DNA from: Craspedostauros australis
Taxonomy: Eukaryota
DNA: 43,671 nucleotides
Assembly: GCA_030167865.1 (NCBI GenBank)
Contig: JALAGF010004489.1
Span: forward strand, 1 to 43,671
Direction of reading: 5' to 3'
Part shown: in pieces, positions 1-43,671 of the stretch
How the letters are laid out: every line of letters starts with the position of its first letter
How positions within the stretch are numbered: the first letter of the stretch is position 1
Translations under genes and position numbers: made by a program
The notes under the pieces: generated by a model
Seen by the model: only the letters and a program-made list of their open reading frames with translations
Database searches by the model: none
Told to the model about the DNA's origin: nothing

Positions 1-1848
1 ATGCAGGACAGATAGCTGGTAAATTTTAGTGTTGGTAGGATTGAGTGAATGTTAATCCGGAGCAAAAGAGTGCGGATGTTGGTGGTTTTTTGCAAGTTGG
101 TGCTGTTTCCCTCGTAGCGGCTCTGTAGAGTTGTACCAGGATTCGACTACTTCGACCCTGTAGCCCCTTGTGGCCTCTTGTGGCCCCAAATGGGGGCGAC
201 ACAAAAAGCGGATAGGCAGTAGAGACAGACAGGAAGCAAGTTTACATAGTAGAATGACAATGAGGCGGTTCAGCGACTTTGAAATGTCACCATTTCTTGC
301 CATTCCGTCCACGCCACAACCAACAGAATACGTGTAACTACCAGTTAGAATTAATGGCCTCGCAAATACCATATTGGGACACCCTAAATATTTTAATCAA
401 AGGGGTCCAATTTGTCGTGCTTGATACCTCCTGTGCAGTCTTGTGTTTTGCACGGACGAAAACTGACCATCAACATCACAATTGTGTTAGCGTGGGAATT
501 AAACCAAGACTGCCAAACGTGATCTTCATCCTCCATGCAGGAAGGCCAGGATACATCTCCTATCAATTGCATGCCTGCGACATCAAACAAAGATCGCCCA
601 AGACTTCTGATCTTGGCATGAGTGGACAGGCATGGAAGAACACACCTGTGAGCGATGCATTGCACGAAACAACATGTCAAAACAGGCACGATCGATCATC
701 TGAACATCTTGAAGTCATGTGGGTTTTTCATGGTGAATATGTTCACAACATTGCCATTCACACTGTTCATTCTGCTCCCATTCATTCAGATGATCCATCA
801 ATAGTCATAAAATTGCAAAGCTTTCACATTACAACCAAACACTTTCACAAACAAACAAATTTCCTTTCAGCCTACGTTCCTTTTGTACACCCCGACATCA
901 CACGATTTTCTCTTGAAGTCGGTCCGGGTTACAACTTTGATTCCTTGTACAACAAGACAAGAAGAAAACCAACATCACAAAGACTCCCTTTCACCATGCT
1001 CAATCAAGAACAACTTCACCCTCTTTCTTTCACTGGCCTAAGTCAACGGGCACAACCCAGCAGCAAGAAGAGCGCAACTGCTTCAGTCCAATCAGGACTC
1101 TCTACAACACACACGGAACTACCTAAAATCCAACTCTACCCACTCTTGTATCATAATCCTATGGGCATCATCTCCATTGAAGATGCCATGCAAGCAAGCG
1201 ACAACATGCAAAGCATTCGCGTCGCAGCTTCGTCTACTTGTTTGTTTGGAGCCAAAAGCAAATGGACGAAGTTGAAAGAACACAACGAAACGAGTGAAGG
1301 TCGCATTGATTCCCAACACGCTTTATCCTTAGCAATTGCGCGCAAATACAACGAATGTATGATAGTCTTGGGGACGTAAGTGGTGCTACGGCTAGGAATA
1401 ATCAAGACAGACGACGAACTCGATGGGGAGCTAAATCGTGTGCATCTTCCTGAACCAACCAAAAACTTGGGGAGCGGATGCGCACAAACCACAGAACGCA
1501 ACGAAACCAAACGCGGCAATACGCACGAACACGGACACTGACAATGGTGCAAACGACACAACAAGTTGCGCAAAAGTACGGCACAAGATCTTGATTCGGC
1601 TTCGCCACCGACGTCCTCCATCCAACTTCTCCCTCCGCAGTGCCAGCAAGGTGACCAAGGGGTGCCTTGAAGTCGTCGCATCGGTGACGTTCCACAACAA
1701 GAGGAAGCCGTAGTCCTCAATATAAAATATTATATTACAGAATACGACACTAACTCGCTCACTCGCTCACCCACTCACTCACACGCTCACTCAGGAAGCA
1801 ACCAACCAGACAACCAGACAAACTAAGAGAGAAAGAGACGGATCGACC

Positions 1849-4344
1849 ATGAGGGGCTTCACTGAGGCGGTGCCGCTGTCGCTGTCCAGCATGGCGCACA
1901 TGACCATGCCTCTGGAGGAGGGCGTGGTGGACGGCATCAAGCAGGTGCTGCAGCACACCCTGCTGAGCTGCGTGAACTACGCCCGCGCCATGATCGCGCC
2001 GTGCTCCTGGACCTTCTCCGACCTCGGCACGTCCGCCTTCGCGTGGAGGGCGCCGCCGGAGGCCTCCAAGATCAACATCTCCGCCGATCTGCCGCCGGCC
2101 CTGCAGAAGCTAGGCTTCCAGCACGTCTACCCCCGCACCTGCTTCATCTACCTCAAGCGCAAGGACGTCGCCAACCACGGCATGCCCACGGACTACGCGC
2201 AGGAGCTGGCCCTCATCCCCACCGCCAAGCACTCCAAGCCGGAGAAGGAGTGGACGCACCACCCCAACATCCTCGGCAAGATCTCCCTGCTCTACGCCAC
2301 GCAGGAGCTCATGACGCCGGGCGAGCTCAACGGCACGGAGGGGGACGAGGACACGCCGCCCTGCGTCCTCTACAAGGTCGCGGTGGAGTACCGCAGCCTG
2401 CCAGCCACGGGCAACCGCTCGGCCGTGCAGGCGGAGGAGCTCTCCATGCTCAGCTTCGGCGGCAGCGTCGACGACGACGTCAAGTACGGCGCCCTGGCCT
2501 CGCTCTACGACGCCTTCGCCAAGTACGTCCTGGAGATATATTCCGTGCGCGGCAAGAAGTACAAATTCGATCTCATGGACAGCACCCTCAGCAACGGCAC
2601 CGTGCCAAGGTTGCCCTCCAAGCCGGTGCGCTCCGCCGCGGCCGCCATGCCCGGTCGAGGGGGAACCGGTGGTGGTGCTTCCGGAGCCGCGGGGGCCTCC
2701 GCGTCTGCCACGTCCTCGACGTCGGAGCGACCATCCAAGAGGCAGGCCACGGAAGATGCCAACCACCAGGACCCCTTCGTCAAGTCCCTTTGCGTCACGG
2801 TCACGGACCATCACGAGGCCCAGCCACCTCCGATTAAGAAGGAGCCGGGCATCGATGTGCAGCAAGGACGAGACAATACCAGCGACGACAACAACAACAA
2901 CAACAACAGCGCAAGTGCCGAAGGCGGCGATGCATCGAAAGCAGATGACACCAACGTCAAACGCCAGACCAACAGCGATGGTTCGAATGTGGATGGCGGC
3001 GGCACCAACAGCAATGCCAATGCGACCACCAAGTCTCCCTCCTACGCCATCACGCGCATCCATCTCACGATGGAAGGCCAGCTAAGAACGAAGGATCTCA
3101 AGCAGCTGCCCAACTTCCACGCCATCTCAGAAACCATACAGGCCTGCTTCCTCAGTCTGCGCGCACGACCGCCGCAGATGGCAACCTGCAGTCCGTCGGG
3201 ACACACGCTGCTGCTGGATCCCAAGGAGGCAGGACGCGTCTACATCCACGGACGTTACATCACCACATGGAGCAAGGACCCCAGGATCGCCTGCGTCAAT
3301 TCGGGACCCGCATTGTTTGGCATGCATCTGCATTCCGTGCCATTGTGGCATGGCCGCATTTTCGATTACGACCTGCTCAAGCGCAACTACGCCACGCTGT
3401 GGCAGGAGATCCTCATCGATGCGAGGTGGATGCCGTTGGAAATCAGCGCGAGGCTGCTGGCGAGGCTGTCGACCGGCAGGGATCCGCCGCATATTCGTGC
3501 TGCGACGCGCCGGCGGTTACAGCAGGAGCTCAAGGAAGCCAAGGCGGCGTCCAAGGCGGCCACCATGAATCAGTCCGCATCGGCCGATGCATCGCTGCAA
3601 GATCAGCAGCAGAACGGCGGTGGTGGCGGCATGGGAGATGGGCAGAATGGCGCGGACAGCAATGATGGCAATGCTGATGCCGACGACGACGAGGAGGATG
3701 ATGATGAAGAGGACAGCGCTCCAATCAGTGTCAAGGTGGACTGTTTGGAAACGCAGGTGATGAAATCGTTGGATCTGGACCCTGTCGGCATCAGCGCCAG
3801 GGCGCTGGCAACGCGTTTCAAGATGCATCACGGTCCCGACGCATTCCCCTGCAGATCCTACGAAGTCAATTGGGTCAAGGAACGATTGCCGCACAAAACC
3901 CCCGTCGTCGTCCCGGCCCGCCTTATTGCGATTCTGGGTCGCGGCGGATACCACAGCACGCAGCGCACCATCGACGAAAGCTGGTTCGCCGAATCTCGCA
4001 AGGCGCAGGGTGCGGCGGAGCTCGCCCTCCTTCGCATGGCGCTGACGAAGCTGATCGACGCCGGTGTCACGGACGTCTCGTTGCAGCAAATCGTGTTCGC
4101 CACCACCGTCAAGAGCATCGTGCCAGATCCGCTGTCCATGAAGCACGGCATCGTGCGACGCAACGCCGTCATGAAGCAGTACCACGTCCACGAGGGATTC
4201 CTCACGTGCAATCTCAGCAACGGCATGGCGACGTCGGAGGCGGACCAGCAGGATATGAGGGCGTACATTCTGGGCTTTCACATCGCGCAGGAGCATCCCG
4301 ATGGCAACGTCCTGACGAGGTATCTCATGCGCAACAAGAAGTGA
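1849..4344 (+). CDS. Hypothetical protein, 831 aa, with low-complexity linkers; C-terminal half weakly resembles the region downstream of GHKL-type ATPase domains in uncharacterised proteins
   Basis: Long ATG-initiated single-exon ORF with strong C/G third-position bias; ordered-looking block LLLDPKEAGRVYIHGRYI...LFGMHL...LWQEIL; poly-N and acidic tracts. Confidence 0.8.
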   Translation: MRGFTEAVPLSLSSMAHMTMPLEEGVVDGIKQVLQHTLLSCVNYARAMIAPCSWTFSDLGTSAFAWRAPPEASKINISADLPPALQKLGFQHVYPRTCFIYLKRKDVANHGMPTDYAQELALIPTAKHSKPEKEWTHHPNILGKISLLYATQELMTPGELNGTEGDEDTPPCVLYKVAVEYRSLPATGNRSAVQAEELSMLSFGGSVDDDVKYGALASLYDAFAKYVLEIYSVRGKKYKFDLMDSTLSNGTVPRLPSKPVRSAAAAMPGRGGTGGGASGAAGASASATSSTSERPSKRQATEDANHQDPFVKSLCVTVTDHHEAQPPPIKKEPGIDVQQGRDNTSDDNNNNNNSASAEGGDASKADDTNVKRQTNSDGSNVDGGGTNSNANATTKSPSYAITRIHLTMEGQLRTKDLKQLPNFHAISETIQACFLSLRARPPQMATCSPSGHTLLLDPKEAGRVYIHGRYITTWSKDPRIACVNSGPALFGMHLHSVPLWHGRIFDYDLLKRNYATLWQEILIDARWMPLEISARLLARLSTGRDPPHIRAATRRRLQQELKEAKAASKAATMNQSASADASLQDQQQNGGGGGMGDGQNGADSNDGNADADDDEEDDDEEDSAPISVKVDCLETQVMKSLDLDPVGISARALATRFKMHHGPDAFPCRSYEVNWVKERLPHKTPVVVPARLIAILGRGGYHSTQRTIDESWFAESRKAQGAAELALLRMALTKLIDAGVTDVSLQQIVFATTVKSIVPDPLSMKHGIVRRNAVMKQYHVHEGFLTCNLSNGMATSEADQQDMRAYILGFHIAQEHPDGNVLTRYLMRNKK

Positions 4345-4713
4345 ACGGGGTTGCGCGCGTCCATGACACGATACAAACGGCCGTGGCAACGACGATGATG
4401 ACAATGTTACAGTCGCAGCTGCAGGAATAGTACTATGTTGCTGCCGCTGTTGCTGCAGTTACATTAGTAGGAGGGGATTTGACGAGCAGTTTCAATAGAT
4501 TATTGTTTGAAGAAATGTTGCTGTGGCGGGGGAGTCGGAGTGCAATGCCAAGGTTCTGCGCCTGATAACACTGCGCTCTGTTTGTGCAGCACAGTAGGAG
4601 TACACTTTCATTCGGCTCTCTCCTTGCAATGAAGAGTGTTCTGCCTTATTTGCCGACTACTATTAGGAGTATTGTACTGTGTTGTGTCGTATTGTACTTC
4701 CAACAACAAGTGT

Positions 4714-5757
4714 CTACCTCCACCAAACATTCACGCTGGTGCTCATGTCAATGGAACGAACTTGATGCCACCACTTGCTTGGGATGAAGATGATGTCGCC
4801 CGGATGCACGATGCACTCCTCGAACGGGAATGGGGCATGCTCGTGGAACAGCGGATACTGCTTCTCGTCGCTGGGTGAGATTTGTTCGACATTCACCGGC
4901 GACGTGTTGGATTGCTGCTGATCCGTTCCGGCGTAATGCCACATGGTCTTGTTTTGGATGGGGTCGGCGCACACGAAGCGCTTGCGGCCGCGGATCTGCA
5001 GCAGCAGATTGTCCAAAGGATCATGGTGCAGCGGCGACACGCAACCGCGCGGTCCCAACCACCACATCGTCTGGTACAGGCGACCGTTTCCGATGCCGAA
5101 GCTGTCGTTTGTGCAAAGCTGGGGCACGACGATGTCGTTGTGCAAGTAGTCGGGCAGCTCGTTCTGCGCCATGTACACGAGATGCTCCTTGGGAGGAAGA
5201 TCCTGACGCAGCAGCTGCATCAATTCCGATGCGTCGCCAGTTCGCGCCGCCGCCACAAGATCGTCGGTGGGGCCCGTCGCGCCGTATTGCTGTTCGAACA
5301 TTTCGAGATACAGAAAGTAGTCGGCGATGGGAATCTCTGGACGTTCGACACCCGGCGTGGTGTAGGAACCGCCGATTTCGATCTGTGCCGTTCCGTTCTT
5401 GTGTGCTTCTTTCAGATAGGAGGCCTCGCTCCATTTGCGAATGGCCGGCATGCCATTGGCGGCACCACGCAAGACGCATGGCCGTTTGGCGACGTAGTGT
5501 GGTCGCAGGGCATCGGCGATGCGTTGTTGCAGCGCGTTGGCGTCGTCGTCGTTATCGCCATGACTGTTGCGCACGTCCACCTCTGCCATTGGGGTTGTTG
5601 GGATTGCAGCAGATGATGCGCTTGTGGAAAGTCTGGCCTTGGACGACGATGATGGCGTCTGCAGGTCATGTTGGAGCGGGAGCCGTCGTTGATCTCGAAG
5701 CCTGATGAAGCTTCGCGTCAGCACACGGTATGAGCCGTGGATCGGAAGAGGCATCAT
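4714..5757 (-). CDS. JmjC-domain 2-oxoglutarate/Fe(II) oxygenase (JMJD5/KDM8-FIH-like, cupin_8 group)
   Basis: RPCVLRG...AIRKWS, YMAQ, WLGPRGCVSPLHHDPLDNLLLQIRGRKRF (HxD) and PGDIIFIPSKWWHQVRS...SVNVWW (distal His). Confidence 0.92.
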   Translation of the reverse strand: MMPLPIHGSYRVLTRSFIRLRDQRRLPLQHDLQTPSSSSKARLSTSASSAAIPTTPMAEVDVRNSHGDNDDDANALQQRIADALRPHYVAKRPCVLRGAANGMPAIRKWSEASYLKEAHKNGTAQIEIGGSYTTPGVERPEIPIADYFLYLEMFEQQYGATGPTDDLVAAARTGDASELMQLLRQDLPPKEHLVYMAQNELPDYLHNDIVVPQLCTNDSFGIGNGRLYQTMWWLGPRGCVSPLHHDPLDNLLLQIRGRKRFVCADPIQNKTMWHYAGTDQQQSNTSPVNVEQISPSDEKQYPLFHEHAPFPFEECIVHPGDIIFIPSKWWHQVRSIDMSTSVNVWWR

Positions 5758-6225
5758 GCCTACTGCAACCGAGACTTTGTGAGTGCGCAGCCGCGCTCAC
5801 AGACAGAGGTGTACTCGTGTGTATGGTAGAGCAGCGGTGTATCCTCGACGAGTATGAATGTTCTCGGAATGTTCAGGATACGTACAGTGATGACGGTTGA
5901 TGGGTAATGGCTTGTGGGAGGGTGAGATCGTTGTGGAACTGAACACGAGGAGATCTTGTTTGGATACTTTGGTGAACAGATGCTTCCAGTCACGGACGAC
6001 AAAACTATTGCTACAAACTCCGAATGCTTCCAAATCACTCGTGATTCGAGTTTAGGAAAGAGCTACGCAGAGGACACCAATTTGGCGCCAAAAAAGATCT
6101 CTATCCAACCTCCGCATCTCCTCTCTTGCGCCTGTGCTTCATGCGTGTGTCTGCACCTTCATGATGCCTCCCATTTCTTCCGCAGCCATGCAGCCATGCA
6201 CCCATTCGCTCTTTGCAGAGACCTC

Positions 6226-7884
6226 TCACGGAGGCAACATGATGTGCTGCAACAAGATGGCCTTGTCGTGGATGATGCCGTTGGCGTCTTCATCGTCGAG
6301 GAAGTTGACCATGACGAAGGTGTTGCCGGTGCTAGATTTCCTCCCGGGCGGCTGCACCACCGTCGCTTGGTAGAATGCAGTTGTGTCTGGGTAGATGGCG
6401 AAGACGGCATCGCCGCGGGCCAGGTTCTTGAGATCGCCGAGGATGGCGACCTGCGGTTGCGGCAGCGAGAAGGCTGCGGATGGTAATCATCGTTTGCGTA
6501 TTTGCAGATGCGAGGGAAATCAGAGAATCATGATGGAACGGTGAGGCATGAGGGACAGAATGGCATGAACGCCTCGTGACGTCTGCAATCAATATCGTGT
6601 ACGCGGTGCTGTGCTGTGTTCCATGCATCAAACGAACGATGAACACGAAGCCGGATGTGTCTGCACCAGCGCGCGAACTTACTCTTGTTGCTTTCCACAT
6701 CTTCGTCGGACAGCTTGTACATTCCCGTGTGAGGATCGTAGGAGATGACCTTGGCCAGAATCCATTCCGACCCACCAGCCGTTGGTTGGATGGCGGCAAG
6801 ATCGTTGGGCTTAGCGGCGCCAGGGACCTGGAAATCGCCTGACCGCTGTGATCATTATCGACAGAAAATGCGGGGGGAAGCACAGTGGTTTTGCAGAGAG
6901 ACAAAGACAGCGTGTGCAAATAGATAGATAGATAGATGTCAGTGCATTTCGAATAGTTGCGCATGAGCGCAGTATTCATCTGCCTCATCACAACACAGTT
7001 GGCAATTGCACTCACTTTGCGCAAAGCGGTGTGGTGCTGCCATATTGCATTTAATGCAACAGCATGCAACAATTTATCGGCCTTCCATACAGTCACTGGC
7101 ACGGCGCGTACCTGCAGAACCTGCTCAAGATGCTTGAGATCTTCATCCAGCCGGTCACAAACGTCTTCGATCAAGGCGCAGCTCTGATCCGCGATTGCGC
7201 ATTTCTCAGCGGCGTACTGCTCCGCACTCTGGTGACATTCCCGTATCCGGCTGTACATGTCTTCGTTGTGAATGTATTCGGCCAATTCTTCTGTTGTGGG
7301 GACGACGAGATTGTCGTCTGCCGTTGCCTTGCTCTTGGCGCTGCCTCTTTTGCGTTTGGCAACGCGTATGCCCCTGTTGTCGACCACATCCAGACCCAGA
7401 ACCTTCTTTTCGGCGTCGTCAACATACTGCTGCTGCAGCTTCATCATTTCTTGGATCGTTTCGCTGCGGTTGCGATCGTGTTCGAATGATGCACGGAACA
7501 TGATGGTTGGATGTTTAATATAATAGAATGCATGCAATGTATGGGTGCAATGTATAGATGCAATGTATCGATGCAATGTGTGAGTGAGATCAGCTGAGCA
7601 CGCTCATTCGACACGAAATTCGAGTGAGAGGGCTGGAACCGTTCCTCATGATAGCCATCCGTGTCCTTTTGCGGACCTCCATCCGCCTCACATACCCCCA
7701 CACTACGGATAGCAACCTGTGGATCAAAAGAAGAGACAATGATCCGTGTTGTATCCCATCAAACAACTCACTTCGATGATCGATCGAGAGACTGGATGAG
7801 ATCCATATTGCGCTTGATTTCGTGCGGGATCGTGGAGATCTCCTCAACGAAGGACTCCAGGTAGGTTACATCGCTGCGCGTCAT
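6226..7884 (-). CDS. Spliced gene, 291 aa: ING N-terminal coiled-coil plus SGF29-type tandem Tudor. Exons 7884-7772, 7463-7112, 6845-6683, 6473-6226
   Basis: Three GT..AG introns (donors GTGAGT, GTACGC, GTAAGT; CAG acceptors) give an 876-nt in-frame CDS. TYLESFVEEISTIPHEIKRNMDLIQSLD and EKCAIADQSCALIEDVCDRLDEDL are ING-N-like. EWILAKVISYD...YKLSDED and VFAIYPDTTAFYQATV...VNFLDDED are SGF29-like. Confidence 0.88.
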
Positions 7885-10833
7885 GGTTGCTGGCAATCTA
7901 GATCGTGGATCCTTTGTGTGCGAGATATGGTGTTGTACGGTACGACTATGATACTCGCAAGCACTTGGAAATGGTGAAAGTAGCGTCCTTCATGAGACCA
8001 TCAAAGGTGATGATTGCCGCTGTGATGGTGTTTGTGAAGCAGCTCTTTGCGCTTGTTGTTGGCGCCAACCTGTTGTCGTCTTGCTTCTCTTGGTGGCGCC
8101 ACCCTTCGGCAAACGAATATACATTTAATGTGTATTTCACCCAACTTACATTACGACGTATTTTATGAATTTACCGCAGATTCTCACGACCATGTTCAAC
8201 CGCCTTCAAAACCCAGCGCGGACTGGAATCGAGAAAGTGGACACGCTCATCCATCCTGTTCCGAACACGGCGAGCTCCAATCAACCACCTCCGATCAGGG
8301 GAAATAGTATTACAGAAATCGAGTTCTTTGTGGTCGAAGCGGATCGCTGCACGGATGAGGCGACATGGGAGAATCAGAAGGAGATGCAAATCCAACGTCG
8401 TGAACGTGTGCTCGTTGTGCGACAAGGTCAAGGCAAGGCAATACTCACGCGTCCTCTATTGTGATGCGCCTCCTTTGGATTCTATCGCAACTTCGCCACA
8501 CCTCGATCGCCATTACCATTTCCTTCTGAGGCCTCCACAAACAAGGATGCAATCGCGGAGAGGTCTGGCTCTTCGGCGACTCTGGAAGATTCATCCATCC
8601 GTGAGCGATGTGTGCAAGGAGGCCAACATGGATGCGGTAGCGTAGTATTCTATTATTATTCTACGATCTATAACACACCCCCATGAGACAGAAGGGAAGT
8701 TAAAGATGAGCGAATTACAATACTCAACTATACCCCACTCGACGATAGAATTGTGTAGGTGGGGGCGGATGAAAGACTACCAAAGAGCAAGGAAGAGAAA
8801 TGGCGCGCTTCCGGGAAGAACGGAGAAACGGAATACGATACTCCGCCCCTTGAGAGCATTTTGAAGGTGCGGCTGTGCCATGTCATGTGTAACTCGTTCA
8901 TCCGGCTGCAGATAATGAGGGAGGAGAGTAGAGAGGCGAAGTTCTTCGCATGACGGAGATGGTAATGGAGGTGGTGGCTCGAGCTTGTTCCAGAACCAAC
9001 CCAGATTCCAAACGGTGCCACTTGCGGTTCGTAGCATGACAGTTATCATTGACACGCCCTTGTGTGGGTGTCTCGATACCCACGAGAGGTCCCAGGGAAG
9101 AAACACCCGGTTGTTGTCTCGCTCTTTGGACTATATCTCTTTGGTGTGGTACGATCTAGACATGTATAATACCATGTAGAGGGTGCCTCATGGTTGTTCT
9201 GGTCGTCAACTTCACCTTTCTATTCATCATCTTGCTTGTGTATGTTGCTTGAGGCTTGGTACAGACTGAGGGTACTACCTATTACACTCTGTTCCACTCG
9301 ATTCTCCTCTCCTCTACGAGCTCCTCTTGTGGTGCGATACCACGCTTCGCTGACGTCTGCCTGTGCTGGGACTACCTACACTTGTGGTTGTTGTTGCCTG
9401 GGTGCGAATGGACCAATGCGAGTGAGTTCTGATGTTGATGGTGTTCCGCATGGCGAGGACACGTCACGTCATGTTGACCGGAAGAGTTCGGGACCACTCA
9501 GCAAGATGCTTCCTTCTCTGTTTCTTTGTGCGATAAATTGGAGGTTCCTTATTTAACGCTGAATGTGGCTGACACTTGTCCTTTCCAAAGGCGTGGCGCT
9601 TCTTTTTTTCCGATGAGACATAAAGTTACTTATGGGACTCTGCAACCACATGTGACATTCTGTGATCACAAATTGGGATGATCCCACGAATTCCTTGGAG
9701 CAGAGACATCGGTTTGGGAGGGTTTCGTTGATGCTCTTGGTTGGTCGAGGAGCAGCGACGATGGTGTTCGTGTGGATGCCTGAAGTTGTCGTGGTGGGAA
9801 GTACGGCTTCTTGTTGGTGGCCATGGGACACGCAAGGACGAGTTTCCATCACCCTTTGCTGTCGCTGTGTTGTTTTCTTGCCAGACACCAGCCTCGATCG
9901 TATCCGCGTCCTCCTTGCCCAGGCATGGTGAATCGGTTCTTTCCTTCTTTGCCCGGCCATCCTCAACTCCATAGCGTGTCCATGAAACAGGCGGCCATCA
10001 GTCTTTGATAGCGCGGTGAAGTTGCAACTGAACGAGGAAGACTCACAGGAGAGCAAGAGACAAGCGACAACGAGCGACAACCACAAGCGAAAGCCAAACT
10101 CGGAGCCAGAGACAGTTGCAAAGATCAAGAGAAAGTCTTCGCATCGTCCACACAAAGACGACGATCGAAGCATCTTCTTGGCGAGATAAGACGAGGAGGC
10201 TCTTCAGGGTTTCGCTTTGTCTGTGAGGAGGCGATTTGACTTGCGCTGCCAAACACCCATAGCTCGTACACATTAGTACTCGTGCACGGACTGCTCCGAC
10301 TTGGCAAACATCGCTGAAGCAGGTCTCTCTCTCTTTGGTTGTCTTTGGTTGTCTTGGTGCAAGAGACAATCGGCATTGTCCCTTGGAGTACGACCATCAG
10401 TACATATTTACGATACTCGTACCTCATCAAACCGATCCACATCCAACTGAAGCATCTCCATCGCGAAGGCCATCCGTCACAGGCAACGCTCTTCTCGTCG
10501 TCTGTTCATCATCATCCAACCGCACATCCAATCCAATTCATCGTAGGTACCCGCGCCACAGCAAACCATACGATACGCCAACCCTGAGAGTGGAAGTGGT
10601 GTGAGTCCAGCTGAATTACTCTACTCTGCTCCATTCTATTCTATTGTATTCTATTGTATTTTATTCTCAACACAATTACCGCTTCAGATCAAATCGAAGC
10701 GCATACAGCACAGCGCATTGCAGACTCTACTCCTCTCTCTGGAGCGCACAATAAAGAGAGCATCATTGCGAACATTCGATACGCGAAAAGCACAACGAGG
10801 TTGAACACCATCTGCACCGACACATCATCATCG

Positions 10834-10898
10834 ACAGCAGGAGCACCAACAGCAGGAGCACCAACAGCAGGAACACCAACAGCAAGGGCACCAACAAC
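10834..10898. repeat. 15-bp tandem repeat (ACAGCAGGAGCACCA), about 4 degenerate copies
   Basis: acagcaggagcacca acagcaggagcacca acagcaggaacacca acagcaagggcacca read directly. Confidence 0.9.
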
Positions 10899-11081
10899 CG
10901 AAGAGTCGGCAGAGTGAGACCAGACCACCAAGGACAGAAACCAAAGGCCTCACAAAAGCTGAACCAAGGGTTTGTGTTTGGAAAGGCTCATTGGCCAAGC
11001 GGGAACACGGGAACACTACATACTACACACTACATCAGCACAGCACAACGTGACCATCCGGTTGCGGCAGACATCGTCGTC

Positions 11082-14000
11082 ATGGACTTCCGCAGCGCGA
11101 TCATCAGGGATCCGGGGGGATCCCACGGTGGAGGGCACCCTCATCCGCACGAGCAGCACGAAGCTGCGATTGCGACCAAGACGGCCCCAGCCGGTCGTGA
11201 TGAAATGCGCGTGTCCGATCACGAGGAATTCGGTGGAATACCATCCATCGTCAACGTCAAAACCCTGGCGCCATCCGATTCTGCACTACACGCGGCGGCG
11301 CCTAACGCGGCTGTCGCGACGGCAGCCCAGCCACCACCATCGTTCGCTGCCACGATGCAGGACGATGGCAGAGCGAGGGAGCGCCGGAAACCAAAGCCCA
11401 AACAGGCGCATCGAAAGCACCACCACAACACTCTAGGTATCGTCCTAGATGATAGCCTGTTAGACCTTCGTGGCTTTGACTCGCCATCATCCTCATCGAG
11501 CGATTCGTTGTCGTCGTCCTCTTCATCGACGTCATCGTCGGCGGACGCGACTTCCATCTCGTCCATCTCATCGTATCGCAGCCTGTGTGCGCCATCTTCC
11601 GAGCCATCGTCCCGAAACCGAACCGACTCTCTTCGAGGCACCATGAACGCACTACCATCCAAAGATATGCACTACTTGAACTCGGCCTGCGGAACCTACG
11701 CATCGCAAGAGTACCACGAACTGCACGGCGTCTATGGTGGTATCTACCACCCCTCCAAGGAGGAGGACGACATTGTTGTTGTTGAAAATGCGGACAAGGA
11801 AGGCAATGGCTCCTCCGCAGCCAAGCACCTCCAACGCGCAGCCGATGACAAGGCAGACCACGACGGTTGCTGTTGGCGATGGAAGATCGCCTGCCTGCCC
11901 AACCTCAGCGAGGATCTCCTGCCTTCCCTCGCGCCGTGCGCCTTGTCCATCCCGCCCACCCTCACCCCGGCCACCGTCTTGAACCGGATCTGCACCTTCT
12001 GCAAGGTCCATTCGATGACGTGCCTTGCGGCGTCGACGTCGGGAAGGCTGGATGCCTACACCCACTGCGGCAAGCTCAAGCTCCGACTTCAATTGTGGAA
12101 GTGGAGCGAGCCGACATGGGAGGGATGCATCGCGAACAGGTGCTTCGTTGGCACTGAGAGCGGGGAGATCAGCCGGTCCCCTGCCAACGCTGACGCGGGC
12201 AGACATAATCTCGGTGCAGGCAACTCCACGCAACTGGAAGCCACTCAGTGCAATGCCAACGGCGCGAACAGGACAGTCATGCTGCTGGAGCTGCAGCGCC
12301 GTCAGGGCTGCTGCATCGTCATGAAGATGTTCCGCAAGGATTTATACCATGCCATCCTCACTGGTGAGAATCTCACCGTGAAGCCGCAACTCGAGGGCGA
12401 CGAGATGCGATCGAACTCGAACCCTTGCAGGTTCTTCAGCGTGCCCGATTCCATTCGGAAACAGTTCTCCATCTCTGCGATGTCGCAGCAAGGTTCAAGC
12501 GCAGGCATCAAGCCGCAGTACAGCTGCGGATCGCTTTCGAAGCTCCCAACGCACGCACATCCGCGCCCGCCCCAAAAGTCGCCATTGCACCACGCCCGCC
12601 GGCAGCATGCTGGAGGTACGGTCGTCAAGCGCGATGGACATGCGGAGAAGGACTCGGGTGAGACTGTCGGCACCTACACGAGCGTTACCAGTGCCTCCGG
12701 CTCCTCCTACAACAACACCACCGTTGGTACAAGCACGAACGCGAACCTCAGCGCGGACGTCAACGTGCGAAGTATCCGATCAGCCGCAACCGGCGGCGTG
12801 ACACTTTCGGTTGCCACTGGCAGTTCTCTCCATCGTCCCAACCACAGCCAGCGTCTTGACGGCGATGTTGGCCTTGGTGGTGCGGCGGACGACATGAGGA
12901 ATGAAGCAAGCGACGATGTCCAGCCAACCACAAGCTCCAGTGCCAACGAATTCTCCGCTTGCCTGATGAAGTGCTTGGAACTGCTGGAAAGCGAGCACGT
13001 CGACCAGAACCACCTTGGGATGGAGTTCTTGTCATCATGCACGATCCCGGAAAGCCCTGCACAAGATGCAGAAGCTGCTTCGCCGTTATCGCCAGACCTT
13101 ACAACACTCCCACAACAAAGTCAGCAGCATGAGCAACAGCACCAGAAGTGCGATGCCATGCCACAGCAGATTGCAAAAATGCTACTGAACAAGCCTTCCG
13201 ATGGCGAACAGGTCGATGCGCTGGCGACGCGTCTTCAACTTGCGGTCTTCGCCTTCTTATCTATCAACGACGATATCGATGATGCCCTGCGTCCCACCAT
13301 GATGTCAACACCATCAAAGACGCGAGGCGGTCACAGTAGCAGCAGCAACAACAGCAGCGGCAGCGGCAACAACAAGAACGACAGGGTACCTGGTCAATGC
13401 TTCAGCGGAATCGTTCCTCGCACGGCATCTTCGGGATCCCTCGATGGTCTTTGGGGCGGGCCTTCACACCAAAACCTCGACCGTAGCTCGGACCCAACGC
13501 TGAGCGATCACAAGAGCCTGGACGAGAGCTTGGGCGACGACGCCAACTGCTGCTCCTTCAACCCAGGGAAGCGCGGGCTTGCATGCCACGGATTGCTGGA
13601 GGCTACGCAAGTGCTGGCGTGGATCGTGCTCACGAACTGTTTGTGCATTCTGGGAACGTCATGCGGCTCTGGATTTGCAGGCAACTCATGTCCCTCCAGC
13701 GTGCCAGCGCAAGGCAAGGATGGTCTGGTAGGCCGTTCCTCCATCCATGGCGATACCGGATACTCATGCGCAACCAGCAACGACGTGGACAACAAGAACA
13801 CCGGCTCCGGCAGTGGCGACAACAGCAACGGCAACAGTGATGGTGGACTGAACGAGCAGGGCGACGCTACGTTGAGCACAGACAAGATCCTCGTGGACGA
13901 CTCACAACAACGCGAACTGTGGGGATGCGTGCTGCACGCCATGCTGCGATCCATCCAGCATGCCAACCAAAGACCTCGCACAGCGGCACTCGCGATCCAG

Positions 14001-14168
14001 AGCCTGAGGTGGATGGCGCGCATTTGTCCGGAATCCATGAACCCCATGATCCAAGACGAGACGATCCACGTAGCTCTTCTGCTGCCCGCTTACGAGTACG
14101 GCAAAACGCATCACGCAGAATTGGAGGAACAGGCCAGCAAGCTCCTGGCAGAGATCAAGAAGGATTGA
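11082..14168 (+). CDS. Hypothetical protein (~1028 aa) with a KA1-like domain and C-terminal helical/ARM-like region; paralog of 19177-20802
   Basis: Long ORF, first ATG at 11082; motif LRLQLW...LLELQRRQGCC...RKDLYHAIL shared with the downstream paralog; long Ser/Gly-rich insertions. Confidence 0.8.
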   Translation: MDFRSAIIRDPGGSHGGGHPHPHEQHEAAIATKTAPAGRDEMRVSDHEEFGGIPSIVNVKTLAPSDSALHAAAPNAAVATAAQPPPSFAATMQDDGRARERRKPKPKQAHRKHHHNTLGIVLDDSLLDLRGFDSPSSSSSDSLSSSSSSTSSSADATSISSISSYRSLCAPSSEPSSRNRTDSLRGTMNALPSKDMHYLNSACGTYASQEYHELHGVYGGIYHPSKEEDDIVVVENADKEGNGSSAAKHLQRAADDKADHDGCCWRWKIACLPNLSEDLLPSLAPCALSIPPTLTPATVLNRICTFCKVHSMTCLAASTSGRLDAYTHCGKLKLRLQLWKWSEPTWEGCIANRCFVGTESGEISRSPANADAGRHNLGAGNSTQLEATQCNANGANRTVMLLELQRRQGCCIVMKMFRKDLYHAILTGENLTVKPQLEGDEMRSNSNPCRFFSVPDSIRKQFSISAMSQQGSSAGIKPQYSCGSLSKLPTHAHPRPPQKSPLHHARRQHAGGTVVKRDGHAEKDSGETVGTYTSVTSASGSSYNNTTVGTSTNANLSADVNVRSIRSAATGGVTLSVATGSSLHRPNHSQRLDGDVGLGGAADDMRNEASDDVQPTTSSSANEFSACLMKCLELLESEHVDQNHLGMEFLSSCTIPESPAQDAEAASPLSPDLTTLPQQSQQHEQQHQKCDAMPQQIAKMLLNKPSDGEQVDALATRLQLAVFAFLSINDDIDDALRPTMMSTPSKTRGGHSSSSNNSSGSGNNKNDRVPGQCFSGIVPRTASSGSLDGLWGGPSHQNLDRSSDPTLSDHKSLDESLGDDANCCSFNPGKRGLACHGLLEATQVLAWIVLTNCLCILGTSCGSGFAGNSCPSSVPAQGKDGLVGRSSIHGDTGYSCATSNDVDNKNTGSGSGDNSNGNSDGGLNEQGDATLSTDKILVDDSQQRELWGCVLHAMLRSIQHANQRPRTAALAIQSLRWMARICPESMNPMIQDETIHVALLLPAYEYGKTHHAELEEQASKLLAEIKKD

Positions 14169-15440
14169 AACGTCCGCCTGTGTGGAGCGCAGTACCGTGC
14201 TTACGCTCCTAACACACGACAACGCAGATGACAAGGTCGTGATGATCATCACCCGCGAGGGCCAGCGCTCCGAGGGGCGCTTTACCGCTCAGATCGAGGA
14301 TGAATGCTGCGGAACGGACGGTGGAGGCGGAATGGCAACGATGTTGCTTGTGCGCCATACGAGAGTCCAACCACAACGGAAGAGTTGCCTGCGAGGTAGC
14401 GACGGCTGCGCCAGATGGACGAGCTATTGGTGCGAGCGCCCGCGCAGTGCTGGGATGCACAGCATCGAGCATCCGCCTGATTGTGTACAGGCTAGCAAAC
14501 GAATCTAGACATAAGAATGATGGCTTTTCTGAGTTCTATCCAACAATCCAACCTGGAGGATCCATTGTGATCCAAGGGCTTCCTTGAAGTTCTTCGCCGA
14601 AACCAGCGATGCCACCCACAACAATGAGAACACGTCACGATTGTCCGCGACGTGTTACGAAGAAAACAGCACATGGTTGATTCTGACGGAGATTTGTTGA
14701 TCAGTCGTGAACACGAGTGTTGATGCATTTCTCCGAAATCGTGGACCAGGCAATAATCTGCCACGTCCAGGCCGAAAATGCGCAAGCCGGATCGCTCGCA
14801 CCAGTTTTCAATACACGGACAAGGTTGAAGTGCGTCCGGATGACGGATGGCAAGCGTTTCATGTGTTAAGTGTGAAAACACAATGACATTTTATTCATGT
14901 CACAAAGACAAGAATGGAGATGCGTGTCCCGGATTTCTGTGTTTCGGATCGTATTTCATCGTTCCGCGATGCAAACCTGCGCAAGTCGGCGGCCTTTGGG
15001 GCAGATGGGAGACGAATGAGGAGATCGGAACAGTCAGGGGAGGAAGAGTTGGTGGCATTGTTGTCGTCATTTCTTTCTGCCGTGGTGCAAACGGAAATGG
15101 AGCAAGACCATTGATGATGATGAGGCAGAGAGTCAAGTGGAGGGAGTCAATGCTCAAAGGAGCGGAGTCAGAGTTATAACTTGGGACGTGGAAGGCAGCT
15201 GCTCTCTCTCTCTCTCTCTCGCTGTAGTAGTCCATCCGAGTTGACATCCTCAAGAGGGTCGTGTCATCTTTTCCACTGACGAGAGTGAACATCGACGTCA
15301 CAAGAGAGAGAGATGCTCTGAGAGATCTTTCTTGCTCTCCATTTCATTCAATTTCATATTCTTGGTGACATACTCTATTCTTCAATCATATAAAACGCTA
15401 CATGCTAAAGTCATCACATCGAAGATCAACATAATAGAAG

Positions 15441-17365
15441 ATGGCAACAGCAACAGCGGCAGCAAGGAACGTGCCGTTCCCAGCACCTCGGCGACGCAGC
15501 CTCCGCCCCAACAAGAACAATGTCGACGATGATGAGCAGAGCCTGGATCTTGCCGATCTGATCCAGTCGTCCAAACCACGCGTGCTGCCCCCCAGACGAA
15601 GGGATGCGGAGCCCCGCGTCCCGTTGGCATTGCAGGAGATCTTCGTGAGGGCGCAGCGTGGCGAGGAAGTCGAGGCGCCGCAGAAAAATCTCGGATCGAA
15701 GCTCTTTGTCAGATGCAAGACGTTGTTCGCGCCGCATAATCCGCTGTTGCAGACCATGCCCCCGTCCAAGGCGAAGCGCAAGATCTCCTTCCTGCGACGA
15801 TTCAGCAACAGCACGAAGGTTGGAATGCGCAGACCCGAGACGCCATCGCCGACGCAAAGTACGACGGAGCAGAGCGAGACGTTTGCGGAAGAGGCCGAAT
15901 CCGCGTCCATCCGAGCGATCATGGCGCAGAGGCGGTCGTCGCTTTTGGCGGTGAGTTTATTCTTACTTGGACGAGTGTTCTTACTTGGAAGAGTGTTCTT
16001 ACTTGGAGGTTTGTTATGTTGGTGAGGTTGATGTGATCATCCTCGTTCACGCAAGCACTTGCGATGTCCTCCTTGTGGAGATGCCATGGAAGCTGCCACA
16101 ATACAATACCTTTGCTTCAATCAAACACTTGCACTCACCAATGATCCTTGTTCTCTTCTTCACAATTTCCTGCGCAGCAGACTGCCGATAAATCGCATCA
16201 TATCATCGAAGAGGAGCAGGAGGTCATGTCACCACGGCAATTCATGGAGGAAGCTTGGGAAGAACGAGGGTACTACATGTACTCACCCACCAGCAATCCT
16301 GCAAGCCATGCCCCCAATGGAAGCACCAATACCACCCAAACTCAACAAGAGCAGCAACCTCGCGGACGACATGGTGGAAAGCGGACAAAGCGCCACTCCA
16401 ACAGCACGTCATCGAGATCCACTCAGACCACCTCCAGCACATCCGGCACGTTAGATTCAACCAACGCAACTGTTGTTGCGCGATCACCGACAGCCCTGGC
16501 TCGGTTCTTCACTATCGAAACGGGCTACTACAGCCAACCAACGCCATATCAACAGGCCAGCTACGGCCACGCCATGACCCGTGCCATCCGCCGCAACGAT
16601 GTCAATCTCGTGCGGCGATTTTGCGATGCCGGCTTATCTCCCAATCCGTGCAACCGGCATGGCGATTCCGTCGTCCACATGATCTGCCGCCGCAATCAGC
16701 TCGGCATGCTGCGCACGCTGCTGCGGTATGGTTGCCATCTGCAGTGTACCGACGATCTGGGCCGCACGCCGTTGCACGACGCCTGCTGGACGACGCAACC
16801 CAACTGGGAGCTCATCACGCTGTTGCTGCAGGTTGATATTCATGTCCTGCAGGCCATGGATTGTTACGGCAAGACGCCGTTGTGTTACGTGCCCGTAGTG
16901 GCGCATCGCGCATGGAACGCCTATCTGCAATCCAAGCTGGATCTGTTCTGGCCAACCGGTCATGTCCAGGGACCGCCCAAGCTCACCAAGCATCGCCCGC
17001 ATGCCTTTCCCATCGCGGATCCTTCGAACGCCGTGCCGTTGAACGTCGCGGCCTTCATCGCCAATGGCCAGATCGCCCCGGAAGATGCGAGTCTCTGCAT
17101 CCACGAAGATGGTGCTGGCGTGCATGGTGTTGTAGCTGGCGGTGCCAACCATGACGATCTCAATCACAATGGGAGGCACGATGATGATTCGTCCATATGC
17201 ACGGACAACTATGATGATGACGACGACGACATTGAGACGGATTCGGACATTGACTATGAAAGCGATGACTCCGACTTCCACCGGGAAGGTGACAATTTCA
17301 TCATCTCATTGCACGGCAACCGAAATGCCTTCTCCGCGATGATGCCATCCGCTGTTAATGTCTAG
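15441..17365 (+). CDS. Ankyrin-repeat protein (~565 aa), two exons 15441-15950 and 16178(or 16181)-17365
   Basis: GCG|GTGAGT donor at 15951 and pyrimidine tract + CAGCAG acceptor, both phase 0; ANK motifs NPCNRHGDSVVHMICRRN, DDLGRTPLHDACW, DCYGKTPLCY; acidic tail. Ankyrin exon is secure, exon 1 join is inferred. Confidence 0.8.
15958..16008. repeat. 18-bp tandem repeat x3 (core TTCTTACTTGGA) inside the predicted intron
   Basis: ttcttacttggacgagtg ttcttacttggaagagtg ttcttacttgga. Confidence 0.85.
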
Positions 17366-17371
17366 AGCTCA

Positions 17372-17395
17372 AGAGAGAGAGAGAGAGAGAGAGAG
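17372..17395. repeat. (AG)n microsatellite just after the ankyrin stop; similar CT/AG tracts at ~15202, 24083, 24220, 24603, 24841, 34209
   Basis: Visible dinucleotide runs. Confidence 0.85.
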
Positions 17396-19176
17396 TGGCA
17401 CCGCGCATTTCTGGAACTGCATGTGCATTCACGGCAGGGCAGTATTCTATTTTTGCAAGAATAGCCTCCGAATCCAAGATCCTCAGAAGAGGAGAGCGAA
17501 TGAATTGCATCCGGCTCTTCTGACTGGTGGAGGCACTCCAGCACACCCCAGAACAATCTCCACCAACACAACATCGCAGAACGATCGTATCATCAACAAT
17601 ATTATATTCTAGAATACGATCTATTGTAGTCATAATCATAGAGAGAGACAACACGTGTACTCGTATGTTTGCGTTGCGTCCCATGGCATGATTATGTGGC
17701 TCGCATGAAGGATAGCGTTGCACGACCACGAGTAAGAAGATAGAAGACCTCGCGCAAGAAAGGCACGGCATCAACACGGAGGAAGGTCGTCTTCCACCAT
17801 TGGCAAACATGGGATCTACACTTATCACGCGAGCTATGAGCTGCCATGCCATAGCATGCCATCCTCTACCACAAAAAACACCACTGAATTTCAACTGCCT
17901 CCTTGTCATTCCCTCACCACCCTCATGCCTCCTCTCACCTCAACTCGACTCCCCTTCGCTCCGATTCCGACAATCGAACATCCACGCAAGACGGACGAAG
18001 AATCGGAACAGGATCCGGACATCTTCGTTGACAGCTGCGTTCTGGACACCTTTCTGCTTCGGTTTCATCAACACGGGTGACATGCGCAAGTCGAAGTGCC
18101 TTGTCGAAAGATACGGGTACGAACACGACTACTTTGCGGGAGTAAACACGATTGAGAAGCCAACACGAAACGTCTTCGCTGCCTTGTAGATACCCTCTAG
18201 TTGGTATTTACTGTAGTACCAAACGAATAGACAAGTGTCTCGTTTACGGTTTTGATGTACTTTCAGTCTTGCGGGTACGAGCTGCAAGGTTTTTTCTATC
18301 CCAAGGAACAACATCGAACAGGATCCTTCGAAAGTGATCGTCGAAAAGTGCGACACGGCTGCGACATGCTTGAGCATTCTTCTCATGGAATGGCCCAGAA
18401 TTGTGCTGACGCCGGTACAAGGTCTACGAAGCTGCACGAATGGACCAGAAGACTGCACGAAATGGACGTGTCAATTCTCGCTGTGCAGTCACATCCGAAC
18501 GCGCGATTGGGCCAACCAAGCCGAAAACAGACAGATCGCTTCTTTCTTCGTCATCTTGGTTCCCACAGGACGGAGAAAAGCGGCACGCAATCGTCGGCGC
18601 TGTTGGTGTTTGGCCGGTTCAGCCGTGCGATGTGTCGGTGTTCGTGCACCACGTGCTGGTTTGTGCGTTATGCGGCGTTGCGGTTCCTCCTCTGTTTTGT
18701 GTGCGTTCTACCTCATGTATGTTTTTGTGCGCGTCTGCGCGTGTGAGAGTTTTGCTCGTATTCTTGCCCTTCGTGTGTTTGTGCGCTACGAGTTGCACAA
18801 CGCGATTTATCGTGTTACAGCTGGCGGCCACCTCAAGCCTTTGCACACAAACAAAACAGCGCAACAAAAAACAACACCAACAACCACATCCAACGAGAAG
18901 TCGACGGACGATCCCCTAAGAGAGACAGCCCCAAACAGCATCCCTTCCCAGTAGACTTGTAGCTTTGCGTCAACAGAGCATTACAGGTCGCATACAAACC
19001 CCCCACACACAGCATCACAGCACCACCGACAACAAGCGAGACAGGCAGCGTCCGGATCAGCGACAGCGTTCATGACACAAACAACAACCTTCACAAACTT
19101 CCAGAAGCAATAGAATACGAACAACAACAACAAGCAACGCAACAACCCAACACAAGCAGACACAGACACAGACACC

Positions 19177-20802
19177 ATGCAGAAGAACAACGCAAACAAC
19201 GATAACAGCAACAGCAACGACAATGGAGTCCCATCCATGCCGCGACCGCAGCGCATGGGAGCCGCACGTGCGGCCGCTCCTAGTCCGGAACCGTACGGAG
19301 GTTCGCTCTTCAGATCCGTCAGCATGGCCGTTCCAAGCCACTCCACGACTCTCGGCGGTCCCATGCTCCGCGGCATCCCAGACCAGTCCAAGAGCAGCCC
19401 AAGCACGCTCCAGACAGCCGGATCGGACAACGCAGCCTTCAAGGCCCCACCCATGCCGCTGAAGATCAGACCAGCCGCGAAACTCGGAGCTTCTCGTGGA
19501 GTCGGAAACCCCATTACTCCCGCGAAACTCGTGACTCAATCGACTCCGTACGAATGGAAGGTGGACACGGTGCCACCATCAATCCCGATGTACCACCCCG
19601 TCGATCTCCGCACCAGCCTGCAGCTCGTCAACGGCGCAGCAACCCTCGAGGCCGTCCACGAGACCACCTGCCGCCTGAGCAAGTTCATGCACCAGCACTC
19701 CATCCACAGCCAGTACAGCTCTAAGGACAACAACGAGAATCCGTTCGAAGATGATCTCGTTCGTGTGACATGCGTGACTCCCAACATGAACCATTTCTGC
19801 ATCCAGCTGTGGACCCTCCCAGAGGAGCCATCCACGCTCATCATCGAGATGCAGAGACGTCAGGGATGCTGCATGGAGCACCAGCGCATCCGCAAGGCTC
19901 TCTACCGTCTCCTGAAGAACGAGGACGGCGACGCCACCGACTCTTCCTCCGAGGCAGGCACAACCGCCTCCACCGGGAACAAGGCCGACGCCCTCCTCAA
20001 CAAGGTCTGCGACAACGCCGTCAAGACCGCAAGGACCCTTCCGGGAAAGCTCCCACCACCGCTCCCACGCGGCTTCGCGTTCGGCAAGGCCGTGCCACCG
20101 GTTCCGAAGGGAATGAGCTTCGCAGGCATGAAGCCAGGCAAGCAAACCGAAGAGCAGGAACATTTGCACGCCATCGACATGTGCCGCAACTTGCTCACGG
20201 CCCACAACCGCAGGGATCAGCACGAGCTGGGACTCGATTCCTTGGTCGGCATCTGCGACTCCCACAAGGTCTCCGCAAAGCTCGCAGAGCGCGCCAGCAA
20301 GACCGTCGTCTGCCCAGGTACCAACGACTGCGCCATTCAAGACGCCGTCCTCCAGTACTGCCGCGACAACCAGCGCCCAGGGGACTCCGCCGATGGTGGA
20401 GAGACCAAGGAGGACATCGACAGCGACGAGATGGGCTGGTACGGTGGCTACGCCGAAGGCCGCCACTACCGCACCATGCACGTCCTTGCGCTGCGCATCA
20501 TCAGCCAGTCCCTCCAGCTCGCAACCGAGGGCGACCTCGATGCCACCTTCCTCTCCGACGTCACCAGCTGCTGCACCTACAACCTCCAGGTCGCCCAGCA
20601 CCGTCCGTTGGAGGCCGAGCTCTCCGCACGCTGCCTGCGCATCCTCATCGAGCGCTGCAGCGGTGCATCCCAGGCCACCTCTCTCGCCACCCCACCACCC
20701 TCCTGCGTCATGGACGCCCAAGTCCACGGCCAGGTCTACCACGCCGGTCTTCACCGCGAGTGCGGCATGCTCTTGCAGCTCCAGGAACAGCTTCAGCATT
20801 GA
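19177..20802 (+). CDS. Hypothetical protein, 541 aa, KA1-like domain plus helical C-terminus; paralog of 11082-14168
   Basis: Single ORF with strong codon bias; FCIQLW...IIEMQRRQGCC...RKALYRLL, DQHELGLDSL, AQHRPLEAELSARCL, HGQVYHAGLHREC. Confidence 0.85.
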   Translation: MQKNNANNDNSNSNDNGVPSMPRPQRMGAARAAAPSPEPYGGSLFRSVSMAVPSHSTTLGGPMLRGIPDQSKSSPSTLQTAGSDNAAFKAPPMPLKIRPAAKLGASRGVGNPITPAKLVTQSTPYEWKVDTVPPSIPMYHPVDLRTSLQLVNGAATLEAVHETTCRLSKFMHQHSIHSQYSSKDNNENPFEDDLVRVTCVTPNMNHFCIQLWTLPEEPSTLIIEMQRRQGCCMEHQRIRKALYRLLKNEDGDATDSSSEAGTTASTGNKADALLNKVCDNAVKTARTLPGKLPPPLPRGFAFGKAVPPVPKGMSFAGMKPGKQTEEQEHLHAIDMCRNLLTAHNRRDQHELGLDSLVGICDSHKVSAKLAERASKTVVCPGTNDCAIQDAVLQYCRDNQRPGDSADGGETKEDIDSDEMGWYGGYAEGRHYRTMHVLALRIISQSLQLATEGDLDATFLSDVTSCCTYNLQVAQHRPLEAELSARCLRILIERCSGASQATSLATPPPSCVMDAQVHGQVYHAGLHRECGMLLQLQEQLQH

Positions 20803-21641
20803 GCAACACTGGGTCATTCAATGTCGTGTTGTCACACCCAGCACTCGAAGGCACTAGTGCATCAGCGACTGCTACAATCATACTGGTACCAATACACCGA
20901 GGTCTGATTTTGGACAGCAAGAACATGAGGGAAATAGTTCCGTGCTTGCGAAGCCGTGGCGGCGATCGTGAAGCCGTCGCGCTCCGCAGCATGGTCATTA
21001 AATTTTAGCTGATATACTAGAATACTATTAGTGTACATACTCTATTCTCCATCCACTGACTAAGGAATGGGATGGAATGGTGGAACACAGCATCCTGTGG
21101 TCTTCGTTGGGTCTCTCATCGCATCGTGGGTTGAGACGAGGGAGGGACAAGCAGAGACTCTCCCTTCCGCTTCGTCAGCCAACTCACAACACTGATTGGA
21201 GAAGCACACCTGTGTATGTGAATGCAGAATAATTGGTGCGCGTGCGACCTACCGATGATACCCCATCTTGTGTGTGTGAGTGAGTGGGGTGGGTGTTCTC
21301 GAAGCGCACCCTTCTCACAAAGCAGTCAAAACACGGGCGCAGGCACAACCACCACAAGGCGATCTTTCGAAGTCTCCCAACATGACACTTCACGATCCAT
21401 CAACATTAGAGTTCTGTTTGTTGCGCACAAACTTTCAACGAATGGATCGCAAACTGAAGGTGGCCACGATGATACATGACTTTGCTGCGTTCATGTGTCA
21501 CCTCGAGTCCAAGCCATTCAGCCAACAATCCGTCTAGAGCGCGACGTTATATCAACACCGATTCATGTGACAGCGCAACCAAGCACAGCACTCTGCACTG
21601 GACATCACAGCCGTCCATCACGCTGGCGCGCACACAGCAAG

Positions 21642-22961
21642 ATGACAAGTGTGCGTGGCGATGGATCCAAACCAGCATCGATGGCGTCGAACATCGACCG
21701 GTGTGCCTGGCACGGCTTCCTCCACAGCGGATGCACGTGGGATGACTTTGTGGCATGCCATCCAACCTCGGTGCACATCTGTCACGCCATCTTCATCCTT
21801 CGCAGACCAGCCCATGAGATCGGGAGCGTCCGGCACGACGTTGCCGTCCAGTTGGGATGTGACGTCTTCGTTGGGGTGGTTCCACCGCAACAGGATGGAG
21901 GGCATGTCATCGATACTGGCGATCACAATCATGAACAGTGCAGCAGCAGAAACAGCGGCGGTAACGTTCTCCAAGATGACGACCTGGCAGATCTCATCCA
22001 GCAAGTTGTCAGCTTGTACTGCGCCACGGACCGAACTTCCTATACTCCAAGACAGGATGAAAGCAGCACCAAGCAGATCACCACATCCTGTTCCAAATGG
22101 ATGAAGCCTGTCCTGCGTGGCATGCTGGCAGACAGCAGAGACAACTGCCCCATCCAGGCACTGCACGTGACAGACTGCTCTGACATCGACGCGGACTCGT
22201 CTCGCATGATGGGGCAGATCAACTGCACGTATCTGGAATTGAAGCGATGCTCGTTTGCGGACAGCGATGGCCACATCTTCCTGCGAAGCCTGCAGCAGCG
22301 GTCCAGGATCAACGACGCCAGCATCGACGAAGGTCGCAATCAACCTCTGAGCAAGCTGTGCCTCCACAATACCAACATCGACGCTGCGCACCTCAAGCCA
22401 ACGATGCGGACGCTCACGTCGCTGAAGTCGTTGCACCTATATGGATGCGAAGATGACGACAATACGCACGCATGCAATTGGTTGCAGTGGGTCGACGCCA
22501 TCCGCGCAAGTCCGAGCCTCACATCCGTCTTCATCAACGGCCGATGCCAGGCCAAGACATGGAGCATGTGCTTGCTGGCGCTTCTCAAACTGCGCAACAT
22601 ACAGCGGATTGGCTTCTTCCTGGATTCGACTCCTCCCAACGCGACCGACGCGGCGTCTGGTGCAATCGCGGAAGCATTGCAGAACAATCGGAGACTGCTG
22701 AGCTTTCACTGTTTCGCGTATCCCAACCCGTGGATCTGGCGATGCTTCGATCACACGATGCGCCGCAACAAGGACGCGCAGCTTGCGCATCGATACATGA
22801 ACACTGCGCGTGGATGCGTTCGAACAGGAAAGGAGAAAGCCTTCATGCTGACGTGCCTCATGTCCGACTGTTGCATCGGAAGTTGTCCAGATCGATTGTT
22901 CGCTTTCATCAAAGATCACAATCAGCTGATAGCAGATGAAGTGCGAGGAAGCGCAACATAG
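21642..22961 (+). CDS. Divergent RNI-like leucine-rich-repeat protein of the diatom-expanded type
   Basis: LxxLxL repeats (TYLELKRC, LSKLCLHNTNI, LTSLKSLHLYGC, SLTSVFI), AIAEALQNNRRLLSF, C-terminal PDRLFAFIK cap; start codon uncertain (ORF open from 21495). Confidence 0.7.
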   Translation: MTSVRGDGSKPASMASNIDRCAWHGFLHSGCTWDDFVACHPTSVHICHAIFILRRPAHEIGSVRHDVAVQLGCDVFVGVVPPQQDGGHVIDTGDHNHEQCSSRNSGGNVLQDDDLADLIQQVVSLYCATDRTSYTPRQDESSTKQITTSCSKWMKPVLRGMLADSRDNCPIQALHVTDCSDIDADSSRMMGQINCTYLELKRCSFADSDGHIFLRSLQQRSRINDASIDEGRNQPLSKLCLHNTNIDAAHLKPTMRTLTSLKSLHLYGCEDDDNTHACNWLQWVDAIRASPSLTSVFINGRCQAKTWSMCLLALLKLRNIQRIGFFLDSTPPNATDAASGAIAEALQNNRRLLSFHCFAYPNPWIWRCFDHTMRRNKDAQLAHRYMNTARGCVRTGKEKAFMLTCLMSDCCIGSCPDRLFAFIKDHNQLIADEVRGSAT

Positions 22962-25900
22962 GAGACGGAGGATCAAGCACGAATAAAATAGAGAGCTTGC
23001 GTACTATTATTATGAGGCAATGGAGAGGAGTTGCGAGACATCGAGGATCGACACAGAATCGCTGCATCGGACGTCATCATTGAAGGCGATCTTCTGCCTT
23101 CGCTCCGCATGATGATGCTTCCGAAGTGGAGGAGGGAGGGAAGGAGGGAGGTACATCGAAGTCTGTGTGAAGGAGGGCAGTGGGTCCAAGACCAGAACGG
23201 CACACAGAGAGAGCACGGACAAGAAACAACCTGTCATGGATCGCGCGAAGCAATCAACAGAGCATCACTCCAACCAATGCCAAACGCGAATCCGACGCCC
23301 TTGTGGATTGCAGCGATTGGCGCGACGACCAATCTGACACGAAGCCCAGAACCTTCGCAGGACCTTGGTGTCTTGCCTTGCCGTGAGATTGATGTCGCTG
23401 TCTTGGACAGAATGCGTACAATAGTAGTAGTTCGCACAGCCGAACAAGGAAAGCGTTTTGGGCCGTCGGTCCTTCAGGCTTCGTTGTTTGCGACGGAGAG
23501 AAGTCAAAACGTACTATACAGCTACAACACCCAAATCCATTGAGACGTTCCAAAGGTCTTCATCAATTCCCACCCAAGAGATGATGGTGTCATGATGATG
23601 ATGATGATGATGATAGCCGGCGTAACCATTTGCCCGATCCGATGCTCCCGGACATGATTCGGGCGAGTGGTGGATGAGGGAGACTAACGGAGCCTTGTGG
23701 GAATGCAATTCCTCCGCTCGGTTGTACTGTAGCTCGTAGACCAACCTGATCTTTGACCTCCGAGTTCTGCGCTGTGGATGATTGTGTTGGTTGTGTTGGC
23801 CATGTTGCATCTTCTGATACGACAACAGCAACAACAGCAATGCTACACTTGAAGAGCGTAGGTTTTAGGCAAGAGAATGAAGTCTCCACGACGCTCCTGA
23901 GAGTAAGTCTCCACACATACCACAGCCATAAGAAAGGATGCGGATACAGTTATCTTATTTCAACCCTCTGCGCGCAGTTGCATCAACAAGGAAATTGCAA
24001 CAACGGAGCTGCCGAAGTCAGGTCCAGCAGCACGATCAACTCATGATGGACGTTTGTGGAGTTGAGGTTAGCTGTTGCTCTGTCTCTCTCTCTCTCTCTT
24101 TGTCGCCCATGCCAGGCAGCGTCAGAAACATCAACCTGCGCGATCCTCTTGCGCGCAACGACGGCCGATCTTGCTTCCTCGCAATTTCATCACCGCCATG
24201 GCCGGAATCAATCACACACTCTCTCTCTCTCTCTCCAGAGATACAGCGGGAGTGACATGATTGATTGATCGGTGTCGTCACTCCTTGTGCCCACATGCCT
24301 GCCCTCCTCACTACCCACATCATCTCTCCATCCTGCTCTACCCATCACCATCTCCTTGGCGTGAACCAACGTGTGGAGAGACAATTTCTCCAAGTTGGCA
24401 TTAAATGTTCGCCCAGCGATACTCGCAGAGAGCGACATCAGTTCTCACCATTCTCCCTTTTGTGCATTTTCGGTTTTGCGCAAACGACCTTCGGCGAATA
24501 ATCGCTTGTGTTCTCCGCATGCATTGCTTTGGGGTGTGAAGGATGTTCACGGCACACGACAGGATAAGTGCAAAACTTCCGCAACCGGAGCCCGGAAGGA
24601 GAAGAGAGAGAGAGAGAGCGCTGCGTGTTTGTGGACACGATACGACTAAAAGGCCCAAGCTGCGAGTACTCGTAAGATAATTGTGACAGAAGGAGCACGA
24701 GGCGCGCAAAAGTAGGATGACATTGCGCTGTGTCGAAATGGGGAACGAAATGGGAACAGGAATGATGAGGCAACTGTCGTGGCGGGTGGATTTCACGGAA
24801 CGCCTCACGATGATTGTGTTGGACCGCTCTGTCGTCGTCGTCTCTCTCTCTCTCTCTCTTTGGAGCAAGTTCAGGAGAGCAGCATTGTGGGCGCCATCAA
24901 AAGTTGCTATTTCGCGAAGCAAGACATGGTCCCGTTCCTTCTGGAGGTACTCCATTTGGTGAACACGATCGTGCAAAAGTGTTGACTGAAGAAGACACAT
25001 ATCTTGCATGTCGATCGTGACGCTCTGGCAGTTTCGCCGCGTTTCTGTTGCCCTTCGTGCAGACTAAGCGAGCATTTGGGTCTTGCGGTAAATAAAAACA
25101 TAACATGATTATGACCATTGTGCGTTCTATCAGATATGATTTGTGTTGGATATGATCGAGACACTACTATAACAATTAAAAAACAATTAAACCGTATACC
25201 CCGGATACGTCCTAAGAAGACGCGGCTGCGTTTTCCGCCCCCTTCCTTCGAACAACGATGGAGTCGTCGCTGGCGCAACGCTGTTGGTATCAGGTCATTG
25301 TTTGCCTTTGTCAATTGCACGAACTGCCCATTCCGCAGCAACCAAAAGCAAAGACAGACTGCATGTACACCACGCCTCGCCGTAACAACAAGAACAGGAG
25401 GGAAGCGTCGAGCCCAGGTACCATCGCACGAGCGCAGGACATTGACACAAACCGAACAACACAAGCGTTCGCGCTGATCAGCACCAAACACGGACGCAGA
25501 CACACGCCTGCGGAGGGTCCATTTCGCACCTCTGGCAGAGCAGTAGTAGAATACGATCCATCAGTACTCTGTTGATACCATACCATAGCTCGGACCATAC
25601 GTCGGACCATACGCAGATCAGCATCCGCACCTCGACGAATCCCACCAAGAGATAGAGTGCAATAAAAGCGACAAACCGCGCCACCATTCGCATCCATCGC
25701 TGAGGCTTCTTCTTCACTTGACGCAAGAGCCCATCTTGAGGTGGCCTCATTTCAAAGAACGGCGCCCTTCCATCTTCTTCCTCGGCTGGTTGCATCACAC
25801 GCAGCGTGGAAAGAAGAGGAGACCACAAACGGAACCTGCTCTATCACACCTGTTGTAGTACACTCGTAGCTCGTACGACTATTCTACGTGTGAATTCCAT

Positions 25901-25974
25901 CCGAGACTCGAGGTGGCCATAGCATCCACAAGCGCAGCATTCACAGAGAGGTGGACAGGAGCAACTTGAACAAC

Positions 25975-28900
25975 ATGAACAACATGCAATCGCAAGGCCA
26001 GCAACAACAACAACAACAACAACGAGAAGAACAGTACGATGATGAAATACTGAGCCTTCAGGGTTCCAACAGGCAGTTGACAACGGCGGCGAGAACAGGC
26101 GATGTTGGACAGATGCTGGGTACTTCGCAGGCGATCCTGGGTGCCGGGATCGGTGACCGCGGTCCCGCGGGCGCAGCCTACCTGGGGGAGAGCATCGTAG
26201 AGGACGGGAGCAGCCATCGGGGGGCGATGTCCGGCACCAACTCCACGCCCACCAGGATCCGCACCACTGATTCTGTCCTGGGGGGCTCCACCAGCACCAA
26301 CCAGGTCGAATGGGGCAGACGCGTGGACAAGCGCGTGCGCCGCATGCGCGAGTACCTCCTCTTCCTCCTCATCGGCGCCACGCTATTCATCAGTCTCACC
26401 ATCTACTACACCATCTTCTTCAACCAGGTCAACCAGTTCGAGGATCAGTTCACGAGCATCTCCGTTCAGTACCTCGATCGGATACAGGAGCAGTTCGAGT
26501 CCACCATCACCGTCCTCACGACCATCGGTGAGAGCCACACCATCACAACGCCAACCGCCAACCTTAACGGAGACGTGGACGTGGACGTGGACGTGAGCAG
26601 CACACAGACGGACCAGCAGCGGGACAGGCGGCTCGATTCTACTCTCAAGGCCTCGAATACATACCCCCAGGACTGGCCATTCCGCATTGTCCCAGGCCAG
26701 GACTGGCCCGTCATTGCTGCATCCACTCTCTCCATTGGCGACTTTGGTTGGACAGCGATTGTGCCCGTGATTCCCAACAATGACACTGTGCGAGCACAGT
26801 ACGAGGCATACGTGGAGGAGACCAAGTCTGCGTGGATGCCGCCCACGCAAGCTTACAACCAGAGGATAATCCGACAGTGGAGACAGACATTCCTGGGGAA
26901 CGAGGACATCCCCGAAGGACAACAGCAGCCTCCCAACTTCTCGAACGCCATCTTCAATTCGAAAACCTTGACGGATCAGCAGGCCTCCAGGAACTCCACC
27001 GTCAACGCCATCTTCGAACACGAGCCAGACGATCCAGACTACTACCGAGTCCAGCCACCGCAGACTGGTCCCTACTACCCCATCCACCAGAGCTACCCGC
27101 TCGCGCCCATCAACCTCAACTACAACCTCATGTCTCACGAAGTCTACGGCAAGGAGCTGCAGGTCGCCTTGGAGCTCTTCAAGCGTCAGCAGCACATCTA
27201 CACCATGTACGTTGGCACGTTGACCGAGGCGACGGGTGTCGGTCCAAGGGACAGGCCCAACGCAAAGGGGGAGACGAGGAAGAATTTGAACTACCAAGGC
27301 CTCAAGCTCAGGCAGCCGGCCAGCATGTTCTTTGTACCCATCAAGGCCGGACTAAGGACGGCGACTGAGGGAATCCTGGACTCCGATTCGACCGATGATG
27401 ATGATGATGGTGAGACCACACCGGATGCCATCTGGATTGCCAAATTCCGATGGATCCCCATGCTGCAACCGCGAAGCTTCTCGGAGAAGGCCGAAGGCAT
27501 GCAGATTGTTCTGGTGCACAACTGTCGGGGGTACGAGACGGACAGCGAATCGGGAAAGATGAAGGAGGTCGTCGAGCAGCTCAGCACGACCACGTTCCAA
27601 GTCAACGAGGATCTGGGAGTGGAATGGTTGGGTTTTGGAGATTTGCACAAATCGACGCTCAATTACCTCGAGGAATCCGCAGTTCTGCGTCAGCCCATCC
27701 TGCGACGTACACCGGACGCCTTCCGAACCCTCAGCTCCACCATGGAGGGCTGCGCACAGTTCGAGTACGAGCTGCGGCTGTACCCATCGCAGAAGATGAA
27801 GGACAACTTCTTCAACTTGGCGCCGATCGGGTACACCGTGCTCGTGCTGGTCGTATTTGCTGTCACGTCCCTGATCTTTATCGGGTACGACTACTACGTG
27901 GATCGACGGCAGCGGCTGGTCATGCAATCCGCCGAGCGACACCACGCCATCGTCTCATCGCTGTTCCCAAAACGAATCCGGGAACGTCTCTTCAAGTCCG
28001 TCGATGTAGAAGTCACATCCAGCAGACGCCGTGCGCAGTCGGGGGAAGCCATCCCAGCGGAGGTGACGGACAACTCAATCCATGGTCGCATGCTGACGCA
28101 ACGTGCCAGACTCCGCAGTGCCCTGGCCGCGGCCGCTCCAACTTTGACCGCGCCTCCAAAGGGGAACGAAAAGTCGGAAAGCAACGACAGCGAAGGTCAC
28201 TCCTTCTACAACGACGCCTCGCTTTCGGGCGGTAACCACGACGACAAGGACGGCGATACGGGGACCCACTCCGAGGATGGGGCAAGCAAACACGCGATGA
28301 TGTCAAACGCATCCACGCACAGCAGACTGCTGAGGCCCGGCCGCAGCCTCGTCAAGTCGTTCCTGGGAGGAGGCAACAAGGACAGCACGTGGGCGAAGGG
28401 GGCCTCTTCGCACCAGCGCGTCACCTTCCTTGGAAGTGGTATGGGCGCCTCAACGCACAGCCGACGATCGGGCAGCGGCAGTACTGCCATGGCACAGTCC
28501 AGCGCCATCGCAGATCTCTTCACCCAGACCACGGTTCTGTTCGCAGATATCGACGGGTTCACGGCGTGGTCATCGAGCCGCGAACCAACGCAGGTGTTCA
28601 TCTTGCTCGAGACGGTCTACGGCGAATTCGACACGCTGGCTGACAAACGCGATGTCTTCAAGGTGGAAACCATCGGTGACTCCTACGTCGCCGTCACTGG
28701 ACTCCCCGATCCGCAGCCCAATCACGCCGTCATCATGACACGTTTCGCTTACGAGATGCAGGTCCAAATGACGTCGGTCACGCGCGAGCTTGTGGTGGAG
28801 CTGGGACCCGACACGGCCGATCTGTCCCTGCGCGTTGGATTGCATTCAGGCCCTGTCATCGCCGGCGTCCTGCGCGGACAGAAGTCGCGATTCCAGCTGT

Positions 28901-31097
28901 TCGGTGACACGGTCAACACGGCAGCACGTATGGAAAGCACGGGCAAATCGCATCACATCCAATGCTCCAAGTCCACAGCCGAAGCGTTGGAAGACAGCGG
29001 CAAGTCGCAGTGGCTGATCCCGCGTGAGGATATGGTCATGGCCAAAGGCAAGGGTGCCATGCAAACGTACGTCCATGCATGCATGTTGTGATGTCCTGTA
29101 TATGTATTGAGTGTCTTACTTGTTGCTGTACTTGTTGCTGGATGCATGTTGTTCAAAATCGACGCCGCTTGCTGCTTGCTGCTTGCTGCTTGCTGGTCAT
29201 TGTGTGCAAAGACTGAGTTTGCAATGACACGGAGCACGATGTGCCATAGGCCACATCACATACCGCACCGTCTCGTATCGCACGACATCATGCTCAACAC
29301 GGCACGAACACTCCGTTTATTCCTTCATCTTTCGCTGCGTACCATACATACTCGCATTCATGCTTGCCACTTTCGTGCCACACAATCTCCGTTTGATATC
29401 CCACACACTACTGCAGCTTCTGGGTGGATCCAAGAGGATACAGGAGGAAGCGCAGCAAACGCTCGATGAAAAAGCCGTCACCGCAGCATTCGGGGCAAAA
29501 CAGCACCGATGGAAACACCGCCGCCACCGACACAGATCGCAGGGATTCCATCCGATCCAGCAACAGCACGGGAGATGTCGAAACCACCGCATCTCCGCCT
29601 TCTTTCGCGGATGGGGCCTCAATTCAAAGCCAGAGGAGCAGCAATGCCGATACGGACCGCGACGATGCAGATGATGACAAGTTCATGCAGGACGACGATG
29701 GCAGTTCTCGTGGCGGCATGAGCTCATCGCGAGACAAGTACGGACGCAGGAAGAAGGCATCGCGTTCGGCGGACTTTGAACGTCATCTGGATTGGAATGT
29801 CGACCTTCTATCGCGACTGCTCAAGTCAGTCATCGCTCGCCAGAAGAACCGTGGCAGCTTCCAGGTGAAGAATTCGAACAAGCCGCAAGTGAAGAAGCTC
29901 TTCAACCTGTCCATGAGCACGCACAACTCGGAGGCGTCGATCCTTGAGGACGACATCCACGAATTCTCCTTGAGGTTACCAAGAGAGGAGTACGCAGAAT
30001 GTATCCACCTCCCGCAGTACCACCACAAGAAACCCGCCAAGGGCCAGCAGCAGGACATCAGCGCCGACAGCATCCAGATCGACAAGGTGGTTCAGGATGA
30101 GCTCCGCGATTACGTCACCAAGATCGCTTGCTCGTATCACAGCAATCCGTTCCACAACTACGACCACGCCACCCATGTCACCATGTCCGCCAACAAGATC
30201 TTGAACCGCGTGGTTGCGGCCGAAGACATGAACATCAACATGAAGCACCACCGACGGCTTTCGTTGGATGCGGTGCGGCACGACTACACGTACGGGATCA
30301 CCTCCGATCCCTTGACTCACTTTGCGTGCGTGTTTTCCGCCATGATCCATGACGTCGACCATCCTGGCGTCTCTAACGCGCAGCTCGTCAAGGAGGAAGA
30401 CGAGATGGCGATGTTGTACGGGCAGAAGAGCGTGGCAGAGCAAAACTCCGTCGATCTGGCATGGAATCTGCTCATGGACCCCGCCTACCGCAATCTCCGC
30501 AACGCCATGTTCATCGGCGAGGAGGAGAGGAAGCGATTCCGCCAGCTGCTGGTGAATTCTGTGATGGCCACGGACATCTTCGATCCTGAACTCGTCGCCA
30601 AGCGCAATCGACGTTGGGAGAAAGCGTTCGCATCATCGTCAGGCTCCACCGTATCATCGTCATCGAATGACGAAGACCACAAGGGCGAGGAACATCAATC
30701 CAGCGCGGATCTGCGTGCGACGATTGTGATCGAGCACATCATCCAGGCAGCCGATGTCAGCCACACCATGCAGCATTGGCACGTCTACCAGAAATGGAAC
30801 AGGCGCTTGTTCAACGAGATGTACCGCGCATACAAGACGGGACGTCTGGAGAATGACCCGTCGAAGGGCTGGTACAAGGGCGAGCTGTGGTTCTACGACA
30901 ACTACATCATCCCGCTGGCAAAGAAGCTGAAGGACTGCGGCGTGTTCGGCGTCTCCAGCGACGAGTTCCTGAACTACGCCATGATGAACCGTTCGGAATG
31001 GGAGGTGAAGGGAGAGCAGATCGTGGCCGATCTGTTGGCAAGCTTCGAGGACAACGCATTGAAGCGAACCTCATCCCAAGACACCATCGATGCGTGA
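25975..31097 (+). CDS. Receptor-type class III nucleotidyl (probably guanylyl) cyclase fused to a class I cyclic-nucleotide phosphodiesterase, ~1590 aa; exons 25975-29066 and 29417-31097
   Basis: Two TM helices flank a ~470-aa luminal domain. Cyclase motifs VLFADIDGFT, KVETIGDSYV, GLHSGPV, RFQLFGDTVNTAARMES. Intron 29067-29416 (GTACGT..CTGCAG) restores KGKGAMQTFWV. PDE motifs PFHNYDHATHV, HDVDHPGVSN, ATD, AADVSH. Confidence 0.93.
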
Positions 31098-32476
31098 GGC
31101 GCGGGTTGCTTGCCACACGCGAATGCATGCGCACATGCGTGCGTAGGTACATGCGCGAAAGTGAAGCTTGCTTCTTCATCACAGAAAGGTGCAAGATGAT
31201 TGCCTTCTTAGTCCTACCATACTCGTACGTACAACTATGGTACCTCCTCAACGATGATAGTGTGATCGAATCGATGACATTTGGACGCCATAGGTGTATT
31301 CGTAATTGTGAATTCATGAGGCGCATTTACTACCTTTTGCCATTCCAGCCACGCCGCAATGATGATAAGTTTGGGGAAAAGAGCTATCGTACGAGGAAGC
31401 AGAGGTGGTCAAGGCCGCCAAGAGCGTTTACGCATGTGTCATAAAGTAAAGTAAAAGAGTCGAGAAGGCGCGCTGCCCGTACCGCACTATTGCACACGAG
31501 AGCGAAAATGGTGCTCTGTCGCCACGGGTGATCCAACTCGGCGTCGACGCGAATGTGCACCCGGACCTTGGAATGGAGATTACTCTTCTTGGAAAGAGAG
31601 TGGAGCGTTGGCGCCAACGATTTTCTTCACCTCTTGCTAACCCATCAACCAGAGGCAACATCGTGCCGCGCCGTGGCAGGGCATCACCCATGAGGCTCTT
31701 GAGTGAGCGCTTTGATCGCGGACGGTGCGGTATTCCCGCACTTGGGCCACCTGGATTGACAGTTTGTTGGAACTCGCGTAAGGTACTTACATTTCTGATA
31801 GGTATCGATACCTTACTCCATGGCCACGATATATGTTGAATTACATATACCAAGAGCAGTCCCGCATTCAAGTGGGAGAGCATGGTGCATCGTAGTGTAA
31901 GAGGAGAGTGTTCGCCGTTTGGTTGGAATAGTGTAGATCGCACGTCCCAACATACAACTCAATACAACGTAATACAACATAATATTAAGTATACTAATAC
32001 AATGCAATACTATACGATAGATTAGGGAATGGAGATTCAGCAAACAGCGTTGATCTGACCTCGCGATTGTTGTATGGATGATCGCACTGCATGAAGAGCG
32101 AGTAGATGTTGGGTGCGCTGTTGCACGCTTGTCCTTCGTGCACATCGACCATGTGGAGTAGGTATTAAATGTACGTATCTGTTGCTGGGTTGCAGGTGAA
32201 GCACGGTGTCCATGAGGCAACGACAGGCACATCCATCGATGCGTCTTGCCATGCTCTACTCTACTCTAACCAGTCCACCAGGTGATGCAATGCATGGCAA
32301 AGTACTCTGTTGTTTGTGTGAGAATATAATGCGTGTATCTATCGTATGTGGGTTGTGTTATTGTGTTGGGTGATGTTGTTTGCTGTTCGTTGCATCGATT
32401 GAGGTTCGGATTATGTGCAGAGAGCGAGTGGGCGAACACTGATTCCAAATCGATCAGCGTGTTCTAGTCCACCTCA

Positions 32477-33130
32477 TCACCTATGCTTGTGCACCGTCGG
32501 ATGATAGTAGGGCGTCTGCGGAAAGAATGGAAAGGAGCTGCCCATCGACGACGGACCGGCTGAAGGATAGGCCGATGATGCCGCAGAGGAGGACGGCGCG
32601 ATCGCCGATGCGCCATGCAAGTCCATGGACAGCGAGGACGATCCCGCCATGCCCGAATCGGACGACGAGTAGTGCAGCCAATCGTCCTGTAACGAGCGAC
32701 CGAACTCGTCGTCGGATTCTTCGCTGGCAAACTCGTCGTTGTCGCTGTTCCCGTCGTCTGCGTCGTCCTGCTCCAGCTGCGGATAGCACAGGCGATTGAG
32801 GAAGTCGTCATCGGCCGCGGCGGCCGATTGGCTCGAGGCGCCCGCCATGTTGTGATGGCTGCTGATGACGTCAAGCTCCATGCCCATCATGCCGCGGTGG
32901 CGCTGTCGGTGATGCGACGAGTGCATCGAGGCTGGCATGGAGGTCGTGCCACCGCCGGCCGCTGCGCCCGAGGCGGAACGGTGACGCGATCGGCGGCTGA
33001 TCTTCTGCAGTTCCTCGCCCCATCCGTGGTTCGTGAGGCCACCATCGCCATCCTCATTGTCGTCGTTGTTCGGCGTGAACTTGCGGGCGGTGTCGTTCGT
33101 CTGCACGATCGGGGAGTTGAAGTGGTTCAT
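32477..33130 (-). CDS. Hypothetical low-complexity protein, 217 aa
   Basis: ATG-initiated GC-rich ORF flanked by lower-GC DNA; acidic, Ser- and His-rich; no recognisable domain. Confidence 0.6.
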   Translation of the reverse strand: MNHFNSPIVQTNDTARKFTPNNDDNEDGDGGLTNHGWGEELQKISRRSRHRSASGAAAGGGTTSMPASMHSSHHRQRHRGMMGMELDVISSHHNMAGASSQSAAAADDDFLNRLCYPQLEQDDADDGNSDNDEFASEESDDEFGRSLQDDWLHYSSSDSGMAGSSSLSMDLHGASAIAPSSSAASSAYPSAGPSSMGSSFPFFPQTPYYHPTVHKHR

Positions 33131-34925
33131 TGTGATGGCTTGTGATGTCTTGTGTTGTGCTGTTTGTCTTTGGCTTGTGTTGTATTGTGCTGATGAGTGT
33201 CACTGTCTGTTCGTCAGGTATGATACTCTGTGGGATTATGGGTCAGCTGAGAAGGTCAGGAAGAAGCCGACGTTCGATGCTTGGTCTCTTGTGGTGTTGG
33301 TCTTGAGGCGAAGAGCTGCTGCGAGATGATGATGATCCAATCAACGTGAACGTGAACGTGGACCTTTGCGTATTGTGAAGCAGAGTGTGGCTATGTGGTC
33401 GAACCTCCCAGACCCGTCGATGTTTCTGATGCTTGGATTGATCCTTTGTCTCCTCTTCGATTGCTTTGTTTTGCTTTGCTTTCGTTACTTTGTTTTGTTT
33501 CTGTTCTGCTCTTACGATTGCCCTCCCTCTCGCGTCTCTTGCCTCTTGTCGTTGCTGTCGCTTTCCCTTCGTTTCTCTCCGCGTTGATTGCTCCTCTTCG
33601 CGGCGGCTGCGCCACGCACTCGCTTGTCGCTGCGGGCTGTTTTACTCCTTCTGTTGTCGCTGTTGTTGTTGCTGCAGTTGCTATCGCGTTGTCTTGCCAC
33701 AGAAAATGCCAGGCCATTGTGCCCAAAAAGAGAGCGTCATAATTGTTCCAATGATTTATGACCAACACCGTGAAAGGGCACAGCAAGACCGGATTACTTA
33801 AGCTGGTTCGGTGAAACTAACCAAGTACTTCTACATAAACGATTTCGAGTGCTCGTCGCAAATCTACGATCAAGAGTAGATACCCTCTGCAGCGTCACGT
33901 TTTCAGTCCGACTTAGTGTGACGTATCTTCTTGGTGGGAACCGGATCTGTGGAGGGAGCATTTGTCGAAGGATCCAAGACATGTTATCATTGCCTCTTGC
34001 GAGTGCAAAGGTCGTCCCCGTGGCTCGCGAAGCATCGACAGTATGTCTGCCGCAGAAGGGGCAAATGCTGTCGTGCGTGTTCGTGGCCATGTTTGTGATG
34101 CGCTCTATTGGGATTTATTATATGTCCTCTACTACAAAGCCTGTATGCTCCTCGGACGAGCCATGATACGTGTCCAGCAAGGTGTCCCCATGCCTGCAGA
34201 GGATCCCTTCTCTCTCTCTCTCTCTCTTCCTGTTGACGAGGTTGGTGGCGGCGTATTGCTGAAATGATGAATGGAGAGTTGGATTTGTCCAAAGTGCTTC
34301 GCTGGTGAGGTTGGAACCGCTCAGAGCCAGGGTGATGCGTGGTGCAGTAATCGTACTTCTCTCCTACGTGTCTCTGTTCGAAGGCGGGCGATGAGACGAG
34401 CGCTCGAACTGAGCCTCTACTCGTATTGGCCACAATGGGAGATGTTGGATTCCTCCGGATTGTGGACGGCGATCGCGGTTGCGGACTGTCGCCTTGGAGA
34501 AGATAGTGGCATCTGCAAGGTGAAGATGAGAGGGTGCTGCTGGTCGCCTGTTGGAGGAATTTGGTTGTGCTCACTGCTTTGTTGGTTCTGTTGACCGCAA
34601 TGACACCCCTCACGCCCACATTCGGTTGGTCCTGGCGGTAGCAGCGGCGGGTCACAGTTTGCATTTGGAGTTGAGTTGCACGGATGAAAAAGATGTTGGT
34701 CTTTCTGGTAGATTGATCCATCCCCTGCCGCGCTTGCTTCGTTCTTCGTTGTTTCGCGCTGAATACCTTGTCTGTGGATCATCTCTGTACTCTAATATCC
34801 ATGTCTGTTGCGAGCACTCGACGCAACGCGTCGTTCCCATGATAGGCGCAGCACCCGTATTGCATTGCATTGCATTGCGTTGCACCGCATTGTATTGTAT
34901 GGCATGGTATGGTGCACCGACTAAT

Positions 34926-35510
34926 TCAGAAACAACACAAACACGATTTCCATGACGATGACGACGTGCTGGAATGATGATATCCAGCACTCGCATCATC
35001 GCCGGTGTTGTATTCAGCACGTGCCCAGTCTGGATCATCAGATCCCGAGGCGTCGTTGTGCGGCTGATCATTGCGAACGACGTCCTTGTTGGTATCGTTC
35101 TGTGCTGTGCTTTCGCCGTGGCCAGCGCTGTACCAAGTTGGTTGCTGAGGCTGTTCCGACTGCCGCTGTTGCTGCTTGGATGGCGCATGACGATCGTCAC
35201 CATCGTCCCTGTTCTTGTCCCTAAAGTGCTCCCATTGCTGCGTGATCGATCCCTTCTGCTCCTGACGTTGCTGACGCCGCCGCGAGTAGTCCGAGTAGCG
35301 TCTCACTCCGCGCTTGCGGAACTCGCTGGCCTTGGTGGGCCCCACCTCGTGCTTCGGTTGCCGTGACAGCCCGTGCTGCACATCCCTCATGATGACGCGC
35401 TTGTACTTGGGACCTCCAATAGCGCTGAGGTTGTCGCTGGAGGTGGATGCAACGTCGGAGCCGCGCTGCGATGGACGCGACGATGGCGACGATGATGATG
35501 TGTTTCCCAT
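34926..35510 (-). CDS. Hypothetical hydrophilic protein, 194 aa, with possible N-myristoylation and C-terminal Cys cluster
   Basis: MGNTSSS start, in-frame stop upstream, ends WKSCLCCF. Confidence 0.6.
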   Translation of the reverse strand: MGNTSSSSPSSRPSQRGSDVASTSSDNLSAIGGPKYKRVIMRDVQHGLSRQPKHEVGPTKASEFRKRGVRRYSDYSRRRQQRQEQKGSITQQWEHFRDKNRDDGDDRHAPSKQQQRQSEQPQQPTWYSAGHGESTAQNDTNKDVVRNDQPHNDASGSDDPDWARAEYNTGDDASAGYHHSSTSSSSWKSCLCCF

Positions 35511-36174
35511 CTTTCCGCTTCTCCCAAGACTTCACACCGACGAAGTGGGATGCTCGGCTGCTTTCTCGTTGCTGCCCCGTTTCTGCCTCGATCCTTGATG
35601 GCTGGCTCGTGTTGACCGTTGCTGTGCCGTGGCGATCTTGTTACATCCTATCCACATTCATCCGTACTACTATTCATCCACGGCGCTCTCCTGTTTCATC
35701 TCATAACTTCGCCATAGTCACGATTTTGATCTTGTTTTCGTTGTTGTTTTGGTGTTCCATTTCCATCGTTGTCCGTCTTCCAAGCGTGTCCTTTTCAATC
35801 GTGTTCTTGTTCGGCAGAACGGAAATGTGTTTTCAATATAAGGTGGGTGTACTTTATTTGAGTACCACCGTATTAGTCTGGCTTGCGTACGTCGCGCCGC
35901 ATCATCTGGTTTGATGGGTTCTTCTTGGTCTGATCATTTCGCTCTGTTTTGTGCTTTGTGGAGCCATCGCCACGAACGTCAACACCTTCGACCACATCAT
36001 GATCGCCACCACCAACATCGTCGCCATCGTCAGGGTTCATGCATCAACTGCAACACCTTTGTGATCGTCGTTCACCCTTCCTCTTGGATTGTGTGAAGAT
36101 CCTTCGACCTCCATCGGCGCCTATTGTCTTCTTGCATTGAGCAGAAGGCAAGCAACCAACTTACCGATTCCACA

Positions 36175-37313
36175 ATGCTGTCCAACCTCTGCAGACAGTT
36201 CACAACGGCGGCATCGCTGTCGGCGCGATCTTGCGCAGGCCCGCGAACAGCCGTCCCTCGTCTTCCTGCAAGCAGCGTTCAGAGTATGGCTGCGAGACGC
36301 CTTGCGCTGCCATCCACCGCCACCACGTCTCTTGCTGCATTCTCGACGGCAGCAGCGTCGCAGGCCAATACGGAATACGTCGAAGTGCTCAAACTCAACA
36401 TGCTGGAGAATAATCCCGGAGCAAGAAGGCAGGTATGTAGTACATACACACATGTATAACATACACACATGTATAACATGCACATATGTATGTGCACATG
36501 CACCAGTGATTTCGCTACGTCATGTTACGGCATGGAATAATCCAGCATGTCTGCATTACTCGCACTCCATAGTCGTACTCAACTCCTTCAACCATACTCC
36601 CTCCTCAATCTCACACAACCACGATGACATGGACGACACAGAAAAAGAGAGTCGGCCGCGGCGTCGGTTCCGGGCGCGGCAAGACCAGCGGACGCGGTCA
36701 CAAGGGCCAAAAGGCGCGAGCCGGTGGCGGCGTCAAACTGGGCTTCGAGGGAGGTCAGACCAAGCTGTACAAGCGCTTGCCCAAACGCGGTTTCACCAAC
36801 AAGCGCTTCGCCACGCCCATGGTCCCGCTCAACGTCGGTAAGATCCAGGACTTTATCGACATGGGACGCTTCCCGCACGTCGCTGCCGACACGGCGGCCG
36901 ACGCCATGCCGATCCTCACATTGAAAGACCTCGTCGACGCCGGCATCACGAATCACACCACCGTGAAGCACGGCATCAAGCTGCTGTCGCATGGCACAGA
37001 ACGTCTGCGCACACCCATCAAGCTGCATATCAGCCGCGCATCGAAGGAGGCCATTCAGGCCGTCGAGAATGTCGGCGGGCAGGTCACGACGGTGCATTAC
37101 AATCGGTTGGCCTTGCGCGTTCTGCTGAAGCCGCACAAGTTTGGTGTCCATCCGCCCAAGATGGCGCGACCGCCGCCCAAGCTGCAACCGTACTACACGA
37201 ACTGGGATGACTGTCGTGGCTACCTCAGCGTGCAGTCGCAGATGCGGGATCTGTTGGCGCAGCGGCCCGAATTGGAGGAAGCATTTCAGAAGGCGCTCGG
37301 CAAGACGAAGTGA
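36175..37313 (+). CDS. MRPL15: Ribosomal protein uL15, bacterial type with N-terminal presequence (mitochondrial); exons 36175-36432 and 36642-37313
   Basis: [39 protein letters not shown]...[38 protein letters not shown]; phase-0 GTATGT..ACAG intron; Arg/Ser/Ala-rich leader without acidic residues. Confidence 0.93.
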
Positions 37314-37768
37314 ATGGTGTGGCATCGTATCATGACTCTCCGGAGAGTGTCTGGCAAAGATACCAGACTCTTGAAAGCATAATATCGTAGTTTGCTGTTG
37401 CGATGATATCATATGAGCCAATGCGAGTCATTAGAGAGCAGTTATCAACAGATAATTACGCTGGGGTATGCCTATGCCATTCGAAACTCTCGCAGTGAAG
37501 TGGCGATGTCATCAGATGTTGAGGATAGCGTGGAACACCAGTACTCGTTGAGTATTGTGTAGAATTCTGTTCGTTCTTTAGCCTCCCTATTTTGTTTTTG
37601 GCGCGATGAACAGATCCCGAGAAAGCGAAAAGCGGATTGTGACCATCCCCGATGACTTCCCTCCACTGTGTACACGCAAGAACGCAAGAACGCAAGAACA
37701 CACGCAATCCTCACAACAACACAATCTTACATTGTCATACACTACCGCACAACAGACACACGACCACC

Positions 37769-38011
37769 ATGGGCAACAATGCTTCCTCCGCACTGGGCGC
37801 CGCCGCTGCCTCGAACCAGCTCAAGGGCGTGCTGAAGGACGCCGAGGATGGAACCAAGGGTGGCAATCCGGAGAACGAAAGGAAGATCCAGGAGATCCAA
37901 GGCCGCAACAAGACCAACATCCAGGACTACGAGCAGAAGAAGGCAGCGCATGCCGCCAAGAAGAAGAAGCTGTCGGAAGCTTGGGCGGCCAATCGCAAGG
38001 CTGCCAACTGA
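37769..38011 (+). CDS. Small 80-aa helical protein, predicted N-myristoylated, complexin-like pattern
   Basis: ACCACC-ATG-G context, strong GC3 codon bias, MGNNAS start, charged helical C-terminal half. Confidence 0.75.
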   Translation: MGNNASSALGAAAASNQLKGVLKDAEDGTKGGNPENERKIQEIQGRNKTNIQDYEQKKAAHAAKKKKLSEAWAANRKAAN

Positions 38012-38460
38012 GGTGGTTTTGGGGCAGAGTTGGTTGCTCAATACGATCGTGGAAGGAAGGAAGCATGCGTGCATGCATTCCATTGAGAAGAGATCCATAA
38101 CAACATGGGAAGAACAAGCAGATTCAAGGGATTTCTCAAGAGAGAGAAGAAAGAAGGAAGGAAGGATGCGGACATGGACAAAGCAGCAAGTCACATGGTG
38201 ACTATTGCATTCTTCAGCTGGCTGGCTGGAGGGATGAATGGAAAGTGTCTGCATCCAACAGTGCTCCTCGTCTATTTTCAGCCGCAAACACCATTCCCCA
38301 ACTCTCCAAACGCCCACACCAAGAGCACTGCAGCAATAACACAATACAATACTATCACAACAGAACTAATTTCATATTTGGACAGAGCATCATGGAACTA
38401 TAATACTGCTCTAGAGTACTCTCATGTGTCTTCGCACCCATGTATTACATTCATCACTGC

Positions 38461-41400
38461 TCAAGCAAAGTGCGAACTGAACACCTCCAGATCTTGCAGT
38501 TCCTCGATGAACGTCCTGCCGTTGCTGCCGGGATTGCCAAGACCGAAGCTCAGCGGCGCCCCCGTCGTTGTGTCGATTGCCAGCACCGTGTACCGCAATT
38601 CACACGTCAGCGTCGCCGTGCCCTCCATGCGTTGCGGCAGTGCCGATAGCACGCACCAAGCCGCTCCACCTGCCTTGTGCGGTAGAACACGGATGGGCAC
38701 GCGGATGGCTGGCTGGATGGCCTCCTCCGAACTCTCGGCGACGACGAACGCGACGTTGCCGAGGGCGCGTCCATCGACGTTAGCGTTGTTCGTGACGATG
38801 GCCTGGATGACGACGTGCCTTGGGAAGAAGTGCTTCACAATGGTGACGTCCGGGAAGGTGGATGAGGCAGACGATGATGGACGAGCCTTGATGGGTTTCG
38901 TCGAATGGATGGGGTCGCCCAGATTCAATGACTTCAATTGAGGCACGACGTGCAAGCTCGCCTGCGCCTTGAGCTGTGCATCCGTCAGCTTCTCCTTCAA
39001 CGCCACGTACTTGGATCGCAGCAAGGATGACACCACCGTCAATCGCCGCACCTGCGACTCGCTGTCGACAAGAGCAGGGATCAGGAATGGCCGAGCGACG
39101 GCCGACACGGGCACGTTCTTTGGCAGCAACCTCAGCGCTGCTGCACGGTCGATGGCACCGCGACGCAGCGCCAGCACCTGAATGGCGGCATTCGTTCCGC
39201 GTTTGGAGTCCGAGTCGGATTGCAGCGCCACACGCACGAGCGGCAGATACGCGCATCCTTCGTCGCCAGGGAGGGTCGCGGACATCCTCGTGTCGTGCGG
39301 ATCGTCATTCCAGGCGCCACCGCGGGCATTCATGCGCGCGCGTTGGCGTTCTCGCTTGGCTTGCAACCGTTCGTGACGCAAATCACAGTACTCCAACGCC
39401 AAATCGAGGCTCTTGCATTCACCGTACAGAATCTGCAAGGCATCCTCGTGCCGTCCCATCCTCCCCAGCACCAGCGCCTGCTCTTGCAGGAAGGACTTGG
39501 GTAGTGCAGATAGCAGGCGTTCGGAACGGATCTTCGTCAGGGGCCATCGCAAGAAGACTCGCAGCTTGCAACGATACAGTGTCCCGAGCACGGTGTCGGT
39601 CTCATCCGTGTTGTCGTCGCCACGTTCCGCAATGACGCCCTCCAGAAGCAGGTAGCACAGCTCGTCGTGGTAGTTCGCAATATGATCTTCCATTTCCGGA
39701 TCCGGCGCCAATCGGTTAAACGCATCCTCCTCATCGTCGTCGGCGCGTCCTGTGGAGATACCAATGGCAGCCTCGAGGTAGGTGACCGCCAAGGCACGGC
39801 CGGACTCGAGTGGCAGCGCGATGGATTCACCATTCTCATTGACGTCATCCGCCAAAACATCCGATTCCTTCTGATCGTACGCGACGGTCGGTTGTATTTT
39901 CTGCAGCAGCTTGATGACCTCCGCTGGATACGTGGGATGCGACAACGGATCATCACGTGCCAGCATGGCCCTCCACTGTTTGGATGTTTGCGGCAGCAGA
40001 GATGTGAAGACTCCGAGACCCAATCGCGGATTCTCTTGCAGCAACCGATGTGTTGCAATGGATTTGAGCACCAGCGAGCAGGCCGACGGCTTGCCCGTGC
40101 TCCACAACTCGGATAGATGAGTGGCCGTGTAGGAGGCGTACTTGATGGGCGACCACGTTGTGACGCCGCTGTTGCCGGTCGATGGCGGTGACGCCGACGA
40201 CGATGGGACGCGGGCCGTCTTCTGGCTCTGCGGCAGCCGCTCGTACAGCACCTGGATGGCACGTTCGTGCTGTCCGCTGGCGCGAAGGAGCCACACGGCC
40301 GATTCGATGAGGTCCATGCTGAGTTGGGCGTTGTTGGAACTGAGCAAGGAGAAGGATTGCGACGCTTCGCGCAGCAGCCGATCTGCGACCTGACTGCAGA
40401 CCTGCACCGCCGATGCAGGCAGATCGTCCGAACCATCGCCGACGGGGTCATTGAGCACGATGGTGCCGACGCGGTTGGAACACATCTTTGCTGCTTTGTT
40501 GGCCAAGGCTGGCTTGGGTGGTGCTAGCTGCGTGCACACTAGACACAACAGAGCTGTGCCGGTGACCAACGACGTGGGGTTGGCCACAGATGCAACGGTT
40601 GGCACAACCGATTGATCCATCGCGCTGGCGTTGACAGATCTGTTTGCGGAGAAGGAGGCCTCGATGGTGCGACCACCATGCGGGGAAGTATCCGACACGG
40701 CCACGGGCCATGATCCATCGTCACCATCCGCACTCTCCCATTCCAAGAGTCCCAAGATGGCCTGCAGGTACTGCCGCAGCAGATCCCGCGATTGAGGTGT
40801 CGGTTCCGGACCCACATACGATGTTGCCGTGAAGCTGGCCTGCAAGGCATCCGCCAGCTCGCCGCGCGGGAACCCGTTGGCCCCAAATGCATCGATGGCA
40901 TGGCGCATGAGACGATCCGCCAGATCCTGGGTCGTGTCCGGCAGCGCGCGCAGAGACTTCGCCTGGCACGAGTAGGACATGGTCACGAGCAGGGAATCGA
41001 GCTGGGATTCGTTGGCGACCACTGGATGGGACTTGTTCATCGCAACCGGATTGTTGTTATTGTTGGCGAACTTCATGGTTGCTGCCGACATCATCTGCCC
41101 CAAGTTCATGGAACGCAGGCCGAAGAAATCGTTGGGCCGCGTTCCGACCTCGACGGTGCGCAGAGGAATGGCAACGCAGGATGGAGAACGGATGCTGACG
41201 AGTCCGTCGCTCGTGAGCACAGCGATGAGGTACGGTCCCGCCAGCGCCGCCGCCAGGATGGGACTCGCCACCGTGACCATGCCGTTGCGCGGCTTCGATG
41301 CCTCCAGGAGGGGGTGGGTGGAACCGTAGGAGTGGTGACGATGCTGATGGGCGGAGGCATCGTGGCGCAGATCCACCACGGCGCATTCGCGGCCGTTGGC

Positions 41401-42720
41401 GCAGAAGATGGTGGACCATTCATCGCGGGTCGATGCGTAGCGCGGCGATGAGGGTCGCTTCGTGTTGCCATCGGCGTCGTGTCTCACCGGCGGTCGCGGC
41501 AGATCCAGCAGGATGACAGGATGCACCTGCGACGATTGGCCGAACGACAGCATCTTGACGCATTCGGCTGAGGAGGAGAGTCTGCCACGGCCGGATGCGG
41601 AACCACCCGCGGCCCGATCGGCGTCGTCGTCCGTGCCGTTGGCATGCTCCTGCTTCGGCTTGCTGGCGACGGCGTAGACCACGTTGCCGACGGTGACGAC
41701 TGCCACGCGCCCCTGCGCCGTCAACTCCAACGCCGTCTGGCCGCCACGCGCTCCCGGTGCAGGCAGCGTGATGTGCGTGAAGTCCCAGCGCTGCAGCTGC
41801 TTGCCGAATCGGCCGCGCGTCTTCTTCTTGCGCGAGTTTGAAATGGAGATGGTTCCCGAGCCTCCGCGCACCATGGTGGAAGCGTTGCTGCTGGTGCCAT
41901 CGTCGGACAAGGCGGGGTGGTAGGCGTCCGTGAAGACCTGCGTGAGGCTGCGACCGGCCGCCAGGAGGAAGCCCGTTTGCGGCGAGAAGGTGGCCGATGT
42001 GACGCGGCGATTCGAGGTTTCCGACAGCGCCAGCTTGCGGAAGGTGCCATGCTGCAGAGTGATGAGGTAGGGCAGGTAAGCGCCGGGCGTGGAGCTGTTG
42101 GCGTGATCGCCCTTGTTGTCGTCCACCATGACCAGGAACGTGGGCGGCAACGCAGGAGCGGACAGCGCGGCATCCTGCGGCGCCGAGGCTGTGAGGGTGT
42201 CGTGGATGATCCCAACCACCGGACCGGGCAAGCTGGCCCCCGAGTCCACGGGAAGGTACATGCGCGGCAGACTGGCGGGCGGACGGCCCGTGGGCGTGAT
42301 GCCGAGCGGCTGCTGCGACTTGCGCGCCATGCTGCTGCCGCCGGCCTCTCCCATGGTTCCCGAGATGGAGTCCGATGCGAAGGAGCCCGTGGTTCCCCCG
42401 CCGCCTCCGCCGCCCAGGCCTCCGCGAGTGGAGGTGGGCGATCGTCCGGGTGCTGCGGAACCCGCCCTCGTTGGCGCGTAGGCCCGGTAGTGCAGCGTGC
42501 CCTGCTCAGTGCCGAAGATGAGGCCGTGCGCCTTGATGGTGGCGGCGTCCGCGCCGGTGGTGATGCTGGAGGGCACCGAATCGAACGGGTTGATGCTTGC
42601 GCCGGAGCTGCCACCACCTGACGCACCGTCCAGGCTGGGATTCATGGAGGCCTGCCAGACGCTGAAGCTCCGCGGGGTCACCCCGTTGGCGCGCAGTTCC
42701 CACGCTGCTTGCAAGGACAT
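38461..42720 (-). CDS. Vps39/TGFBRAP1(Vps3)-like HOPS/CORVET-type protein (~1419 aa) with a C-terminal gamma-COP appendage-like domain
   Basis: Beta-rich N-terminus (LIFGTEQGTLHY), CHCR-like LLSALPKSFLQEQALVLGRMGRHEDALQIL...ALEYC, Vps39_2-like IDRAAALRLLPKNVPVSAV..FL; tail LGDPIHST...VKHFFPRHVVIQ..VTN...CELRYTV..IDTTTG...ELQDLEV; first ATG at 42720. Confidence 0.85.
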   Translation of the reverse strand: MSLQAAWELRANGVTPRSFSVWQASMNPSLDGASGGGSSGASINPFDSVPSSITTGADAATIKAHGLIFGTEQGTLHYRAYAPTRAGSAAPGRSPTSTRGGLGGGGGGGTTGSFASDSISGTMGEAGGSSMARKSQQPLGITPTGRPPASLPRMYLPVDSGASLPGPVVGIIHDTLTASAPQDAALSAPALPPTFLVMVDDNKGDHANSSTPGAYLPYLITLQHGTFRKLALSETSNRRVTSATFSPQTGFLLAAGRSLTQVFTDAYHPALSDDGTSSNASTMVRGGSGTISISNSRKKKTRGRFGKQLQRWDFTHITLPAPGARGGQTALELTAQGRVAVVTVGNVVYAVASKPKQEHANGTDDDADRAAGGSASGRGRLSSSAECVKMLSFGQSSQVHPVILLDLPRPPVRHDADGNTKRPSSPRYASTRDEWSTIFCANGRECAVVDLRHDASAHQHRHHSYGSTHPLLEASKPRNGMVTVASPILAAALAGPYLIAVLTSDGLVSIRSPSCVAIPLRTVEVGTRPNDFFGLRSMNLGQMMSAATMKFANNNNNPVAMNKSHPVVANESQLDSLLVTMSYSCQAKSLRALPDTTQDLADRLMRHAIDAFGANGFPRGELADALQASFTATSYVGPEPTPQSRDLLRQYLQAILGLLEWESADGDDGSWPVAVSDTSPHGGRTIEASFSANRSVNASAMDQSVVPTVASVANPTSLVTGTALLCLVCTQLAPPKPALANKAAKMCSNRVGTIVLNDPVGDGSDDLPASAVQVCSQVADRLLREASQSFSLLSSNNAQLSMDLIESAVWLLRASGQHERAIQVLYERLPQSQKTARVPSSSASPPSTGNSGVTTWSPIKYASYTATHLSELWSTGKPSACSLVLKSIATHRLLQENPRLGLGVFTSLLPQTSKQWRAMLARDDPLSHPTYPAEVIKLLQKIQPTVAYDQKESDVLADDVNENGESIALPLESGRALAVTYLEAAIGISTGRADDDEEDAFNRLAPDPEMEDHIANYHDELCYLLLEGVIAERGDDNTDETDTVLGTLYRCKLRVFLRWPLTKIRSERLLSALPKSFLQEQALVLGRMGRHEDALQILYGECKSLDLALEYCDLRHERLQAKRERQRARMNARGGAWNDDPHDTRMSATLPGDEGCAYLPLVRVALQSDSDSKRGTNAAIQVLALRRGAIDRAAALRLLPKNVPVSAVARPFLIPALVDSESQVRRLTVVSSLLRSKYVALKEKLTDAQLKAQASLHVVPQLKSLNLGDPIHSTKPIKARPSSSASSTFPDVTIVKHFFPRHVVIQAIVTNNANVDGRALGNVAFVVAESSEEAIQPAIRVPIRVLPHKAGGAAWCVLSALPQRMEGTATLTCELRYTVLAIDTTTGAPLSFGLGNPGSNGRTFIEELQDLEVFSSHFA

Positions 42721-43250
42721 CGTTGCGACTACCGTGGAGGATAGGAGAGTAGAGTAGATTAGATTAGAGCACAATGCTTCCTGCTTTTCTTACGTATACA
42801 ACTATATGCTCTTATGGCTGGACAAGAGTGTCGGAGATGATGGGGCAGATGAGCAATGTTGTTGCATGAGCTGCGGAGAAGACCATGGCCGAGGAAGATA
42901 CCGTCGCCTCCTCTTCGATCCTCATCTTGGTGTTCTCCCAAGAGACGAGGTTCCGCCACGGCGGATCGTGTGTTTCTTGCGCGCGATCTGGGACACCCGG
43001 CAAAATGGGTCGAATTAGTCTATCTTGGAGGCTACTGACCCAGCCAATCAAAACTCGTTGTTTTTGCGATGACAAAAGATCCCACAAGAGGAATGTTCTC
43101 GAATCAAATTTTCGTTCTCAGGAACTCTTTGAAGGTCATAGCTTCCAGTTTTATTTATGGGTATTTCGTGGAGAAACTCCGAAAATGACTCTGCAATACT
43201 GTGTCTTGATTTAATCCCGACCAGTCGTGCGAAAACCGAACCCTTGATTT

Positions 43251-43410
43251 AAATAGCCGTCATTCGATTTTTTTATCCGTCATTCGATTTAAATATCCGT
43301 CATTCGATTTTAATATCCGTCATTCGATTTATTTATCCGTCATTCGATTTTAATATCCGTCATTCGATTTATTTATCCGTNANTCGATTTAATTATCCGT
43401 CATTCGATTT
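43251..43410. repeat. Tandem array, 8 x 20 bp: WWW + TATCCGTCATTCGATTT
   Basis: Exact 20-bp period; near-invariant 17-bp core; two N bases in unit 7. Confidence 0.95.
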
Positions 43411-43671
43411 ATTTAGTTATCAATCCATTGTCTTCACGGGACACCATTGACACTATCGGACTAGTTCGACTAAACGATGTTCTCGTCACATCGCCACTGA
43501 TGACACGGAAACGGACCAACAGACCACGAATACAAAGACGGGGCTTGACGAGAGCAACACATGATGCTCCCGCGCTCGTTTCGGATAGCCAAGCCAGGCA
43601 AAACCACTCCACAACATCAAGTATCAACGTAGTGTAGCGAACGCGATACAAATGCAATACACACTGATACA

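Follow-up and report, generated by a model that had tools for sequence, protein, structure and literature searches.

An ING-type docking domain and an SGF29-type tandem Tudor on one small protein of Craspedostauros australis: a putative H3K4me2/3-reading adaptor

Introduction

Proteins that read H3K4 methylation link histone acetylation to active promoters. Two unrelated reader folds serve this job, the ING-type PHD finger and the SGF29-type Tudor pair, and each has been assigned its own complexes. Among ING proteins, ING4 and ING5 (HBO1 and MOZ/MORF complexes) have N-domains that form an antiparallel homodimer, and ING3 and Yng2 (the latter being a true ING protein) belong to TIP60/NuA4. ING N-domains of the Pho23 and ING1/2 type dock to Sin3 complexes. 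SGF29 (human SGF29/CCDC101, yeast Sgf29), the reader of SAGA and ATAC, contacts SAGA through its N-terminal helices. To our knowledge, chromatin readers in diatoms are almost unstudied.

Here, we describe a gene of Craspedostauros australis located in a window of 43,671 nucleotides (the whole stretch of DNA analyzed; GenBank assembly GCA_030167865.1, contig JALAGF010004489.1), whose product carries both an ING docking domain and an SGF29 Tudor pair. The family to which it belongs represents a natural experiment, in which an ING docking domain has been combined with the reader of another family, a build retained in diatoms and other ochrophytes, in a labyrinthulid, and in a green alga.

Gene Structure and Transcript

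The gene lies on the minus strand of the window, with a CDS running from 7884 to 6226 (876 nt, that is, 291 codons plus the TGA stop at 6228..6226). A single 1149-nt contig from run X1, which is RNA by guess only, covers positions 7957-7772, 7463-7112, 6845-6683, and 6473-6026 with no other letters, and skips stretches of 308, 266, and 209 nt, each of which is bounded by CT..AC on the plus strand and hence by GT..AG on the gene strand. The spliced contig gives a transcribed span of 6026..7957 (minus strand), comprising a 5′ UTR (7957-7885), the CDS (7884-6226), and a 3′ UTR (6225-6026), and intron phases of 2, 0, and 1 follow from its coordinates. The four-exon splice model that had been drawn from the letters alone is thus reproduced with its three GT..AG introns as drawn, including the exact position and phase of the intron at the domain boundary (7111-6846, phase 0). 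Exons 1-2 and 3-4 do not belong to separate transcripts, as one contig bridges all four.

All features are on the minus strand. Exon 1 (7772..7957, coding from 7884 to 7772) encodes residues 1-37 plus 2 nt and contains the start of the first ING helix with the motif YLESF...IPHEIKRN; it is followed by intron 1 (7464..7771, 308 nt, GT..AG, phase 2). Exon 2 (7112..7463) encodes residues 38-155, in which ING helix 1 is completed and leads through a variable basic loop into ING helix 2. Intron 2 (6846..7111, 266 nt, GT..AG, phase 0) is placed after residue 155, at the border between the ING and Tudor parts, and holds a (TCTA)n-like repeat near 6912-6945. Exon 3 (6683..6845; residues 156-209 plus 1 nt) covers the linker and the first Tudor, including the acidic D202-E203-D204, and is separated by intron 3 (6474..6682, 209 nt, GT..AG, phase 1; after residue 209, within the Tudor region) from exon 4 (6026..6473), whose coding part (6473-6226; residues 210-291 and the stop) specifies the second Tudor with the methyl-lysine cage and continues into the 3′ UTR. 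Each exon falls in a stop-to-stop ORF of its own (7768..7989, 6332..7603, 6528..6851, and 6226..6486), so that a prokaryote-style ORF track would yield fragments only; the sequence-only reading had stated that the ORF track misses the gene.

The joined product is 100% identical to P0005 (291 aa), a record that is named for Craspedostauros australis and has 'mmetsp' among its sources. Because run X1 and the P0005 record may derive from one data set, they do not provide mutually independent support. The same protein is already present in UniRef and MMETSP and the sources annotate its relatives with both domains, and the earlier description of the gene as hidden does not hold in this sense.

Domain Composition

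The presence of an ING docking domain and an SGF29 Tudor pair on one small protein is a confirmed observation. The ING N-domain (Pfam PF12998, 52.1 bits against a cut-off of 23.9) spans residues 8-149, encoded at 7130..7863 on the minus strand and split by intron 1; in the whole-protein Pfam scan it reaches an E-value of 1.1e-13 and covers 101 of the 102 profile positions (1-101). When the exons were scanned separately, exon 1 matched ING positions 1-29 (23.9 bits) and exon 2 positions 56-101 (28.6 bits). The AF2 model shows helices at residues 8-60 and 105-157.

A family profile made from 15 diverse relatives of the window protein was compared with crystallized N-domains, and it matched ING4 at 3.6e-19 (profile 9-124 on chain 2-104), ING5 at 1.2e-18, and ING3 at 2.8e-13, and also Yng2 at 2.1e-6, Pho23 at 5e-3, and Png2 at 0.43. 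Residue-by-residue alignments with the ING chains revealed the ING signature in both helices. The hairpin is closer to human ING4/5 than yeast Yng2 is, which argues for an ING-like constraint on the hairpin. In addition, the canonical ING+PHD protein P0276 aligns to residues 7-161 (E 3e-14), and P0276 and its relatives, one of which (P0277) is named for the oomycete Thraustotheca clavata, share with the window protein a loop motif (PTEEEL/PTTEEL) and an invariant G158 just beyond the hairpin, indicating that the N-terminal half is collinear with a stramenopile ING as far as the domain border. A fold search without the Foldseek prefilter (VIA) placed Yng2 in NuA4 as the best helical match (Z 10.9, 108 residues, rmsd 2.6); as the helical matches lie among many generic hairpins with Z of approximately 10, only the SGF29 rows and, to a lesser extent, the Yng2 rows carry weight in this search. 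When residues 1-157 alone were submitted to Atlas, which is used here as a lead only, ING clusters (0.82-0.79) were retrieved and SGF29 clusters were not, and the structural rows were generic helices. The ING-type N-terminus that had been proposed is thus borne out by Pfam and by the ING4, ING5, ING3, and Yng2 chains, and the N-terminal half, scored alone in Pfam, is ING rather than the ordinary SGF29 coiled coil. A match caused by coiled-coil composition was rejected, since the other coiled-coil families gave E >= 0.057 in the whole-protein Pfam scan compared with 1.1e-13 for ING.

The SGF29-type tandem Tudor (Pfam PF07039, 65.9 bits against a cut-off of 23.8; E 4.9e-18 in the whole-protein scan) occupies residues 177-275, encoded at 6277..6782 on the minus strand and split by intron 3, with exon 4 giving 46.2 bits and exon 3 giving 21.4 bits, which is under the 23.8-bit cut-off. 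The family profile matched the human SGF29 chains (3lx7/3me9) at 1.3e-24, Foldseek returned 3me9_A as the top match (8.8e-9), and SGF29 ranked first in VIA (Z 13.3). The predicted H3K4me2/3 cage codons lie within 6295..6393 (minus strand) and comprise Y237 (6393-6391), Y244 (6372-6370), F267 (6303-6301), and D269 (6297-6295), the two tyrosines being the ends of the motif YPDTTAFY (residues 237-244). In the alignment with human SGF29, these residues fall on Y238, Y245, F264, and D266, which are the SGF29 cage residues according to a published study (PMC4589357). Across the 15 diverse relatives, Y237, Y244, and F267 are invariant and D269 is nearly invariant. In Tudor 1, the D-x-D of the human SGF29 chain, which we take to be D194/D196, the acidic pocket for the amino group of H3 A1, is matched in the alignment by D202 and D204; D202 is invariant and D204 nearly invariant in the same 15 relatives. 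The SGF29 study mentions an H3A1 pocket in passages that carry no residue numbers (PMC4589357). The SGF29-type assignment of the C-terminal half proposed earlier therefore stands, with the PF07039 score, the human SGF29 match, and an intact methyl-lysine cage, and the kept cage residues suggest that the Tudor pair may bind H3K4me2/3.

As had also been noticed from the letters, a PHD finger is missing. No PHD family was found among the nine Pfam families with E <= 1 on the whole protein, while a scan of the same type recovers the PHD of the control P0276, and PHD hits at E <= 0.001 are absent from all 132 distant relatives. Translation ends 16 residues past the Tudor match at a stop codon that the transcript includes, and a PHD exon further downstream was rejected on account of this stop codon and the 200-nt UTR on the transcript.

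Distribution and Intron Conservation

Among the close hits, 65 of 109 have both domains on one chain, and among the distant representatives, 50 of 132 do. The named carriers include diatoms, Triparma, Tribonema, Nannochloropsis, Chrysoparadoxa, a labyrinthulid, and the green alga Ostreococcus. Chains of 250-320 aa with ING plus SGF29_Tudor were confirmed for P0251, P0193, P0236, and many others, and relatives with the same build are 24-59% identical to the window protein. The names given by the sources are divided: the Ostreococcus tauri entry is an 'Inhibitor of growth protein, N-terminal' and, in UniRef, a 'Histone acetyltransferase SAGA associated factor SGF29'; in Nannochloropsis gaditana, Seminavis robusta, and Mucochytrium quahogii, the entries for this build are called 'SGF29 tudor-like domain protein', 'Inhibitor of growth protein 4', and 'SGF29 C-terminal domain-containing protein', respectively. 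This split between ING and SGF29 implies that the family has been classified by nobody. Our literature searches retrieved no paper treating an ING-SGF29 Tudor protein, and SGF29 does not occur in the accessible portion of a chromatin-evolution preprint (10.1101/2021.11.30.470311). Many algae have the ING-Tudor build and it is listed in databases, and it appears that nobody has studied it.

In 9 of 15 relatives without a significant ING match, a sub-threshold ING signal (E 0.003-0.2) was present in the N-terminal half, which suggests a gradient of sequence divergence instead of a clean class. Several related loci, including L001 and L058, encode both halves uninterrupted in one frame. Locus L059 has a Tudor ORF without ING, whereas its sister loci L060, L062, and L063 have an ING-like part on the same long ORF, so that L059 can be counted in the family as a member carrying a long low-complexity insert. 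A further homologue search, with scoring limited to the 8000 candidates that had most words in common, gave 122 matches, none of which was a plant, animal, or fungal SGF29. For the fungal-like SGF29 loci L074-L080, 1697 ORFs yielded no gene-strand match to the N-half profile (the best match, E 0.07, was on the wrong strand); as the N-terminal exons of these loci are unmodelled, this negative is a weak one. A tree of 16 named members leaves 8 of its 12 inner branches open and places Ostreococcus and Mucochytrium on very long ones.

The position and phase of intron 1 were solved in 7 related metagenome loci, those of intron 2 in 4 (L025, L037, L061, and L064, with identical values for L061 and L064), and those of intron 3 in 12. 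Intron 2 is missing from at least six loci that keep intron 3 (L027, L039, L044, L047, L049, and L054). Being found in only 4 loci and missing from at least 6 that have intron 3, intron 2 cannot be tied to the fusion, and the hint of exon shuffling that had been drawn from its position is weak, with the boundary intron in 4 loci against 12 for the Tudor intron.

The sequence-only reading had further supposed that one H3K4me3 reader replaced another. A PHD-less ING half joined to SGF29 Tudors is indeed what was found, but the event is not local, since the build is common to ochrophytes, a labyrinthulid, and a green alga, and any swap must therefore be ancient. The ING-Tudor protein may simply be the usual SGF29-type protein of the lineages that carry it.

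Proposed Function and Alternative Explanations

The gene product very probably reads H3K4me2/3 as an adaptor within an acetyltransferase or deacetylase complex, most likely a histone acetyltransferase complex of the MYST or SAGA type. What the data show directly is the transcript, both domains, the conservation of the cage, and the wide occurrence of the build; histone binding, nuclear action, and the identity of the complex are what we infer. The 291-aa protein would be a nuclear chromatin adaptor of two modules, one for docking and one for reading. The SGF29-type Tudor pair would bind the free H3 N-terminus with K4me2/3, holding the methyl-lysine in the cage Y237/Y244/F267/D269 of Tudor 2 and using the acidic D202/D204 pocket in Tudor 1, and the ING-type helix-loop-helix hairpin would anchor the protein in a histone-modifying complex. 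Our tentative preference is that the hairpin docks in an ING-like manner into a MYST-family acetyltransferase complex, where it may sit on an EPC/JADE/BRPF-like scaffold together with EAF6; the Tudor pair would then take over the job that the PHD finger has in an ordinary ING protein, leading to acetylation at H3K4-methylated promoters. In Phaeodactylum, H3K4me2 and H3K9/14 acetylation both peak at gene 5′ ends (PMC4504042). Atlas contains, again as a lead only, another diatom cluster of 203 members with SGF29_Tudor in 100% and SAP30_Sin3_bdg in 85%, which could be the SAGA-type SGF29, freeing the ING-Tudor protein for another complex.

Several observations speak against the MYST assignment. 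A hairpin region of approximately 150 aa followed by a Tudor pair in approximately 290 aa is the ordinary layout of SGF29; the green-alga member, whose Tudor scores 111.9 bits, is called a SAGA associated factor SGF29 in UniRef; the patchy spread over stramenopiles and a green alga would be simpler if these proteins were SGF29 orthologues; sub-threshold ING signals occur in 9 of 15 relatives without a significant ING match; and the helical structural matches lie amid generic hairpins. It is possible, if somewhat doubtful, that the protein is the plain SGF29 of these lineages, i.e., the H3K4me2/3 reader of a GCN5-ADA2-ADA3 (SAGA/ADA-type) module, with a hairpin binding ADA3 and an ING likeness that is either ancestral or due to an old replacement of the coiled coil. 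Length and domain order agree with this, as do the source names and the sub-threshold matches in 'Tudor-only' relatives, and vertical descent with unequal divergence would fit the broad and patchy distribution, which takes in a heterotrophic labyrinthulid. Two Atlas results, both leads only, point the same way: a Chlorophyta SGF29 cluster, 86% of whose members have ING, stands beside a Streptophyta SGF29 cluster without ING, and model residues 7-291 align to the latter. However, a hairpin that is nearer to human ING4/5 than Yng2 is would be difficult to reconcile with its having served another partner for so long, the fungal-like loci L074-L080 gave no gene-strand N-half match (with their N-terminal exons unmodelled), the N-terminal half alone retrieves ING rather than SGF29 clusters in Atlas (lead only), and a second diatom SGF29_Tudor cluster may exist (an Atlas lead). 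An extended version of this idea, which we consider unlikely, is that SGF29 and ING share one ancestral docking hairpin, that the algal and stramenopile ING-Tudor proteins are slowly evolving SGF29 orthologues, and that the 'coiled coil' of animal, fungal, and land-plant SGF29 is a degenerate ING domain; the ADA3-SGF29 and EPC/JADE-ING-EAF6 modules would then be homologous, with an exchange of Tudor for PHD in early eukaryotes.

The other explanations have lower probabilities. An ING1/2-like subunit of a Sin3/Rpd3 deacetylase complex, with the Tudor pair in place of the PHD and deacetylation at H3K4-methylated chromatin, would agree with the docking of Pho23- and ING1/2-type N-domains to Sin3 complexes, with the weak Pho23 match of the family profile, and with the diatom proteins combining SGF29_Tudor and a SAP30 Sin3-binding region (an Atlas lead), which hint that Tudors of this type are used with Sin3 parts in diatoms; it is nevertheless improbable, because the ING4, ING5, and ING3 matches are far stronger than those of Pho23 (5e-3) and Png2 (0.43) and no SAP30- or Sin3-related family was found at E <= 1 on the window protein in Pfam. 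Far less credible still is a bridge between two acetyltransferase complexes, as the sequence-only reading had suggested, with the ING half in a MYST complex and the remainder on SAGA, in favor of which only the mixed ancestry of the two halves can be named. As the Tudor pair of SGF29 binds H3 and SAGA is contacted through the N-terminal helices, the SGF29-derived part of the protein is without a known SAGA-docking surface. The SGF29 study describes the Tudor pair as binding histone H3, not SAGA (PMC4589357). Finally, the probability of an artefact, whether a chimeric assembly, a mis-joined gene model, or a coiled-coil composition match, is negligible. Although run X1 is only guessed to be RNA and may be the data set behind P0005, the four exons lie in genomic order with canonical splice sites, both domains recur together among close and distant relatives (65/109 and 50/132), loci L001 and L058 encode the two halves in one uninterrupted frame, and the ING match is far from the values of other coiled-coil families. 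Chimeric assembly and mis-joining are refuted for practical purposes by the splice sites and the shared build.

The finding should be seen as a pointer: it does not amount to the discovery of a new system or type of mechanism, and public databases contain the sequence. If the protein resides in a MYST complex, PHD and Tudor readers are interchangeable parts; if it resides in SAGA, SGF29 is anchored by an ING domain, and the two acetyltransferase modules would then be related by descent. Both assignments can be tested directly in transformable diatoms.

Comparison with Known Systems

The window protein and SGF29 have the C-terminal tandem Tudor (PF07039) in common, down to the Y, Y, F, and D of the cage and the two acidic residues of Tudor 1, and they are similar in total length and in having N-terminal helices ahead of the Tudors. 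It differs in that its N-terminal half is ING (PF12998, 52.1 bits), whereas the fungal-like SGF29 loci, whose N-terminal exons are unmodelled, are without such a signal. The likeness to ING4/ING5 and ING3/Yng2 consists of the same N-terminal helix-loop-helix with the ING signature in both helices, and these proteins are likewise small and have a C-terminal module that is expected to read H3K4 methylation. However, their reader is a PHD finger and that of the window protein is a tandem Tudor, and the hairpin loop of the latter is longer and variable. The stramenopile ING-PHD proteins (P0276, and P0277 from Thraustotheca clavata) are collinear with the window protein over residues 7-161, with the shared loop motif and G158; past the hairpin, a basic linker and a PHD finger follow in these proteins, and the Tudors follow in the window protein.

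Gene structure and transcript

The ING-Tudor gene is located on the minus strand at window positions 7957-6026 and consists of four exons, the coding pieces of which translate without interruption; the coordinates give a CDS of 876 nt (7884-6226) and intron phases of 2, 0 and 1. One 1149-nt contig of the public sequencing run X1 matches 7957-7772, 7463-7112, 6845-6683 and 6473-6026 with no mismatches, and the stretches missing from it (308, 266 and 209 nt) are all GT...AG on the gene strand, so that the three junctions proposed in an earlier sequence-only reading, including the intron 7111-6846, are found exactly in a single contig. That X1 is RNA is a guess; the absence of three canonical genomic introns from its contig is hard to explain by anything other than mRNA. 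The 291-residue product is identical to the public protein record P0005, which bears the source tag mmetsp and is listed in UniRef under the diatom Craspedostauros australis. Since X1 and P0005 possibly come from the same data set, they are counted as one line of evidence. The coding pieces lie in four separate stop-to-stop ORFs and a prokaryote-style ORF list therefore gives fragments only; that the gene is missing from the ORF track had been remarked before. A short TCTA-type repeat inside intron 2 (window about 6912-6945) was passed over as a repeat in read mapping.

Domain composition and predicted fold

Exon by exon, Pfam ING was matched by exon 1 (23.9 bits) and exon 2 (28.6 bits), and Pfam SGF29_Tudor by exon 3 (21.4 bits, slightly below the cut-off) and exon 4 (46.2 bits). 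In the whole protein, ING scored 52.1 bits (E 1.1e-13, residues 8-149, profile positions 1-101 of 102) and SGF29_Tudor 65.9 bits (E 4.9e-18, residues 177-275); the next coiled-coil families had E 0.057 or worse, and PHD was absent among the nine Pfam families at E <= 1. A family profile derived from alignment A2 (15 diverse relatives) was run against all PDB chains, where it matched human SGF29 Tudor constructs at 1.3e-24, SGF29 being represented in this search by Tudor constructs only, and complete N-terminal constructs of ING4, ING5 and ING3 at 3.6e-19, 1.2e-18 and 2.8e-13, respectively. Yeast Yng2 (2.1e-6), Pho23 (5e-3) and Png2 (0.43) scored lower, and the ING signature is visible in both helices of these alignments. 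The domain content deduced from the sequence alone is thus borne out, with an N-terminus of ING type rather than an ordinary coiled coil, Tudors of SGF29 type and no PHD finger.

The AlphaFold2 model (mean pLDDT 78.5) has long helices at 8-60 and 105-157, with a poorly predicted basic loop between them, and then beta strands in the stretch 171-267. Its top Foldseek match was 3me9_A, human SGF29 bound to H3K4me3 (8.8e-9). Without the Foldseek prefilter, Z was 13.3 for 3me9_A, 12.6 for yeast Sgf29 and 10.9 for Yng2 within NuA4, which aligned over 108 residues at rmsd 2.6 but stood among many generic hairpins near Z 10.

Reader pocket

In PMC4589357, the cage of human SGF29 is given as Y238, Y245, F264 and D266, and the H3 A1 pocket is mentioned with no residue numbers. 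Profile alignment to the human SGF29 chain places Y237, Y244, F267 and D269 on the cage residues; the first three are invariant among the 15 relatives and D269 is nearly so. The D-x-D of Tudor 1 is retained as D202/D204, corresponding to the human pair D194/D196 of the H3 A1 pocket. Binding of H3K4me2/3 by the Tudor pair is a well-founded prediction, since the cage is both aligned and conserved. According to PMC4504042, gene 5' ends in another diatom carry peaks of both H3K4me2 and H3K9/14 acetylation, so the mark and a linked acetylation are present in the diatom group.

Distribution of the two-domain build

A word-indexed search with the whole protein gave 109 matches, 65 of which contain both Pfam families (ING only, 26; Tudor only, 12; neither, 6), and all of the named matches were diatoms (Cylindrotheca, Nitzschia, Seminavis, Amphora, Chaetoceros and Cyclotella). 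An exhaustive search of 1.84 billion representatives returned 604 matches at E <= 0.001. Pfam scanning of the 132 new ones among the best 150 detected both families in 50, Tudor only in 46, ING only in 33, none in three and PHD in 0. Many single-family matches are the same gene in fragments, cut at introns; 91 matches stop before residue 275, including 16 at 150-159 and 52 at 205-219. One aligned record (P0085) has insertions precisely where introns 2 and 3 of the window sit, as expected of a gene model reading through two introns. Several loci (L059-L063, e.g., L060 3-1292) carry a long poly-glutamine and glycine-rich insert between the ING-like and Tudor halves, giving proteins of 430-484 aa, and comparable long forms occur among the representatives (e.g., P0146-P0148).

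Cluster look-ups added distant two-domain members in Chrysoparadoxa, Triparma, Tribonema, Nannochloropsis, the green alga Ostreococcus tauri, the heterotrophic labyrinthulid Mucochytrium and a transcriptome of the foraminifer Bolivina. On re-scanning, the Ostreococcus member had 42.3 bits for ING and 111.9 bits for Tudor, and the Nannochloropsis and Mucochytrium members had both domains. The build is therefore not local but is found in diatoms, other ochrophytes, a labyrinthulid and a green alga. The Bolivina argentea record (P0170) clusters with Chrysoparadoxa and Tribonema (94/90) in a tree whose remainder is unresolved; it may be algal in source and should not serve to extend the family to Rhizaria. 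Atlas leads include clusters with ING in 86% (Chlorophyta) and 93% (Bacillariophyta) of members, a Streptophyta SGF29 cluster without ING, and a second diatom cluster (203 members, about 312 aa) with SGF29_Tudor in 100% and SAP30_Sin3_bdg in 85%; if the last is real, diatoms also join an SGF29-type Tudor to a Sin3-binding part. Source names conflict, from 'SGF29 C-terminal domain-containing protein' and 'SAGA associated factor SGF29' to 'Inhibitor of growth protein 4' and 'Inhibitor of growth protein, N-terminal'; databases show the build but leave it unclassified.

Introns and origin of the N-half

A scan of metagenome contigs yielded 80 related loci, most of them nearest the diatom protein and some nearer other ochrophytes. 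The protein was mapped onto these loci and exact GT..AG junctions were solved, which placed introns behind residues 37 (phase 2; seven loci), 155 (phase 0; four loci, L025, L037, L061 and L064, the last two identical in values) and 209 (phase 1; 12 loci); L043 and L050 have a break near 151-157, not solved to the identical point. At least six loci (L027, L039, L044, L047, L049 and L054) cross residue 155 uninterrupted and keep the intron at 209, and several more distant ones lack any break in contigs of 4.6-27 kb (e.g., L051 and L058). Judging from these positions, the three introns are inherited, the one at the domain boundary being the least widely shared. Its phase 0 is compatible with exon shuffling, as had been proposed, but it carries little weight (four loci vs 12 for the intron at 209), and it cannot be linked to the fusion, since the build with both domains long predates diatoms.

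P0276, a canonical PHD-bearing ING protein, aligns with residues 7-161 (E 3e-14). When ING-Tudor proteins were aligned with P0276 and two of its relatives, one named for the oomycete Thraustotheca, both groups had the N-terminal signature in common, together with a loop motif (in diatom members, PTEEEL or PTTEEL) and an invariant G158 immediately past the second helix, beyond which the ING-PHD proteins continue into a basic linker and PHD, whereas the ING-Tudor proteins continue into Tudors. By these common features, the N-half is collinear with a stramenopile ING as far as the domain border. Nine of 15 relatives without significant ING match ING below threshold at the expected position (E 0.003 to 0.2), which speaks against a clean split. 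The N-half profile, run against 1697 unspliced ORFs, gave no gene-strand match in the fungal-SGF29-like loci L074-L080, a weak negative. The boldest reading compatible with these data, a common ancestral docking hairpin of SGF29 and ING that is preserved in the algal ING-Tudor proteins, seems rather unlikely.

Neighboring frames

About 230 nt downstream of the transcript 3' end, on the same strand, a 360-aa frame (4714-5796, minus) matches Cupin_8 (E 2.4e-37) and JmjC. A JmjC-type oxygenase adjoining a methyl-lysine reader is suggestive; adjacency by itself is no evidence of a link. Two plus-strand frames lie about 300 nt apart. The first (25894-29091, 1065 aa) has an adenylate/guanylate cyclase catalytic domain at its end (E 2.7e-47) and the second (29397-31097, 566 aa) contains a 3'5'-cyclic nucleotide phosphodiesterase domain (E 1.6e-30), and the two may be a single spliced gene; cyclase-phosphodiesterase fusions have been described in diatoms. 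Other frames include an uninterrupted one of 1442 aa (38461-42789, minus), with a coatomer gamma appendage platform near the C-terminus (E 4.1e-12) and a weak Vps41 TPR-like match, and one of 406 aa with ankyrin repeats (16145-17365, plus). At E <= 1e-4, Pfam matched none of nine further long frames of the window.

Probable function and relation to known proteins

Very probably, the Tudor pair would read K4me2/3 on the H3 tail, and the ING hairpin would anchor the protein in a histone-modifying complex. Which complex this might be is a more tentative matter. Docking of the ING type, into an acetyltransferase complex of the MYST family, is slightly favored, because the sole tested evidence on the docking half is strongly ING, with a likeness to human ING4/5 that exceeds that of yeast Yng2, and because another diatom SGF29_Tudor family may serve SAGA. 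That the protein is instead the SGF29 of these lineages, with GCN5, ADA2 and ADA3 as partners, is a serious possibility, considering that its layout resembles SGF29, that the green-alga member is named SGF29 and has a high Tudor score, and that the patchy spread is most simply explained by vertical descent; the ING character of the docking half and the possible existence of the other diatom family argue against it. Little speaks for a role in the Sin3 deacetylase complex, which is improbable, or for a bridge between acetyltransferase complexes as once suggested, which is highly improbable. The transcript is spliced, the two domains are confidently assigned, and the cage and the family are conserved; an artefact is practically excluded.

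Literature searches, which took in few subscription journals, found no paper on the ING-SGF29 Tudor architecture. The suggested exchange of one H3K4-methyl reader for another agrees with the ING half, the Tudors, the intact cage and the lack of PHD, but it is ancient and not local. As a conserved and testable exchange, the build is visible in databases and needs no new mechanism. Compared with ING proteins, it lacks the defining PHD finger; compared with SGF29, it has the sequence features tested, and canonical SGF29 is not known to show an ING-like N-half. The protein is accordingly filed as a putative H3K4-methyl reader subunit that combines an ING docking domain with an SGF29 reader.

What the first reader, a model, noticed from the sequence alone, without database searches (positions are those of the whole stretch)
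37769..38011. 80-aa myristoylation-motif protein with complexin-like organisation, convergent with the Vps39-like gene
Seen: MGNNASSALGAAAASNQLKGVLKDAEDGTKGGNPENERKIQEIQGRNKTNIQDYEQKKAAHAAKKKKLSEAWAANRKAAN. Known: complexins have an N-terminal amphipathic segment (ALGG; GNQL in invertebrates), a G/D linker, an accessory helix and a SNARE-binding central helix KYAKMEAEREAVRQGIRDKY. Here DYEQKKAAHAAKKKKLSEAW has the same spacing (Y at 2, L/I at 16, aromatic at 20). Complexins are described from animals and close unicellular relatives, so a diatom version with an N-terminal lipid anchor would be a new SNARE regulator, relevant to mucilage or silica exocytosis. Charged helices can mimic each other, and key central-helix arginines are not conserved.
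Basis: inference. Interest (0 to 1): 0.7.

Follow-up and report, generated by a model that had tools for sequence, protein, structure and literature searches.

The report
Complexin-like membrane-anchored diatom microprotein
A real, conserved 80-residue diatom protein with a fatty-acid membrane-anchor signal faintly but repeatedly resembles complexin, the animal regulator of vesicle release, and if it binds the fusion machinery it would be the first such regulator outside animals and their closest relatives.

Summary
The ORF (37769-38011, +) is a real gene. It is covered by a run contig that also shows a spliced neighbour, and it belongs to an unnamed family (42 aligned members; all four named ones are raphid pennate diatoms). 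The family HMM also found an overlooked 194-aa paralog 2.3 kb away (34926-35510, -). The myristoylation motif (G2, S6) is conserved. The complexin idea gained support from the homologs. Most carry Arg at the R48 and R59 positions that the window protein lacks (32 of 42 each), plus K63, L66 and W70 equivalents. Synaphin is the most frequent Pfam hit (8 of 42 members; 0 of 30 controls), and the top named Atlas cluster for one member is complexin. But every score is below threshold: Pfam 17 bits against a cut-off of 27, hhalign probability at most 25%, Atlas 0.79. The register is ambiguous, M55/M62/K69 are not kept, and the window protein has Asn/His at R48/R59. SNARE binding is untested. Best reading (about 45%): an N-myristoylated, complexin-like SNARE-bundle binder. 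It is not filed as a complexin. No prior description was found.

The parts
37769..38011 (+). 80-aa ORF (P0001), member of an unnamed diatom microprotein family
37769..37786 (+). N-myristoylation motif M-G-N-x-x-S (residues 1-6)
   Evidence: G at 2 in 37 of 42 rows (W 3, gap 2), S at 6 in 38 of 42; NMT gene in the genome
37790..37849 (+). N-terminal Ala-rich helical segment (residues 8-27); family A14/K15 line up with the complexin N-terminal domain
   Evidence: hhalign P 0.0008, probability 24.6; model helix 4-29 at pLDDT 55-65; hydrophobic moment 0.30
37850..37876 (+). variable Gly/Pro/polar linker (residues 28-36)
37877..38005 (+). long charged helix (residues 37-79; accessory-like plus central-helix-like part)
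   Evidence: model helix 34-79, pLDDT 87-96 over residues 41-80
37916..37984 (+). central-helix-like stretch, residues 50-72; family pattern R-x3-[FY]-x6-R-x3-K-x2-L-x3-W, here N50/Y54/H61/K65/L68/W72
37734..38935 (+). contig of run X1 covering the gene, its flanks and the 3' end of the convergent gene
34926..35510 (-). 194-aa paralog (P0067): MG-N-x-x-S start, family core, about 90-aa polar tail
   Evidence: family HMM E 1.2e-10 among 2389 ORFs; hhalign probability 95.2, E 2.8e-8; found again with P0011, E 4.2e-6; GC3 0.81 in the core. Expression not tested.
35196..35396 (-). paralog core (residues 39-105); keeps R, Y, R, K, I, W at the R48, Y52, R59, R63, I66, Y70 positions
   Evidence: alignments
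34929..34943 (-). C-terminal cysteine cluster of the paralog (three Cys in the last five residues; not a canonical CaaX); possible second lipid anchor
   Evidence: sequence; lipidation is inference

Best explanation
The family works like complexin. SHOWN: a conserved gene for a two-helix microprotein with an NMT-type N-terminus, in a genome that has a syntaxin-1-like Qa, a two-motif Qbc and several VAMP-type R-SNAREs. INFERRED: (1) Gly2 is myristoylated, and with the N-terminal helix it holds the protein on the cytosolic face of a membrane. (2) The C-terminal helix lays its conserved face (positions 50, 54, 61, 65, 68, 72) along the syntaxin/VAMP groove of an assembled SNARE bundle. (3) This promotes stimulus-evoked exocytosis, as in the synaptotagmin-independent role of complexin. 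The N-terminal lipid would replace complexin's C-terminal membrane anchor. The window protein lies in a subclade that lost R48 and partly R59, so it would be a low-affinity, anchor-dependent version (as farnesylated complexin IV is), while the adjacent paralog keeps the arginines. Whether the likeness is descent or convergence is open.
For: The hypothesis was set on a sequence lacking R48/R59; homologs found afterwards have R at both (32 of 42 each), K at R63 (42 of 42), L/I at I66 (42 of 42), W at Y70 (40 of 42), F/Y at Y52 (39 of 42). The proposed register is the best of all registers for the five residues named in PMC2171701 scored by class (3.55 of 5; 677 and 1514 of 20000 shuffles reach it, free and helix-face-preserving) and for a ten-position set (13 and 129 of 20000; five of these positions are recalled and were added after seeing the alignment). 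Synaphin is the Pfam family hit by most members at E<=1 (8 of 42, next family 3), in five separate subtrees, against 0 of 30 control tiles. Atlas: best named cluster for P0009 is complexin-like (Synaphin 97%), and 10 of its 10 best family-bearing hits share that family or clan. Complexin-1 is one of 16 hits at E<=10 among 177,635 PDB sequences (E 1.3, profile 13-85 on chain 11-81). hhalign score 23.3 beat 150 of 150 global and 150 of 150 block column shuffles. A complexin HMM scores family members at median 8.3 bits, against 1.0 reversed and 0.7 for 294 charged genome tiles. Partners present.
Against: No significant score anywhere. Best Pfam 17 bits against a cut-off of 27, and V-ATPase_G scores slightly better on that same protein. 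hhalign probability 18-25%, on the N-terminal segment only; helix against helix P 0.07, global probability 1.8. Atlas 0.79 is a lead only (a third of shuffled proteins reach 0.8), and P0009 was chosen because it was the best Synaphin hit. P0001 alone hits nothing (3.3 bits), nor does the paralog. Fine shuffles come close: 10 of 150 and 20 of 200 seven-column shuffles reach the observed score; the BLOSUM register scan is not significant (420 of 5000; N-terminal segment 2411 of 5000). By strict identity to the five residues a register shifted by four is better (2.42 against 1.54), by class it is nearly tied (3.45), and printed HMMER alignments (e.g. P0044) use a register shifted by about 11. M55 and M62 positions are K/R, K69 mostly Q, F3 not kept. 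R48L/R59H abolishes SNARE binding in mammalian complexin 2 (PMC13454271) and the window protein has N and H there. Ribosomal L19, Skp and spectrin outrank complexin in the PDB search. No relative outside diatoms is named among the hits.
Confidence: 0.45

Rival explanations
1. A diatom-specific N-myristoylated helical adaptor unrelated to SNAREs. The lipid anchors it, and the one-sided R/aromatic/L/W face binds another partner (a motor, AAA ATPase, kinase, calmodulin-type or membrane complex), as small myristoylated adaptors such as SVIP or Ragulator p18 do (both recalled). The complexin likeness is what an N-terminal membrane helix plus a K/E/R-rich single helix gives by chance.
For: All complexin scores are below threshold and the register is ambiguous. 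Positions i, i+4, i+11, i+15, i+18 are expected on any one-sided binding helix; the face-preserving null gives 1514 of 20000 for the five published residues. The helix is Lys-rich where complexin's is Glu-rich. A subclade tolerates loss of R48, and three members lack both G2 and the central aromatic. Named members are diatoms only.
Against: No other family recurs as often as Synaphin. The language-model search also puts complexin first. The likeness is co-linear over two separate segments (Pfam ranges such as 10-82 on profile 8-83). SVIP is not among the 25 of 42 families shown.
Confidence: 0.42
2. A membrane or phosphoinositide-binding electrostatic-switch protein with no fixed protein partner: myristate plus a polybasic helix (as MARCKS or BASP1 are; recalled) that sequesters acidic lipid or is released by Ca2+/calmodulin.
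For: Myristoylation motif plus a Lys-rich C-terminal helix; 9 of 42 members add a basic-aromatic tail; the paralog adds a terminal Cys cluster.
Against: Position-specific conservation (K65 42 of 42, L/I68 42 of 42, W72 40 of 42) and a confidently modelled helix point to a stereospecific protein interface rather than bulk charge.
Confidence: 0.1
3. A divergent subunit of a known helical family (V-ATPase subunit G, ribosomal L19, SERF).
For: V-ATPase_G E 0.0042 for P0009; L19 E 0.023 for the profile.
Against: V-ATPase_G is hit by 1 of 42 members. L19 matches stop before the conserved L68/W72 and cover part of a 210-aa protein. Neither is known to me to be myristoylated (recalled).
Confidence: 0.03

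Closest known systems
Complexin / synaphin (Pfam PF05835; complexin-1/2 and invertebrate complexins)
   Same: Small helical protein with the order N-terminal segment, polar linker, accessory helix, central helix; family-level R48, Y52, R59, R63 (as K), I66 (as L) and Y70 (as W) spacing; A-K pair in the N-terminal segment.
   Different: Below the family cut-off; 7-11 residues shorter between N-terminal segment and central helix; M55, M62, R67, K69 and F3 not kept; no C-terminal domain in the 80-aa form; N-terminal myristoylation motif added; window protein has N/H at R48/R59; found in diatoms, whereas complexin is described from animals and unicellular holozoans (PMC13454271).
Complexin III/IV and invertebrate CaaX complexins
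   Same: Permanent lipid anchor; for complexin IV the anchor makes up for low SNARE affinity (PMC2171701, passages), the model for an N50/H61 protein. 22 of the 23 comparator sequences were not scored for this, but most end in a Cys-x-x-x box as printed.
   Different: The anchor here is N-terminal myristate, not C-terminal farnesyl; the paralog's terminal Cys cluster is not a canonical CaaX.
Small N-myristoylated helical adaptors (SVIP, LAMTOR1/Ego1, BASP1; recalled)
   Same: About 80 aa or low-complexity, Gly2 anchor, charged helix.
   Different: No sequence hit to them in the Pfam families shown; no Cys in the first 15 residues of any member, so no dual N-terminal acylation.

Membership tests
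Complexin (Synaphin PF05835) | Score above the Pfam gathering cut-off (27 bits) | tested here: not met
   P0001 no hit at E<=10; best member 17 bits, E 0.0072; true complexins 145-151 bits
Complexin (Synaphin PF05835) | Significant profile-profile match | tested here: inconclusive
   hhalign P 0.0008 but probability 24.6, 24 N-terminal columns only; helix only P 0.07. Comparator set is 23 animal complexins picked by a central-helix pattern, with no choanoflagellate or complexin III/IV identified.
Complexin (Synaphin PF05835) | SNARE-binding residues R48, R59, R63, K69, Y70 (PMC2171701): family level | tested here: inconclusive
   R 32 of 42, R 32 of 42, K 42 of 42, K 4 of 42, W 40 of 42; best register by class but a register shifted by four is nearly tied, and better by strict identity
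Complexin (Synaphin PF05835) | SNARE-binding residues R48, R59, R63, K69, Y70: window protein | tested here: not met
   N, H, K, A, W; paralog has R, R, K, Q, W
Complexin (Synaphin PF05835) | Hydrophobic central-helix positions Y52, M55, M62, I66 (roles recalled; columns conserved) | tested here: inconclusive
   Y52 and I66 classes kept (39 and 42 of 42); M55 and M62 0 of 42
Complexin (Synaphin PF05835) | Conserved F3 in the N-terminal domain (PMC2171701) | tested here: not met
   facing column 12 is A 26, M 9, F 3 of 42
Complexin (Synaphin PF05835) | Accessory helix running into the central helix | tested here: met
   one helix 34-79 in the model; not specific to complexin
Complexin (Synaphin PF05835) | C-terminal membrane-binding domain or CaaX | tested here: not met
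   P0001 ends 8 residues after W72; no Cys in the last five residues of 42 members; 9 of 42 have a short basic-aromatic tail; paralog has a long tail with a Cys cluster
Complexin (Synaphin PF05835) | Antiparallel binding to the assembled SNARE bundle | not testable with these tools
   needs a binding assay or a complex prediction with controls
Complexin (Synaphin PF05835) | Cognate exocytic SNAREs in the same cell | tested here: met
   syntaxin-1A-like L012 E 6.5e-27; two-motif Qbc-like L021 (second motif judged by eye); VAMP-type L002-L005. General to eukaryotes, so not discriminating.
N-myristoyltransferase substrates | Gly2 with small residue/Asn at 3 and Ser at 6 (rule recalled) | tested here: met
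   G 37, N 38, S 38 of 42 rows; NMT present, E 1.7e-71
N-myristoyltransferase substrates | Myristate attached in vivo | not testable with these tools
   needs labelling or mass spectrometry

The most novel reading that the evidence does not exclude
The family is a true, remote complexin homolog. Complexin then dates to near the last eukaryotic common ancestor rather than to the animal-choanoflagellate stem. Diatoms swapped the C-terminal anchor for N-terminal myristate, and this genome carries a neighbouring pair: a long, doubly anchored paralog with an intact SNARE-binding face and a short N48/H59 form that tunes or competes with it, together gating Ca2+-dependent secretion for gliding without a classical synaptotagmin.
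Probability: 0.3. Interest if true: 0.88.

Novelty: new variant of a known kind. Interest (0 to 1): 0.62.

Why it matters
Complexin is taken as a holozoan invention (PMC13454271, introduction and discussion read). A working counterpart in stramenopiles would either push its origin back to early eukaryotes or show that a SNARE-bundle accelerator evolved twice. Diatom gliding depends on Ca2+ and on EukCatA channels, and secretion of mucopolysaccharide is one proposed target (PMC6509283, passages), but my searches showed no regulator of diatom vesicle fusion. An 80-aa intronless gene with a defined motif makes that question directly testable by knock-out and pull-down. Even if the complexin reading fails, this is an undescribed conserved family of lipid-anchored diatom microproteins.

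Tried and rejected
Fold searches are uninformative for a two-helix model: Foldseek 0 matches; VIA-align best Z 6.1, none at 8 or more, generic helices. Atlas with P0001: no usable hit, low recognition. Synaphin and SNAP-25 family searches of the genome found no candidate and their controls rang nowhere, so they show nothing. PDB searches with A1, A2 and P0009 did not list complexin. No relative of P0026 in viral contigs. No RNA holder is on record as RNA; X2 and X3 laid nothing. The 119-aa upstream-ATG version was rejected. A functional link to the convergent Vps41/39-like gene was not supported by anything and synteny was not tested. Synaptotagmin: 27 C2 matches in the genome, 7 loci read; these looked like copines, a multi-TM C2 protein and an extended-synaptotagmin-like protein by eye, so absence of a classical synaptotagmin is not shown. 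The family tree (84 columns) places the paralog on a long branch and cannot date the duplication. Earlier findings of this scan: nothing. Yang et al. 2015 (complexin evolution) is not held; only its title and one citing passage were seen. No supplements were read; unseen supplementary homolog tables could list protist complexins.

Full report
Verdict. The ORF is a real gene of an undescribed diatom microprotein family, and it has an overlooked paralog 2.3 kb away. The family resembles complexin in several weak but concordant ways. None is significant on its own and binding was not tested. I put 'works like complexin' at about 0.45 and 'true homolog' at about 0.3, and do not file it as a complexin.

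1. The observation. Window 37769-38011 (+) translates to the quoted 80 aa. It lies between a ribosomal L15-family gene and a convergent 1419-aa gene whose Pfam hits are TPR_Vps41 (E 2.9e-5, below cut-off) and a COP-gamma platform domain. GC3 is 0.80 against 0.45-0.46 in two intergenic stretches, and its own frame has the best codon preference of six. One of three runs laid (X1; RNA is the tool's guess) has a contig over 37734-38935, and another contig of that run skips a 209-nt GT..AG intron in the L15 gene, so the run holds spliced RNA. The contig begins 35 nt before this ATG; the in-frame ATG at 37652 is outside it. A search of the genome with P0001 finds only itself.

2. The family. The first two word-indexed searches gave one relative (76% identical, Stauroneis constricta). 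A full HMMER scan with that pair gave 14 proteins, and the resulting profile gave 37 at E<=10 among 1346 candidates. I aligned 42 (A3), using P0020 in place of its N-terminally extended cluster mate P0006. The four members with an organism name are Stauroneis constricta, Cylindrotheca fusiformis, C. closterium and Amphora coffeiformis, all raphid pennate diatoms (first, the others recalled). The other 37 relatives have no organism, so the range is unknown. Conserved columns (of 42 rows): G2 37, N3 38, S6 38, A14 39, K15 33, R46 36, R50 32, F/Y54 39, R61 32, K65 42, L/I68 42, W72 40. AlphaFold gives two helices, 4-29 (low confidence) and 34-79 (pLDDT 87-96 from residue 41). An NMT gene is in the genome.

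3. The paralog. While scoring decoys, the family HMM hit an ORF at 34926-35510 (-), 194 aa, at E 1.2e-10 among 2389 ORFs. hhalign gives probability 95.2, and an independent genome search with P0011 finds it at E 4.2e-6 (a third match at E 1.27 was not followed). It starts MG-N-x-x-S, keeps R, Y, R, K, I and W at the six face positions, and has a polar tail ending in three Cys within five residues. GC3 is 0.81 in its core, though over the whole ORF an antisense frame scores higher on codon preference (0.132 against 0.065). Its expression was not tested.

4. Testing complexin. For a comparator I scanned metagenome contigs with a degenerate central-helix pattern (115 loci) and kept the 23 distinct sequences with both a complexin-type start and an unbroken central helix; two checked score 145 and 151 bits on Synaphin. 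This set is animal-only and selected on the central helix, which inflates its conservation there. PMC2171701 (passages) names R48, R59, R63, K69 and Y70 as the conserved SNARE-binding residues and F3 as the only conserved N-terminal one. PMC13454271 (abstract and three sections) shows that R48L/R59H abolishes binding.

For: in the register that sets diatom 50 against R48, the family has R 32, R 32, K 42, K 4 and W 40 of 42 at those five positions; P0009 and four others match all five by class. This is the best register by class; 677 (free) and 1514 (helix-face-preserving) of 20000 shuffles reach it. With five more positions that I added from recall after seeing the alignment, 13 and 129 of 20000 do. 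Synaphin is hit by 8 of 42 members at E<=1, more than any other family (next 3), in five subtrees. It was hit by 0 of 30 control tiles (30 of 42 tiles chosen as nearest in composition; most are less charged than the family median of 0.34 K/E/R, so the control is lenient, and family members are not independent). The Atlas's best named cluster for P0009 is complexin-like at 0.79. Complexin-1 is hit 14 of 16 at E<=10 among 177,635 PDB sequences. The local hhalign score beat all 150 global and all 150 block shuffles, and the global score was reached by 5 of 200 block shuffles.

Against: the best Pfam score is 17 bits against a cut-off of 27, and V-ATPase_G is slightly better on that protein. hhalign probability is 18-25% and rests on the N-terminal 23-24 columns; helix against helix gives P 0.07. 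Seven-column shuffles reach the score in 10 of 150 and 20 of 200 trials. A BLOSUM register scan also ranks the proposed register first for 50-72, but 420 of 5000 shuffles match it, and for 35-76 a register shifted by 11 ranks first. By strict identity a register shifted by four wins. Only 6 of 42 members, and 1 of 23 complexins in the reverse test, exceed the 99th percentile of 10-residue window shuffles. The Atlas score is under the tool's 0.9 line, and I picked P0009 because it was the best Synaphin hit; P0001 gave nothing. M55, M62 and F3 are not kept. P0001 has N50 and H61, so it carries naturally one of the two substitutions that together kill binding in mammals. N50 marks a supported five-member subclade (95/91), and H61 occurs in 6 of 42.

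5. Mechanism. Shown: gene, conservation, two-helix model, anchor motif, and the partner set: a syntaxin-1A-like Qa (L012, E 6.5e-27), a protein with two SNARE-like motifs and a long linker (L021) and VAMP-type R-SNAREs. Of the VAMP2 acids D57, D65 and D68 that contact R48/R59, L004 has acids at all three and L002 at two. Inferred: myristate and the N-terminal helix hold the protein on the membrane, and the conserved face of the long helix binds an assembled SNARE bundle and speeds evoked fusion. The precedent for a weak binder rescued by a lipid anchor is complexin IV, and PMC13454271 notes that some complexins lack the amphipathic C-terminal domain and may use other sequences, the N-terminal domain among them, to bind membrane. 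A role in gliding secretion is a further inference from the raphid names and from Ca2+-dependent gliding (PMC6509283, passages). A single plasma-membrane syntaxin-1A homolog is described in Phaeodactylum (PMC4710849, passages; the word complexin does not occur in its main text). The main rival, nearly as likely (0.42), is a lipid-anchored adaptor helix with another partner.

6. Novelty. Whole-word search for 'complexin' with 'diatom' returns 2 papers, each with one mention, on unrelated topics by their listing. Searches listed no paper joining complexin or synaphin to stramenopiles, algae or protists (top 15-20 rows seen); one search was swamped by 'complexing'; some searches were for background. 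PMC13454271 places the origin in unicellular holozoans; PMC9750855, PMC5445133 and PMC7934909 (passages) add nothing wider. Yang et al. 2015 was not available, the library lacks most subscription papers, and no supplements were read. No named member carries a functional annotation that fits. I rate it a new variant of a known kind under the best reading, interest 0.62.

Noticed in passing
window 38461-42720 (-): The 1419-aa Vps41/Vps39-like protein ends in a coatomer-gamma appendage platform domain (Pfam E 4.1e-12, residues 1253-1389; PDB 1pzd E 1.2e-6) where such tether subunits usually have a zinc finger (recalled). Possibly an unusual fusion.
   Followed up: partly
window 36175-37313 (+): Ribosomal L15-family gene, probably organelle-targeted, with a 209-nt GT..AG intron at about 36430-36638 removed in a contig of run X1; it separates the two paralogs.
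   Followed up: partly
window 37734-38935: One run contig spans the small gene and 475 nt of the convergent gene's coding end, suggesting overlapping 3' ends; a contig does not prove one transcript.
   Followed up: no
L003:1486-1956 (-): A longin-bearing VAMP whose best PDB match is VAMP2 but which has Asn in place of the zero-layer Arg.
   Followed up: no
L008:1483-2979 (-) and L009:1-1701 (+): Large proteins ending in an R-SNARE motif with no transmembrane tail (tomosyn/amisyn-like by layout); L008 has a Cys-rich FYVE-like stretch and L009 ankyrin-like repeats by eye.
   Followed up: no
L021:871-2736 (+): Qbc-like SNARE with a linker of about 190 aa between the two motifs; the frame seems to continue after an intron into a further C-terminal exon.
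   Followed up: partly
family members P0049-P0051: A three-member subclade has Trp in place of Gly2 and lacks the central aromatic position, so it has probably lost the anchor motif and part of the binding face together.
   Followed up: no
family members P0010, P0011, P0033-P0036, P0038, P0039, P0044: 9 of 42 members carry a short C-terminal Lys-Lys-x-aromatic-aromatic tail that could bind membrane, like a minimal complexin C-terminal domain.
   Followed up: partly
window 32477-33130 (-): 217-aa low-complexity ORF with no Pfam hit at E<=10.
   Followed up: no
window 37676-37701: Short tandem run of an 8-nt unit just upstream of the small gene's covered region.
   Followed up: no

Follow-up and report, generated by a model that had tools for sequence, protein, structure and literature searches.

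In the HOPS tether, Vps39 (Vam6) is the subunit that occupies one end and binds a Rab. Few eukaryotic fusion machines are as highly conserved as HOPS and CORVET, whose C-terminal zinc/RING modules act as assembly hubs (Shvarev et al. 2022, PMC9592082; Butt 2020). Shvarev et al. (2022, PMC9592082) describe the yeast complex, in which Vps39 has a long C-terminal helix that interlocks with Vps11 and contacts the propeller of Vps18; at this hub Vps39 meets the helix and RING of Vps11 and the beta-propeller of Vps18. Vps3 (TGFBRAP1) is presented as an ancient paralogue of Vps39, which shares its general architecture and occupies the same position on Vps11 (Klinger 2013, PMC3785458; Butt 2020). In the COPI coat, according to Dodonova et al. 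(2017, PMC5482573), the gamma-COP beta-sandwich makes contact through its base with a propeller of beta'-COP, the second one, and the platform is the exposed part of the appendage, reachable by partners such as ArfGAP.

The gene described here combines parts of these two systems. The window, a stretch of 43,671 nucleotides from Craspedostauros australis (assembly GCA_030167865.1, contig JALAGF010004489.1), encodes a protein in which a solenoid of the Vps39/Vps3 family is followed by the beta-sandwich of gamma-COP (Table 1).

Table 1. Features of the fused gene, with positions in the window
Feature	Residues	Position	Strand	Basis or remark
Probable coding sequence, Met19 to stop, 1419 aa		38461..42720	-	Translation and homologue consensus start
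N-terminal half; presumed CNH-type beta-propeller and solenoid start	19-822	40309..42720	-	Propeller from orthology only
Alpha-solenoid, Vps39_1/CHCR-like start through former Vps39_2 helices	823-1269	38968..40308	-	hhalign, AF2, VIA-align
Long C-terminal alpha-helix, ~48 residues	1223-1270	38965..39108	-	DSSP of model, helix 386-433; directly precedes tail
Gamma-COP-type beta-sandwich tail, without platform	1270-1437	38464..38967	-	Pfam, PDB phmmer, AF2, Foldseek, VIA-align
Stop codon		38461..38463	-	Sits where the gamma-COP platform subdomain would start

The gene and its reading frame

The gene lies in an uninterrupted frame of 1437 codons on the reverse strand (38461..42774; open reading frame list and translation), the upstream limit of which is a TTG. 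The residue aligned with Met19 is the start of the consensus of 14 diatom homologues, 'MSL..W.LR'. A preliminary description of the locus had quoted peptide strings from an intronless open reading frame, and every one of them is present in the translation; the span it gave for the tail, 38461-38950, is accurate within ~17 nt at the upper end. The GC and GC3 contents of the tail (0.607 and 0.75) and of the adjoining solenoid (0.604 and 0.723) are alike across the junction, and thus give no sign of a chimeric join.

A gamma-COP beta-sandwich at the C-terminus

The identity of the tail is established by both sequence and structure. The Pfam family PF08752, which models the Ig-like sandwich despite its name of COP-gamma_platf, matches residues 1271-1407 of the whole protein (38554-38964) with 46.9 bits and an E-value of 4.1e-12 against a cutoff of 25, and the isolated tail with 52.2 bits and 9.8e-14. 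Searched against PDB sequences with phmmer, the tail finds the gamma-COP appendage in 1r4x_A (5.4e-7), 1pzd_A (7.7e-7) and 5a1u_E (8.7e-5), whilst a profile built from 10 non-diatom fused proteins matches 1pzd with an E-value of 1.4e-28. An AF2 model of the tail (pLDDT 88.7, pTM 0.84) has the gamma-COP appendage as its top match in both Foldseek (1pzd, E 6.9e-10, TMq 0.67, 28% identity) and VIA-align (1r4x_A, Z 16.9, 147 aligned residues, rmsd 2.8, chain residues 616-764). Overall, the linker and sandwich share 27-28% identity with COPG1/Sec21 structures (1pzd, 1r4x) at an rmsd of 2.8 A over 147-160 positions. The match is far above chance, and the resemblance to the gamma-COP Ig-like subdomain noted in the preliminary description is borne out by the profile and by modelling alike. 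A PDB search with a profile of the full-length alignment of 14 diatom proteins gave one chance-level match and not gamma-COP, a result probably due to the great length of the profile and its wealth of low-complexity sequence.

The protein is nevertheless not a coatomer subunit, since it has neither the Adaptin_N trunk nor the platform (PF16381) of gamma-COP, both of which were without a match at E<=10. A true gamma-COP recovered in the homologue search (P0258) has Adaptin_N, sandwich and platform. In the alignment to 1r4x the last residue of the model falls on chain residue 764. The suggestion that the protein had acquired a COPI ear therefore holds for the beta-sandwich subdomain and fails for the platform, before which the protein stops. 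The zinc finger with which Vps39 proteins usually end had been reported missing, and zf-Vps39_C (PF10367) is indeed without a match at E<=10 in the protein; the fused relatives that were scanned gave none either.

After gamma-COP, the next structural matches of the tail are the gamma-adaptin ear and the GGA GAE domain (Foldseek E ~1e-4, VIA-align Z 9.1-9.2), which are likewise stand-alone beta-sandwiches without a platform. Their identity to the tail is only 8-16% and their scores lie far below those of gamma-COP, from which the tail is specifically descended. Gamma-adaptin and GGA GAE ears bind motifs in accessory proteins, and so a recruiting role for the tail is conceivable: as a stand-alone ear it might bring motif-bearing accessory factors to an endolysosomal tether, or COPI itself by way of the second beta'-COP propeller, the native partner of the subdomain (Dodonova et al. 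2017, PMC5482573). Coat and tether would then be connected in a lineage-specific way. The tail is also the most conserved region of the protein, with a mean pairwise identity of 0.65 among diatoms, as a binding surface would be. Against this, the protein lacks the platform, described as the exposed part that ArfGAP and other partners can reach, and the tail comes directly after the equivalent of the helix that interlocks with the core in yeast, favouring a role within the complex. We regard a recruiting ear as rather unlikely, and do not think that the sandwich acts as an ear for ArfGAP. The link to coat accessory factors proposed in the preliminary description is, in the absence of the ArfGAP-accessible platform, not the first expectation.

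The alpha-solenoid and the N-terminal half

The body of the protein had been assigned to a HOPS/CORVET-type subunit, and profile comparison places it in the Vps39/Vps3 family. Aligned by hhalign to nine canonical proteins with CNH, Vps39_1 and zinc finger, the diatom family gives a probability of 99.96 and an E-value of 9.3e-39 over 352 columns, pairing residues 823-1269 with residues 477-869 of the canonical protein P0260. This alignment ends at the start of the zinc finger of the canonical proteins, indicating that the sandwich replaces the zinc finger. The solenoid is thus homologous to that of human VPS39 and yeast Vam6 up to the last long helix, beyond which the zinc finger is swapped for a gamma-COP sandwich of ~168 residues; the diatom protein is in addition ~350-550 residues longer than typical canonical forms.

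Pfam Vps39_1 and Clathrin are without a match in this protein itself. A 600-residue AF2 model has a pLDDT of 86.1. Among helical structures, yeast Vps39 (7zu0_E) matches it best, with a Z of 10.0 over 266 aligned residues at an rmsd of 8.6, which is below the ~13 that the tool gives as safe for helical repeats. Foldseek did not return Vps39 with this model, in which the tail dominates. TPR_Vps41 (PF23556) covers only 42 residues (1093-1134) and scores 23.9 bits, short of its cutoff of 27; a Vps41 identity was rejected, the match being read as shared CHCR-like helices. Conservation among diatoms is good in the portion of the solenoid with which other organisms bind Vps11 (mean pairwise identity 0.61), and the long helix at its end would, by its position, be the counterpart of the long C-terminal helix of yeast Vps39.

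The N-terminal half is fast-evolving, with low-complexity inserts and the lowest identity in the protein (0.45-0.51). No Pfam family matches residues 19-822, and CNH is undetected in the 14 diatom homologues as well. Compared with the CNH-bearing N-termini of non-diatom fused orthologues, the diatom N-terminus gives nothing significant by hmmsearch or hhalign (E 0.089), and in an Atlas search the best lead was CNH at 0.88, under 0.9. This divergence, beyond CNH detection, is a further difference from canonical Vps39. The less-diverged fused orthologues, by contrast, retain CNH (55.3 bits in P0160 and 40.6 in Ectocarpus, above the Pfam cutoff) and Vps39_1 (29.5 bits in Ectocarpus against a cutoff of 22), and the profile of the 10 non-diatom fused proteins matches the N-terminal propeller domain of Vps39 from C. 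thermophilum (7zty, 2.4e-22) and yeast Vam6 (7zu0_E, 9.7e-10).

Distribution of the fusion

The tail is present in 120 of 120 homologues among the matches listed (family HMM), ending a median of one residue before the C-terminus, and of the 14 diatom homologues that are named or long, 13 score above the PF08752 cutoff and the remaining one reaches 24.9. The fused form occurs also in Triparma, Aureoumbra, Ectocarpus, Pylaiella, Discosporangium, Phaeothamnion and Chrysoparadoxa. The swap is found at an identical junction across diatoms, Triparma, pelagophytes, brown algae, Phaeothamnion and Chrysoparadoxa. Oomycete relatives among the matches listed are without the tail, and Phytophthora retains the zinc finger; conversely, word-based searches yielded no zinc-finger form from a named ochrophyte among the matches listed.

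These data bear on whether the fusion could be an artefact, arising from a chimeric assembly, from a gene model that reads through, or from an Ig-like match by chance. A contig in the one public run found, identical to 38000-38935, ends ~30 nt short of the junction and so does not bridge it. However, the frame is continuous with GC3 alike on both sides, the matches in sequence and structure are specific to gamma-COP, and the junction is shared by all 120 of the homologues listed and by at least six named non-diatom genera. Both parts are present, moreover, in complete transcriptome-derived proteins (P0041 and P0036). An artefact is effectively refuted, and the placing of the two parts in one gene stands.

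The reading as a swap also draws on one protein, P0236, which has a zinc finger: its best relatives are the brown-algal fused proteins (E 1.6e-114), and in the phylogeny it lies on the fused side of a split with 100% SH-aLRT. On the other hand, a clade of eight metagenomic relatives stops exactly at the junction, without the tail. A first metagenome scan for the DNA downstream of these eight was without a match, and a second gave one contig (L001), which ends at residue 860 of 896. The eight proteins may be genuinely tail-less, or they may have been cut by gene calling at an intron; should the absence be genuine, some lineage can do without the tail.

Ancestry within the Vps39/Vps3 family

Part 18 of supplementary file 4 of Woo et al. 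(2015) lists under Vps39 the proteins Esi0091_0086 (1235 aa), P. tricornutum 46588 (1226 aa) and T. pseudonana 24171 (1462 aa), which are equated with the fused proteins by length only. In that part of the file there is one Vps39-family protein for each ochrophyte (Ectocarpus, P. tricornutum and T. pseudonana) and no Vps3 row for them, both being given for Pythium. The fused protein is thus probably the only Vps39/Vps3-family member of these algae.

The human reverse hit in the same table, NP_056104.2, does not discriminate Vps39 from Vps3, since it appears also under Vps3 for C. reinhardtii, C. velia, P. ultimum and V. brassicaformis. It may then be asked whether the fused protein descends from, or doubles as, the CORVET subunit Vps3/TGFBRAP1, with a function on Rab5-type early endosomes, whether alone or in both complexes. 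Woo et al. (2015) list Vps8 but no Vps3 for Ectocarpus, so that a single family member may need to serve both complexes. Vps3 and Vps39, according to Klinger (2013, PMC3785458), are ancient paralogues and both very divergent, and a branch with 100% SH-aLRT parts the fused clade from a group of fungal Vam6p, a plant protein and oomycete proteins. This tree is unrooted, however, and includes no labelled Vps3/TGFBRAP1 sequence; as a three-way split it is also compatible with the ochrophytes as sister to the oomycete group. The profile of non-diatom fused proteins, moreover, matches yeast Vam6 and C. thermophilum Vps39 but no Vps3 chain at E<=10, in a PDB library that contains the CORVET entry 8qx8, and Woo et al. 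(2015) file the length-matched proteins under Vps39. Descent from Vps3, or a double function, is accordingly judged unlikely. The yeast Vps3 sequence is itself very divergent.

An extra paralogue working outside HOPS and CORVET, on an ochrophyte-specific route such as one around the complex plastid, is very improbable. The named fused taxa are all photosynthetic ochrophytes, the oomycete relatives among the matches listed being without the tail, and the diatom N-terminal half is strongly diverged. Against such a paralogue, Woo et al. (2015) tabulate only one family member per ochrophyte, and the word-based searches gave no zinc-finger form from a named ochrophyte among the matches listed; the conservation of the solenoid region that elsewhere binds Vps11 argues against it too.

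A proposed role at the class C core

We favour, with reasonable though not high confidence, the view that the gene is an ochrophyte-wide Vps39 (Vam6) orthologue of HOPS, in which the sandwich would serve for docking at the Vps11/Vps18 hub. By comparison with yeast and human HOPS, the N-terminal part would bind a Rab7-type GTPase on the vacuole or lysosome membrane, an activity that is carried over from the orthologues because the N-terminus itself gives no CNH or propeller signal. Within the class C core, the long C-terminal helix would fasten the protein to Vps11, again as in yeast and human HOPS. The sandwich comes immediately after this helix, the counterpart of which lies at the hub in yeast, and the base of its COPI equivalent binds a propeller; on these grounds it is proposed that the sandwich, by analogy, may stand in for the zinc finger and serve for protein docking at the hub of the core. 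Its likeliest docking target would be the propeller of a neighbouring subunit.

It is attractive to consider, albeit as a speculation with little probability, that the tail still binds the propeller of beta'-COP or a COPI-like propeller, and that the tether thereby captures COPI-coated carriers directly, the swap having taken place in the common ancestor of ochrophytes. Traffic derived from the Golgi or ER would then be wired to a compartment that is vacuolar or associated with the plastid, in a manner not known from any other eukaryote, and the swap would date from the time when the complex plastid was acquired.

Significance and precedent

A major algal lineage, including diatoms, brown algae and pelagophytes, has put a piece of the COPI coat into what is apparently its only Vps39-family protein, and has maintained the replacement tail under strong constraint. 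In effect, nature has run a domain-swap experiment on the way Vps39 is anchored in its complex; the case is also an example of module exchange between two protocoatomer-type machineries. The swap is a possible marker character for the Ochrophyta. For comparative genomics, it means that a score of 'Vps39 present' in these algae refers to a non-canonical Vps39.

Literature searches found no paper describing a Vps39-type protein with a gamma-COP tail, and no published account of the ochrophyte exchange of zinc finger for sandwich seems to exist. The earlier statement that no protein of this architecture had been described is to that extent upheld, but the proteins themselves are not new to the record. 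Length-matched members are tabulated by Woo et al. (2015), and UniRef carries the domain in an automatic name, 'Coatomer gamma subunit appendage Ig-like subdomain domain-containing protein'.

The fused protein and its C-terminal domain

An uninterrupted open frame on the reverse strand of the window encodes a Vps39-family body followed by a C-terminal tail (residues 1270-1437), and all the peptide strings quoted in the preliminary description, made from the sequence alone, are found in its translation. Translation probably starts at Met19, where the consensus sequence of 14 homologues from diatoms also has its first residue. A Pfam scan of the whole protein yields two matches: PF08752 (COP-gamma_platf) at residues 1271-1407 (E 4.1e-12; 46.9 bits, cutoff 25), and 42 residues resembling TPR_Vps41 that stay below threshold (23.9 bits, cutoff 27). 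Scanned by themselves, the last 179 residues reach 52.2 bits with PF08752, in line with the gamma-COP tail that had been proposed. No zinc-finger family, PF16381 platform subdomain or Adaptin_N trunk is matched at E<=10, bearing out the earlier suggestion that the Cys/His zinc finger is absent. GC and GC3 are equal between the tail and the solenoid before the junction. Among public sequencing runs, a single contig is identical to the window (~37734-38935; whether the run is RNA or DNA is a tool guess only). It comprises the last ~470 coding bases and ~730 bases past the stop, into the neighbouring region; it ends at 38935, and no read evidence from this organism bridges the body/tail junction.

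Against PDB sequences (phmmer) the tail matches the gamma-COP appendage (1r4x, E 5.4e-7; 1pzd, 7.7e-7) and coat gamma-COP (5a1u_E, 8.7e-5), in each case on the N-terminal part of the appendage. An all-beta AlphaFold2 model of the tail (pLDDT 88.7, pTM 0.84; input alignment of 21 rows) retrieves 1pzd first in Foldseek (E 6.9e-10, TMq 0.67, rmsd 2.8, 28% identity), followed by 1r4x and three gamma-COP coat chains; the ears of gamma-adaptin and GGA (GAE) appear only behind these, at ~1e-4. An independent structure search finds 1r4x_A at Z 16.9 (147 aligned, rmsd 2.8), residues 436-600 of a model of the last 600 residues superposing on chain residues 616-764. A full-length profile of the 14 diatom homologues matches no gamma-COP chain in the PDB at E<=1, though the tail alone and a profile of ten non-diatom fused proteins easily do.

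The tail is nevertheless only half of the gamma-COP ear. PF08752, despite the word platform in its Pfam name, covers the Ig-like sandwich (the UniRef label is 'appendage Ig-like subdomain'), and as the alignment to 1r4x_A stops at chain residue 764, the window protein ends where the platform begins. Gamma-COP itself has an Adaptin_N trunk and a PF16381 platform, whereas the sandwich alone is common to the two proteins. Thus, of the COPI ear originally described, the sandwich stands and the platform does not. According to Dodonova et al. 2017 (PMC5482573), the platform is the part of the ear exposed for partners such as ArfGAP, and the sandwich contacts a beta'-COP propeller through its base. 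The piece present here is therefore the propeller-contacting half rather than the half accessible to accessory factors, which makes the link to coat accessory factors proposed initially less expected.

The Vps39-family body

A profile of nine canonical proteins, each with CNH, Vps39_1 and zf-Vps39_C, aligns with the diatom profile over 352 columns (hhalign probability 99.96, E 9.3e-39). In the canonical P0260 the stretch 477-869 pairs with residues 823-1269 of the window protein, and the P0260 zinc finger lies at 869-907; gamma-COP homology begins at residue 1271, as against 1269 for the end of the canonical alignment. By this alignment, the sandwich occupies the place of the zinc finger. The 600-residue model (pLDDT 86.1, pTM 0.71) has the order solenoid, 48-residue helix (protein residues 1223-1270), sandwich. 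When it is compared with 48,161 representative chains, the highest-scoring helical match is the Vps39 subunit of yeast HOPS (7zu0_E, chain residues 701-988; Z 10.0, 266 aligned, rmsd 8.6); clathrin heavy chain follows at Z 7.6 and a chain of CORVET at Z 7.5. All three lie under the level of about Z 13 beneath which, the tool warns, helical matches can be generic.

Neither CNH nor Vps39_1 gives a Pfam match in the window protein or the 14 diatom homologues scanned. Compared with the CNH region of non-diatom orthologues, the diatom N-terminal half gives nothing significant with hmmsearch and E 0.089 with hhalign, and an Atlas lead to CNH scores 0.88, under the level that counts. An N-terminal propeller in the window protein is presumed from orthology.

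Distribution of the fused architecture

A search using the last 438 residues finds 179 proteins at E<=1e-3 among 8000 scored candidates. A family HMM places the tail in all of the best 120 of these (median end 1 residue before the C-terminus), and precomputed PF08752 is present in 119 of them. Among the matches listed, all homologues with a named organism are diatoms: Nitzschia, Fragilariopsis, Pseudo-nitzschia, Fistulifera, Cyclotella, Conticribra, Thalassiosira, Epithemia, Mayamaea, two Bacillariaceae records, and Seminavis, inferred from the gene prefix 'Sro'. They include transcriptome-derived proteins marked complete, of which the two scanned (P0041, P0036) hold both body and tail. The tail is constrained, mean pairwise identity among diatoms being higher there (0.65) than in the solenoid (0.61), the middle (0.51) or the N-terminus (0.45).

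An exhaustive phmmer search of 1.84 billion representatives, with the C-terminal 600 residues as query, gives only 225 matches at E<=1e-3. With architectures assigned from Pfam and taxa from source names, fused proteins among the more distant matches are found in Triparma columacea (P0277), Aureoumbra lagunensis (P0178), Ectocarpus siliculosus (P0302, 1234 aa; CNH 40.6, Vps39_1 29.5, PF08752 87.2 bits), Pylaiella littoralis (P0303), Discosporangium mesarthrocarpum (P0167, 737 residues), Phaeothamnion confervicola (P0301, a partial record) and Chrysoparadoxa australica (P0173). Several metagenome proteins are fused as well (e.g. P0160, PF08752 124 bits). The junction is one shared alignment column in all distant fused proteins, with 146-178 residues after it (93 in the partial Phaeothamnion record). 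The tail is absent from the oomycete relatives found: Phytophthora kernoviae P0255 has Vps39_1 and a zinc finger, and in Aphanomyces euteiches P0242 a zinc finger is not detectable either.

A fused record labelled Bolivina argentea, a foraminifer (P0268, EukProt), reflects either contamination or a wider taxonomic range. It clusters at 90% identity with P0164, a protein from an NCBI contig, and in the solenoid tree lies close to Chrysoparadoxa and brown-algal rows, away from diatoms.

No Vps39-type protein with a gamma-COP domain was found described in full-text literature, a coverage outside which most subscription journals fall, and the earlier claim of an undescribed architecture agrees with this. 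Automatic annotation already picks up the tail domain, in names given by UniRef and NCBI and in precomputed Pfam matches, and the fused protein represents no novel type of system.

Relationship to zinc-finger and tail-less relatives

An unrooted tree of 42 of ~300 proteins was built from 386 solenoid columns, tail excluded (quick IQ-TREE search, LG+C20). Its rows comprise seven diatoms, the named non-diatom fused proteins, long matches from the 600-residue search, canonical zinc-finger proteins, and plant, fungal and two oomycete proteins; the tree excludes P0167, fragments under ~700 residues and a large number of additional diatom sequences. One branch, supported at 100% SH-aLRT, divides 10 rows, in two groups (Malassezia Vam6p, Rhododendron, P0260, P0208, P0311; and P0228, Aphanomyces, Phytophthora, P0223, P0231), from 32 rows that include all fused proteins. 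The resulting three-way split into plant/fungal, oomycete and fused groups thus allows the fused clade to correspond, in ochrophytes, to the protein found in oomycetes, as judged from these solenoid sequences.

Among the 32 rows, 19 have a tail (P0150 and P0267 a diverged one, detected by the family HMM), 12 have neither tail nor zinc finger, and one, P0236, has a zinc finger. Eight of the 12 (metagenomic P0188, P0192, P0198, P0205, P0210, P0262, P0244 and P0227) form one clade inside the fused family (99% SH-aLRT) and end 0-35 residues past the junction. Either the tail has truly been lost there or gene prediction broke off at an intron on the domain boundary; the DNA retrieved for this clade stops before the gene ends. 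The other four end 0-6 residues past the junction and look like truncated models, since P0169, P0144 and P0248 branch from within diatom or Triparma rows and P0184 adjoins the Bolivina-labelled row. P0236 (1060 aa, on a 381 kb contig) extends ~80 residues beyond its zinc finger; a search with it yields 8 matches in all, the best being fused proteins of brown algae (E 1.6e-114). A zinc finger as the earlier state, with P0236 as a pre-swap form, would fit this, but the tree has no outgroup and P0236 sits on a long branch.

Descent from Vps39 or Vps3

Against the PDB, the profile of non-diatom fused proteins matches 1pzd (E 1.4e-28), the C. thermophilum Vps39 N-terminal domain (7zty, 2.4e-22) and yeast Vam6 (7zu0_E, 9.7e-10), and no Vps3 chain at E<=10, the CORVET entry 8qx8 being in the searched set. 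Part 18 of supplementary file 4 in Woo et al. 2015 (PMC4501334) files three proteins under 'Vps39 HOPS': Esi0091_0086 of 1235 aa, P. tricornutum 46588 of 1226 aa and T. pseudonana 24171 of 1462 aa, which are matched to the fused proteins by length only (Ectocarpus P0302, 1234 aa). For these three species the table has no 'Vps3 CORVET' row, but it has Vps41 for all three and Vps8 for Ectocarpus; Pythium ultimum has both Vps39 and Vps3. The reverse match, human NP_056104.2, also occurs in several Vps3-filed rows and so does not discriminate between the two. Descent from Vps39 is the likelier. No canonical ochrophyte Vps39 is among the matches listed in partly word-based protein searches, which on their own argue weakly for its absence; the case for absence comes mainly from the Woo table.

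Possible role of the sandwich

In other organisms the Vps39 N-terminal region binds Rab7/Ypt7. According to Shvarev 2022 (PMC9592082), the long C-terminal helix interlocks with the Vps11 long helix and RING and contacts the Vps18 propeller. Butt 2020 (PMC7384125) reports that the human VPS39 C-terminal region is required for VPS11 binding and that its zinc finger, a short module with a single zinc, has no proven role. Directly after the long helix, the sandwich would lie at the Vps11/Vps18 hub. This position, together with the native propeller binding of the sandwich in COPI, suggests that it may dock on the propeller of a neighbouring core subunit, and it may have assumed whatever stabilising role the zinc finger had.

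Other open reading frames

Five further ORFs of the window (366-1084 aa) match no Pfam family at E<=0.001. The Ribosomal_L27A/L15 ORF lies ~1.1 kb downstream of the 3' end of the fused gene, on the opposite strand. The cyclase and phosphodiesterase ORFs, ~330 nt apart, may be one gene with an intron; fusions of the two activities occur in diatoms.

Coding features of the window
Feature	Coordinates	Strand	Length	Evidence
Fused protein, open frame	38461..42774	-	1437 codons	ORF list and translation
Fused protein, probable coding sequence	42720..38461	-	1419 aa	Start at Met19
Cupin_8/JmjC ORF	4714-5757	-		Pfam, 130 bits
ING N-terminal domain ORF	6332-7576	-		Pfam, 26 bits
Ankyrin-repeat ORF	16148-17365	+		Pfam, 39 bits
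ORF pair	25951-31097	+		Pfam
First ORF of pair, C-terminal adenylate/guanylate cyclase catalytic domain		+	1046 aa	161 bits
Second ORF of pair, 3'5'-cyclic nucleotide phosphodiesterase domain		+	557 aa	107 bits
Ribosomal_L27A/L15 ORF	36624-37313	+	229 aa	Pfam, 57 bits
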